Origin: Schmidtea polychroa
Taxonomy: Eukaryota
Assembly: GCA_044892525.1 (NCBI GenBank)
Contig: CM097885.1
Location: forward strand, 34,908,001 to 34,972,000
Reading direction: 5' to 3'
DNA length: 64,000 bases
The notes beneath the pieces were generated by a model, which worked only from the letters and a program-made list of their open reading frames with translations, was not told the origin of the DNA and did not search any database. The first letter of the stretch is position 1. Each line of letters starts with the position of its first letter. Shown here in pieces: positions 1 to 64,000 of this stretch. The position numbers were made by a program, and so were the translations under genes.

Positions 1-394
1 CACATCCACATATATATACGTATACACATACACCCACACATATATGGATATAATTTAAATTAATAATATTGATGTCGTTTTCAGGGGGGGGGGGTGTTAC
101 TAAAAATAGATTTTAGTGATTTTCCGTAATCTTATTGGAAGATAGGGCCATTGAAACTAAATTTAGAGATAGGGGAATCCCAAAATCGATAATTTTGTTT
201 AAAATTTTATTTTTAAGAAATAATAATTACTTTAATAATATAATCAGTTTAGTGGGGTTACTGGGGAAAATAAAATCAATGATATCAATAAAATGTAATA
301 GTAATACTAATGATAGTAGCAGTAATGTTAAAATAACAATAATGATAAACGGCGAATGTACCTTGATATCTTTATGAAATTACCACGGGTATAT

Positions 395-1360
395 AGCTTG
401 GGGGTCATTTAGGAATTTTAAGAGTTATCATTTTAAAATCAAATATAAGATGAATATATACATATATACACACATACACATATACACACACATATATACA
501 TATATATAAAAGTAGTCTATCTTAGTGTAAATTTAGATAAATATATAATTTGAGGGGGGTCATTTAGGAAATTTTACCACTTATATTTTTTATTATAATG
601 TAAGTTAAATATATATTAAAATAAGCCAATTTAGTATGTATAAGTTTGAGGGGGGGTCATGTGTGAACATTTACAATTTACATTTTTAAATATAATATAA
701 GTTAAATATATATTAAAAATGAGTCAATTTAGTATATTTAAGTAATGGACAATGAATGTATAATTTTGAGGGGGTCAGTTATGAAAATTTCCAATTTAGA
801 ATTTTAAATATACTGATAGTTAAATATATATTAAAATAAGTTAATTTAGTATGCTTAGGTAATGGGTAGTGACTGTATGATTCTGAGGGGGTCATTCATA
901 AAAATTTACAATTTATATTTTTAAATATAATATAAATTAAATGTATATTAAGATAAGCTAATTTAGTATATTTAGGCGGTAGTTGATGACTATATGGTTT
1001 GTGGGGGTCTTTGATGAAAATTTTTCAACTATAATTTTAAAGGTAATCTAAGTTAAGCATATATTTTAAATAGTCTAAATTAGTGTATCAGGTAGTGGTT
1101 AATGGTTATATGAATTAAGGGGGGTCATTTATCAAAATTTTCCAAATTTATATCGTAAAGATAATGTATTAATGTATTTAGACAATAATTAAGTTAATTT
1201 ATTGCTATATATATTGTTCTCGACTAATGTATAGTTTGAGGGGGGTACTCATGAAAAAGGTAAGTTATACTTTTATAAGTTTCAAATATACATATATAAG
1301 TTAGATTATGAATCTGGACATTTGTTTCGACCATTACGTAACTTGGGGGGGGTATTTATA
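395..1360 (+). repeat. Degenerate tandem array of about 120-bp units, each with a GAGGGGGTCA(T) core; mirrored at about 5880-7260
   Basis: A (T)GAGGGGG(G)TCAT..AAAATTT motif recurs roughly every 110-125 bp; inverted TGACCCCCTC copies occur in the right arm. Confidence 0.8.
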
Positions 1361-1399
1361 AAATATTTACAACTTTTTATAGATTATATTTTTATCGCT

Positions 1400-2050
1400 A
1401 ACGTAGTTTATATTTTATACTTTTATGACCAAATTAAGATTATAATTTATAGTCTTTCAGCTAATATAAGTTTATAATTTATATTTTTATGAAATTAAAT
1501 TTATAGTTTATGTTTTTAAAGCTAATATAATTTTATAATTTATACTTTTGAGTTTATAATTTATATTTTATGAAGTTAAGTTAAATTTATAGTTTATATT
1601 TTAAAGCTAATATAATTTTATAATTTATATTTTTATGAAGTTAAATTTATAGTTTATATTTTAAAGCTAATATAATTTTATAATTTATATTTTTATGAAG
1701 TTAAATTTATAGTTTATATTTTAGAGCCCATATAATTTTATAATTTATACTTTTAAGTTTATAATTTATATTTGGTGAAGTTCAATTTATAGTTTATATT
1801 TCCAAAGCTAATATAATTTTATAATTTATATTTTTATGAAGTTAAGATTATAATTTATACTTTTATAATTAACTTAGAGTTATAATTTATAATTTTTATC
1901 GTCAATACAAATTTGTAATTTATAATTTCAAGAAATTAAATTTATAATTTATACCTTTATAACTAATCATAATTTATATTTTGAAGAAATTAAATCTATA
2001 AGTATAATTCACATTTTTATGAAATTGAGAGGATAATTTATACTGTTATG
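1400..2050 (+). repeat. AT-rich tandem minisatellite of about 30/60 bp (TTTATAATTTATATTTTTATGAAGTTAAA)
   Basis: Directly visible repeat, expanded only in the left arm of the palindrome. Confidence 0.8.
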
Positions 2051-5000
2051 GGTTTACGATTTGAATTTTTATAGTTAGTTTAGAGTCTATTCAAATTTAA
2101 AATCCAAGTCTTGCTGATGCGCATGTCGAACACCTTTATGAATACTATCACTACTAAATCACTCATTTTTAAACAATCTTTACTTTACACTATTACTAGA
2201 AAATTTATTTAAGACATTTATAAATCTAGATTCGACAAACGTATAGGTAGAGTTGGTTCTTGATGATATTTAACCGTCTACATTAATTGTGAATTGTAGA
2301 GTTGTGATTAATTTAGGTCTGAGATCTACTCTGTTTATTAACCTTAGTGTATTGTATTGTGATGATTTTGGATGTAGATTTTAACTATGTAAATTATTCA
2401 TGCATTGAAAGTCGGGAAGAGTGTTTGCTTTCACGGCCCCACTGTGACCACTACGACAAACCTTACTGTTGTGTGGAGTCGAAACATCGCTGTCGACCGA
2501 TAAATAAATATATGGAGCCATAGCGGAGGGGTTTTATCGACACAACTCCATGGTAGAACCATGAAGTGGCCGACCTCCGATGACCGAACAAAAGGAAACC
2601 AATAATATTGATAAGTGCGTGCCAGGCAGTGGCCTGCAATCATTGTGAACTGTGTACTCATCGATGATAAAGTGCATAGGTGCAGGGTTGGCTGGGATCT
2701 CGCTTCAAAATCAATGATAACCGACGATCTCACTCAAACCTACATTTCTATAGTTAAAAAGAAATAATGAAAACAAGGTTTCAATAATAATAACTTATAA
2801 TTCACAATGAAATCGTTCTTACCTACAATCTCAGAAAAATCAAAACCAAAAATTTGGCATAAGAGTAAAAATATTCATTTGCATTTTTTTCCTTTCTTGC
2901 TTAAAAAGTGACGAAATGTGTTAGTTTATATAGCCTCTGTTTGACGTGTAAGTATACATGCGTGCATTGATGCAGTAAAACAAATTCAGATTATTTTAAT
3001 TCTCGAACATTCGATTTTTAATTTTTATCGATTTTGATGGCGATTTTTCAGTAAGAATTTTTGTTTTTATTTTCGAAATTTTATTTTCGAATTATTTTTT
3101 ATTAAATTTGCCTCCATGATGGATTTCAGCATTTCCAGAAAAGTCCATTCTAAATTCAATCTATTTCTTATTTTTAAATTGTTTTTTATGATTTCTTTTC
3201 TAAAATATTTATTTTTTAAACTAAAATATTTATTTTTTATAAATTTTATTGGGTCGTTTGGCCGTCATGATGGATTTCGCCATTTTTATGAATTGTTCTG
3301 GATTTTTATTCAAAATATCGATATAATTTTCTTTACGTAAGATTTTATGAAGATTTTCTTTAATTTTCTTTTTTAATTTTTACAATCGCCTTTATTCGAA
3401 TTTGTTTTTTGTTGTTTTTTATCTCTTTCGGTTATATTTGAGTAAGTTTTCGTGTAATACTTCTTGCTCGTGTTTTATTTTATTTTTAATTCAGATGTTT
3501 TATTTTTGGGTATATTATCTCTCTATTATCATTGTTTACTTGGTGTTTTATATATTTTTATTTAAGTAAACTTAATGCTGGGTATGCGTGTTGTGTACTG
3601 ACACATTTCGTCCCATTTCCAACTTTGGGTCTAGAAATCAGTTCTAGCCCAACAAATGCAACCAATTCTGTCTAATTATATCTTGAACTTTTGATTAAAT
3701 TGGGGTCGCAATTTTATGGGCCCCTGAGTGTTTTATGTTGGGCTAGAATGGGATGGGATGTCAGTACACAACACGCATACCCAGCATTAAGTTTACTTAA
3801 ATAAAAATATATAAAACACCAAGTAAACAATGATAATAGAGAGATAATATACCCAAAAATAAAACATCTGAATTAAAAATAAAATAAAACACGAGCAAGA
3901 AGTATTACACGAAAACTTACTCAAATATTACCGAAAGACATAAAACAACAAAAAACAAATTCGAATAAAGGCGATTAGTAAAAATAAAAAAAGAAAATTA
4001 AAGAACATCTTCATAAAATCTTAGGTAAAGAAAATTATATCGATATTTTGAATAAAAATCCAGAACAATTCATAAAAATGGCGAAATCCATCATGACCGC
4101 CAAACGACCCAATAAAATTTATAAAAAATAAATATTTTAGTTTAAAAAATAAATATTTTAGAAATCATAAAAAACAATTTAAAAATAAGAAATAGATTAA
4201 ATTTAGCATGGAATGTTCTGGAAATGCTGAAATCCATCATGGAGGCAAATTTAATAAACAATAATTCAAAAACAAAATTCCAAAAATAAAAACAAAAATT
4301 GTTACGGAAAAATCGCCATCAAAATCGATAAAAATTAAAAATCGAATGTTCGAGAATTAAAATAATCTGAATTTGTTTTACTGAATCAATGCACGCATGT
4401 ATACTTACACGTCAAACAGAGGCTATATAAACTAACACATTTCGTCACTTTTTAAGGAAAAAATGCTAATGTTTACTCTTATGCCAAATTTTTGGTTTTG
4501 ATTTTTCTGAGATTGTAAGTAAGGACGATTTCATTGTGAATTATAAATTATTATTATTGAAACCTTGTTTTCATTAGTTCTATTTAACTATAGAGGTGTA
4601 GGTTTGAGTGAGATCGTCGGTCATCAATAATTTTGAAGCGAGATCCCAGCCAACCCTGCACTTACACACTTTATCATTTATGAATGCACAGTTCATAATG
4701 ATTTCGGGTCCTCGACCCTACATGCATTAAAATGATTTCAACTGCCAGAAGTCGCCACGAACAAATGGTGTTTAACCAGGAGTTGGGCTTATAAATCCTT
4801 CTTGGTAGTCGGCATAGTCACGGGACTATGCGGACGAAATAATTATTGGAAACTAATTGTGGATACATATTACAATAGGGCCTATCCTATCGTACTCAGT
4901 GTAGTAGGGAAAGTAGGTAAATTTTAATTAAATTGACCTTTTCGTTAACCTACATATCTGAAATAACACTTAAATTATACTATTTTGCACACAACATTAG

Positions 5001-7311
5001 GAACTGATAAACGGGGAATATCCCCTGACTCAAATTTCACACAATAGAACATGCTAGTGTAGCTGGTTATTTTTAAACGAATCCCTCTTGAACTATAAAT
5101 TCAATGTGAACCTAAGAAACTAATTAACTCAAAATAACAAGAAGATCCCTGCGCAAAAATTTTAAGGCAATTAAAGACTTAAAAATTCTGAACTATTCCC
5201 TGTAAGAATACTGCAACCTAAAGTTCATGCGATGAGTAGGACCTAAGATGATATAATCTCAATCGCACTGGTAAGCGAACTAATATCTATAGATGCCCAC
5301 AAAATAACCTATTTTGATGCAAACTAAATTTCTCTATCGTAATGGTCTTGGTATGCGCAAATTCCCGTAGACATATTAACAAAGTTTCTTTATCTATAAA
5401 CTACTAATATTATATCTATAACTTATAAATTCGGGCAACATCTTCACATTATTCTACGCTAAGTTGAATAGCTATAAAAAGTAAATTGTCGACACAAATG
5501 TTATGTAATTACAATATATAGATTCATAACGAAAAAAAAAATATTTCCACTAAAAGTGCTTTTCATTCGACTAAAAAGTTGTTGAAATGATATTTTACAG
5601 GCATAAATTTCTCTAGATATGATATAGGGATCCACAAAATCGATCTACGTTAAAAGTGTTCTCCATCATAACCAAAACAAGGCTACATGGATAACTTGCA
5701 AGCATAAATATTATTTCAACATAAAGCATAAATCAAAACCAAGGAGTATATAGACTTTCAAGTACAACTGTCCCACCCCTAAGAGGTGTAGCAAAAAGAA
5801 AAACCTTAGGATTATTAATATAAATTATATATATACTAGATTCTCTTAAGTATGTATTTTAATTTTCTAAGAAAATTTTTATTTTTTTGCCCTCAAATTG
5901 TATAATAGTCAAAATCAATGTTAAAAATATTAATCTAAAATACATACATGTATAATAAACTCGTAAAACTATAATTTATAAAATTTTCCCTAAATACCCA
6001 CTCAGGTTGTATAATAGCCAAAACACATGTTCAAAGAAATATTCCAAACTATAATTGCACATTTTGAACTTATAAAGTATAATTTGTAATCTTTCATTAG
6101 TACCCCCCCCCCCTAAGTTATATCATAATCAAAAGGGGCTAATGTTAATAATATAAACATATATAAGCATATTAGAATTTATACAAGTATGATTTACCTT
6201 TTTTCACAGATGCCTCCCTCAAGTAGTATGGTAGCTCAAATTTATGTCAAGAGTGCTGATTTAACTTACTTATAAATTGAAAATAAATCCATAAAATTAT
6301 AAATTATTAAACTTTCCCTAATTACCCCCTAAGTTACCGAATAGTCGAAAACAATATAAATTAACATATATATGTACAGATACCAAATTTATAAAACTAT
6401 AATTTATAATTTTTCCATAAATAACTTTCCCTTAAATCACATATAACCATTAACCACTCCCTTGAAGCATTAACTTAGACTATTTTATATATATACTTAA
6501 CTTATATTACCTTTAAAATCATAGTTGAAATTTTTTCATCAAAGACCCCCCAATAAACCATATCGTCATCAACTACCACCTAAATATACAAAATTAGCTT
6601 ATCTTAATATATATTTAACTTATAGTATATTTTAAAATATAAATTGTAAATGTTCATAAATGACCCCCTCCGAATTATACATTCATTTTCCATTGCATAA
6701 ATATCCTAAATTAACTTATTTTAATGTATATATAACTTATAGTATATTTAAAAGTCTAAATTGGAAATGTTCATAACTGACCTCTTCAAAATTATACATT
6801 CATTGTCCATTACTTAAATATACTAAATTGACTTATTTTTAATATATATTTAACTTATATTATATTTAAAAATGTAAATTGTAAATGTTCACACATGACC
6901 CCCCCCCCCCCCCCCTCAAACTTATACATACTAAATTGGCTTATTTTAATATATATTTAACTTACATTATAATAAAAAATATAAGTTGTAAAATTTCATT
7001 AATGACCCCCCTCAGATCATATAGTCATTAATGATTACCCAAAAGTACTAATTTAATTTGTTTGCAGATATAGTCAACTTATATTACCTTTAAAAATATA
7101 ACTTGTATTTTTTATTTAACCGACCCCCCTCAAATCATGTAGCCATTAACTATTACGTAGGTATACTGAATTATATCATATTCATAGACAGTTAAATTAT
7201 ATTTCATTTAAAAATACAAATTCATAATTTTTCGTAAATGACCCCTCGCCCATATGTGGTAATCTTATAAAAATATAAATTTACATTTATTATTATTATT
7301 ATCGTTAGTAA

Positions 7312-7358
<47 letters not shown>

Positions 7359-7408
7359 GTATTAGTATTGTTACCAGTAACATTATCACTCTTATTATTA
7401 TTATTACT

Positions 7409-7439
<31 letters not shown>

Positions 7440-9139
7440 CATTAAAATAATTATCTTTATTTCATGAAAATAGAATTATAAACCAAATTATTGATTTTGG
7501 GATTCCCCTATCTCTAAATTCAGCTTCAATGGCCCTATCTTCCAATAAAATTACGGAAAATCACTAAAATCTATTTTTAGTAACACCCCCCCCCCGGAAA
7601 ACGACATCAATATTATTAATTTAAATTATATCCATATATAGGTATGTGTGCGTGTATATGTATATATATGTATGTATGTGTGTGTATATATATGTTGTAA
7701 CCTTATAAAAATCACTTATAATTTTCACGAAGACCCCGTTACGCTATAACATAGCAAAATAAGGTAACATGACTAATTCAAATCATATGTCTTAAACTTA
7801 AAAAATATAATTTGTAATTTCCCGAAATACCCCCCCCCCTCTTTCAAATTATATACTTGTCAAAATACATGTAATAACACCAATTAATGATAGTGTGTAA
7901 TTAGTTTATTAGCGACAATCAAAAGATAAACCATTTTTTTATTAAAAAAAAACATATTACCAGCCTCTGTATGCAAGGGTAGAATGATTGTTAAACCCAA
8001 CTAAATGATATAGAACAGAATAACGAGATTGAATAAGAGCGACGGTAGCCAACTGAAGAGGTCCAAACCTAAATATTGTCCGTCGAATAATTCTGAAATT
8101 TCTAAAATAAAAACTGGATTCGATAGTGGCAGATTATTATCCCCAGCACCGAAGCATGAAATTTAAAACTACCAAGGGTCATGATGATAATCCTATGATC
8201 TTAATCCTTGAGATCATAAAATATTGTACCATAAAAAATTACCTCATAATGCAAGATCGACCATTATGTTGCAAGTTAACATAAAGAACCTAAAGGAAAA
8301 TTAACCTAGGACAGCTGAATATTCCGGTAGAATCAGACTTGCCAGACGGGTAAGGAGAGAATCCATGTTGGATTGCAACAACTTACCTACGACTGTAAGC
8401 CTAATTTACTCGGCTAATAAATTTAATAAATTTAAATATAATAATTATAATATATAAAATAAATAAATTTGAAACAAATATATTTACTTGTAATCCTGTT
8501 GCCATAGATAAACACAGGTTAATATTTAATGAACTCCCATAATTAATAAATTTTTTTTGGGTTTCAGGAAATTCCGAACCTAAACAAGGTAAAAAAAAAC
8601 AAAAAAACAAATTGAGAATATTTCAATAGAGAATTTTTTATTAGAGTGTAGAATGCATTTTTATTGGTGGAGCATAGATTAAATTAGGAACCACCGTTAT
8701 CATCAGTTTTTAACTTGTATTTTTATGCCATAGACAATTAGGTTTTCGTATGGGGACGCACAGGAAGGTACATAAGCGTATAGTGAGTATATAAGGGTAT
8801 CAATAAAATTGTTTAATTTCGCGGGTTTGTTTGATATCAGTCTGATGAGATGGTGAGTGAGTTTCTAGATTTTTGGAAAACAATTTAATTAAGGGATCAG
8901 AACAAAATCGGACGCAAGCCTCCAATCGGCAGTCCGTGAACCCCAGTGGGTGCTAGACAATTATAGTATGTTAAGCATGCTCACTTTTTGCTAGTACTCA
9001 AACCCTTGATACAGTACCAACGTTGATTACTCAACGGGTATCAAGCGGTAAAACGATGTTGTATTCTGGGTTACGCTGGAAACGGCACTAAAGAGCAAAA
9101 TATATGATCTTCAGTAACCCACCAAAATCAATTGTAGAA

Positions 9140-9490
9140 CGAGTGTCTGCATTCAAATGTTTTGGCCAAGTTGCTTGATCACTAAAATCATCATTTACAT
9201 TTATCAAACCAACCAACTCTTATGTTACTTCATTTGCAGTTGCAGATATCCGTGTCCCTGTAATCTGAGAAGTATCAGCAATCCCAACGTCAGAGGTATC
9301 GATACTAGACTTTGTGTTATTTTCATAAGTTGCTGCATCTTTGTATTCTTCAGAAGTTGACGATGTTGACGAACTTTGATGTTGCACAAGAAATTCATTG
9401 AGAGATTGTGTTAATGCCTTAATTTGGCTTTCTTGTGTTGCTTTTTATTTTTTTCTTTTCATTGCCAGTTTTATATTTTCTGCCAAAATC
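9140..9490 (-). pseudogene. N-terminal remnant of a hAT (ZMYM/TTF-type) transposase
   Basis: Minus strand reads RKYKTGNEK..KATQESQIKALTQSLNEFL, then an S/T-rich linker, then DDFSDQATWPKHLN, with stops and a frameshift. This resembles the RKYxSGxEKRKK...DPAxWP start of these transposases. Confidence 0.5.
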
Positions 9491-10489
9491 GTGATTTCGT
9501 TATGGTGGTATATCCCCTCGACTAAAAAATCAATTAATGGAAATTTTTAAATTCAAGTAGCAATTCTTTCGGACTATTTAATAATGACACTAACTTTTTG
9601 ATTAACGATGATCAGCTCTGAAATTAATATTCATTGACCACGTAAGGCCCGGTATGGATAAAGTGCTACGCCAGCACGCCCCATGCTTATATTCGTAATA
9701 TTAATGATAATATTTCTAAATAAATGTCATAATTGTCAGTGACAGATTGCAGATAATTAATTTTATTATATTAGTACGTTATTTTTATAATTAGTTTATC
9801 CTGAAAATTAAAAATTTTTTAAAAAATTAAATAAAAGATAATTACATAATAGTATTAAAATTGTAAAAAGTACTAAAACATGTAGTCAAAGCGATTGCCT
9901 TGTTCACCTTACCCTAAGGCCGGGCCTGCCTCTTTATATAGTAAATTAGTATTTACGATAAAAATTATTTTAATATTTAATATAAATATTTATTTTTATA
10001 ACATGTTTTTATTATGTGCCCTTATTCTACTTATTAAATAAACATGTTATTTGGAAAAATCGTTAAACATTTCGTAGAAAATTTGAAAACAATAAATAAA
10101 TATTCATGTTATTTTAATTATAGTAGCTCCGAAGTACATCATAATTAATACGATCCAAAATTTATTATGTGACCTTTCTGGTTGTGATGTTGTAATTGAC
10201 GAATTATATCTGTATTCTTGACATAATTTTGGTTTTTGCTCTCCTTTATTAAAACGTGCGTAGCTACATTTCTTTCGTATTTCGTGCATTATTTTGAAAG
10301 ATTGACCTTCTCCTTTTTCTCATTATTTAAACAAATAAAAACTGAATTTTATTTATAATATAAAGTATAGGCACTACATTTGATTATTAAATAATTAAAT
10401 TATTTTTCCCTTTTTACTTTTGAAGAATAGTTAGATATGTTAATTAATGTTCTCCCTTTTTTGCTTTTGAATTTATTGCATAACTAATA

Positions 10490-11173
10490 TGTTGAGGTCT
10501 CATTGTTTGAGATTCTCAACTTACTGGTTCTTATATAAGTTATAAAATAACAGTAAGATCTGATTATAAATATTTATTCAATAAAAAATATTCACCTAAA
10601 AGTAATAACAAGATTCTACTTTTCTAAAGTTTAGATATCGTATGGGTACGTGTTATATATTTGTGTGTATGATAGTTTATGCCTGTTATACTATGTATGC
10701 AAAGAATTATGAAGTGAAATTCGACTAAAATTCTCTTGAATTTTGTGATGTCGTAGTTGAAAACTTTTGAATGATTTCCTTCCAAAATTTATTAGCCAGA
10801 ATAAGAATTAAATTTAAGGGCGAGTTGACTGATTTCGACGTCGCTATTTATACAAAATTTTGGGCAACTATTTTGGGAATTGAATAAATATATTTTATTT
10901 TCTATCAACAAAAAGATTTAGGGTTTATTAATTTAATTGTTCAAAATTGTTTTAAAATTTTTCTCAAATTACTTAAAATTTCCCAGATTATTTGTTTAAG
11001 CAAAATTCAGAATTATATTTATTTGTTTAAAATGTCCCTTAATTATTAAAATTGCTTTTTATTTGTTTAAGCAAAATTTTCATTTTGCTTGTTCTTAAAT
11101 AATCTCAAAATTGTTATAAATTTAATGATGCCATTATATAATTAAGTTTTTATGTAAATGACACATATCAACA
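10490..11173. mobile_element. Probable solo LTR
   Basis: TGTTGA...TCAACA termini, 684 bp, with a TATA-like GTATAAATAG on the minus strand near 10845. The TSD is not clean (AATA/TATA). Confidence 0.45.
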
Positions 11174-11397
11174 TATATATATATATAATATTTACACCAA
11201 ATAAAATAATTACATATGAATTAAAAATTGTCAAGAAAACATAATAATAATTTAGTCACATATAAATCACAAATTGTCTGATATGAAATATCGATTGAAT
11301 TGCGAAATATGGATTGGGTCTTTTTTGAATTATCGAGGCTATTAGGGTTATATTGTATTTTATGATTATCTTGGGGTCTTTCGCTATATATGTTTAC

Positions 11398-14349
11398 CAG
11401 TGGCGTAGCTATCTTACCACTGCCCCCAATAAACCAAGTAAACTCGCGCACTGCAAACCTGATTGGCATAAAAATTTTAACATACCTTTAATTAAATACA
11501 TTTTATAGTTTAAAACACGCCTCTACACTCTATGGTACGTTCAGAATGGCTACTACTATGGACTCTTCACCGGACGACCATCTTGTTGGGCACAGTGCCT
11601 TGAGTTTGATATTCGATTAAGTTGTAAACAATAGTAGAATCTCCCATAGTTTGATACTGGGACCGAAGAACAAGTATATATCCGCTGAATAACATAAAAA
11701 AATTGTGATACTTTGTGTACTTGATAAATCGCATCATTCAGAACCAAGGTAAGATTATGTGCAACACAATAAACGTATAAAGCGTTTGGAAACTTGGCCG
11801 ATATAAGTCTTGAATTGATGACGTTCGATGGTCTTGTGTACGTCCGTGCAACTATACTTGCAGTATTCGTACGAATTCGTATTTTTATAATTCACAATTA
11901 AATTTTAAGCTTGTTTTAAAAGGAATGTATCGTTACTTCAAAAGGGTGGAATTTAATGATATTGATTTAGAATTGAATTTGAATAGAAAAACGACAAGTG
12001 AATATACCGATATTTGCAGGAAGGCTATATATTATTACATTCCAACGCAAAGTATACGCCTGGGTAGAATTTCAAATGACGGCATTGATGGGTGTGATGA
12101 AGCTTTTCTGCCGCGGAAGTATAATCGGGAAGCATCCTTTATAACCAGAGAGGCTCGCGCAATGTTTTCATAATGTCTGCAGCTAGTTGGAATGCGGACT
12201 CTATGATTCAAGTGCTGCTTAAAAATGTTTCGCCATGTTACATCATTTGGGGAATATGGTGCATGATGATGAAATGACTGGCTGTGTTTTGTAGATCCAG
12301 ACAATACGGAAGTGCACAACACAAATATCGAGGGATGAGGTCACTTTCGAAGTATTAGATGTTTGGTTTCTTAAATTAATCACATCCATATATTCCAAAT
12401 GTCATCCTATTTATTTGTCTGTTTTTAATAGAAAATTCTGTCTTCAGTCTCGATTCTTAATCAAGTTCCACTTGGTAGTACGCATTTCCTAAATCAATTG
12501 TTCTGAAATATTTTGCACCTCCCAACGTATCTAATAATTCATTTGTATTTGAGATTGGAAATATTGGTCGTTCTGTGACATTGTTTAGTTCTCTAAAATG
12601 CAGACAAATTCGTACATCATTTTTATCTTTTTTCTTTACACACACTAAAGGAGTGTTCCATGGCCATTTAAATTCTTTAATGATTCCAAATTTTTCCATT
12701 TCTTTTATATTTTCATCAATCTTTCCAATCAAATGGGCTGGCTGTCGCCTTGCATTTATCACAATAGGTCTTCCTGAAGTTAAAATCTCATGCCTTATAC
12801 CCACATCCCATTTGTCTTTCAAAAATTGACTCAAATTTTCTGCATAGCTCTCTAACATTACTATCTTTACATTGGTTAGATTCACTCAATTCTTTTACGT
12901 TTTTTATTCTAGCAATAGTTACATCTTCATTTAATAAACTATCCTTCATCTTTAACATTATGTCGAATTTTCTCAAGAAGTCTATTCCTCCAATTACCTT
13001 TGGTGAAATCTCTTTAGCCACAATAAATTCAATTATTCTCATCTCTTTCGTTCCAACTATTTGAACTGCAATATTTACCTTTCCTACTATAGATAGCGGT
13101 GACTCATTTGCACATCTCAATTTAGCATAACATCTTTTAAAATTAAACTTTCCCATCTTTTCTAATACAATTTCATCAATCACACTGATCTTTGCTCCTG
13201 TATCTAATAAACAGCATACTTCGTTCTCATTGATCAATAATATAACACTTGGTCTACCATTTAATTTATTATATTTAATTATATTACTATTGTAATTTAT
13301 ATCATTAATATTACAAACATGCTCTACAACATTTCCAAAATCATCTAACCTCAATCCATTATTACACCAATCACTATAAATATCTGCATCGGAGACGCAT
13401 TTACAATTATCATCATATATTCATATATTCATATTTCTCATTATTTAATACAAGCAAACAATCATCATACAAACAGTCATCATACAGTTTCCCATTCAAC
13501 ATATAACTCATACTTACTGTAGAGCTCCGATCACCTCCTCTTGTGGTGGGTATTGATTTTCATGTTCTTCCATTGCCGCAACTGGTTTCTGATATTGTTG
13601 GTTTCTGAAATTTCTGCCATTTCCTTGGAATTTTACTCATATGTTTTCTTGGCTGAACTTTGGCTTATTGTTTCTTTGGAATTCTTGTTTATTAAAATTA
13701 GATTGTTTGTTCTGATATTCTCGATTCTGCATATCGTTATATCTGTGTAATATTGGTCTTACTGGAATATTTATAGCTTTTTTACCATATCCGCGTATCT
13801 CGTTTCAATTCCCACAACTGCCATCGAGTCACTGTTTCGATTTAATTCTTTAATTACTTTTTCGTGTTTTTTAATTCTCTTTTTCATTTCCTTCACTGAT
13901 TTATATTCATTTAATCTCAAATCTTTTTTCAAATCTTGGTCTCCCACTGCATTGAATATGAGAAATTTTTGAAGTTCTTCTTCATTTAACTCATGTTTCA
14001 GAATTCGTTTTAAATTTAATTAATTTAGTTTTTCAAACACTGTATAACACGCGTTTAGCAAATAAACAATCTACGTAATATTTCGCACAAAGCAGGATGT
14101 ATAGTAAGAACATATCCATGATATATTATGATATATTATTATTATATTGCTAAACAACAATCGAATTTTTGGCGACATCTATTCGCTCGTAATGCCCATA
14201 ATGTTAATTTCGTAACTAGAAATTTATCGCATCGCAATACGTCCTTCTGACTGACTACCCATGCTAAACTGTTCATAATTTTGTTTTTTTCTGGTCGAGT
14301 TGGGCCCACACAAACGGCCTGGCCCCGCAGCACGATAGTTACACCACTA
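11398..14349. mobile_element. Old hAT-type element containing an inserted gypsy fragment
   Basis: Terminal inverted repeats CAGTGGCGTAGC and GTTACACCACTA; near-perfect 8-bp TSD ATGTTTAC (11390-11397) / ATGTTCAC (14350-14357). Confidence 0.7.
12340..14040 (-). pseudogene. Degenerate Ty3/gypsy gag-protease-RT fragment
   Basis: ORF 12788-13354 has the aspartic protease motif LLDTGAKISVI. ORF 12457-12885 has RT motifs (PWNTPLVCVKKKD..VRICLHFRELN, IDLGNAYYQV). Frameshifted and truncated before YxDD; no LTRs seen. Confidence 0.85.
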
Positions 14350-15210
14350 ATGTTCACCCTGAAGTTGTTCGGCCCAATCCTATAAACACTTGTTAGGACT
14401 AATGTGTTTATGGGGCATACATGTAATTATAAATTATATTTACTAGAGATCTCGAATTTCACACACCGATTGAAATATCAAATAAATAATATAAATACAA
14501 GCTAGAATTTCACACACCGACAGAAAGATACTAAATACTTTGGATAAATACACGAAGTCTCGAATATATCAACAAACGGTTCAAAAAGACAAATGTGCTT
14601 ATGGGCCTTCCCCTGTCATTGAACCGAAATTGTAAAAGATTTTAATGGGGCTTGAAATAATATAAGATTTGAGGCGCACACTCAAAATCTATTTCAAATC
14701 TCCCTAACTAATAAAATTATAGATAAATTAATTGCATAAATGGAAGGAATGAGGACAGTAAAATGACGATTCTCCGTTCTTATACTGTTCAAGAAAGATG
14801 GTGAAATTGTTGGGAGGCATTTGATTGCGAGAATTTGGGCATTGAGAGTTTGATTCATTGTAGAGAACATATAAATATATGAAAGGTTACATTTTACAAA
14901 TGATTGGAATAATATACTGTTTCATGTACAAGCAAATCGGCCGTTAGGCCGATGAGCTGCGTGAAAAATTTTCAAATTATCAGCAAATGAACAGATTCGT
15001 ACCGATTGTATGATTCCCAGTCCATGGAGAATTCATTATCGAAGGATTCGAACTATTCCGACAGCTTTGCCAGGAGCTTATAGGAATTTTTCGTGTTGAT
15101 ATCCATATCCTGGTCATTTTGGTTATACGTGATGGTTATTTGAGAGCATATTTGAATTCTGTGGAGAAGGGTCTTGAGCATAGGCAGAATTCCAAAGTAT
15201 TTATGGTCTG

Positions 15211-15887
15211 TGTTAAGTAATAATGTTATTTTTATTGTTATTTAATGCAATAAGGAAAATTGATGAGCCCGAAAGAGTCACCGATAAAAAAAAATGTGGC
15301 GGGACAATCGGGGTGCAGGCTGTGTTTTGTTTTGACGCGAAAAATACAATAAAAAAGAAAATCAAATTAATATACAACAATTATTATAACACTTAAAAAT
15401 TTTTATTAACTAAAAACCAATATAAGGTTACTTCTGACAATATAGCTTTTCTTCAGTGATTAATCTTTGAGTAAGCTTTTTAAGTTCGAATAATAATGGG
15501 ATATGAAAAAGTATGTGTATGGTTCGAGATTATACGAGTATTTGATCTAATCCTTTGAGTAGTCGTTGGGAGAGCTTCCGAATTATAACTGTTGGATCTT
15601 GAAATTTCCCAATTTACTTAATTCCTTGTTTAATAGCAGAAAAGATTTCACGGGAAATACCTGTTTCTTGTTTTGATAATTTTTAATTTGTCGTTATAGA
15701 TTTTTTTTTATTATTTCAATTTTTTCCTATAGTGATAATTTACTATGGTAAATTATCACTATATAGTTTGTTTTTTTACGAACATAAAATAAAAACCTTC
15801 GCCACGTACGACGTGAAGAATTGTAATTTACATTTATAACATACGGTTAACAAAACCAAGAAAAATAAATAATTACAATACATTACA
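15211..15887 (-). repeat. 3' LTR (677 bp)
   Basis: Direct repeat of 20512-21187; preceded on the minus strand by the polypurine tract AAAGGGGGAAG (about 15890-15903). Confidence 0.95.
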
Positions 15888-16074
15888 GAACTTCCCCCTT
15901 TAAAACCGGAGGTTAACATTTAAACGGCTTTACATATTTACAGAGATAAGATAAAACTGCAAAAAAAAATATGTTCTTGTGTTTTGTGATGATTTAGGTG
16001 AGTTTATGTTTTGTGTTTTACAACTAGCACTTTATAAAAATTGTACAACAAAATCTTGTGGGTGCATGTGTTGT

Positions 16075-19000
16075 TTATTTGAGGCAATCGCTATAACGCT
16101 TTTTGTATTCTGGTGTGATTGTTGTGTTGTTGTCGAAAATTTTTGTTGAGTTTTTTTCGCTGAATCTGATGTGTTTCTGGTTTGTCTGTATTTCTGTTCG
16201 TTCTTGTGTTTTGTACTTTGGGTGGTTGTTTTGAGGGTTTAGGTTGTGGTGATTGTTAAGAGTTGGTGTTTTGTTTTCGTGATATGGTTTTAATCGGCGT
16301 ATGTTTATTTTGATTTGTTTATTGTCTTTTAAAATTGTGCCAACGTTTTTATACATATTTAACAGTTTGTATGGGGCTTCGTACTTTGTTTCAAATCCGC
16401 TAGTGAAGGGTCTCTTTACTAAAACCATGTCTATTATTAGTTCTGTTTGGTTTTGGGTTTTATTATTATTTTTGTTTTTTAGAATACTTTTTAGTATGGG
16501 TATTTGTGATTCTTTAGCGGTTGTTTTAATCTTGTTTTCGTTTTCGTCCTTTAAGTTTGGTAGGTTGGTATTGTGTCCAAAAACTGATTGGCTAGGGCTT
16601 TTATTGTTTAGGCTTGAAGGGTTGTTTCGTAATCCTATTAGTATTTCTGGTAATTTTTCTAACCAGTTGTTGTTATTATTTGTTTTTGTTCTGATTGCTT
16701 GTTTTAATGATCGGTGTAATCTCTCAACTTTTCCGTTTGATTGTGGATTGTATGCTGTTGTTCTGGTTTTGTTGATGTTATATTTGTTGCAAAGTCCTTT
16801 GAAAATGTCGGATTCAAATTGCCTACCCTGATCGCTGATTATTGTCTTTGGGCAGCCATACCGGGTGAACCAGTTTAATTCTAATTTACTGCATATTTTT
16901 GCTGCTGATATTTCCTTTATGGGAATGGCTTCGAACCAATTTGTTTTTCGGTCTATTATAGTTAATAAGTACTTGTGTTTATTATTTGGAGGTAGAGGGC
17001 CGACTATGTCGATATGTATCGTTTCGAACGGTTCCGAACTTGGGAATTGTACAATTGTTGTTTTGAATTGTTTTGTTGTTATTTTATTCTTTTGATACTG
17101 TGGGCAATTTTTTACGAACGTTTTTACGTCCCTTCTCATGAAAGGTCAAACAACTTTGGTATGCAGAAGTTCGTATGTGGCTTTGTTTCCCGGATGGTAG
17201 ATGTTGTGATATTTTTGGAGGTATTGATCGCGCAGTTCTGCTGGTACTACGATCCTTTTGTTATTGTCATTTGAAGTGTCGTACCATATGCCGTCTATTT
17301 CTTCCAGGTGGAGTGAATTCATCCTTGGAGTTTCGATTGTTGTTTCTTTTTGTTTAGTTTTTAACTTTTCTAACTCTATGATGGGTGTTATGTTAAGTGC
17401 ATTTATGTCAGTTTCTATTCTTGATAATGCATCTGCACTTATGTTAGCTGAACCTGCTATGTATTTTATTTTGCAATTAAATTGTGAAATATAGTTTAAT
17501 TGTCTTATTTGTCTCGGTGAAGGGTTTTTCATGTTCATTGCGTTTATTAAGGGTTTATGGTCGGTATACACTTCGAAATCTTTTCCTTCCAATAGGTATT
17601 GGAAATGTCTGATTGTATCATGTAACGCTAATAACTCCCTGTCAAAAGTAGAGTATCTCATTTGGTGGGTTTTGAGTTTCTTTGAGAAGAAAGCTATTGG
17701 TCTTTTTTCGTTATTTTCTTCTTGGAATATCGTTCCGCCCATTGCTACTCCCGAACAATCTGTGTTGACTATGTATGGTAATTCTTGGTTGGGATAGTTT
17801 AGGATGCTTGCATTTTTCAGATTTTCTTTTGCCTGTTCGAACGCTGTTATTAGTTTTTCGTTCCAATTTATTTTGTTGTTTCTCTTTATTTTGTTCAGTT
17901 CATTGAGAGGGGCTAGCATTTCACTACATCTTGGTATGTATTTGTGATAGAAATTGATCATGCCAAGGAAACGTCTTAGCTCTTTTGTAGTTTTGGGTAG
18001 AGGGTAATTTTTGATCGCTTTGATTTTGTCGTCTAAAGGTCTTGTTCCATTTTCGTTTAACATGTGTCCCAGGAATTTTATTTCTGTTTTCAAAAATTCA
18101 CATTTTTTTATGTTAATTTTTAGCTCATGTTTGCTTAATATATCGAACACATTTTTAATATTTTGTATATGTTCTGTTTTGTTTGCTGATGCTATCAGGA
18201 TGTCGTCAAGGTATACGACTGTGTTCTGTTGATTTCGTAATATTTGCTCCATGAAGCGTTGGAAAGTGGCTGCAGCATTTTTTAATCCGAAAGGCATTTT
18301 GTTATACTCGAACAGTCCTATGGGTGTGATGATTGCTGTTTTCTTTATGTCTTCAGTTCTGACAGGAATTTGATGATAGGCTTTTTCTAAATCTATTTTG
18401 CTGAAAATTTTAGGTTTGTTAAATCTGTTGATGATATCGTTTATTATTGGGATTGGGTATTTGTCTGCTGTTGTGATATTGTTTAATGCTCTGTAGTCTC
18501 CACAGGCTCGCCATTCGCCGTTTGCCTTTTCTTTAAGCATGAGGGCTGATGACCAGTTTGAGTTTGAGTGTTTGACGATTTGGTTTTCTAGTAGTTCGTC
18601 GAATATTTTCTTAGTTATTTCGAGTTTATTTTTGTCTAACTGTCTGACTTTTGCATGGACTGGGTTTCCGTTGCTAATTATTATGTGTTCGGTTATGCAT
18701 TTTGTGTTGTTGTTTGTCTCTAATTTATTAGTTATATTTGCTGCATTTCGTATCAGTTTTGCGATTTCGTTAGGTATGTGCCAGTTTGTTTCTGTTTTAT
18801 TTGTTTTTGCTTCACCTATTTGGGCTGTTATTACTCCGATGTCACAATTGATTTGTTTTTTAGACTGTTTATTTTTGTGGTGTATGTTATTTGAATTGTT
18901 TGGTATGACTTTTCCATTCTTACAATCGACTAGTAGATTGAAGTTTGAAAGGAAATCTGCTCCTAAAATAGCTTGTTTGACTTCAGCTATAGTGAATTGC

Positions 19001-19278
19001 CAATTGTATTGAGTGTTGTTGATGGTGATGTTAATGTTTTGCTTTCCGAACGTTTTAATTGGGCTGCCGTTTGCTGCGCACAAATTTGCGGTTTCGGTTT
19101 TTGTGTTTTTGTATAGGTAATTCGGTAATAATGAAATTATTGAACCTGAATCAACAAGAAAATTTAGGCCATTGCTATGCACCGTGAAAGTTTGGCTGTC
19201 ACCTAATGTCGGTGCTATCATTGGTGACTTTATATGTTTCCCGACTCTTCTTTGTCGAAGGTGCAGGGTTTGTTGCAT
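16075..19278 (-). pseudogene. pol: pol (protease-RT-RNase H-integrase) with one in-frame TGA
   Basis: Motifs FLVDSGS (PR), YLDDILI (RT), TDCSG/DRELLA (RH), HxxxH..CxxY, IHIDIVGPL/SDQG/VERLH (IN). ORFs 17146-19278 and 16075-17139 are in the same frame, separated by TGA where W is expected (VV*PFMRRDV). Confidence 0.93.
19195..19242 (-). promoter_or_regulatory. Programmed -1 ribosomal frameshift signal (gag to pol)
   Basis: Slippery heptamer G GGA AAC at 19236-19242 in the gag frame; a -1 shift enters the pol frame (..GKHIKSPM). About 7 nt downstream is the stem-loop GTCACCAATG...CATTAGGTGAC. Confidence 0.8.
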
Positions 19279-20308
19279 TTGTATGCTTTATTCCCAAATT
19301 TATTGTGGTAGTAACAATAGTTTTGGGGTTGTTCCCTGTTTTGTTTCTGTCGAAGCTGTTGTGGCTGCCAGATCGTGTATTTTGTCTGGGATAATTTTGT
19401 CTGTTTTCGTAATATTGCGTTCTCCTGGATTCTCTTCTTTGTAATTCGGTTATGCCCTTTCTTAGATTTTTGTTTTCAATAATTATTTCGTCGAATTTTG
19501 TTACCAGAGTTGAGAGGAGTTTGTTCGTTTCTGTAGTTTCTGAGCTATTGTGTACAGGTTTGTTTTCGTTGCTCTTAAAATAATTTTTGTTTTGGTAAGT
19601 TCTACATATTGTTGGGTATATTTCGTCGTTGATTTTGTCTGCTATGTTTTCCAGAGTATCGAGGTCTGTACAGTTGCTGGCAGCTAGAATCCGTCGTATT
19701 TCAGGTGGCATTGCGCGCATGAAAAGGTCTTTAATGAACTCTTTTGACCCGGTGCTTGTTATTTTTGGTTGTAGTTATTCGAGTTTTGCCTTTAGGTTTC
19801 GCAGAAATTCAGACGGGTTGTCGTTACCCAATTGGATATCTTTCAAACAGGATTCGAGTAGTTCTCGCCTGTTTACTTTGTTCCGATTTATTAAAGTGTT
19901 GTATAGGTTTTCGAAAGGGTTGTCGTCCTTTGATATTTTCTCTACTCTATCGGCTATCTCGTTCAGGATGTTGCTGGGAAGGGCAGCGATTATGTGAGAA
20001 CAAACTGTTCTTGATGATTTAATGCCTGATAGGCTTAATGTTAATTTGGCGAATTCTAGCCATTTTTGTGGTGTCCCATTTTCGTCTGTGAAAAAATTTG
20101 GGATATTTGCCTTGGGGTTTAGTATTGAGTTTACCGCGGATGAATTTTCGGGGTTGTAATAATAACTACTGCTTTCATGTGTTGTGTGTGTGTTTGCGTT
20201 GTTGGTGCTTGGGTTGTATTGGTTGTTCATGTTTTCCGGTGAGTGAGCATTTTCATAGTTGTTGGGTATCTTTGTATTGTTTGTCGGGTTTTGCTGGTTT
20301 GAAGCCAT
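19230..20308 (-). pseudogene. gag: gag with one in-frame TAA and a 1-bp frameshift before the CYYHNKFGNKAYKCNKPC knuckle
   Basis: ORFs 19775-20308 and 19199-19720 are in one frame across a single TAA. The Cys/His knuckle, followed by ...ESGNI*, lies in another frame from about 19320. Confidence 0.85.
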
Positions 20309-20497
20309 TTATTTGTTTTGTTGCTGTTTTTTTATTGTTTGCTGTGCAAAAAAAAATAGTGGTTTATTTGAAGGATATGGCCTACTGTGTTCGGCCAACA
20401 GTGTCACTAGCCTTTATAGTTCTATAATAACTATTCTGAAAGGTTTCGTGATTGAAATAACAAATGCCGAATGCGTGTTATGTTATTGTTTTTTTAT

Positions 20498-20509
20498 CTT
20501 CTGACACCA
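20498..20509 (-). promoter_or_regulatory. Primer-binding site, tRNA-Leu-like
   Basis: TGGTGTCAGAAG 2 nt downstream of the 5' LTR, complementary to the 3' end (CTTCTGACACCA) of metazoan tRNA-Leu. Confidence 0.75.
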
Positions 20510-20511
20510 AT

Positions 20512-21187
20512 TGTTAAGTAATAATGTTATTTTTATTGTTATTTAATGCAATAAGGAAAATTGATGAGCCCGAAAGAGTCACCGATAAAAAAAATGTGGC
20601 GGGACAATCGGGGTGCAGGCTGTGTTTTGTTTTGACGCGAAAAATACAATAAAAAAGAAAATCAAATTAATATACAACAATTATTATAACACTTAAAAAT
20701 TTTTATTAACTAAAAACCAATATAAGGTTACTTCTGACAATATAGCTTTTCTTCAGTGATTAATCTTTGAGTAAGCTTTTTAAGTTCGAATAATAATGGG
20801 ATATGAAAAAGTATGTGTATGGTTCGAGATTATACGAGTATTTGATCTAATCCTTTGAGTAGTCGTTGGGAGAGCTTCCGAATTATAACTGTTGGATCTT
20901 GAAATTTCCCAATTTACTTAATTCCTTGTTTAATAGCAGAAAAGATTTCACGGGAAATACCTGTTTCTTGTTTTGATAATTTTTAATTTGTCGTTATAGA
21001 TTTTTTTTTATTATTTCAATTTTTTCCTATAGTGATAATTTACTATGGTAAATTATCACTATATAGTTTGTTTTTTTACGAACATAAAATAAAAACCTTC
21101 GCCACGTACGACGTGAAGAATTGTAATTTACATTTATAACATACGGTTAACAAAACCAAGAAAAATAAATAATTACAATACATTACA
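20512..21187 (-). repeat. 5' LTR (676 bp)
   Basis: Direct repeat of 15211-15887. Confidence 0.95.
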
Positions 21188-22329
21188 GTCTGGATCGGTG
21201 AGCATTGCAGTTTCAATCTTCTCGATTTTTGAAGTAATCCGATTGCTGAGGTAGGTCTTGAATGGCCTGTACAACTGTGGCAAAAGCCTTCTGTAGGCTT
21301 TGTAGTATTTTTCCAGGCATTCAGATTGATCAAAAAATCTGAAGGTTGATTCATTTCCAATTCGAAGCACTAAAAAAAATCGAATTTTATATTGCACGCC
21401 ATTTTTATAGGTACCATTTAAAAGTCTGAATTTGGCGTCATTCTGAGAACCCGATCTATTGGTGAACAATTTTAGGTAGGTGCTATTAATTCACTTACCT
21501 TTTTATAACTGAATAATTTTGAATAATGATGAACTCCAAATTTAAAATATAATTTTTGATTTTTTTACGCTTCTCTTCTATGTTTTCCCTTGGGTGTAAA
21601 CCGCCTGTCTTTACGGCTTGTTCTTTGTATCTTTCTTTCTGGGGTTTCTTTTTCTATAATTTTCTGATACTTTTCTAAAATTATTTTTCCTAAATTTCCT
21701 CAAAAAATTTGTTTGCAGTTCGAATTAAATTCATTCGTTTCAGTTTCTCTTCATTTTTCATCTCATTTTGCTATTTTACCAGCCTTATTCTGGCTTAGTT
21801 ACTATTTTTATCATTTTTACAATATTTCACCTGTTTGATTTTATTTTATTTAAATCGATACTTTCTAATTTTTCTTTTCTTGATTTTTTTTTATTTAATT
21901 AATTAATTTCCCATTTTTTTATTTTCTATTTATATTTTTCATTTTATTTCGTTTCTGTTTTTATTTTATTATATTAAAATTTATTTCTTTTCCTTGCACG
22001 TTTTTGTTAGAACTTTTCACCTATTTTCGCGGTACTATTTTGTCTAATTTAAGCAAATTCATGGGTATCCTTAGTTTTTGGCCAAATGTGCGTTTCACCT
22101 GAATATAGACAAATAAGAAATGCAATTTAAAGATCTATTCTCCTGAGAAATCTGATTATTGAAAAACATTTTCATTCAGTAATTTATCACAACATTCCTT
22201 GATCAACATCCCGATAGTTGACACATCCTAGTGTACTGTGTTGACATCTTCATTTGACATTTTGTCAACTGCTGTGTTACAATGATATGACAACTCATTA
22301 CTTTCTCTACATCTGATTGTGGCATATAT

Positions 22330-22860
22330 TATTGGATTGATTTCTTCTTTTCTTGCTCAACCTTTGTTCCAGAATGATACCTTTGTGGGGATATGACCGT
22401 TTTGACCACTCACATATTCCATTTAGACATACACTTTGCTCCTGTTGGTTTGACAAATACCTACTCTCAGAGTGTAAACCGAGAATTCACTTGTGTTTCT
22501 TCAGCACAATGGTTTTAGAAACTCAATAAATACGAATGTGATTCTTCTGCTGCTGTTAATGAAGCATCTTTTCCTGAATGTCGCAACAGTGCACCATTTC
22601 TAGTAGACTTATTGATTGCGTTTGACGATACCATTACTCGAAGATCGATTAGCATAATGTGAGGGGTGGAGTTAAACCAACTGACTAAATTTCTCAAAGA
22701 ACTCAATAGTAATCTATAAGATTAGAGTTCAATGCTAGTTGTGGGTCACAGGTAATCTATATTTTACCAGTTCATGTCGTTTCCGACGCAACCCAAGATA
22801 CAACGACTTGTTTAACCATCCGACACCCGTTGAGTGATCAACGTTGGTAATGTGTCGCAT
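22330..22860 (-). pseudogene. Heavily decayed gypsy integrase core/C-terminus
   Basis: Scattered minus-strand frames give SSNGIVKRN (compare SNGIVERxN) and SRFTL*E*VFVKPTGAKCMSKW (compare VxVKPPxAxCTSxW in gypsy integrase tails). Confidence 0.5.
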
Positions 22861-23016
22861 GGGGAATACTCTTTTTATTATGGCGTGTAAGGTTAATTAT
22901 AAATAGATAGTAAATCGGTGATCGATTTTCCCCTCGTATAATTTGATGATTTTGAATTTTTAACCTTCCACTTTAATCATTTAGAGATTTTAATTTTTAG
23001 GACCCCATTAAATAAA

Positions 23017-23188
<172 letters not shown>

Positions 23189-23203
23189 GATACTAAATAA
23201 TAA

Positions 23204-23803
23204 ATAATTAATAAACAAAAAATAATACCGAGGTTCTCCGAAATTAAGAAAGCCACTGAAATGACGAATAAACATTTGAAGAAGTGGATTGCAAACAATG
23301 GCGGATGGGAAAATTTGATACAAAAGAAAGAGTGCCCAAAAACAGAGACAGTAAGGAAAAAGAGAAAACTCGCATTTCCATGGTTGATGATCTCTATTAT
23401 CATGTTATTGGGAATAATAAACACGACGAATTCATTGGTGGAATACGACTGCTCCCAAACCGAAATGGGAAGAGTATATTCGTTGGTAAACGTAGCAGAG
23501 TGTTCAGATGCATACCCAGTAAAATTTAAAGTGACAAATCCAGTAAAATATCATGTATATCAAGAATCGGGGTTTCGACGGTCAAAGGTGAGAGAGTGTT
23601 CAGTGAAACGAACTACTTTTGTATTTTATTGTGAAAATGGAGCCACTCATCGATGGTGAGAATGCAATTGATACCTAGACCGATTGAAATAATTCCAGAG
23701 AATTGCCTGGCAGCCTTTCAAACGGGACAGCTGAAAATCAATGCAGATATTAAACTGCAAGCAAAGCTTAACCATAAAATCCTTGAGACTGTAACCGTGC
23801 GAG
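23204..23803 (+). pseudogene. Fragment: Bcl-2 BH2-like motif, hydrophobic segment and N-terminus of a chuvirus-like envelope glycoprotein
   Basis: HLKKWIANNGGWENL matches BH2 (compare Bcl-2 HLHTWIQDNGGWDAF). It is followed by FPWLMISIIMLLGII and then YDC..YSLVNVAEC..YQES..VRECSVKRTTFVFYC..ENCLAAFQTGQL, the Cys spacing I associate with chuvirus-type glycoproteins. Frameshift at about 23650. Confidence 0.7.
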
Positions 23804-25850
23804 GGTTACAAACTAATCCAGATAACATCAAAAAGTGGAAGAGTACCCAGTACTAAAAGATGCCGATGAGGTCAGACAATTTTTAGGTTTGGCTAGCTAT
23901 TACAGGAAATTTATAAAAGATTTCTCTCATATCGCTTAACCATTGAATACGTTACTAAAGAAAAACAATAAATTTATTTGGGGACAAATGCAACAAAGCG
24001 CTTTCAATACATTAAAAGAAAAATTAGTGACAACTCCTATATTACGATGTCCAGATTTTACGAAACAATTTATCTTGATGACGGATGCAAGCAATGTTGC
24101 ATTGGGCGCGGTGTTGAGCCAAAAATTTGAAGGTGAAAAGGACCACTTAATAGCATACGCAAGCAGATCACTGAGATCTCATGAGAAAAACTACTTAACT
24201 ATTGAAAATGAAACGTTAGTGTTAGTGTATAGAATTGCTACTTTTAGACAATACTTACTGGACCGAAAATTTACTGTTTATACGGATCATAATGCATTAC
24301 AGTGGTTAATGAAACACAGAGATTCAGCCAGTAAGTTAATACGATGGTCGATTGCCCTCCAAGAATACGATTTTGAGATTAAATATCGGACAGGTAAAGC
24401 TAACGCGAATGCAGATGCAATGTCAAGAATCCCAGAAAATGATAGTGAAGGAACACGAGAAAAATTGGAAGGCACTATATTTGCTGCAATCAAAACTGTT
24501 AATGATATGTCTGAACTACAAAATGATCAGGAAAACGATAGTGAATTAAAACAATTTATGGAACAAGCGGTCAAAATAAGAAAGGAACAAGATTGGAAAC
24601 GACTCACAGATGCAAACAGCAAATATGTAGTTCATAATGGAATACTTAAAATTTGGAAAAATATCGAACCATTAATTATTATCCCAGCCAAGCACAGAGA
24701 CGCATTACTGATGCAGTATCATGATGGAGCTTTGGGAGGTCATTTGTCAACGCGCAAGACGCTATCAAGATTAAAACTGAAATACTTTTGGCCAACAATG
24801 GAACAAGACGTGAAAAATTGGTGTAACAGTTGTAAAGTATGCATCACTCGCAGAAATACTGGTAAAACGATTAAAGTACCATTAAAACCGATGCCAGTAC
24901 CTGCAGCACCGATGGAGATGACGGCAATGAATATTCTGGGACCATTACCGGAAACAACAAAAGGAAACAAATACATTGTTGTTTTTTGTGACCATTTTAC
25001 TAAATGACCGGAAGCATACGCTATTCCAAACCAAAAAGCTGACACGATTGCTAGAATATTTGTGGAAAACATAATATTTTGCTATGGTACTCCAAAGAAA
25101 TTGCTAACTGATCAAGGGAGGAACTTTCAAAGCGAAATGTTCAAATCAATCATATACCTATTTGGGATTTGGAAAGTAATTAATTGGGATTTGGAAATAC
25201 AAACTGATGGATTAGTGGAACGATATAATGGGACACTGATAAAAATGATCTCATCATATGTGAATCGAAAACAGAAAGATTGGGACGACTTCATTAAGCC
25301 GTGCTATTTGCCTACAGAAATGCAGTAAATCAAAGTACAGGTGAGACCCCTTTTTATTTGATGTATTTAAGGAAAAATAATATGCCAATTGATCTCAAAT
25401 TCCAACCACCAATTTCACAATATATGGAGATACCCGATTATAAAGCATTGATGCAAGAAAGAATGCAATCAGTATGGACTAAAGCCGGTTTGACAATAAA
25501 GCACAACCAAGAGAAATATAAAGAAGCCTACAATAAAAAAGTACATGCGCATGGCATAAAGATCGGAGATCTAGTATATCTTAACAGACCGGAACCTCTC
25601 AAAGGTCTATCGCCTAAATTACAAAGACCATTTAAAGGACCATACAAAGTGTGCGACACCACCGAAACCAATTTGAAATTGTTACCATTCAGGAGTAAAA
25701 AGGCTAACCAAATGATTGTGCATGCAAATCGATGTAAACTAGTGCCAGAGGAAGATGAATCTAGATACCCCTTAAGATCCAAGCGGAATAAAGTAACAGG
25801 TCAAACAAAAGTGAAACAGAAATTCACGAAAAATCCAACACAAGTCAGCT
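23804..25850 (+). pseudogene. pol: Ty3/gypsy pol, C-terminal part (RT connection, RNase H, integrase, GPY/F), disrupted
   Basis: GLQTNPD..VRQFLGLASYYRKF; TDASNVALGAVL (RH); H..GH..CxxC zinc finger; LLTDQGRNF; GLVERYN; FKGPYKV. Several stops and frameshifts. Confidence 0.93.
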
Positions 25851-26997
25851 ACATCAATAAGATATTATATGTAACAACAATGCTGATGTTAATAACAATT
25901 ACGAGCGGCAAAAGGATTGACTTGCCATATGCAGTAAACAAAATCCAGGGAATGGAGAAAATACATATGTATTCCACTCTAACAAATATTGTGTGGAGCT
26001 GTAAATGCGAGATCGCAAACCAAATAGAAATTATTAATTTACTAGACAATACGACACCAGTGGTAGAACTGAATTATGATAAAGATGTATTTGCGGCACG
26101 AAAGTTAAAGCGAAATTTCAAATACCAATGGCTGTTGAGACAGAACATGTCAAAGTGGTACACGCAAATTCCGATAGAAGTGCACACAAAAAAGATGCAA
26201 AACCTGATTGAAATAGAACCAGGGATAAATGTAATCAATATATATTGGAAGCCAGTGGACTTGGGGAAAGTGCGAATCACATTTCAAGGGTTAAGTGTCG
26301 ACACCCTTAACTCGCGAAAATCATTTGTCCAATATGAGAAATTGAGAATGAATCAAAATTATTCAATTAACGCAAACTACTACGAGAACATATGCCTCGA
26401 AAATGGAACGGTAATGAGAAACCAATGGTCACGGTTTAAGAGTGAGACCCAGTCTATCTATCTCAGAGACGAGCCAAATCGTATAACCCTGAGTGTTGGA
26501 AATGGACCGGTAACAATGTATAGAAAATCAGGAAATGATGAAAGAGTTGTTACAAAGAACACTACAAACAAAAGAACTACAAACAAAGAACCTTGACTAT
26601 ATTAGATGCCTATAATCATTTTTTTACACTTTACACTTCTGATTTAGAGACGGTATGGGAAATAACAGTTAAATATCAGCGATGGATAACCGAACCAGGC
26701 AGATGGCAAACCGTTTTCGGGGAAGTCAAGGCGATCAATGAATCGAAACGAACGTCATATACAACCACATCACCTTTCCAATTACCAACCCAAAGGACGA
26801 CAAAACCTAACACAAATAAACTAATGATGACAAATTCGGATTTGACAGTCAACTATTGTGAATATCTCATTTACATTTTAATAACAGGTTTTTTCATCTT
26901 GTCAGTAACATTCATAACCATCACTATCTTGATATGTGTGAAAGAGAGACAACTAACTATCCTTCAACCAACATCATATTCATATTACGAAACATGA
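25850..26997 (+). pseudogene. Type-I membrane (env-position) protein fused in frame to the integrase C-terminus, with a single 1-bp frameshift
   Basis: Signal-like ILYVTTMLMLITITSG, an ectodomain with N-x-S/T sites, a Thr-rich stalk and a TM segment YLIYILITGFFILSVTFITITILICV. The frames are joined by restoring one A in the tandem ACTACAAACAAA(A)GA at about 26585. Confidence 0.65.
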
Positions 26998-27184
26998 CTA
27001 TAAATTGTGATCTGCATGCTATAAATAATGTATAAATATATATTGAATTATATCGACAATGTGCATGTTTTATAAGTATCATAGGATGAGCTGTGCGATT
27101 TGTTTGATATGATTCAAGGCAAGGTGTTGATGCTTTGCGAATAAAGATTAATACATAAAACTGATTATCATTTAATTTCAGAAA

Positions 27185-27433
27185 ATGCAAGAAGCCTCGG
27201 AAATGTCGTGCAAAGAGTGCAAAACGAATACACAAGAATTAAAGCGGAAGTTTCGAAGTATGCAGGGTAGGATAACGGATTTGGAGGAAGAAAACTTCCA
27301 TCTGAAAAAGCGGTTGGATCGTATTGAGATCTTACTATTTCAGCATGAAGCGGATTTTATGATGTTTTGGATGAAGGTAGAAGAAATGTCGGAGGAATCG
27401 GAGGATGAGAGTGAACTCAATCAATTGGATTAA
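27185..27433 (+). CDS. Small accessory ORF, 82 aa: CxxC, coiled coil and acidic tail
   Basis: Intact ATG..TAA; heptad pattern ITDLEEENFHLKKRLDRIEILL; GC-richer than its flanks. Confidence 0.6.
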   Translation: MQEASEMSCKECKTNTQELKRKFRSMQGRITDLEEENFHLKKRLDRIEILLFQHEADFMMFWMKVEEMSEESEDESELNQLD

Positions 27434-27966
27434 ATAAATTATGTGAACGGACCCTGTTTTTTTCGTCCTCGGAAAATAAATAAATAAAGCAACAAATAGA
27501 TTAATTGAATAAGTAAATAAATTAACAAATAAATAAATAAGTGGAAAATAAATAAATAAAGTAACAAATAGATAAATTGAATAAATAAATAAATTAACAA
27601 AAAGAAAACAAATAAATAAATGTTAGAAATAAATGACCGCCAATTGATGAATAAAGTAATAAATAAATGACTGACTAGTAATTGACTGACTAGTAATTGA
27701 TGAATAAATTAGCATAACTGAATAACCATGGGTAACCTACTGGGGCGGGAGAATAAAATTATAACCAATATATATTAGTAAGTAAGGAATAGTTTCATAG
27801 TAGCTACAATTTCCAGTAGGAACAAAGGCTAATCACGAAGAGGAACATAATTATCCCACCCTTTCTAGCACAAATTAAGGGAGGTAGATCGATTATCCCA
27901 ATAGAAATATTATCCAAAATAAAAACAAATGTATGCTGAAAGTTTTATTCATGACTAAAATTTTTA

Positions 27967-28268
27967 TTATTCGTCATCAGAGTCCAGCAAAATAGGACTT
28001 TGGATACCGCAGTCCCATTCCTTGCGTACGTTGCAAGGTGGGCATCTCTCGAGCCTGCAGGACGTATCAACGCAGGCGAAGGTGCGCTTTAATCCCTTTC
28101 GACGCGGTGGTAAAGGGATCCTGAAAAATGAAGATAAAAACCTGTTAGCAAATCAGCCAAGTAACCATTCCACAACATCCAGATATTCAAACTTAGGTGC
28201 CGTGACAACCTAAATTAGTAATAGTTGAAAAAAAAATGAAATAAAGACTATGTAAAAGTCCGTACCAT
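27967..28268 (-). CDS. Predicted spliced 66-aa Cys-rich micro-protein (exons 28266-28268, 28166-28209, 27967-28120)
   Basis: GCC ATG followed by a 56-bp GT..AG intron, then a 45-bp intron with a GCTAAC branch point; phases are consistent. Product MVVTAPKFEYLDVVEWIPLPPRRKGLKRTFACVDTSCRLERCPPCNVRKEWDCGIQSPILLDSDDE*. Confidence 0.6.
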
Positions 28269-28769
28269 GGCGCCCTCGATAAATAGTTAGGGCAGAGAAA
28301 TAGTTGATCCTTAAGAATTACGTAATAAATACTAGTGAAAATACAAATAAATGAGTATAAGTACGGCTAAAATTGTTAGGAAAAATGCAAGCGCAATCAG
28401 TAATAGATATAGGGTAGGTGTAATTAAAGGTTTGCTTTTATTGTGTAAATAAATGTATACAAATGGAAAATTGAAAATATATACCCCAAAACATGAGTGT
28501 ATTATAAGCAGTTACATAAACAAAATAATAAACTAAAGTTAAAAATAAATAATTTAGTTTAATAAGCAACACGAGCACTTGCAATCACCGGGGTTTGGCT
28601 ACCCTGGATAGCGATTGCAAATGTTCGGTTGCTATGAGGGAATGCAATACGAATAACTAATAATTGAGGACAGCATGGTAAAAATCAAAAAAATCACTTA
28701 AGTCCATACTATTGAAATATAATGTTACTGAAAGACAAAAAAAAATAAGACAAAAATAAAATATAAAAA

Positions 28770-29120
28770 TCTTACTTGAAGATTGAAAAGGCAAAACTAA
28801 TGAGAAGCGGTAATAAAGAAACTTATATAGGGCGCTTATCAGTAATATAATCTAAACTGGGGACATTAGAAAAACCCAGGGAAATTAATTATAAAGCTTA
28901 TCAGTACGGGGTACGTTAATAAACCGCAGGGTAATTAAATATTCCATCTAGATATCCGGAATATTAATGATCATCTCAACTTTATAAGACGGAAAGATAA
29001 AAGTGGCATATGGACTTCTGAAATACCGACAAAAAAAAAGATTGTTGATACCGCTAGCGCTTATCAAGTTGAGAAAATAAAGAGATATAGGAGCCCTGGG
29101 AATCGGTCGGTATGATAAGG
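28770..29120 (-). promoter_or_regulatory. Putative antisense promoter: TATA box, first donor site and GATA-motif cluster
   Basis: TATATAAG at 28822-28829 (minus), donor CAA|GTAAGA at about 28775, and at least five WGATAA motifs between 28835 and 29120. Confidence 0.5.
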
Positions 29121-29289
29121 GACGTAATCAATAAATTAGAATTAGAAAAGTATGAGAGTAGGTAGATAGTGGCCTACGGGAACAATTACCCCCCCGGGGG
29201 GGGGGGGGTTGTTCCCGAATTTTTATTACGCAATTGTTCCCAAATCATTTTTTTGCTTTCAGGGAATTTTAGTCCAAATTTTTTTTTAT

Positions 29290-30000
29290 CACACTATAGT
29301 GAGGGGGTCTCGATGGTCCTGGGATTTTCAATACAAAAAATTTTTTTCAATACAAAAATCCGACTACCACTCAAAAAGCACAGAATTTTCAGACTATAGT
29401 GCGGGGATCTCGATGGTCCTGGGATTTTCAATACAAAAATCCGACTACCACTAAAAAAGCATAGATTTTTTTAGGTCAATTCAGGTGGGTCTCCTTGGTC
29501 CTGGGATTTTCAATACAAAAAAAATTTTTCAATACAAAAAGCTGGTCTACACTAAAAAAGCATGGTAATTTAAGGTCTCAGGATATTTTCAATACAAATA
29601 GGTGGTCTACACTAAAAAAGCCAAGGATTTTTCGAATTAAATTAAGGTGGGTCTCCTTGGTCCTGAGAAAAAGGTGGTCTACACTAAAAAACGTGGTAAA
29701 TTTTTGAATTACAGTAAATTATGGGTCTAAAAAATTAAATTACAGTAAATAATGGTCCAAATTTTTAAATTAAAGTAAATTCTGGTTCTAAAAATCAAAT
29801 TACAGTAAATTATGGCTCAAATTTTTGAATTACAGTAAATTATGGCCAAAATTTTTGAATTACAATAAATTATGGTCCAAAAATTTAAATTAAAGTAAAT
29901 TATGGTTCTAAAAATTGAATTAAAGTAAATTATGGTCCAAATTTTTAAATTAAAGTAAATAATGGTTCTTAAAAGTTAAATAAAAGTAAATTATGGGTAA
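29290..30000 (+). repeat. Subterminal tandem arrays (GGTCCTGGGATTTTCAATACAAAAA units, then about 30-bp AAATTACAGTAAATTATGG units); mirrored at about 38400-39130
   Basis: Directly visible. The right arm has one extra 30-bp unit. A related 30-bp array occurs at about 47150-47350. Confidence 0.9.
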
Positions 30001-30116
30001 AAAATTTGATTCTAATTTACAAAACATTCTTCTTTTAAATGATAACTACTGACTTATTATTGCAATGTAAAAATCGTATTCAATAAATACTTATTGTTGA
30101 TCAGTTTTATTATATA

Positions 30117-33100
30117 TACTCTGAGTTTATCCGACAGGATGTTTTGACCCCCTAAGGGTAAAGGTCGTAAGGGTACTGGTCGTAAGGGTACTGGTCGTAA
30201 GGGTATTAGTCGTAAGGGTACTGGTCGTAAAGGTACTAGTCGTAGGGGTATTGATCACTCTCAATCCCCACCTACTCATTAATTAGCTACCATGTACTAA
30301 CCACTAGGTTTCAAACAACTAAATAATAAACACTTACAACCATGTACTAACAACCACCATCAAAACCCATCGAGAAATTAACAAATATCAACCTACAACT
30401 AGATACTTACAACCAGATACCCGCTACCAAGTACTTACAACAAGATACCAAGTACCAACAATCAACTAACCACACATAAAAATAATAGCAATTAAATACA
30501 AAATATTCTTCATCACATACAATATCTTCTTATCAAAATCTAAAAAGTCAATCAGATACCAACTACCAAGTACCAAGTACTAACAACCAACTACCTAGAA
30601 CCAACAACTATGTACTAACAAATTGATCTTTAAAAGAAAAATACTCATCACTTGAAAAATTAGATGGAAAATTAATTGAACTCAAGGCATCAATAACTAG
30701 GTAAAAATTGATTAAATTATTGTAAAAATTTAAAATATTCGAAATAATATCATAAAAATTTAATTAATGGACAGGAAAAAATTCTAATCATCAAGTAAAT
30801 AAAAAAAATATTGATCATTCAAGTTGAATCAACTAAGATAATAAATTAATAAGATAAGATCTAGTAGATAATTGATTTAGATTAAATAAATTAATTGAAA
30901 TAAAATTAATTTTAAGTATTTTTTTAAAAGTAATACATGTACTCAAATTGATTGACTGATTTCTCAATATATTCAAAAAATCAGTATAAATTCATTACAA
31001 TTATCAAAGTCAGCAATCTACAATAAAAATAATTATCATTAAATTCCAAAAGAGACTAGATAACTAATGATAACATCTAACAAACCAGTAAATTCATTCA
31101 AATGACAATAATTGGTATATCCAAGTGAATTCTCCAATAAAATCATCTAAAAAGCATCAAATTTCCCTGAAATATCTATATCTTTTAAGATTAGTATCTT
31201 ATCGATAAATACTTGTTAAAGATCATATATTCACCTCAAACTAACAAGATTCCTTAAAATCCCCTTAAATGACTATATTTCTATCCTTAATTCATATTAT
31301 TACAAATATCATCTAAAAAGCATCAAATTTCATTGAAATAACACTATCTTTAAAGATTGATATTTTAATGATAAGTACCCTTAAAAGACTATATATTCAC
31401 CTCAAACTAACAAGATTCCTTAAAATCTCTTAAATGACTATATTTCTACCCTTAATCCATATTATTACAAATATTTCACTAAAATCATCTAAAAAGCATC
31501 AAATTTCCCTGAAATATCTCTATCTTTAAAGATTAGTATTTTATCGATAAATATCCTTAAAAGGTTATATATTTACCTCAGACTAATAAGATTGCTTAAA
31601 ATCCCCTTTAAATGACTTTAATTCCTATTATCACGAATATTATAAAACATGTAAAATAATTTGGTCATTAACCCTAAATAATTGATAAAATCTAATGATA
31701 AAACCGGTTATAATTAACTTTTTGTTAATCACTGTACTCGAAATTTAAAATAAATATAACTGACTAGGTCCCATTGAAAGATTAAATTTATCCATTCAAT
31801 AAAATATATTTCTTCAAATGATCATTTTACCAATATTCAACCGATTTAATTACTAATTAAAATCAAGATTCCTTCCAATAAAGATCAATTTTATTTAGTC
31901 AATGTTTTAAGTCCATATTTCTCAACTTTTGTCGTTGTCCGTCTAAATAAAGATAAAAATAATTTAAAGTTGATATCAATCCCAATTATCTGTAAAGTTT
32001 TCATTGTCAAAACCAAGTAAATCGATCATTATCCCTACTTAATAAAACATAAGTCTAAATTAATATACAATGAATTAATCACAACCTAATAAAACGATAT
32101 AATTATTATTGATACATAACTGACTAATTGACATTTCCCTTAAAACAATGATATTTTACCAACATCACCATTAAAAAAATCATATATTCCCATCTTAACC
32201 CATGTCTCATTAAATTTAACCGACTATATTCCCATCTTAACCCATCCTTCATTAAATTCAATCGACTATATCTCCCTTACAATGATATATTCCCACCTTA
32301 TCTGATCTCTCATTAAATCTAACCGACTATATCCCCTCAAAAGATCATATATTCCCATCTTAACCCATCCCTCATTAAATTTAACCAACAATATCCCATC
32401 TTAACCGATCTCTCACCAAATATTTCTACCCCTTTAAACATCTAACCAATTATATTCTACCCACTTGAATCCTCCTTTAATTCAATTCAGTCTTAAAATC
32501 TTTAAAGAACTTCAAAAATATGACTTAATTGTTATAGACACCAAATATTCTTCCATTGAAATAATTTAGTAGCTATGTAGTAAGAGTTCACTAAAAGATC
32601 AAAAATCAATATTTTCTACAAATATTTACCATCAAATACTGGAGATGATATATATTGATTGATCATAATTCTTCATCGATTCAGCCAATCATTTTCAAGC
32701 AATAACAGCAAACTAAATTTCTTTATATCCTACAATAATTATCACGTAAATTTAAAGTCCCTGATAAAGTTAACTGGTTTCTTAGCTTATGTTTTTAAAG
32801 TTCATCAATGAGTAAATATTCTTGGAAAATTATTGAAAAAAATTATCTAGTCAAATATATTACAAAGTTATCATCAAAAATTTATTCTATCACTTAATTA
32901 TTAACCTAATTGTCAATGAAATTAATTTTTATTTAAAAACTATTCAATAAAATACCACTAATTATCAAGAAATTAACTAAATTTATCAATTAAATTTATC
33001 ACCATTAAAACTTTTAATCAGTCAACATGAAATTCTTAGAAAATTATTCAATATCCTCATCAAAATTTATCCTATCACTTGATTATTGTACAAACTTAAC

Positions 33101-33535
33101 CTCATTAAAAATAAATTTTTATTTAAAATTAAAAACCAATCAATAAAAATACATTCAATTATCAAGAAATTAATTAAATTTACCTTAGAATTAGCATTAA
33201 ATTACAGATATTCACAAAAAATTACGGAAATTCATGAAAATAATGGACATTCACAAAATTCATAAAAATTCACAAAAATGATAGAAATTCACAAGAATGA
33301 TAAAAATCCACAAAAAATTCATAAAAATTCACAAAAATGTTAGAAATTTACTTGAATAAAACCATCAACTCTAAAAATTATCAATACCTTAAACACATTT
33401 GCCTAAATAATCATTCAAATAAAAGCATTAAATACCTTTACGACTAATACCCTTGCGACATGTTGAATGTGAGTAGTACCCTTGTGAGCAATACCCATAG
33501 GGGGACAGAATATTTTGTCGGATAAACTCAGAGTA
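30117..33535. mobile_element. Nested TIR-bounded segment inside the left arm (mirror copy at 35763-38280)
   Basis: TACTCTGAGTTTATCCGACA...TGTCGGATAAACTCAGAGTA inverted ends in a TA context. Contains 15-bp (GGTCGTAAGGGTACT), about 180-bp and about 45-bp internal tandem repeats. Confidence 0.65.
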
Positions 33536-34237
33536 TATATTAATTAACTCATTCAAATTTTTCATTGAATTAGTCAAATTATCATAAATTTCGATAAAAA
33601 TTCTAAAGGGGTAAGCAATGAAAAGACAATTATTCTTTAAACTTTGATAAAATTAACAATGAAGGTGGTAAGAATCTTCATTAAAGTGAGGAAATTACTC
33701 GATGATAAATTCAAATGGGTGAAAATAATTGGTAGAATAATCCATTAATGGAGGTAGATAATGAGAAGTAGTATAGATAAGATGAAGGTTGATAAGAATG
33801 GAAGTATATTAATTGAATTTATTTAAAATTATTTCATAAAATTCATAAATTTAATAAAAAAAAACAAATATTTGTGGGGATGTTTTAAGTGAATAATTAA
33901 TAAAAATCGGCGGAATATAATTGATTAAATATCGGGGGGTGGGGGTTATAAGTGAATAATTAATGGAAAATCGGGGGGATAATAGTGATAATAATTAGTG
34001 GAAAATAGAGAATCGGAGGAATATAAGTGAGGAGGATATATAATTTAAACTAGTTTATTACATAACAGGCCGTAACTATTTTATTACATAACAAGCTGTG
34101 AATGGTATTTGATTAAGAAATATGGAATAGGTCATTTTTTTTAAATTTTTGACTAAAATAAATTCTAAAATAATTGCAAGTTATTACTAAAATGTTTTAA
34201 TTTACATTATGTATTTCAAAAACAATTATCATAAGAG

Positions 34238-34336
<99 letters not shown>

Positions 34337-37300
34337 CCCTTTTCATTCAAAATAAGTTAAATATTCAAATATAAGTCTTAGAAAATACTATCAAAATTAA
34401 ATTTTAAAAATATAAATTTTATAAGTTTTTCAAATTCTCGAATAATGTAAATAATAATTTAATTTTTACCGGGTATAGACTTAAACTTATTGACGGAATT
34501 ATGTAATAGAAATAAAAAGTTACTTAGGTTATTTTTTTTCAAAATTATGACTAAGTCCTTTAATATTGTAATAATAGCTTTTTATTAATAAATTTATTAT
34601 TTTACGTTAAATATTTCAAAAACAATTATCATATTATTAATTATATTACCCTTTTTAATCAAAATAAGATAACTATTCAAATAGATGATTTTTATAAATT
34701 ACAATAAAAATTAAATATTTTTACACTAAATTTAAAAATATAAATTTTATAAGTAAATGTAAATAAGAAATTAGTGTATTATCAGTTATAGACTTTTAAA
34801 ACTTATTGATTAGATATTAAAAGTTACTCTTTTTTTTTCAAAAGGTCTTTTAATATTGTATTCTATTTATTATTAAATTTACTATTTTACACTAAAATAT
34901 TTAGAAAACAATCATCATAATATTAAATATGAAACTTCAATCAAAATAAGCTAATACTCGAATATATATCTTATAAAATACAATCAAAATTAAATACTTC
35001 ACAAATTTTAAGTAAAGTTTTTTAAATTCTCAAATAAATGTTAACAAGATATTAATTTAATAATCATTATATACTTTTTAAACTTATTATTGGAATAAAA
35101 CAATAGAATGATATTGAAAATATATACAATTTTAAAATATAATTAAAATTAAATTACATACTTTAAAAATTTAGTAAAATGTTGGTAAAATACCATTCAC
35201 AGCTTGTTATGTAATAAAATAGTTACGGCCTGTTATGTAATAAACTAGTTTAAATTATATATCCTCCTCACTTATATTCCTCCGATTCTCTATTTTCCAC
35301 TAATTATTATCACTATTATCCCCCCGATTTTCCATTAATTATTCACTTATAACCCCCACCCCCCGATATTTAATCAATTATATTCCGCCGATTTTTATTA
35401 ATTATTCACTTAAAACATCCCCACAAATATTTGTTTTTTTTTATTAAATTTATGAATTTTATGAAATAATTTTAAATAAACTCAATTAATATACTTCCAT
35501 TCTTATCAACCTTCATCTTATCTATACTACATCTCATTATCTACCTCCATTAATGGATTATTCTACCAATTATTTTCACCCATTTGAATTTATCATCGAG
35601 TAATTTCCTCACTTTAATGAAGATTCTTACCACCTTCATTGTTAATTTTATCAAAGTTTAAAGAATAATTGTCTTTTCATTGCTTACCCCTTTAGAATTT
35701 TTATCGAAATTTATGATAATTTGACTAATTCAATGAAAAATTTGAATGAGTTAATTAATATATACTCTGAGTTTATCCGACAAAATATTCTGTCCCCCTA
35801 TGGGTATTGCTCACAAGGGTACTACTCACATTCAACATGTCGCAAGGGTATTAGTCGTAAAGGTATTTAATGCTTTTATTTGAATAATTATTTAGGCAAA
35901 TGTGTTTAAGGTATTGATAATTTTTAGAGTTGATGGTTTTATTCAAGTAAATTTCTAACATTTTTGTGAATTTTTATGAATTTTTTGTGGATTTTTATCA
36001 TTCTTGTGAATTTCTATCATTTTTGTGAATTTTTAAGAATTTTGTGAATGTCCATTATTTTCATGAATTTCCGTAATTTTTTGTGAATATCTGTAATTTA
36101 ATGCTAATTCTAAGGTAAATTTAATTAATTTCTTGATAAAAATTTATTTTTAATGAGGTTAAGTTTGTACAATAATCAAGTGATAGGATAAATTTTGATG
36201 AGGATATTTTTTTAATGGTGATGTTGGTAAAATATCATTGTTTTAAGGGAAATGTCAATTAGTCAGTTATGTATCAATAATAATTATATCGTTTTATTAG
36301 GTTGTGATTAATTCATTGTATATTAATTTAGACTTATGTTTTATTAAGTAGGGATAATGATCGATTTACTTGGTTTTGACAATGAAAACTTTACAGATAA
36401 TTGGGATTGATATCAACTTTAAATTATTTTTATCTTTATTTAGACGGACAACGACAAAAGTTGAGAAATATGGACTTAAAACATTGACTAAATAAAATTG
36501 ATCTTTATTGGAAGGAATCTTGATTTTAATTAGTAATTAAATCGGTTGAATATTGGTAAAATGATCATTTGAAGAAATATATTTTATTGAATGGATAAAT
36601 TTAATCTTTCAATGGGACCTAGTCAGTTATATTTATTTTAAATTTCGAGTACAGTGATTAACAAAAAGTTAATTATAACCGGTTTTATCATTAGATTTTA
36701 TCAATTATTTAGGGTTAATGACCAAATTATTTTACATGTTTTATAATATTCGTGATAATAGGAATTAAAGTCATTTAAAGGGGATTTTAAGCAATCTTAT
36801 TAGTCTGAGGTAAATATATAACCTTTTAAGGATATTTATCGATAAAATACTAATCTTTAAAGATAGAGATATTTCAGGGAAATTTGATGCTTTTTAGATG
36901 ATTTTAGTGAAATATTTGTAATAATATGGATTAAGGGTAGAAATATAGTCATTTAAGAGATTTTAAGGAATCTAGTTAGTTTGAGGTGAATATATAGTCT
37001 TTTAAGGGTACTTATCATTAAAATATCAATCTTTAAAGATAGTGTTATTTCAATGAAATTTGATGCTTTTTAGATGATTTTAGTGAAATATTTGTAATAA
37101 TATGAATTAAGGATAGAAATATAGTCATTTAAGGGGATTTTAAGGAATCTTGTTAGTTTGAGGTAAATATATGATCTTTAACAAGTATTTATCGATAAGA
37201 TACTAATCTTAAAAGATATAGATATTTCAGGGAAATTTGATGCTTTTTAGATGATTTTATTGGAGAATTCACTTGGATATACCAATTATTGTCATTTGAA

Positions 37301-39869
37301 TGAATTTACTGGTTTGTTAGATGTTATCATTAGTTATCTAGTCTCTTTTGGAATTTAATGATAATTATTTTTATTGTAGATTGCTGACTTTGATAATTGT
37401 AATGAATTTATACTGATTTTTTGAATATATTGAGAAATCAGTCAATCAATTTGAGTACATGTATTACTTTTAAAAAAATACTTAAAATTAATTTTATTTC
37501 AATTAATTTATTTAATCTAAATCAATTATCTACTAGATCTTATCTTATTAATTTATTATCTTAGTTGATTCAACTTGAATGATCAATATTTTTTTTATTT
37601 ACTTGATGATTAGAATTTTTTCCTGTCCATTAATTAAATTTTTATGATATTATTTCGAATATTTTAAATTTTTACAATAATTTAATCAATTTTTACCTAG
37701 TTATTGATGCCTTGAGTTCAATTAATTTTCCATCTAATTTTTCAAGTGATGAGTATTTTTCTTTTAAAGATCAATTTGTTAGTACATAGTTGTTGGTTCT
37801 AGGTAGTTGGTTGTTAGTACTTGGTACTTGGTAGTTGGTATCTGATTGACTTTTTAGATTTTGATAAGAAGATATTGTATGTGATGAAGAATATTTTGTA
37901 TTTAATTGCTATTATTTTTATGTGTGGTTAGTTGATTGTTGGTACTTGGTATCTTGTTGTAAGTACTTGGTAGCGGGTATCTGGTTGTAAGTATCTAGTT
38001 GTAGGTTGATATTTGTTAATTTCTCGATGGGTTTTGATGGTGGTTGTTAGTACATGGTTGTAAGTGTTTAGTATTTAGTTGTTTGAAACCTAGTGGTTAG
38101 TACATGGTAGCTAATTAATGAGTAGGTGGGGATTGAGAGTGATCAATACCCCTACGACTAGTACCTTTACGACCAGTACCCTTACGACTAATACCCTTAC
38201 GACCAGTACCCTTACGGCCAGTACCCTTACGACCTGTACCCTTAGGGGGTCAAAACATCCTGTCGGATAAACTCAGAGTATATATAATAAAACTGATCAA
38301 CAATAAGTATTTATTGAATGCGATTTTTACATTGCAATAATAAGTCAGTAGTTATCATTTAAAAGAAGAATGTTTTGTAAATTAGAATCAAATTTTTTAC
38401 CCATAATTTACTTTTATTTAACTTTTAAGAACCATTATTTACTTTAATTTAAAAATTTGGACCATAATTTACTTTAATTCAATTTTTAGAACCATAATTT
38501 ACTTTAATTTAAATTTTTGGACCATAATTTACTGTAATTCAAAAATTTTGGCCATAATTTACTGTAATTCAAAAATTTGAGCCATAATTTACTGTAATTT
38601 AATTTTTAGAACCATAATTTACTTTAATTTAAAAATTTGGACCATTATTTACTGTAATTTAATTTTTTAGACCCATAATTTACTGTAATTCAAAAATTTG
38701 AGCCATAATTTACTGTAATTCAAAAATTTACCACGTTTTTTAGTGTAGACCACCTTTTCTCAGGACCAAGGAGACCCACCTTAATTTAATTCGAAAAATC
38801 CTTGGCTTTTTTAGTGTAGACCACCTATTTGTATTGAAAATATCCTGAGACCTTAAATTACCATGCTTTTTTAGTGTAGACCAGCTTTTTGTATTGAAAA
38901 ATTTTTTTTGTATTGAAAATCCCAGGACCAAGGAGACCCACCTGAATTGACCTAAAAAAATCCATGCTTTTTTAGTGGTAGTCGGATTTTTGTATTGAAA
39001 ATCCCAGGACCATCGAGACCCCCGCACTATAGTCTGAAAATTCTATGCTTTTTTAGTGGTAGTCGGATTTTTGTATTGAAAAAAATTTTTTGTATTGAAA
39101 ATCCCAGGACCATCGAGACCCCCTCACTATAGTGTGATAAAAAAAAATTTGGACTAAAATTCCCTGAAAGCAAAAAAAATGAGTTGGGAACAATTGCGTA
39201 ATAAAAATTCGGGAACAAACCCCCCCCCCGGGGGGGGTAATTGTTCCCGTAGGCCACTATCTACCTACTTATGAGTATTTTTGACATGCTGATAACAATT
39301 AAAAGGTATCGGTTAAGTTCAAACAAATTTCAATAGTTAACAGAATCGCAAACGAGAACCACAATGACTAAATAAATAAATTATTAAATACGTTGGGACC
39401 AGGGTGAAGGAATAACATATGACGGCAAATAATAATAAAATAGTTACACTGTCGATAAGTAATAAAATCAATGACCGGATTGAAATGGTGACCAAAATTA
39501 TTATTGTGAGAATACAAATGATAAAAATCAAAAATAAGAATTTTAAGTAAATTATTATTACAATAAAAATTATAACAATCAATAAGGCAATCAGCAAACA
39601 AAACCGCTACTGGTTTAGCAATGATCGAATCGAAATGGTAACTGAAAAAATTATTAGTATGATAATATAAATTATGACAATAATAAACTTCACGGTATAC
39701 ACTGTGTCAATTAACAAAATTCGATGTAATACACATTTACTAAATTATTCAGTAATTAATTAAAATCCAAAAATGAAAAAAAAATGATTTTGTTGTTGTT
39801 ACTGTTATTATTTTAATTAGTTGAGTAAATAAATAAATAAATAATTTTATCTTTAGTAAATAAGACTAA

Positions 39870-40340
39870 TTAATCGGTTGCGTTCTTTAGTCTACCAATA
39901 TCATAAATAGCTTCATTATCAACCATAAAAGCATGGTCTGAATCTTCCGGGGTTGTTAAGGTTGAATTATAAGGTTCAACAATGGCTGTAGCGATTGGTA
40001 GGGCAGAATGTATAGCAAATCCAAACTTTGACTTCTTTCTATAATCAACACTATCATTGTTAGCTATATATTTGTTAAAAATGAATCATTCATTATAATA
40101 AAATAATAATAATAAAATAATAATAAACAATATTAACAGTGATAATTAATAATAATAATAAATTTTATAATAATTATAATAATAATAAATACGATAATGG
40201 TAATTATTATAATTACCTTGAGATACTCCAGACTCGCTTGACGCGTTTAAATATGCGTTTATTTTCGATTCATACTCTTCGACTGATTTGTAGCTTCTCA
40301 TCTTTTCTTCGTTCGTCGACCATGGGAAAATTGTCGGCAT
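39870..40340 (-). CDS. Two-exon chimeric ORF (105 aa) or pseudogene containing an alpha-tubulin fragment
   Basis: Exon 39870-40063 translates [54 protein letters not shown] (alpha-tubulin: [48 protein letters not shown]). It is joined by a phase-1 GT..AG intron (40064-40216) to exon 40217-40340. Confidence 0.7.
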
Positions 40341-40870
40341 ATAATCAATGTGAAATCAGTTGGTAATGCAAATATGAAATTGAGAAAGGAATTATCGAAT
40401 TATAAATTGTAAAAGCCAACGAGAGATTCAGCCAATCGAAATGAAATTGGTAGAAAACTTTGAAATGACACCACAACAACCAAATTTGAACCAGTCTGTC
40501 TGCTGAATGAATATTGGAATTATCGAAAATTATAACCGAATAGGAAATTAATCAAAAGCTTTGCCGCTTTAAAGAACCGCAATCCCTGAATCTAGACAAT
40601 TATTATCTACTATTTTTCCAACGAATTTTCCGCGAGCAATTGTTCGATTATCTAAGTTAGACATAAATTAAAGATAAGGACTGTAGATTCCGCTCAAATT
40701 TCTTTGACAAAGATTGATGGTTGTTTCTTTCAGAGAAATAAATTCCATTTATATTAATCTTAATGAGCTTATTTCTCAAGATATTCAATTGATACAAACA
40801 GTCAGAATTGATAATAATTATTTTCATCTGAAATTTACACTTTTAAATTGAATAAAAATATATCAGCTGC

Positions 40871-40987
<117 letters not shown>

Positions 40988-41429
40988 TAATAAAAAAAAA
41001 TATAATGCCTTTCAAACGTTGAAAAAGATTATATATATATATATATATATATTTAAACGAAAATTTCATTTCATGTAATAAAGATAAATTTTTAATAAAA
41101 ATGAATGAAAAAAAACTTATTAGAAAAGAAATCTATATTTTATGAAAATCTCCAAGCTGGAAGATTTCAATAATAATAATAATAATAATTCCATTCCATT
41201 CGTCGAGTTTCTCTCACAACAAAGAAATAAATTGCTCTAAATAAAAAATCAATAATTTAATTTCAGCTGGCCTATAATTACTTTTATAATAATCAGTTTA
41301 ATAATGGTAATAATAATAGTAATGATAATGATGATAATAGTAATTATGATAATAATAATAATAATGGTAATAATAGTAATAATAATGGTAGTAATGATGG
41401 TAATAATGGTAATAATAATGATAGTGATA

Positions 41430-42526
41430 TAGGCAGCAAAACGTAAATTTCGAGGACGAAAAAAAATTTTTAAGGGGGAGATATGTTGAGGTCCGTAAAT
41501 TAAAATTAATTTAAATGAAATTTAGGTTAATAATTTAAATAAAATGTAAGTGAAGAAAAAAGACAAATAAAAGCGGGATCATGCACAGAATCGATAGTAA
41601 AGGAAAGTGTGATGGAAGTAGTATTAGAAAATGCCAAAAGCAATTAAGAAAGGCAAGAATCCGGAAATCCGAGAAAAATCAATAAATTAAAGAATTATCG
41701 AAATCGAATGGAGAAAACGAGACAGGTATAGAGTAGCTAATGGTCAACAAGATGATGGTTAGGGGTTTATCAGAAAATGGTTAGGAAGGGTCGAAAAGCA
41801 TTCAAATGTGTAAAACCAGAAAACGTTAATTAATTAATTAATTGGCTAATAGAAAACCCGAGCCAATGGAGAACCCGAGAGATGAAGGAAACCCGAGCTG
41901 GGTAAACAAGAAGAAAAGCAAACAGAAGGATGATTTGGACCCATTAGCTTGACACAATGATTAATTGGAAAAGAGCAAGGAGAAGATAGTGCGTGTAGGA
42001 AGGCCGGAAGGGCCAATTATTATCTTGGTTCGTTGGACCATTATGGGTGACAGCCGAAGCAAATACGTGGAAGCAAATGTCAAGTGAAAGATTGGCTCGG
42101 CAATAACCATTTGTCATCCCGATTTCGAGGAGTATATAAGGAAAGGGAAAATCAGAGAAAATCGGCATTTTGCCTCAGGTAGGGTAAGAAGAAACCGAGC
42201 TTATGAAAAGGCGAAAACGAATTTAGGAGATTAGGGAAAAAGAAGAGATAGAATAAGAATAAAAAGCGTGAAAAGGATCAAATCAAACAGAAAAGAGGAA
42301 AATGTTGGTCAAGAGAACCTAAGAGAATAAAAGGTGAATATTATCTTTTGTCAAAGCATCAACACCGAGCGGAGAATCGGTCAAACGTAACTTTGATTAT
42401 TAATTGTAAAGTGGTGAGAGAACATTGTGAATTTGTTATTTCAATATACGTTGGGTCGTTATTGTTTTTATTTAAAGGACACGAGAAGTCAGAGGGAACC
42501 GACTTAAATTAACGAAAAACCCAACA
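41430..42526 (+). mobile_element. Gypsy 3' LTR (41484-42526) with PPT and about 55 bp of internal remnant
   Basis: TTTCGAGGACGAAA..TTTTAAGGGGGAGATA then TGTTGAGG...CCCAACA. Shares AATTAATTGGCTAATRGAAAACCCGAGC and TTTTGCCTCAG blocks with the LTR at 45199. Confidence 0.8.
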
Positions 42527-43028
42527 AATTCTCATAATCATCATTTTTGTTTTTTTAGGAAAATTTTTCCCCATTAATACCCCAGGTGATATTATAATAA
42601 AAAACGCATTGTAATGAGTAATACAAATAATCTATATATATTAAATTTTCAAAATCATAAATTCCATTTTCCATTAAATGCCCCATCCAGGGTTATATAA
42701 TAATATGATCCAATATTATACTTATTAATATAGACTATATATGCTAAATTTCCGAGATCAAGTTCTATATTTCCATCTCAAATCCTAAGTTATATGTGGC
42801 TAGCAAACAACTCTATCGTTATTAGTGCCACTCATACCCACCTAAACCCCTCCTGATGGACTACAATGACATATATAACTCTATTATTGTTGTTAGTATG
42901 ATTGTTATGGTTCTGATAAGATGCATATGCTTTGGGTTTTCATCATTATTATAGTTGCTGTTATTATGAACCTTATTACTGTTAGTATTTATACTATTTT
43001 TATTATCATTATTAATACAATTTTTATG

Positions 43029-43117
<89 letters not shown>

Positions 43118-44649
43118 GTGATGATTTCTTGGTAGCAGCATTTATTATTTAAAAAAATAAAGTTATAATTTTATCCTTTTGCTACGAATAATGTATTTAA
43201 TGAAAAAACTTTCGACTATAGTCTTTGTCAATCTCCTGGAATTTAGCAATCTTCTTCTAGAACATATCTTTCTATCTTTCTTTTATTTCTTTTTTCTTAC
43301 TTCTCATGAAATAAATATAATATAATGATATACTTTCTTTTTCTGAATTTTTAAAAATTTTATTTAAAATTCAAAATGACACCAACTTCAATTTTAAAAT
43401 TTTTAAAGCTTCTATAATTAGCCAATAGGTTAGATTACGATGCAGCTGAACGGATCCGCCCCGTGGTGGTGGAACTCGCGGAAATCCACCCGCCCACTTC
43501 ATCCACAGGTTGGAACAAAAGAACAAAATTTTTCTAGCCCCTTGTTGTTATTTCAACTGTGATTTTGCGTTTCACTTCAAATTAAAATTTCTATTGTTTT
43601 GGTAGTAAACATTTTTAAAACAATTTTACCGCATTTTTATATCAAACAAAAATTTTCTGGACGCTTTTATATTTTACTAAAAAAGAAAATTCGGAAAAAA
43701 GCATTTTTTTCTGGACGAAAAACACCTAATTTTTTTTTGCGAGCCCTTTGTTGTTTTTTCACAGCTCACCACTGCCAGTAACCCAACAATTTAAAATAAT
43801 TTTTGAGTCCTCACTAGAAGTTTGTTAAATTTACCAAAAGACCAAAGTTTTTATTTATCTTATGTACCAGAAGTCAACCAATCAAAATTATTGCCTTCTG
43901 GGGTTTCCAAAACGTATATATTAACTAAATCGAAGCTTAAACAGGAATTATGGAATTCCAAAATAAAATCAATATTCAATCAAAGTTCGAACTGGAAATA
44001 TGGAATTTCAGTATTATCAATCCAAAATAATTATAATGTCAAAATCAAATTAAACAAAAATACAAACACAAATATATTTGATAAATCAAAACCAAATAAA
44101 AATGCAATAACAATGCCATAATATAACGCGACACCAAAATTTTCATAAAGACTTTTAGAAAAAAAATACTCATAAAAAAATTAAAATTAAGGGAAATTCA
44201 ATCAGATTAGCGTTTGGTTAGGTAATTAAAAGTAATACATAGGTTATATTCATGACATTAAATTAAGTCGATTATTTAATAAAAATAAAATGTTAAAAAA
44301 TGTCGCGTTATATTCGTGTTAATACGGTAGATTGCTTAATTTCTCAAATAAATTTCTTATTGTAATTTGCACTGATTAAATCTATCAGAAATATTTTTAA
44401 AAAATATTAAAGCTATCCAGTACTGTCAATATTATCCTACCTCTGAATTTGAGATACCGAGTCAACAGTTTCTATGATTGTGGATTTCCTCCTTCTTGTT
44501 AATGAAATTATTCACTCTTTTATTCTCGTTTCAGTCTTGACACTGAGGATATTTATTGATTCACTCGTAATGAAAATATTATGTTATTCCTTCATCAATT
44601 ATTCTTTTTGTGGAATTAATTTGATTTTAAACAATGAAATATCAGCCTT

Positions 44650-45990
44650 TTTTCTTTAATTTTTCTTGAACTGGTGAAAACCACGTTGAAATCCATACAA
44701 ATAATGAAAAGGCCTAAATACACTCCAACGAATTTGTGGAAGAGGTAAAAAACGAAGGTATTATGAATGAAGTTAAAAAAAGAGACAGTTAAACATGCAC
44801 AAGACAATTTGCGTACGAAAATTTAAAAACAAAGAGTTTAATTTTGAAACTCCGTGATCTGAAAGAATCTTTATTAAAAACAAATTATAATCTCATGCAG
44901 CTGATGAAAGCAAAAGAATGCCTGGGGGAAGGTCAAAACCGAATGAGAATATTACAAAAAATCTAGAGAAAAAAAAGAAAAAAATAAGTTAAACTAAAAG
45001 AAAATATAAAAGATCTGTCAGATTCAAACCCACAACTGAAAGAATTTGCAAGAGATAAAACTGGTCTTCCATCATTGGTAGAAACCCAATCGGATTTACA
45101 CAATATCATAATCGCTCTTGTAAGTCATGGTGCTGAAGCTGACAGGAAGCGACATGCTGTAATTCCCAATGCATGTTACACATTGGATGACATAGTATTG
45201 TTGAGGTTAAATTTAAATTAAAAAAATTGTCTAACGAAAATTAGGACGAAAACTTAATCGGAAAAGCGTACAATCAGATGCGAAATGCAAAAATACACTA
45301 AGCCCAGAAATTGGAATAAATTGAAAAGTTATCAAAATTGAATCCGAAAAATGGGATATGGGTAGATTTTGAAATGACAAAGAAGATAGCGAGCAAGAAA
45401 TTATCTGAAAATGTTTAGAAAGGGTCAAAAACATGCAAAAAAGTTAAAAAAGAAATCATTAATTAATTAATTGGCTAATGGAAAACCCGAGCAAAGAAGA
45501 AAACCCGAGAGCGACAAATAGGAAGAGTAAATAAACAAGAAATTAGAAAACCATTGTCGAAACAGCCTAAAAATTGGGTAAATAAAAGTAATGAAAAAGT
45601 TCAACAGAAAAAATTAATCATAGTGTCTAGGGAACGACTTCTGAGGACGCTGCTTGTCAAGGGAAGCCGGTTGAGCCGAGAACAATGCGATTAAAACGAT
45701 TATAAAGAAACCCCAAATTCAAATAATTAGCGTTTTGCCTCAGTTAGGGAAAATAAAACGAAATTAGGTTAAATGTAGCATATTTAGAAGAAATAAGAAA
45801 ACAACGCTATTATTCAACGATCAATCAAAAAGACGAGAGAAAATGAGTATGGAAATTTAGAAGGGGCTGAATCAAGAGGAATATTGATTTGTTTGAACAC
45901 TAGGAATCAGACACCGACGATTATTTTCTGATTTAATTAAACCCAACAGTATTTGAACTTTAAAAAATGGATTATAAATTTATCACGGGG
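44650..45990 (+). pseudogene. Decayed DNA-transposon ORF (Zator-like by recollection), interrupted by a solo LTR
   Basis: Reads KEFARDKTGLPSLVETQSDLHNIIIALVSHGAEADRKRHAVIPNACYTLDDI, then after the LTR VFEL*KMDY. It resembles the GRPRLExDQP..AxxRRR..TLDDL segment of that transposase family. Confidence 0.45.
45199..45948 (+). mobile_element. Solo LTR (750 bp)
   Basis: TGTTGAGG...CCCAACA with 4-bp TSD GTAT on both sides. Confidence 0.85.
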
Positions 45991-48202
45991 CTTCTTAAAC
46001 TATGGGGTCGGTTAGCGAAATATTGGGGTTACGAGATTTTAGTGTAAAATATTTAAATACATGAATTTATGAAATCTAGATGTGTATTTGTGACATAATT
46101 ACGCCCACAATTACGCATACAAATAAAGGTTTAAATGTGTGGACATACTAACACGGGGCTGTGAATTTGGCTTGTGAAAGTTTGAAAACGGTACGCCTTG
46201 TGTCACTTCAGGTGCTGTGAAACAACGATTCAACAATACTGATTGCAGTGTGAACTAGTGTAGTGTTATTGTTTTTCCAGTGTAATTTATATGGTATTCC
46301 AGGTCATTGTGTAATACACACACTGCCACTAAGTGGTCAGTCACATGCCCATTATGTAATATGCATATTGTTGCTAACTGGCCTCACGCGTGATCATTTA
46401 CACAGTAATCATACTGTTGCTAACTGACCACCACGCGTACTTATTACGTCATACACAAACAAGTTCCTAACTGTCCGACGTACTGATAACTTAATATACT
46501 GACCATGGTTTCTGTGTCGTCATAATTATTGGTCATTGGTTACTAATTGACTCCATGTACTGATGATCTAACCTAACTGCACATCGATTACTCTATGAGG
46601 ATCCAGTACTATTGACTACTAATACAACTGAGGATCCAGTACGACCAATGCTATAACACAATACCACGGCCACGACCGCGACTACGACAGTATGATATCT
46701 ATGTATTATAAATGGATCATTTCCTTTGTTTTATTACTTTCATATCATTTGCATACTTTTATTAAAAATGGTCAATAGATGAAATTTTTCTATTGTTATT
46801 TGAAGGATACAACAAAAAATAATTAATGAAAATAATAATACTAATAAAATAAATCCCCAAATGGTCTGAATAATAATATCAATTATTATTTAACGCTTGT
46901 TTTCTGCATTTTATATCAGTAGTTTAGAAAATATCATGAACCTTTAAGTAAAAATCATTTACCGATTTTTTTGAAAATTGCTGATTCGATCTGTATTAAA
47001 AATAACTGTTAAAAATTATTTTTTGTCAAAAATTAAAAAGTCGCTCATACTTGGATTTGAACCTTATACCTAATGTCAAAACCAAAAATCAAAAAGTATA
47101 TTCACCACTTCGCCACCAGTCCATTAAAATAATAATAATAATAATAAAAATAGGTAAATTAAAGGTCTAAAATTTCAATCAAAGTAAATTATGGACTCAA
47201 ATTTAAAATTCAAGTAAATTATGGATCTAAAATTGAATTAAAGTAAATTAAGGGCTAAATTTTTAAAATTAAGTAATATTTTTATATTAAGTAAATTAAA
47301 GTTAAACATTTTAAATTAAAGTAATATAAAAGTAATATTAAAGTAAGAATTTTAAATTTATTATCAAAATGTTTGAATAATAATCGGCTTTTGAGAAATC
47401 AAATTTAAATGAAATTTTATTATTATTTGAGGAATCAAGTAGAAAACTTTTAGTTGATGCTTCAAAATAATATGATGCGAAATTCCAGATCAAGCATATC
47501 AGAACAAATGTTCCTTTCGAACAATAAACAATATGTAATATAATTAAATACTTTGTTAATTATATTACATAAGTATAATAATCTGTAAATATTTAAAAGA
47601 TGTAATAAGTTTTTATAATAATTATACAAAATTTGAGGCCGCGTCTTCAGGCCCTATGCTTCAGCCTTGTCAACCTAAGAGTGAATCCAGGCCTAGGTAT
47701 ATTAGACAAGTGACATTTTCCACTACTTTGCGACCCAAATTAAACAAAAGAATTAAATAAAAACCTTGATATAAATAAAAAAAATTATGGAGAAAATTAT
47801 TCTAAAAAAGTACAGCATCAATTTATTACTCAAAATAATAAATAATGCAAACTAAATGACTAATAGCACGAAAACAAATCAAAATAAATAAATTAAATTT
47901 AAGTTAGAATCACAAATACCTAAAAAAATTAATCAGTTTCTATGAAAGCCCGAAAACTTTATCATTTGTTCTATAATCTTATGCAACATAACCTGTAAAT
48001 AAATACACAGTAAATATTTTCCAAAAATTTCATAGTCATTGAATTTTCTATGAAATCCACAAATACAATCATCCAAAAATAATTTGCAACACGTTCTAAA
48101 ATGCTTCTGAAATTCGGGAATACATAATGATAGATAATAAAAATAATATCCTCTAATTGTTTATCCAATAAAAATATAAGATCAAGTGCAATAATGATGA
48201 TG

Positions 48203-48288
<86 letters not shown>

Positions 48289-48335
48289 TAAATAATAATA
48301 ATAAATAATAATAATAATAATAATAAATAAAAATA

Positions 48336-48408
<73 letters not shown>

Positions 48409-48442
48409 TCAATTTCGATAGATAAAGATATCCGTCAGAAAT

Positions 48443-51400
48443 TCATTGGGAATCATTAATAAAATCTGAATCACCGGGTGTTTGATAATTATTAATTATT
48501 TGAGATTCTCTCACGTTTGTACCGGAGCCACCCTGAACTAAACGTAAGACTTCGATAATATTTTGTTCATTGCCTGTTATTGTTAGTAACTGACGCTCCG
48601 TGTTAATTTCGTCATTTCTATTATTCATCGGCCTTATATGAATTTTCACACGATATTTCGCTTCAATGTCCGTGACATTCTTTTGGGATAATGGGCAGTT
48701 TATTATTTGATAATTACAAACCGACAAAAAGGACGGGCTTGTCATTGGGGTTATTTGGAGAGGCATAGGCAAAGGAGAAAAATGTGAAACTATTGAGGAT
48801 TGTGGATTTACTGGAGAAATGAAGAAAAACTAATTAATATAGATTTGATTTAATAGATTACTTGTTCTGTAATTTGGAGCTTGAATCTGACAGAAATTAA
48901 TATTTTTTGACATCTCATTTACTGAAGGCATAAAAAAGACATTATTAATATTTGGTTGTCTGAAACATGGATAATTAACTGCGAATTTATTCTGTAAGAA
49001 AATAAGCATTTCGATAAAACAATTGATAAAAAATATTTTATTACGAGTTTGTTTGTTTCACTCAGTTTGTTGTTCGGCATCCAATAATTGGAATTTGCAT
49101 TTAAATAATTGGCCTGTGATGAATATGATTTCCCCAATAGACCATATTTATCCAAAACCATTAAAGCTGACATTATTTCATCACTTGTATAATCAGAATA
49201 TCCCAATTTTTTTAACATTATCCGCATACCATTTTCTTCAATGTTCCGAGTAAATTCTGAACAATCTGTAAATTAAATCTGTGTAAATGTTAAGCGGACA
49301 AGGATACAAATTTCTAAATTTTAAAAAGTCTCTGTTTTGAACAGGAGCAGAAAAAGATTGTCTGTTACCTACATTTTTCTGACCCAAGGAAATATTTTCG
49401 ATGACGATGAATTATAATCGAATTTGTTACATAAATTTTCAAATTTAAATTTTCTGAAAGTACAATTGGATAACTATACGTAATACAATGATTTCAACGT
49501 CAACTTTCATAAAATTTACATTTCCCTCGTGACTTTATTAATAGTAGGTGTTCATTTACACAAAAGGGAATTTATTTTTATATTGTTGGGATATTGAGAT
49601 GTTTGTCGATGGGACTATATATGGATCTGATCAAAGAAATAGAAATCAGATCCCAACGAAATTTTTTTTTCAAAATGTACAAACTTTTTAAAATTACAAT
49701 AGCTGGGTAAATGTCCAATGGGTATCACGTTTTTCTGAATCGCTCCCGTTTGCCTTCTTTAATTAATTCTGCTACTTTTAAGTTACTTCGCTTTATTTAA
49801 TTCTGCTACGTTATTATACTTTTTCCATCTTCGACCAACTGACGCTCCCGTCTGCTGCTCTCCACTTTTATAGTGATTTTCGCCCATCAATTATGTGTTC
49901 TGAGAAACAGAATATGATGTACACTCTCTCGCATGTGGATTGCCAATGAAAATAAGACATTTTGAGCCGGGTGAACAATTTATTGACCATTAACCTAACT
50001 CCCGACAACCCATTATATCTGAAACTCGACTGGATAGCTATTGATTAATGGGCTCGCCTTAACATCATTAGATTAATTATATTTTTTGGAGTTTCGGTCG
50101 TTCTGTAGACCTCTGATCAATTTAAGATCATTTTATTTGTCTTCAAAATCTCATTTACCACCGGTTATCTCTTATACCTCCAGAAAATGTTGATTTTTAA
50201 ATTTTCCAAATTTTTAATTAATTTTTGATAATTTTACATTTTTATTTCCTATCTTTTGTATAATCGAAATAATAACCGCAATAATAATTGTCACAACTTA
50301 TGTAATCATTATAGTGAGGAGTAAAATTTCAAAACACAGGCTTTTAATCGAAAATATTTTAAAATTTAAATTTTTATTTCATATAAAAGGAATTTAATAA
50401 AAAAGAAATGTTCAGAATTTAAATAAACTACAGTTTTAAATGATGTATGAAATTGTTGAGTGTGAAATTTAAAAATTTCTGTTAAAATTATCCATATCGG
50501 AATTATTATTTGTCTCGAAAATATTTGTTTGGTTAATAATACAATTTAAATATAATAGAAAATTATTACTGAAGACTTAAATCAGTGACGGCGGACCGAT
50601 GACCCATGGGTCAGACACTGACCTACGCAAAGAATTCGAGTGATCCACAAGTTGATTTTTTATTTTAATTATAAAATAATAATATTAACGAATATGTTTA
50701 ATTAGTGTATAATAAATAAAATCATATTATATTAACATGAATTTTTGTTAAATTTTTAATACCTAAAATAATACTTGACCCGTAGGTTGATTTGTTCAAA
50801 AAATAAATTCAATTGTGACTCCCTTGTCAAAGAGGTTGGCCATCGTTGACCTAAGTATTATAGCTTCAGTAATGATATTACATTGGAGGCCAATGACCAA
50901 ATGTGAAGCAGTTCAGAGTATATTGCGTAATTCAATACAATGTGTTAGTCAGTGGCGTACCAAGGATTTCTGGGGCCCTTATGCAGATTTTGGGACGCAC
51001 AAAATATTTGTCGAACGAAGTGATCCGAGGAACCAAACCATAGGCAGGCTTGGGGGAAGGTGATTAGCAACTCTCTGAGTAAATTTGCGCATTTTAAAAC
51101 AGAAATAGTAGCGTTATACAATTATTGTAAATTAATATACAATAAGCAATATGATTTTTATCCTTTTTACCGCATAGTAAATATCAACAAAACTCTATGA
51201 CCTCTGCCATGATGTCGGTATACCGCCATTTTGAATCGAGTAGGCAAGTAAATTGGATTTGACGTTTTATTAATAAACAAGTCCTCATCACATAAAAAAA
51301 ACCAACGTCAAGTAAAGCAAATAATTTAATAGATGAATGGGTGTGACATATGTGGTTTACAACTATATCCAATATAGATTCCTAATAATATTAAATGTAT

Positions 51401-54400
51401 AAACCGTCCAAACTGTGGTTGCTGTCTTAATAAAAACAAAACAAACGCCAAAGCGATGCTTGGTTTGATGACAATCGGGGAATTTATAATGCTCGAACGT
51501 ATAAATTTTACTAATTTTTCGTCCTGGGCCCTTGTGCCGTGCACAACCTGCACAACCTATTGCTACGCCACTGGTGTTAGTTATTATGCAATATACATCA
51601 CCATTTAAGAGTGATCAGTCTATGTTAATGTAAATAAATCTTTATATGGAACCAATTGTTGTAACTGACGACCACGCCGAAAAAGTTCACACAATGACGA
51701 CTCGAGAAGAAGGGTAAAAGTTTGGAAGAGACGCACTACCGAAACGTGCGCAAGAACTCTTGGATATGGAAATTAGAAGATACGACGGTAGATGTACCAA
51801 GGAAGCTGAAAATGGATACAGGTAATTGATGATTGGATCGCTAGGAATGATTTGAAGAGGACAGAAGCATTCGATTTTCTCCTTTGCGATGTAGCGGCTA
51901 CGCTGTGGAAAAATTTCAAAACAGAAAAAACAACAGATAAAGCAGCTAAAGAATGGTTTTCCGAAACATTTACAATTAAATTGACTATTATGGACCAGAA
52001 TAAAGAACTTGCTGCAATTAGACAAGAGGAAAATGAGAGATATGCCACCTTCGAATTCAGGGTATTAAAATTAGTGAGTGAAGTTATTAATTCAGGAATG
52101 AGGGTAGAGGAGATTGCCAATGAAATTATAACTGGACGCGCCAGAGACAGAAGATTAAAGGATGCTCTAACAATGAAACCAACGATGACAGCAGAAGAAC
52201 GAAATCAACTGGCCAAAATTTACGAAAAAGTGGAATCAAAAAAAAAGACGGAAGAAATTATGGTAATAAAGAAGAGTAGTTACGCGGAAGCAACAAGAAG
52301 GAATTCAGAAACGTTTGCAAGAGAAACAAATGGAAGTAACACCAATGTATTAAGAAGCCAAGGAAATTACAGAAAAGAGAATTTACCAGATAATTCGTAT
52401 AACAGAAATAACGAAATGAATCACACAGTCGAACGGAATGTGCAGAGTAGGACACCAACGGTTTCGCTTAAACACATCACCAAGAGATTCTACAATTGAT
52501 CTCGAGACCTACCTGATCCAAGAAACGGCGAATTACAGCCAGGCCAATGTTTTTGCTGTTGAGAATATGGGCATAGAAGATATGAATGTCCACTAAAAAA
52601 TAAATGTTTGATATGTGGTAAGGGAGGGCATAATTTCCGTGATTGTTATTTATTAAGAAAGAACAACAGAACTATGAGAACAAGAAAATGATAGTTTGTG
52701 TGCATGACGAAGAAAACGGAAGAAATTACTCGATGAAGGATCAATTAATGATTATGCAATTCATGATGTGGAAACTGAAAAAAACACGAGGAACTCTATT
52801 TCATACATTTCGTCAATGGGGTTGTAAAGGAAGAAATTCGGAATGACAGAACAGAAGGAATTAGGTATGTGACATCAGGTGGAAGAGAATGGAGCAAGAT
52901 AATGATAAATGATGTTGAGATTGAGATGTTGTGGGATTCTGGAACTTCAATTACAGTGATGAATGAGGAAACATGGAATAAAATTGGCAGTCCACGGTTA
53001 AGCAGCAGTGAAATCAAAATATGTGGAGTTTATCCAGGAACTCAAAAACGACAGGGACGTACAGAAGCAAATATTTATTGGCACAATAAGATTAGGACTA
53101 TCAAAATAATTGTTATTAAAAATATATTTCCAGGTTTTATTGGGGGATAGATACTTTGAAAGCATTTGGAGTGCAGTTGATGGAAATTAACAATATCGAA
53201 TCCGAGACAAAGATTAGCAATTATACTGATGACGAGAGAAGACAAAAAGCAAAAAAGGAATTGGGAAGAAATGAATTACCAACAATTAACAAATTATTAG
53301 ATGAATTCGGGTCAATATTTATGGCAGCCAGATTTGATTTAGGATTCACAAGAATCATGAAGCACGAAATTAATACATCTGGGAATCCAACAATGCAATT
53401 TCCAAGACGACAACCGATGAATCTAGAACATAAAATTGACGATATGATAAAAGAGTTAACAAAAGCTGGGTTTAGAAGACACTGTAAGAGTACATTGAGC
53501 TCCCCATTGGTTGTAGTAGGAAAGAAAGACGGCTCAATAAGAATGTGCGTAGATTATCGAGAGTTGAACATGATGACGGAAAGAGACTCTTTCCCTATGC
53601 CCAACATATCCCGATTGCTCGATAACCTATCAGGATCTAAATTTCTTTCTTCTTTAGATCTTGGACAAGCATACTATCAGGTCGCATTAGCAGAAGAAGC
53701 ACAAGAAAAAACGGCTTTTAGTTCCAAAGAAGGTCTATTTTGTTTCAATCGACTTCCATTTGGATTATCAACGGCTCCAGCAACGTTTCAGCGATTAATG
53801 CACACGATGTTAGAATGTATATTGTTTAATGGAGCAATTGTTTATTTAGACGATATTCTGGTATATGGCAAGGACCAGTCTGAACATAATGAGTGATTGC
53901 GAGAAGTTTTTAGAAGAATAAAAAAAACAGGACTAAGAATAAATCCGGAGAAGTGCGAAATTTACAAAATTAAATTAAAATTCCTTGGTCAGTGAAGATG
54001 GAATACAGACAAATTCAGAGAAGATCAAGTCAATTACAGAAGCGACGAAACCACAGTGTACTAAACAACTTCGATCAATTCTGGGTTTGGCAAATTACTA
54101 TAGACGATTTGTCAAAGATTATGCTAAAATAGCAGCACCCCTACATGCAGCAGCGTCAAGTTGTGATAAAACAATCGAATGGTCAGAAAATTGTGAAAAC
54201 AGTTTTACACAACTTAAAGAAGAATTAACACAAGGTCCTATTCTTGATTTTTCTCGTATAGATCGTAAATTTATTTTGGATAATGATGCCAGTTTCGAAG
54301 CTATTGGAGCAATGTTGAGTCAAATAAAAGAAGACGGTTCAGAAATAGTTATCGCATACGGTTCAAGAAATCTGACGGCCCATGAAAAGGGATACTGGGT

Positions 54401-57400
54401 AACCAGTAAAGAGTTATTGGCATCGCATGAACATGTTTTATATTTTAGACAGTATTTATACGGGAAAGAATTCGTGGCTCGAACAGATCACAAAACTTTA
54501 GTATTTATGAACACGAAAAAAAAGCAATAAGCCCACAATTTCAGACATGGATGGCTAATCTATCCGAATGCGACTTCCAATTGAAATACCGGAAAGGTGA
54601 AGAACATGCAAACGCAGATGGATTATCAAGGATCAAGGGTAGTTTATGTGCACAGTGTCAGACGGCACATGTACAACATAAACAAGAAAGATCAATAGTA
54701 AAATATATCAATTTGATACAAAAAACACAGACAATGTTAAAAATTATGGAAGAACAGAAGAAAGATAAATTGTTCCAGGAAGCGATGGAAACTCTTAGGA
54801 ATCAGATAGATGTAAGGAAGGAATCGTTTCTAAATACTTTTTATTCAGATATAAAGATCGATTAAAGATATCGGATGATATGCTTGTATTGGAATCAGAC
54901 AAAATAGATGTTACGTTGGAATTAAGAAACTTTCATTATTTGGAAGGGAATTTTTTCTGGCCGAAAATGCAAGAAACCGTTATAGAGATAGTAAAACGAT
55001 ATGTCACATGTGCAAGAAGGAAAATAGACCAATGGAAGAAAAAGGAAATTTTAATTCCACACGAAAGTTCTGAATTTCTAGAACAGATTGTGATGAATGT
55101 TGCTTTCACGGAGAGAACTTCAACCGACAAAAAGTATGTTATCGTTACTATTGATAGGTTTAGCAAATTAGTAAGTCTAACGGCTGTCAGAACAATTAGA
55201 TTTACTTGTGACGATGATAAAAGGGGCTGTGCTGAAAAACAGTGGCACGAACTGCTGCCTCGAATTGAATTCAGTATAAATGCAACTTATAAAAGTTCTA
55301 CAAAATATTCACTGTAATGTATAGTTATTTTTACTAGTATTTTAGTATTCACAATTAGGGATTGTGAATACTAAAATATAAATTGTCACAATCTGGAAAA
55401 TCCAGATTTTTTTAAAAAAAAACTATATAGCGATAATTTACTATAGTAAATTATCGCTATAGAAATTGCAAAAATTAATAAAAAAAATCGAAAATAAAGA
55501 TTTCGCAAATTAATTCGAGTTAAAACGAGTTATCAAGTTGTAAACAAAAACTCCAATTCCAACTCCAATTATTAACTAAATATTCAAATCCCTTATAAAA
55601 GTAAAAGTCAAGTCCAGACCCAATTACAAGCCAAGGATAGAGTTCGGATACGATAACAAAGGCCAAAGTTGAAATAATCGAACACAGTATTAATACTAAA
55701 GAAGATTTGAATTCAAGCTAATCTATCTTAAACTGCAAGCTTCCAATCCTACCTCTAGGTAAAGGACCAGATTCAAATCCTAGTCAAACTATTTCAGAAC
55801 TCAAGGTTTTAGAATTTTTGTTTTTGAATAAAAGTTTTTGTCATAATCTATATTATTGTTAGTTATTATTTTTATTTTTTATTCATTATACAGCACTCAC
55901 CCCGATTGTCCCAATACATTTTTATCGGTGACTCTTTCGGGCTCAACAATTTTCTTATCAAACATACACTTAACATTCACCATTTGAGATAGTATATGGA
56001 AGGAAAATAACGTTACACGCTAATTCTAGACTCAAACATCAAGTACACGATATTTCGGAAGAAGCACAAACGAATAACAAGCAAGCTGCGCAAAAGATGA
56101 GGAAATTCGAAAAAGACAAAAGAATTAAACGACATTTTGAAGTGGGGGAGGAGGTACTAGTAAGACGAGAACCACATAGAAGAAACAAAAATGATATTCA
56201 ATATGGTGGTCCATATAAAATTCTTAGATTTGTTTCAGATCATCAAGTTGAATTGCAATATCCAGATACGACGCGGCACCGACGAATCGAATGGTTAAAG
56301 AGATGGCATCAATCTTATGAAGGGAAAAGTAATGATATTACATTGGAGGCCAATGACCACATGTGAAGCAGTTCAGAGTATATTGCGTAATTCAATACAA
56401 TGTGTTAGTAATTACGCAATATACATTACTATTTAAGAGTGATCACACTATGTTAATGTAAATAAATCTTTAGATGGAACCAATTGTTGTAACTGCTTCT
56501 AATAATAATACTTCAAATAAATAAGGCATGTCCACAGTGTTTATCCATTAAGAAAATATTTTGATCTAAAATAGGTTCTGTTCTCAATACGAAATTTAAC
56601 TAATCTATTCTATGTCTTCATAGACCAAGCGATGTCACAGATTAATTACTGAACATGTCACAAACTTTAAAACACTTTGAAATAATTTGAAATAATTTTT
56701 TAATTTTGACTCTTCTAATATTTTTAAAAATTTCAAAATTTTCTAAAACCCTTAGAAAACGTTCAAATGAAAATAGATGACATTAATATGAATGTTATTG
56801 CAACTTTACTCACTCATAATCAGGCCTGCCGACAGCAATTCCGCGCCCCTAAACAATTGGTAATCGTACAACGCATAAAATAGCAGATGACGTTTTATTT
56901 GACCTAGTGGCCTGTGGCCCGTGGGTGTCTTCTATAGTACACAAATGATACGCATGATTTCAGTTTCAGTAATCATAGTTAGTAAATATAACAGTTGTTA
57001 ATTCCAGCATTAAAAACTCAAAACTTTATTTAGTTTATTTTTGAATATTGATGCCGATGTTGATCTAACTATTTGTTGATGTTCGTTCAATTTATTGTGA
57101 TGAAATTCAGATGCTTGAACTTTAAACTGATTGCAGTCAACTTAAGTGTCAGTAATATATTTAAATACATAACAAATTGAGCCCGGGCCGCTGGGCATTT
57201 CCACCTCTGCCCCCCTCCCGGCTGGCCTGCTCATAATATTGCTAATATTTTTTTAATATATATTTGATGAAAACTTTTTTCAAAGATGAGATCATTTCTA
57301 ATCATCTAAATATTCTCTATTCATTTCTAGTGTATGCTGCCAACGGTAAAACACGTTTTCAATCTCTTTTATAAAAATCTTTCTTCTGACTACCAATAAA

Positions 57401-59267
57401 CTTCGCCATTGCGTCGCAAACAGCACCTTCATTCATGATATTTTTTTAGAGAAAGGAAATGTTACATCGACATAAATAGGTGATAGCTGGATGAGACGAT
57501 GTCTAGGGAGTATGGTGAATGGAGAGAATTTCTCAGTCATAATACTTGGATTTTTGTTGAGTTACTTTTGCAGCGTGATTTCATTGGGTTACCTTTCTGT
57601 AAGATAAAGCCGTTTCTAATACTGAATATCTATATTGTATACTATACAATGTATAGCATCCTTCCAACGTTACAGTTGCTCGCTATACACATCTGATGTA
57701 CTATCATATTTCATTAGCTCCTATTAAATGACCCCATGAATTTTCAACCATACGCAAGGCAAAATCTCTTTCCCATGGATATCTTGTTTTGCTTTGGTTT
57801 TGATGATTCGCATGATGGAAGCAATTGGTTTCAGCGCATGGGACTTTCCTGTTGGAGCCATTTTTCATCACCATTTTTAATCCAGTCAAGAAATGGATCC
57901 TTGTTTTAGCAAATGAACAAAAATTGCAAATAAAAATTTTTTGCATCTTGATTATTTCGCTCAAAATATATGGTAACCAACTTCCCTTCTTCCAAATTTT
58001 TTTCAGTGGACTTTAAATTTTCATGTTTTAATCCTAGCTGCTACTATTTCTTCCGCTATTATATTTAGTATCTTACTCCACAACTTTGTGGAGAACGTCA
58101 TAATCTATGGTAGATGGTCATCCACTTCTTGGAGCATCCTGTGTCAAAATTTCCATTACTAAATTTTACAAACCATCTTTGCAATTTTCTTTCATCCAGA
58201 GCATATTTATAAACGCTGTTGATCTTGTGTATTGTCTCCACCGCTTTTTGTAGAGCATACAATGTTTTAAATATCCCTCCGTCGGTTGTTACCCTGCCAT
58301 TTGTGATGGGGTAATATCGAGAGATAAAATTTCATAAAATGATTGAAACAAGTCAAATGCATGTGTAGAAAAGCAGAAAATATTTTATTAATTATTAGAA
58401 ATCGATTAAAAATAAATCAAAGTATGATTTTAAAATCGGCATTACTTTTTAAATAACCTACCGTATATAATCGCGTATAAGTCAAGTAAATTTTAAGAGG
58501 TTTTTAAGTCCTAAATTGGAAACCCGCGAATAAGTCGAAGTAACAAGAATAAAAAAAAGGTTTAATGATTTCATTAAAAATTAATTTGTACGTTTTTGAC
58601 CCGCGTATAAGTCGAAGTGGCTATTTTGACTTGTAAATTTGACGTAAAATTGACGTACATTTAAACAAAAATATAAAATAAAACAGTGATTATTATGGTG
58701 GCAATGAAAATATTTAAAATTGCATTTTTTTATATTAAATGAGAAATTTACAGAATCTAGATGAATATTTACTCGTTTTTATGTTTAAATCGTATTCAAA
58801 AATTGCTTTGATTCATTTTAACTACCTTAAAATATAACTTAAGAGATAATATATAAGTTAACCAAAATTTCAATTTCAGGATTAGAAAAAATTTCATAGA
58901 TGTCAAATATTATAAAAAAATTCAATCTTACTGTATGAAAGCGATGACATTTCCGAAGACATACTAAGAGATGATGGAAGCAACTTCTCGTTACTTCCGA
59001 AAAATGATCCCGATTGTGCGGAATTGTTGATATTGAAATATAGAGAATTGTATGGAATTTGAACATTTAATAACTGAATTGGTAATCCTTGTTCTTTTTT
59101 CCCTGTTTGTACATTTTCTTCGGCGTATGGACTGCCTGTTGGAAATGCACTTGCTACAGGCCCGCATACATCCACATAGGAAATGTTAGGATACATTTTC
59201 GATTGAGGATCTTGTGAAAGTTTTATCAAAATTATTTTTAACGCAGACTTCACATGTTCAAATTCAC
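48443..59267 (-). CDS. nova: Nova/pasilla-like KH-domain RNA-binding protein, last four exons (58932-59267, 49045-49265, 48862-48991, 48443-48810); upstream exons not identified in the window
   Basis: ILIKLSQDPQSKMYPNISYVDVCGPVASAFPTGSPYA matches the Nova KH2-linker signature (QKIxEDPQS..[22 protein letters not shown]). LKKLGYSDYTSDEIMSALMVLDKYGLLG matches the Nova linker. C-terminal KH-like fold. GT-AG introns of 9666, 53 and 51 bp with consistent phases 1, 0, 1; stop TGA at 48443. Confidence 0.85.
50583..50848. mobile_element. Old hAT-type MITE
   Basis: Degenerate TIRs CAGTGACGGCGGACC / GGTTGGCCATCGTTG; 6/8 TSD ACTTAAAT / ACCTAAGT. Confidence 0.55.
50950..51573. mobile_element. hAT MITE inserted in the 5' LTR
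   Basis: TIR CAGTGGCGTA / TACGCCACTG; perfect 8-bp TSD GTGTTAGT. Confidence 0.9.
55313..55975 (+). mobile_element. Solo LTR (663 bp) inserted in integrase; related to the LTRs of 15211-21187
   Basis: TGTAATG...TTAACA ends, 5-bp TSD TTCAC, splits TKYS|PFEIVYG. Shares CCCCGATTGTCCC and TATCGGTGACTCTTTCGGGCTCA blocks and the 36-bp palindrome with the young element. Confidence 0.92.
56821..57229. mobile_element. hAT MITE
   Basis: TIR CAGGCCTGCC / GGCTGGCCTG; perfect 8-bp TSD CTCATAAT. Confidence 0.85.
57280..58350 (-). pseudogene. Decayed mariner transposase
   Basis: Minus frames give FLDWIKNGDEKW (compare FLDRIVTGDEKW), SDVYSEQL*RW and a mariner-like C-terminus, with many stops. Confidence 0.7.
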
Positions 59268-59349
59268 CTAAATTTTGATTTCAATATTTCATATGGTACA
59301 TTATAAATTATAATGTGAAAATTCGACTAATCTTGATAGTAGAGAGAAG

Positions 59350-60240
59350 TGTGCTCCATGACTCATCGTTTTTTGTCATTTTTTTGCACTACCCCCCCCG
59401 ATGACTCAGCGCAAAACAAAGACATATGACTCATCGATGACTCATCCATAGCAACCGTGGTAACTGGTTCAAAGTCATATGACTCACCCATAGCAACCGT
59501 GGTAACCATGGTAACTAGATCAAGGTCGCATGACTCATCCATAGCAACGGTGGTCCCCATGGCAACTAGGCCAAGGTCATTCTATTTTTAGCAACAATGT
59601 CACGTGACGTCATCGATGAATCATCAAGGTCATTCTATTTTTAGTAAATAGGTCAAGGTCATTCTATTTTTAGTAACAAGGTCACATGACTCATCATTTT
59701 TAAACAAAGACGATGACTCATCATTAAAGTACATATGATTCATCACCGTTGATCCTGCCCGATGACTCATCATTTTTAAACAAAGAAGATGACTCATCAA
59801 GGTCATTCTATTTTTATTAGCAAGGTCATATGACTCGTCATTTTTGGAACAAAGCCAACTGACTCATTATTAAAGTATGTATGACTCATCATTTTTTAAA
59901 CAAAGACATTTAATCAAATATTTAAACAATGACATGTAAACAAATATTTAAATAAATACATTTAAACAAATATTTAAACAAAGACATTTAATCAAATATT
60001 TAAATAATGACATGTAAACAAATATTTAAATAAATACATTTAAACAAAGACATATAGACAAAGACTCATCGATGACTCATAGTTTAAATAAGAAGTTATT
60101 TTTTTTGTGCACTACCCCCCCCCCTTGTATGACTCATCGATGACTTTTTTGAACAAAGACCAATCATTTATTTTTAAGACAAAGACTATCACACACGATT
60201 AGAACGATGACTCAGGACTCCACTAGAACAAAGATGTTAT
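59350..60240 (+). promoter_or_regulatory. Dense array of transcription-factor-like motifs
   Basis: About 15 TGACTCA, about 9 AACAAAG, about 6 CAAGGTCA, 3 CTATTTTTAG, several CCATRGYAAC, and GTCACGTGACGTCA within about 900 bp. Confidence 0.7.
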
Positions 60241-60260
60241 TATCAAAATTATTATTATTA

Positions 60261-60297
<37 letters not shown>

Positions 60298-61099
60298 CAT
60301 TATTATTATTATTATTATTATCATTATTATTTTCAATGTAATATTATTATTTTATTATAATTATTATTATTACTATTATTATTATCAAATTAATATTATT
60401 TCAAAATATTATTTCAAAGTAATAAAAAATAATAATAAAAAATAAAATAATAATAACAAAGTAATAAAAAACATTACCATTTCTGATATAATTTTCTCCA
60501 TAAAAACATATTCTTCATAAAAAATTCATAAATTGATTTCATAATTTCTAAAAAACATTATAATTAAAAACATAATAATTAAAATTTACTTTTTCATCCA
60601 CGAGCATTTTGAAAAAATCATAGAGTATATGTAACGTCTATCCAATCAGAATACAGATAGGATAGAGAAATATACACACACATACTCTATGCTTTGTACT
60701 AAAATGATGAGTCATCAATGACTCACATAGTAACAAATAATGTCTTTGTTACTCATTGTCTTTGTTTAATTTACACGTGACATGAGTTCAACATGTCTTT
60801 ATAATAATAATATTTTTGTGAATAATAATAAAATTAATTAATTAATTAATAATAATAAAATTAATAATAAAATTAATTAATTAATAATAATTATAATAAA
60901 ATAATAATAAAAAATAGTATTACTTTGAAAAATAATAATATTATTTTGAAAATAATAATAAAATATATATATATCAAATAATTTAAATGCAAATCAATAT
61001 AATAAAATGGTGGGTCCCTCAAAAAATCTTTTCAAACCTTATAATTCGAAAGGTATTTCAGAGGTCTATCTAATGGTCATATCTTCGAATGGTATAACC

Positions 61100-61440
61100 T
61101 TCAAAGGGTCATAAACCTTCGAATTTTTTCAAACCTTATAATATATATATCAAACAAAAGGAAATTCAAAAATGAGTATGATGGTCCAAGTTTAAAGAGT
61201 CCAAGGTTCAAATTTTGAAAACCTTATAATATACATATCAAACAAAAGGTAATACAAAGATGAGTATGATGGTCCAAGGTATATGGTGGGTCAATAACCT
61301 TCAAAGGGTCAAAAACTTTCGAACTTTATAATATACATATCAAACAAAAGGTAATACAAAGATGAGTATGATGGTCCAAGGGTCAAATTTTTCAAACCTT
61401 ATAATATACATATCAAACAATAGGTACTACAAAGGTAGTC
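61100..61440 (+). repeat. Tandem repeat (TATAATATACATATCAAACAAAAGGTAATACAAAGATGAGTATGATGGTCCAAG), about 4 units
   Basis: Directly visible. Confidence 0.85.
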
Positions 61441-61608
61441 ATCGCTGACTTTTTATAACAAAGACAATGACTCATCACTTTTTAAAACAAAGACATCTGT
61501 TTTCAGAATGACGCGCCCATGGGATTTATTATTATTAATATCAAAATTATTATTATTATCAATATTATTTATTATTATCAATAGTATTATTATTATTTTT
61601 ATTATTAT

Positions 61609-61684
<76 letters not shown>

Positions 61685-61687
61685 ATA

Positions 61688-61741
<54 letters not shown>

Positions 61742-61949
61742 ATTATATTCATGTCTTTGTTAATCATGCACGTTTATTGCAAAGTCTTTGTTAATTATGC
61801 AAGTGTATTGCAAATTTATTAGTCATACCTTGATATTAATTTTACACACATACTCAATCCATTATTATTATTGCAAGTATTAGAGATAAATCTAAAATAT
61901 TTACACACACAAGTCTATTCGAAAGTATACATGCTAGGATTACACACCT

Positions 61950-63500
61950 TAAGGGTAGAAAAATATTTCTGAGTGATTGTGTGTGCAATAGCCAAAAATA
62001 ATAAATTTTATCAAATACATGTAAATTTTTTTAAAAATTCTATGTGTGTGTTATTGGTAGAGTGTGAGTGTGTAAAATATGAAATTTTATCAAATACATG
62101 TATAAATTTAGGTAAATTTTATGAAAAATCTATGTTTTTGTGTGTGTGTGTTACGGGTATAGTATGTGTGTGCGTAAATATATGAAATTTTATCAAATAC
62201 ATGTAAATTTAGTTAAATTTTATGAAAAATCTATGTGTGTGTGTTACGGGTATAGAATGTGTGTGTAAAAATATGAAATTTTATCAAATACATGTAAATT
62301 TCTTTAAAAAAATCTATATGTGTGTTTGTCCTATGGGGTAGAGAATTATTGTATATGTGTGTAAAAATTATATCAAATTTCTTTAAAATTTATGAAAAAT
62401 CTATATATGTGTGTGTTATGGGGTAGAGTATGTGTGCGTAAAAAACTTTTATCAAATACATGTAAATTTCTTTCAAAAATCTATGTTTTCTGTGTGTGCT
62501 ATGGTTAGAGAATTATTATGGGTGTATGTGTGTAAAAATATTAAATTTTATAAAAAGCATGTAAATTTCTTTCAAAAATCTATGTTTTCTGTGTGTGCTA
62601 TGGTTAGAGAATTATTATGGGTGTATGTGTGTACAAATAATAAATTTTATAAAAAGCATGTAAATTTCTTTAAAAATCTATGTTTTCTGTGTGTGTGTGT
62701 GGTATGGGTAATTATTATGGGTGTGTAAAAACTTTTATCAAATACATGTAAATTTCTTTAAAAAATCTATGTGTGTGCTATGGTTAGAGAATTATTATAT
62801 ATGTATTTGTGTACAAATAATAAATTTTATAAAAATCATGTAAATTTCTTTAAAAAATCTATGTTTTCTGTGTGTGTGTGTGTGCTATGGGGTAGAGTAT
62901 GTGTGTGTAAAAAACTTTTATGAAATACATATAAATTTCTTTAAAAAATCTATATGTGTGTTTGTCCTATGGGGTAGAGAATTATTGTATATGTGTGTAA
63001 AAATTATATCAAATTTCTTTAAAATTTATGAAAAATCTATATATGTGTGTGTTATGGAGTAGAGTATGTGTGTGTAAAAAACTTTTATCAAATACATGTA
63101 AATTTCTTTAAAAAATCTATGTTTTCTGTGTGTGTGTGTGTGCTATGGGGTAGAGTATGTGTGTGTAATAAACTTTTATGAAATACATATAAATTTCTTT
63201 AAAAAATCTATATGTGTGTTTGTCCTATGGGGTAGAGAATTATTGTATATGTGTGTAAAAATTATATCAAATTTCTTTAAAATTTATGAAAAATCTATAT
63301 ATGTGTGTGTTATGGAGTAGAGTATGTGTGTGTAAAAAACTTTTATCAAATACATGTAAATTTCTTTCAAAAATCTATGTTTTCTGTGTGTGTATGTGTG
63401 TGTGCTATGGGGTAGAAAATTATTGTGTGTGTATGTGTGTAAAAATATGAAACTTTATCAAATTTCTTTAAAATTTATGAAAAATCTATGTTTTTGTGTG
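61950..63500 (+). repeat. Satellite-like array of about 80-110-bp units (TTTATCAAATACATGTAAATTTC..AAAAATCTATGT..GGGGTAGAG)
   Basis: Directly visible, including a near-exact higher-order duplication of about 258 bp (62870s and 63130s). Confidence 0.9.
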
Positions 63501-63646
63501 CATTGTACGTGTATTGCACATGCTTATTTTAACACGGGTATATATGCTTAATATGTGATTATACTCTGAGTTTATCCGACAAGATATTTTGTCCCCCTAT
63601 GGGTAATGTTCACACTCAACATGTTGCAAGTGTACTGCTCACAAGG

Positions 63647-63694
<48 letters not shown>

Positions 63695-63950
63695 CTCAGA
63701 GTTTATCCGACAAGATATTTAGTCCCCTTTATGAGTACTACTCGCAAAGGTACTGCTCACATGTCTCAAAGAGTATATATACTGACCAATCAAAATCAAG
63801 GAAGGGGTAGAAAAAATATATATTACTTGCAGTATTTTAAAACTTAAATATATTTTGACACCATTTTCAACATTTTCATCAATTATTATTATTTTTATTA
63901 TTGTTATTATTAACGCGCGGGGGATATTATTATTATTTATAATATTTTCA

Positions 63951-63990
<40 letters not shown>

Positions 63991-64000
63991 AGTATTATTA

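Follow-up and report, generated by a model that had tools for sequence, protein, structure and literature searches.

At one locus of the Schmidtea polychroa genome, a single retroelement frame places a motif resembling the BH2 of Bcl-2 proteins directly ahead of a viral-type fusion glycoprotein, which raises the questions of what kind of element encodes this combination and where the hydrophobic segment between the two parts comes from. In the window, i.e. the whole analysed stretch of 64,000 nucleotides, the frame starting at 23204 reads as initially annotated: the motif WIANNGGW is followed by a basic linker ending in RKKRK, a hydrophobic run at 23369-23419 and NSLVEYDC. In all six frames of the window, the pattern W[IVL]xxxGGW was found a single time, compared to 0.003 occurrences expected from composition. 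Pfam assigned residues 18-35 of the frame to Bcl-2 (E 0.082) and residues 62-143 to PF24664 (Monjiviricetes_fusion, E 2.9e-8), so that the similarity of the cysteine-rich part to a viral glycoprotein profile holds true. While further cysteines were found as described, at residues 100, 132 and 143, their spacing amounts to tens of residues and is not close.

The homology of the window copy to other copies begins at 23243, about 55 bases past the end of a TA microsatellite, with 92% nucleotide identity, and the 5' sequence of the family, comprising Gag, most of the Bcl-2 domain and the 5' LTR, is absent from window positions 1-23243. The reading frame is shifted near 23633 and meets a stop at 23659, further glycoprotein is encoded in a different frame at 23635-23805, and from there the copy skips to the end of the reverse transcriptase (RT). 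The window copy is a decayed remnant that has lost its 5' end and 3.3 kb of internal sequence and contains frameshifts, including one near 26552 in the second membrane protein (Table 1). The LTR listed last is assigned as a 3' LTR, since a purine tract precedes it and no primer site follows; it likely belongs to the same copy, with about 12 kb of other repeats in between. An ordinary separate gypsy element (DUF7041 Gag, protease, RT, RNase H, integrase) lies just upstream on the opposite strand (window 16075-20308 (-)).

Table 1. Features of the retroelement copy in the window
Position	Strand	Feature	Remark
23243-23317	+	C-terminal remnant of the Bcl-2-like domain (end of helix 6 and BH2 motif WIANNGGW, 23285-23308)	remainder deleted
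23318-23368	+	linker with a basic cluster at its end	cytosolic side of membrane segment 1 (predicted)
23369-23434	+	hydrophobic segment and polar c-region, putative internal signal peptide of the glycoprotein	cleavage predicted after T-N-S
23435-23805	+	N-terminal fifth of the Monjiviricetes-type fusion glycoprotein	frameshift near 23633
23799-23805	+	junction where 3,300 internal bases are deleted (remaining glycoprotein, protease and most of RT)	7-base microhomology
23806-25750	+	end of RT, RNase H, integrase	stops and frameshifts
25859-25909	+	second putative internal signal peptide, after the integrase	in frame with the integrase; small -3/-1 residues
25910-26997	+	second membrane protein, predicted as type I, with a beta-rich, fibronectin-III-like ectodomain, an S/T stalk and an anchor	anchor at about 26863-26940
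27176-27433	+	small coiled-coil-like ORF	found in a young copy too
41483-42526	+	LTR of the family, 85% identical to young copies	purine tract before, no primer site after

A search of the 781 Mb genome of the window gave 2,096 candidate matches, of which 150 were scored; apart from the window copy itself, these showed identities of 88-92%. Frames of at least 3,334 codons were listed for nine of the 150, and the intact copies anticipated in the initial annotation were recovered: each of the four copies that were read out comprises one frame of 3,334 codons (family A). The four copies have lengths of 15.1-17.8 kb and LTRs of 1.06 kb with TG...CA ends, 0, 3, 1 and 3 of about 1,058 bases are mismatched within their LTR pairs, and 4-base target duplications flank three of the copies. 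The family is abundant and recently active, with young copies. Within its frame, Gag (PF03732) and three CCHC knuckles are followed by a ubiquitin-like domain (E 3e-4), an acidic linker and a Bcl-2-like domain (approximately residues 878-1018), after which come the glycoprotein (PF24664, E 2.5e-94) and then protease, RT, RNase H and integrase. The LTR ends, the short target duplication, the order of the enzymes and the gypsy-type domains place the element in Ty3/gypsy. A primer-binding site is located 7 bases past the 5' LTR (L013:4603-4630), which we take to resemble the 3' end of tRNA-Trp; this site has 941 exact matches across the genome, some of which may stem from other families or from tRNA genes.

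Three more families with the same domain order were found in the same genome, namely B (about 3,050 aa), C and D (3,346 aa). Families C and B have a second ORF past the polyprotein (L072:768-2225 (-) and L084:3156-5486 (+)), which by eye presumably resembles a DEDD exonuclease in its motif and which gave no DEDD exonuclease hit in Pfam at E 0.05; the corresponding region of family A contains small ORFs only. The stretch is covered by contigs of four sequencing runs, whose status as RNA is a guess. From two runs bearing a second organism label, single contigs bridge Gag, the Bcl-2-like domain and the glycoprotein without a gap at about 96.5% identity, which argues against an assembly artefact but carries no information on transcription or splicing.

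The order of the domains as such is already published for planarian elements. According to the excerpts of PMC6431247 used here, Burro carries, in frame and placed between gag and pol, BCL2 followed by an Env that gave hits to fusion glycoproteins of mononegaviruses, and the suggestion of a Burro-like gypsy element with a Bcl-2-like domain is borne out in the present families. According to PMC8532177 (as excerpted), the RNA of Burro increases in animals with a knockdown of the piRNA pathway. By that description, to which the comparison refers instead of to the sequences of Burro-1 to -4, Burro (GYPSM1) shares with family A a huge ORF, a Gag with three CCHC knuckles, the ubiquitin-like, BCL2-like and Env domains and the order protease, RT, RNase H, integrase. 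The element described here is smaller, with 15-18 kb, 1.06-kb LTRs and about 3,320 aa, Burro exceeding 30 kb with 4,873 aa (ORFs of about 4,900-5,100 aa), and while Burro has BIR, ankyrin and MATH domains, the ORF of family A showed none of them in Pfam at E 0.1. Family A is a compact Burro-like variant without these three domains, for which the origin of the shared segment is corrected below. A giant ORF like that of Burro-1 was found neither via the BIR domain (150 of 309 candidates scored, all frames of at most 400 aa) nor via P0012 (24 of 25,605 scored), the latter yielding the fourth compact family instead. The Bcl-2/Env order merely confirms a known arrangement; the topology of the polyprotein is the part that would matter. 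In PMC6431247, neither 'signal peptide', 'fibronectin' nor 'topology' is mentioned, nor is a second membrane protein after the integrase.

In the unbroken copies, a complete glycoprotein directly follows a full-length Bcl-2-like domain in one frame, with one hydrophobic segment in between, as had been expected from the window copy. By sequence, the glycoprotein of family A is complete: the profile matches over the ectodomain, an N-terminal signal and a C-terminal anchor are present, none of the 14 cysteines that 43 stand-alone relatives have in common is missing, and both the anchor and the stretch behind it match stand-alone family members. Among variants common to at least three loci (32 synonymous, 10 replacement), a pN/pS of 0.08 was determined, which indicates purifying selection; of the 35 loci given, one identical to the reference was skipped and a few are duplicates of one another. 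The profile of the glycoprotein family gave herpes gB in 30 of 31 rows, all weak (best E 0.044), and weak Pfam hits to Borna G and gB were obtained for its relatives. The glycoprotein is thus likely a class III fusogen. Its description as chuvirus-like stands at the level of the class, Monjiviricetes, but not for Chuviridae specifically. In quick trees, 14 polyprotein glycoproteins form one branch apart from 19 comparison rows with a support of 100; the comparison set is mostly unnamed, and none of the ten entries looked up is named as a virus. A metagenome scan with the glycoprotein gave 131 pattern matches, none of which was confirmed.

Chuvirus glycoproteins have been described in Anakin BEL/Pao elements (PMC7642597, as excerpted), which are likewise LTR retrotransposons that acquired their env by capturing a glycoprotein of the same viral class. 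In our set, PF24664 matches a BEL/Pao-type protein as well (P0077), in which the glycoprotein follows the integrase-end domain DUF5641. In contrast to the BEL/Pao Pol of Anakin, the Pol found here is of the gypsy type, gave no DUF5641 hit and is preceded by the glycoprotein, which lies before the protease.

The hydrophobic segment had been proposed to be the tail anchor of the Bcl-2 protein doubling as the signal peptide of Env. We compared it across 16 polyproteins, namely families A-C and 13 out of 150 hits with long sequence ahead of the glycoprotein; fragments, chimeric predictions and BEL/Pao types were left out. In all 16, a hydrophobic segment lies 12-19 residues before the YDC motif, in the seven with a Bcl-2-like domain as well as in the nine without, two of which (P0004 and P0007) comprise just 150-165 upstream residues, which excludes an adjacent Bcl-2 domain but not a distant one. 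In stand-alone glycoproteins (n = 73), the segment constitutes the N-terminal signal peptide at a median of 15 residues before YDC. Small residues at -3/-1 occur in the same register in 14 of the 16 polyproteins and in 57 of the 73 stand-alone glycoproteins. The linker between BH2 and the segment, on the other hand, differs in length among lineages, and the distance varies from 45 to 79 residues. Since the register to YDC is fixed, including in polyproteins without Bcl-2, and the distance to BH2 is variable, the segment came with the glycoprotein, as whose own signal peptide we read it.

A captured Bcl-2 gene might alternatively have brought its own tail anchor, which was later co-opted as signal peptide of the glycoprotein. 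In family A, the segment indeed follows about 20 residues past BH2 with basic residues ahead of it, an arrangement shared by cellular Bcl-2 tails, which show a similar spacing between BH2 and the anchor. This account would leave unexplained the same register in the nine polyproteins without Bcl-2 and the 73 stand-alone glycoproteins as well as the variable distance to BH2. Furthermore, in quick trees the Bcl-2-bearing P0005 is sister to three elements that lack the domain and keep the segment (support 98-99). An origin from a Bcl-2 tail is largely refuted and very improbable. Nonetheless, a segment that is cut at its end would form the C-terminus of the Bcl-2 product and could also serve as its anchor; the initially proposed double role is therefore plausible in function and wrong in origin.

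As for the Bcl-2-like domain itself, a profile built from families A-C only gave Bcl-2 or Bcl-xL in all of the best 60 of 110 PDB rows (E of at most 1), the best with an E of 9.7e-5 and spanning BH1 to BH2. With the same profile, the domain was also detected in 4 of 150 outside proteins (E of at most 0.002), and the Pfam values for Bcl-2 are 3.8e-3 (A), 2.2e-6 (B) and 1.1e-4 (C), all under the curated cut-off. Both a relationship to the Bcl-2 family and the BH2 motif are found. The helices upstream of BH2, whose absence from intact copies would speak against a Bcl-2 domain, are present, but the BH1 motif NWGR is degenerate, with the Gly lost in all eight Bcl-2-bearing lineages: its place reads DRDV, DKEV, NRDK, TDSK, TFTK, DQNR, SRNK or NKDV, and Val takes the place of the Arg in families A, C and D. 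The helix pattern fits Bcl-2, and the fold model is of low confidence (pLDDT 43). With this model, Foldseek returned rows nearly all of the Bcl-2 family at E 0.28 or worse, and VIA gave Bcl-2 chains with Z of at most 5.4, below an unrelated top row of 6.1; the match to A179L, at Z 5.4, has an rmsd of 4.5 over 111 residues. These structure searches thus gave no significant match, which does not exclude the fold. A predicted complex of the domain with a 37-residue peptide of a host BH3 region scored 0.01, which is evidence neither way, and a word-based homologue search, covering lengths of 2,983-5,000 only and hence weak evidence, found none for the Bcl-2 region.

Compared to the Bcl-2 proteins of DNA viruses (A179L, F1L, ORFV125) and Bcl-2-like genes of Polintons, the domain is likewise a Bcl-2-type domain of a mobile element with BH2 kept and a C-terminal hydrophobic segment. 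It differs in its position within a retroelement polyprotein, in the loss of the BH1 Gly and in an anchor that would be borrowed from the signal peptide of a glycoprotein. Since NWGR is lost and the constraint is weak, the designation as an apoptosis regulator is unproven. The domain is predicted to be a dispensable accessory, which, tentatively, may keep the producing cell alive via a non-canonical groove. Another explanation would be a helical membrane-proximal adaptor, either matrix-like or acting in immune signalling, or slowly decaying cargo, which is quite conceivable if a little short of probable. The Arg of NWGR is the hallmark contact with BH3 peptides (PMC7719400, as excerpted), and this motif is gone in 8 of 8 lineages; moreover, no Gly-Asp was seen by eye at the BH3 position of helix 2. 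The pN/pS of the domain is 0.36 compared to 0.33 in the adjoining acidic linker (small counts, variants common to at least three loci), i.e. no lower, which indicates that the domain is weakly constrained. Between families A and C, it shows an identity of 33%, while the glycoprotein shows 70%, and it is missing from 9 of 17 related polyproteins. Against a function other than in apoptosis, the helix pattern and BH2 are kept across lineages of 24-33% identity. In addition, vaccinia F1L blocks apoptosis without obvious BH domains (excerpts of PMC2836074), and Burro1 also has a BIR domain (excerpts of PMC6431247). A single clade of Bcl-2-bearing glycoproteins was mildly rejected (p-AU 0.025), a result compatible with a single gain followed by losses as well as with several gains.

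Bcl-2-like genes occur in two unrelated classes of mobile elements in this genome. Multi-copy Bcl-2-like ORFs were found in Polinton/Maverick-like elements (L075:4778-5233 (-), L076, L064-L068, L077-L079), which also have an A32-type ATPase, an integrase and a TBP-like gene. Bcl-2 hits containing TAG were considered as read-through forms of the retroelement and rejected, since the copies examined sit in Polinton-like elements. The best fits to the retroelement Bcl-2 profile were L060:1348-1809 (+) with E 1e-7 and a Polinton ORF with E 2e-6, and the other scored ORFs reached E 7e-4 or worse, mostly over BH2. Judged from these sequences, the Bcl-2 of both classes may possibly originate from one donor lineage. 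A BIR-domain ORF of 392-393 codons is dispersed as well (e.g. G000 C1:193600677 and about 150 other places), which points to some other mobile element with an IAP-like gene.

Past the integrase, the frame of family A continues with another signal-like segment, a beta-rich part of about 310 residues and finally an anchor, corresponding to window 25859-26997. A second signal and anchor in this place were found in all seven polyproteins that reach that far (6 of 6 and family D), while the second ectodomains of distant lineages do not align. For the ectodomain of family A, the middle domain was modelled with a pLDDT of 55-76. The top Foldseek rows are mostly FN3 arrays, with weak values (best E 3.2e-3), and VIA gave a weak match (Z 5.2, rmsd 2.6 over 72 residues). 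Pfam gave no hit, a PDB sequence search with its alignment gave none at E 10, and neither did a word-based homologue search, which covered lengths of 218-695 only and is weak evidence. The models thus weakly suggest a fibronectin-III-like surface protein, which likely serves as an attachment or decoy protein. We found no literature on the topology of Burro or on a membrane protein after its integrase, although Grohme 2018 with its supplements and Repbase may cover these families; the protein is apparently unreported.

Exactly four strong hydrophobic peaks are present in the polyprotein of family A, a weaker central Bcl-2 helix aside, and the same four in family D. Based on hydropathy, the -3/-1 pattern and homology, we consider it probable that this compact Burro-like gypsy element makes one polyprotein that is threaded through the ER membrane four times and cut twice by host signal peptidase. 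Segment 1, the signal peptide of the glycoprotein, would open translocation and be cut after T-N-S, and segment 2 would send the chain back to the cytosol, so that protease, RT and integrase remain there. Segment 3 would act as a second signal peptide and segment 4 would anchor the last protein, resulting in the course cytosol-lumen-cytosol-lumen-cytosol with Gag, Bcl-2 and the Pol enzymes in the cytosol and both ectodomains in the lumen. A weaker hydrophobic stretch past segment 2 (KD 1.38, up to 1.71 in a relative), which stand-alone glycoproteins have too, is assumed to be amphipathic.

Three products would result: Gag-Ubl-Bcl-2, held at the membrane by the left-over signal acting as tail anchor; the fusogen with Pol on its tail; and the fibronectin-III-like surface protein. 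The protease of the element would then trim the signal-peptidase products, and Pol would enter the budding particle via the envelope protein instead of as Gag-Pol. In flavivirus and alphavirus polyproteins, the capsid-side product in the cytosol also ends in the signal for the next glycoprotein and is separated by host signal peptidase. This is a likeness of working and not homology, and in contrast to these viruses, the enzymes here are of the retroviral type and lie between two glycoproteins. In retroviruses and errantiviruses, Env is made from a separate message and Pol is packaged as Gag-Pol. If the topology holds true, signal peptidase would part Gag from Pol and Pol would travel on the tail of the fusogen, a different solution to particle assembly.

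The initial annotation had envisaged an enveloped retroelement that co-translates Bcl-2 and a fusogen. One frame with both domains is observed, while cleavage, topology, particles, fusion and an effect on cell death are what we infer from it. The glycoprotein might instead be made without extracellular particles, the element spreading between neighbouring cells by cell-cell fusion or by budding into internal membranes. An output of Gag, Env and Pol at 1:1:1 is unusual among budding retroviruses and would favour such a spread, and no literature on Burro particles was found. However, the fusogen is strongly constrained and 7 of 7 polyproteins retain the second surface protein together with its own signal and anchor, both of which are at least equally compatible with an enveloped particle, and we regard spread without particles as unlikely. 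Returning to the enveloped particle, Burro-type elements could well represent a separate lineage of enveloped retroviruses of flavivirus-like organization, with an anchored Gag-Bcl-2, a class III fusogen-Pol and an FN3-like attachment protein, an idea we put forward with some reserve. If true, this would be a retroelement with separate proteins for fusion and attachment and without a Gag-Pol precursor. Since planarians are tractable by RNAi and proteomics, the cleavage sites, the particles and the role of Bcl-2 in stem-cell survival are directly testable.

Some of the related polyproteins show further peculiarities. P0004, P0006, P0007, P0010 and P0014 contain at least two tandem aspartic-protease domains after the glycoprotein, and P0004 seemingly has a further one past the integrase. 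P0009 (HBK71150.1), a whole polyprotein of this type, has been entered under a Flavobacteriaceae metagenome bin as a hypothetical protein, which is likely due to animal contamination of the bin.

Follow-up and report, generated by a model that had tools for sequence, protein, structure and literature searches.

A gene-less insertion of 10,113 bp, the two halves of which mirror each other, was found at positions 29157-39269 of the window (the whole stretch of 64,000 nucleotides that was analysed). It is probably a fold-back satellite of a Polinton residing in the same genome (hereafter the helper), by which it would have been mobilised in trans. The evidence lies in the ends of the element, the gene set of the helper, the structure of the gene-less family to which the element belongs, the identity of its arms, mosaic copies with intact duplications and fold-backs of the helper itself; the mechanistic steps proposed below were all read from integrated copies.

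Structure and target site of the palindrome

The element starts with AGTAG at 29157 and ends with CTACT at 39269, and it is flanked on both sides by a perfect 6-bp duplication, TATGAG (29151..29156 and 39270..39275, + strand), for which the probability of a chance match at the local base composition is ∼6e-4. The left arm (29157..34110, + strand) is 4,954 bp long, and the right arm (35188..39269, - strand), its inverted copy, 4,082 bp. The two are 99.5% identical (4,020 matches, 20 mismatches) and differ by seven indels, among them 872 nt (32178..33049, + strand) and 40 nt (33119-33158) that are missing from the right arm, and stretches of 30 and 11 nt that are missing from the left; other family members carry the 872-nt stretch in both arms. 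Between the arms lies an unpaired spacer of 1,077 bp (34111..35187), which includes an (AT)47 tract at 34241-34334 and has a homologous counterpart in most family members. The initial annotation of a 10-kb palindrome with Polinton ends, a TATGAG duplication and a spacer of about 1.1 kb is borne out by these measurements.

The outermost part of the left arm (29157..30006, + strand) is a terminal module in common with the gene-bearing Polinton, containing the end motif, a C/G tract and subterminal repeats, with a 30-bp array at 29698-29996; the corresponding module of the right arm spans ∼38390-39269 (- strand). The remainder of the left arm (30007..34110, + strand) is gene-less, family-specific filler with arrays of 15-, 7-, 176-, 42/62- and 19-bp units. 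Relative to full-length family members, a deletion of ∼3 kb has its junction at 29992..30020 (+ strand), mirrored at 38377-38405. A conserved 22-mer, the head of a ∼90-bp module, occurs at 30115..30136 (+), 33516-33537 (-), 35761-35782 (+) and 38261-38282 (-); 6,297 exact copies were counted genome-wide, and it was absent from the helper copies tested. The inverted pair of 22-mers within each arm was considered as an independent MITE and rejected, as no solo copy was seen: nine sites that were not on the list of known ends were read, of which eight lay in Polinton-type elements and the ninth, which has a duplicate, in a 5.3-kb palindrome lacking recognised ends.

Outside the element, a dispersed host repeat (28001..29150) is split by the insertion and resumes at 39276-39741 and beyond. 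Ten of the 11 left-flank paralogues read also matched the right flank, with contiguous empty sites, and their junctions, where the sequence was displayed, carried a single TATGAA-type site; the TATGAG hexamer was therefore duplicated by the insertion. That the palindrome is an assembly or library fold-back artefact is hardly credible. The sole contig over the left junction reaches just 25 nt into the element and forms no valid bridge, but the flanks are distinct and bear a direct duplication, the arms have their own indels and substitutions, the spacer is unique, the empty-site paralogues are contiguous, and dozens of like elements have their own duplications.

The element had been described as lacking a credible open reading frame, and the longest stop-free frame (100 amino acids) indeed fell within the range of 100 shuffles (mean 86.5, maximum 142). 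Sequence searches detected no integrase, polymerase, capsid, ATPase or protease genes in the element, comparison of the helper proteins with it by tblastn yielded no match (best E 0.22), and an Rfam scan of it gave 0 matches.

The helper Polinton and its fold-backs

A search for an autonomous-type element with the same termini had been suggested, and a gene-bearing Polinton of 16.6-18.1 kb with these ends is present in the same genome. The first 39 nt of the window element are identical to those of helper copy N, which places the ends in the Polinton type, as first proposed. The helper gene set comprises a polymerase, an integrase, an ATPase, a protease and a double jelly-roll capsid protein. 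The polymerase shows family-B motifs, and its atlas neighbours carry DNA_pol_B_2; the integrase has an rve domain, the ATPase is A32-like, and a protease homologue is present. The capsid model (pLDDT 92.6) matched double jelly-roll capsids with an E of 4e-16, and scans of Pfam, PHROGs and PDB sequences gave no name for the polymerase, the capsid protein or the two 340-amino-acid proteins. The integrase frame is broken at one point in every copy of the helper family aligning across it, so that the integrase may have been supplied by this or by another element. A second Polinton family was also observed in the genome, by means of a pattern matching none of the helper copies.

The initial annotation had explained the palindrome as a Polinton end copied back on itself, and this holds in part: fold-backs of the helper do exist, but the window element is not a copied-back end of the present helper. 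A direct helper fold-back of 18,081 bp has the polymerase in both arms and a perfect duplication, and a hairpin of the structural half of the helper (16,510 bp, arms 99.9% alike) also has a perfect duplication. Further helper fold-backs with perfect duplications were found besides these two, and helper hairpins lie near unit length. Whole-element palindromes do form a class, as supposed, with direct helper fold-backs among its members.

Helper-matching sequence in the window element is limited to ∼850 bp per end and, because only this part comes from the present helper, the element is not simply a helper end copied back. That a single copy-back of one end of the present helper, followed by integration, produced the window element has very little probability: such products occur in the genome and the ends match, but for the repeat-rich, family-specific ∼4 kb of each arm a comparison with seven helper copies gave just one weak match of 69 nt (E 2e-4), and this filler matches hundreds of gene-less relatives.

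Polymerase-only palindromes are present in the genome as well. The gene was located in both arms in all ten that were read, and in nine of them the centre was a ∼1-kb mini-element with Polinton-type ends; a nested end of this kind was sought at the centre of the window element, without a convincing match. A 665-nt module in the left arm (32602..33266, + strand) matches, at 74% identity and in the same orientation, sequence that lies upstream of the polymerase gene in the palindrome at 14.26 Mb of G000:C1. No polymerase remnant was detected in the filler by tblastn, nor by nhmmer, where four polymerase genes used as queries gave 0 hits. The 665-nt match and the weak 69-nt match suggest descent from a polymerase-end fold-back; the founder of the family may have been an old one, whose polymerase gene was later lost to repeat expansion.

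The gene-less palindrome family

Forty paired copies, taken from the first 100 exact-end matches, were read: 27 were gene-less, 10 carried the helper gene set and three were helper fold-backs. The gene-less family accounted for 25 of the 40. Its members are mostly palindromes of ∼17 kb (median 16.9 kb), and one-arm short forms of 5.8-8.3 kb are also present. Other copies had been expected to bear their own 6-bp target-site duplications, and 21 of 25 have a perfect one, which the other four lack. The turn-around point had been expected to vary from copy to copy; instead, most of the family has inherited the same centre, and 22 of 25 copies, at unrelated sites, have one two-arm layout and centre in common. 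By end count the family numbers ∼1,100 elements, most of them known as end counts alone, and it may make up a percent or more of the genome; genome copy counts were 89 for exact ATPase 24-mers versus 2,219 and 1,165 for end motifs. The window element is a single deletion form of this family: a search of the whole genome for its deletion junction gave one hit per strand, both of them inside the element itself, and no sister copy with the deletion.

These data also bear on whether a short non-autonomous Polinton was inserted first and then turned into a palindrome where it lay, through a local inversion in which chromosomal DNA folded back. The one-arm forms and the inverted flanks of copies l and Q would fit such an origin, but the duplication of the window element is direct and intact, its flanks match unbroken paralogues, and a common centre sequence recurs at unrelated loci within one two-arm layout, so that an inversion in place is highly improbable.

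The median identity between the two arms of a copy is 100%, versus 94-95% when different copies are compared at three interior markers. Six mosaic copies (H, K, S, d, e and f) have outer arms just 92-93% alike; the left arm of each matches an arm of some other copy at 99-100% identity, and all six keep perfect duplications. Divergent arms were seen in 6 of 24 copies at the outer marker and 2 of 20 at the middle one, but in none of 22 at the inner one, the pattern predicted by crossover in one arm. Chromosomal exchange also occurs: the right flank is common to copies T and M, and the flanks of l and Q are inverted.

Foldback transposons, among them FB of Drosophila, offer a parallel to such arms. 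The gene-less family resembles Galileo in that its inverted arms are long and internally repetitive, its centre varies and some copies are chimeric. Galileo belongs to the P-element superfamily, with 7-bp duplications, arms of up to ∼1.3 kb and chimeras with unmatched flanks, according to the accessible text of PMC3573991, whereas the present family has Polinton ends, a 6-bp duplication and mosaics with matched flanks. An element of the Galileo type would move by integrase cut-and-paste with no replicating free stage, and its arms would be grown and kept alike by chromosomal conversion and recombination. The tandem arrays in the long arms and the exchanges in T/M and l and Q agree with this, as does the lengthening of Galileo inverted repeats by recruitment of internal sequence, with chimera formation, in the same portion of PMC3573991. 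It is nevertheless an unlikely explanation: the six mosaics keep perfect duplications where the Galileo chimeras described there have non-matching flanks, kilobase arms are ∼100% alike against 94-95% in the family, the young helper hairpins (99.9%, perfect duplications) arose and were inserted as hairpins, and cut-and-paste gives no cause for a length of ∼17 kb.

For the preferred reading, a fold-back satellite moved in trans, a Polinton polymerase likely copies the family via a fold-back intermediate outside the chromosome. The displaced single strand would fold into a giant hairpin and one arm would be recopied from the other, which would account for the private deletion in both arms of the window element. 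Molecules of different subfamilies would recombine ahead of insertion, and insertion itself was likely carried out by a Polinton integrase. The deletion in both arms, together with the mosaics with perfect duplications, indicates that the arms were likely recopied and recombined before insertion; arm-to-arm chromosomal conversion could in principle copy the deletion too. Judging from the common ends and the lack of genes, the proteins would be supplied in trans by the helper and, less firmly, the molecules may be packaged in its capsid.

Relation to Polintons and defective viral genomes

The non-autonomous Polintons of Kapitonov and Jurka (2006) and Repbase are reportedly deletion forms that are shorter and have ordinary terminal repeats. 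The window element likewise lacks genes and would need an autonomous partner whose ends are the same, and it has the features of a non-autonomous Polinton: common ends, no coding capacity and many dispersed copies with their own duplications. Its AG/AGT-type end motif (AGTAGG...CCTACT), its 6-bp duplication, which lies within the 5-8 bp expected of the group, and its common terminal module are those of Polintons/Mavericks, although the end is not the exact (AGT)2 given in PMC8097293. Polintons/Mavericks are 13-25 kb long, and their terminal repeats measure 100-1,500 bp (PMC10748475, accessible text), and intact vertebrate Mavericks ∼17 kb with ∼10% variation (PMC10748475 and PMC8097293, same portions). 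The family median of 16.9 kb agrees with the latter value, whereas the family is gene-less with inverted repeats of 4-8 kb that make up nearly the whole element, and the window element is 10.1 kb long. The defective copies in the available text of these two papers, in contrast, are decayed gene-bearing fossils.

Snap-back or copy-back defective viral genomes, exemplified by AAV snapback genomes (PMC8235507, accessible part), carry a second, inverted copy of one of their ends, and left-end and right-end classes likewise occur among the helper-derived copies here. The present elements differ in being integrated with duplications and heritable, and the family interior is no longer parental: a parent-derived interior was found in other elements of the genome and not in the window element.

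Helper-dependent ('gutless') adenovirus vectors carry non-coding stuffer DNA (PMC7226970, accessible part), and the family resembles them in that the terminal cis-elements alone are kept, proteins would come in trans and filler brings the length to about that of the helper. The vectors, however, are engineered, not palindromic by design and non-integrating, while size selection of the family would be deduced from lengths. Selection for capsid size is tentatively suggested by the 17 of 25 family copies within the helper length range; the window element (58% of helper length) and the polymerase palindromes, which centre on 13.6 kb, count against it, and no length compensation between arm segments was detected (permutation p 0.53 for 22 elements, 0.27 for 21 without the window element). 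It is conceivable, if somewhat doubtful, that the family constitutes a naturally 'gutless', defective genome of an animal Polinton virus: fold-back molecules that retained the ends alone and were filled with repeats to capsid size, and that the helper replicated, recombined and packaged before they were endogenised. As such a genome, the family might outnumber its helper about tenfold or more, a ratio offered with similar reserve.

No Polinton palindromes of copy-back, fold-back or giant-palindrome form were found among titles and the beginnings of abstracts; subscription papers, Repbase and supplements could hold some. The adintovirus and polintovirus papers checked report short terminal palindromes or mosaics and no such elements in their accessible parts, and those of PMC8532177 and PMC6431247 contain nothing on palindromes. 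The mining step in the available text of PMC8097293 requires polymerase and integrase genes, so surveys with this requirement would miss such palindromes.

Kilobase insertions able to form hairpins are relevant to genome stability, double-stranded RNA and assembly quality. Polinton replication and virion movement in animals have so far been argued mainly from gene content, and sequence-level predictions on replication and virions follow from the hundreds of integrated palindromes, the young hairpins of the helper, the mosaics whose duplications are intact and the near-helper lengths. If the 'gutless' reading is true, defective interfering particles would have left a fossil record in the genome, and the family would provide indirect proof that animal Polintons spread via virions and replicate through a single-stranded fold-back intermediate.

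Insertion and structure of the gene-less palindrome

The gene-less palindrome at 29157–39269 (10,113 bp) starts with AGTAGG, ends with CCTACT and has the hexamer TATGAG on either side. Its arms measured 4,954 and 4,082 bp, with a spacer of 1,077 bp; aligned with each other, the arms agreed at 4,020 positions, with 20 mismatches and seven indels. The longest reading frame in the element, 100 aa, did not exceed chance (mean 86.5 aa in shuffled sequence), and its Rfam scan yielded zero matches. The termini, TATGAG duplication, near-identical inverted arms, spacer of ~1.1 kb and lack of a credible ORF, all claimed in the initial annotation, were reproduced on re-measurement. The host DNA on either side is a single dispersed repeat, and 10 of the 11 flank paralogues read aligned contiguously to both flanks; where the junction was printed, the empty-site paralogues carried a hexamer-like site in single copy. 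The element is a true insertion. Compared with full-length family members, it is missing ~3 kb of each arm, and its deletion junction had one genome match per strand, both inside the element.

Elsewhere in the window, a very young LTR retrotransposon of ~6 kb lies at 15211–21188, with gag/pol-like frames on the minus strand between two 678-bp direct repeats (99.85% identical), and broken retrotransposon pol-like frames lie at 12457–13420, 23940–26596 and 51810–56366. The stretch at 8–7671 is foldback-shaped, with nested inverted repeats (8–244/7433–7671, 542–1121/6429–7023 and 2638–3603/3759–4703; 89–94%) and 117-bp arrays; its ends as printed are not Polinton-like.

The gene-bearing helper and its gene-less relatives

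The exact 33-nt end had 163 + 179 genome matches, a degenerate 29-mer of it 372 + 390 and a 17-mer 1,108 + 1,111, with zero for the controls in each case. From the first 100 exact-end matches listed, every end pair (40 in all) was read. Nine were colinear gene-bearing elements of 16,586–18,124 bp (the helper Polinton family), and a tenth gene-bearing pair had additional terminal fold-back segments; 25 were gene-less relatives of the window element, three were helper fold-backs, one was a 36.6-kb nest of gene-less palindromes and one a 1.4-kb ends-only form.

Helper copy N, used as a coordinate reference only, was identical to the window element over the first 39 nt. It encodes an A32-like ATPase, an rve/chromo integrase, an adenovirus protein-X-like peptide, and a TBP-like and a RING protein (the two at L052 2243–2719 and L053 273–1355). 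It also encodes a 1,432-aa protein in which family-B polymerase motifs were recognised; DNA_pol_B_2 was carried by 19–45% of members in the atlas neighbours of this protein. The structure model of the 407-aa protein of copy N (pLDDT 92.6) matched the double jelly-roll capsids of iridovirus, PBCV-1 and mavirus (best E 4e-16), which points to a predicted capsid gene, and a protease homologue lies downstream of it. Three other frames are putative PZ and pVII genes. An autonomous element with the same termini had been postulated, and copy N, with polymerase, integrase and capsid genes, answers to it. The helper is a putative integrase donor; its integrase frame was broken at one shared point in all copies aligned across it (L052 3991–5136 and other copies), with an intron, recoding or a lesion common to the copies as candidate causes.

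The RING-finger gene was restricted to some helper copies. At the right end of one element (L045, G000:C1 5.71 Mb), three additional bases, ACT, separated the duplicated hexamer from the end motif, a trace that protein-primed synthesis with a slide-back start could leave. Four tandem ATPase matches with a 4-kb period were observed at G000:C1 213.93–213.95 Mb. A second Polinton family (L125–L128, L135–L136) had other ends, a capsid ~80% identical and a frame change in the integrase region in three of three copies, and further families (~65%) appeared in protease loci.

Among the 25 gene-less copies (median length 16,945 bp), 21 had perfect 6-bp duplications and 22 a single common two-arm layout; in 17 the length lay inside that of the helper range, and 19 were no more than 10% away from the helper median. 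An interior 22-mer had 3,165 + 3,132 exact genome copies, and the sites read were older end variants of the family or gene-less palindromes with two other Polinton-type ends. The latter measured 13.7, 13.9 and 16.7 kb, plus one larger rearranged copy, and their inner module was ~70% identical to that of the window family.

A module of ~90 bp with a TATA-like start (30108–30200 and 33450–33545) was conserved over gene-less palindromes with three end types and also adjoined genes in other Polinton copies; it was not found in the helper copies tested. A promoter, a binding site or a nested repeat end are its candidate identities. Two identical 5,288-bp palindromes (L119 and L129) with the same flanks lay 0.28 Mb apart; neither recognised ends nor a duplication was found for them, and they probably arose by segmental duplication of a truncated element.

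Arm homogeneity, mosaics and fold-backs

Arm identities were measured at three interior markers (outer, middle and inner). Arms within one copy were 100% identical (median), as against 94–95% between copies; the arms of the window copy were 99.5–100% alike, and its nearest other copy was 95.5–98.6% identical. Divergent arms became rarer inwards (outer 6/24, middle 2/20, inner 0/22). In six mosaic copies the outer arms were 92–93% alike and the left arm was 99–100% identical to an arm of another copy. Because chimeras of the foldback transposon Galileo, formed in the chromosome, carry unmatched flanks (PMC3573991), whereas all six mosaics had perfect duplications, the mosaic state more likely predates insertion. 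Against a purely pre-insertion origin, copies T and M of the family have a common right flank and the flanks of copies l and Q are inverted; chromosomal exchange therefore occurs too.

The first helper fold-back ran 10.5 kb inward from the polymerase end and 7.5 kb back (18,081 bp in total), the second had a hairpin core of 18.2 kb plus 4.4 kb, and the third a core of 16.4 kb preceded by a direct duplication of 10.3 kb. Among 89 exact ATPase matches in the genome were three further inverted pairs, two of which were read. One was a hairpin of 16,510 bp (99.9%) flanked by a perfect duplication, the other a 15.4-kb mosaic including a piece of the repeat-rich filler of the gene-less family.

A polymerase 24-mer had 390 + 408 genome matches, chiefly as inverted pairs. 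In all ten pairs read (L149–L168, G000:C1 2.66–62.7 Mb), both arms carried the polymerase and the other helper genes were absent; nine had both ends and perfect duplications (13.3–16.3 kb). Their end variant had 588 + 577 genome matches (~580 elements by end count), with 33 pairs of median 13.6 kb among the first 100 matches listed. At the centre of nine of the ten lies a mini-element of ~1 kb whose ends are those of another Polinton family, which suggests that nested inverted repeats nucleate fold-back. The tenth was a near-perfect hairpin, and its DNA upstream of the polymerase was 74% identical to window 32602–33266 in the same orientation.

Length, affinities and proposed origin

Lengths near that of the helper were found in the gene-less palindromes and in several independent fold-backs of the helper, of which two had unequal legs and two reached it only with extra segments set aside; the polymerase palindromes were near 78% of helper length and the window copy at 58%. 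Segment-length compensation was not found in the gene-less copies. Intact vertebrate Mavericks are ~17 kb with ~10% variation, interpreted as a capsid constraint (PMC8097293), and gutless adenovirus vectors require filler for stability (PMC7226970). Packaging in a capsid is conceivable but somewhat doubtful; the family length may merely be inherited.

The window element is not an autonomous Polinton but belongs with the non-autonomous derivatives. It resembles foldback transposons in shape and differs from them in its ends and chimera flanks. It had been proposed as a snap-back defective Polinton; the Polinton ends and whole-element palindrome bear this out in part, and in its workings it would resemble a snap-back defective genome, but the interior has ceased to be parental: helper-matching DNA is limited to the outermost ~850 bp on either side (~2 kb in full-length members), and the best match of its interior to those of seven helper copies was 69 nt (E 2e-4). 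The literature searched, which lay outside the founding Polinton paper and Repbase, yielded no account of palindromic Polinton satellites of unit length.

In a proposed Polinton model, the element excises, its terminal repeats anneal, a protein-primed polymerase replicates it and it reintegrates (bioRxiv 10.64898/2026.07.28.741278). Taken together, the family was probably founded by a polymerase-end fold-back, and repeat expansion would then have cost it the polymerase gene; no polymerase remnant was found in the gene-less filler. Present copies would replicate in trans through a hairpin, one arm being recopied from the other. The window copy would be a later deletion form, inserted once, whose right arm then lost 872 + 40 nt, during insertion or later.
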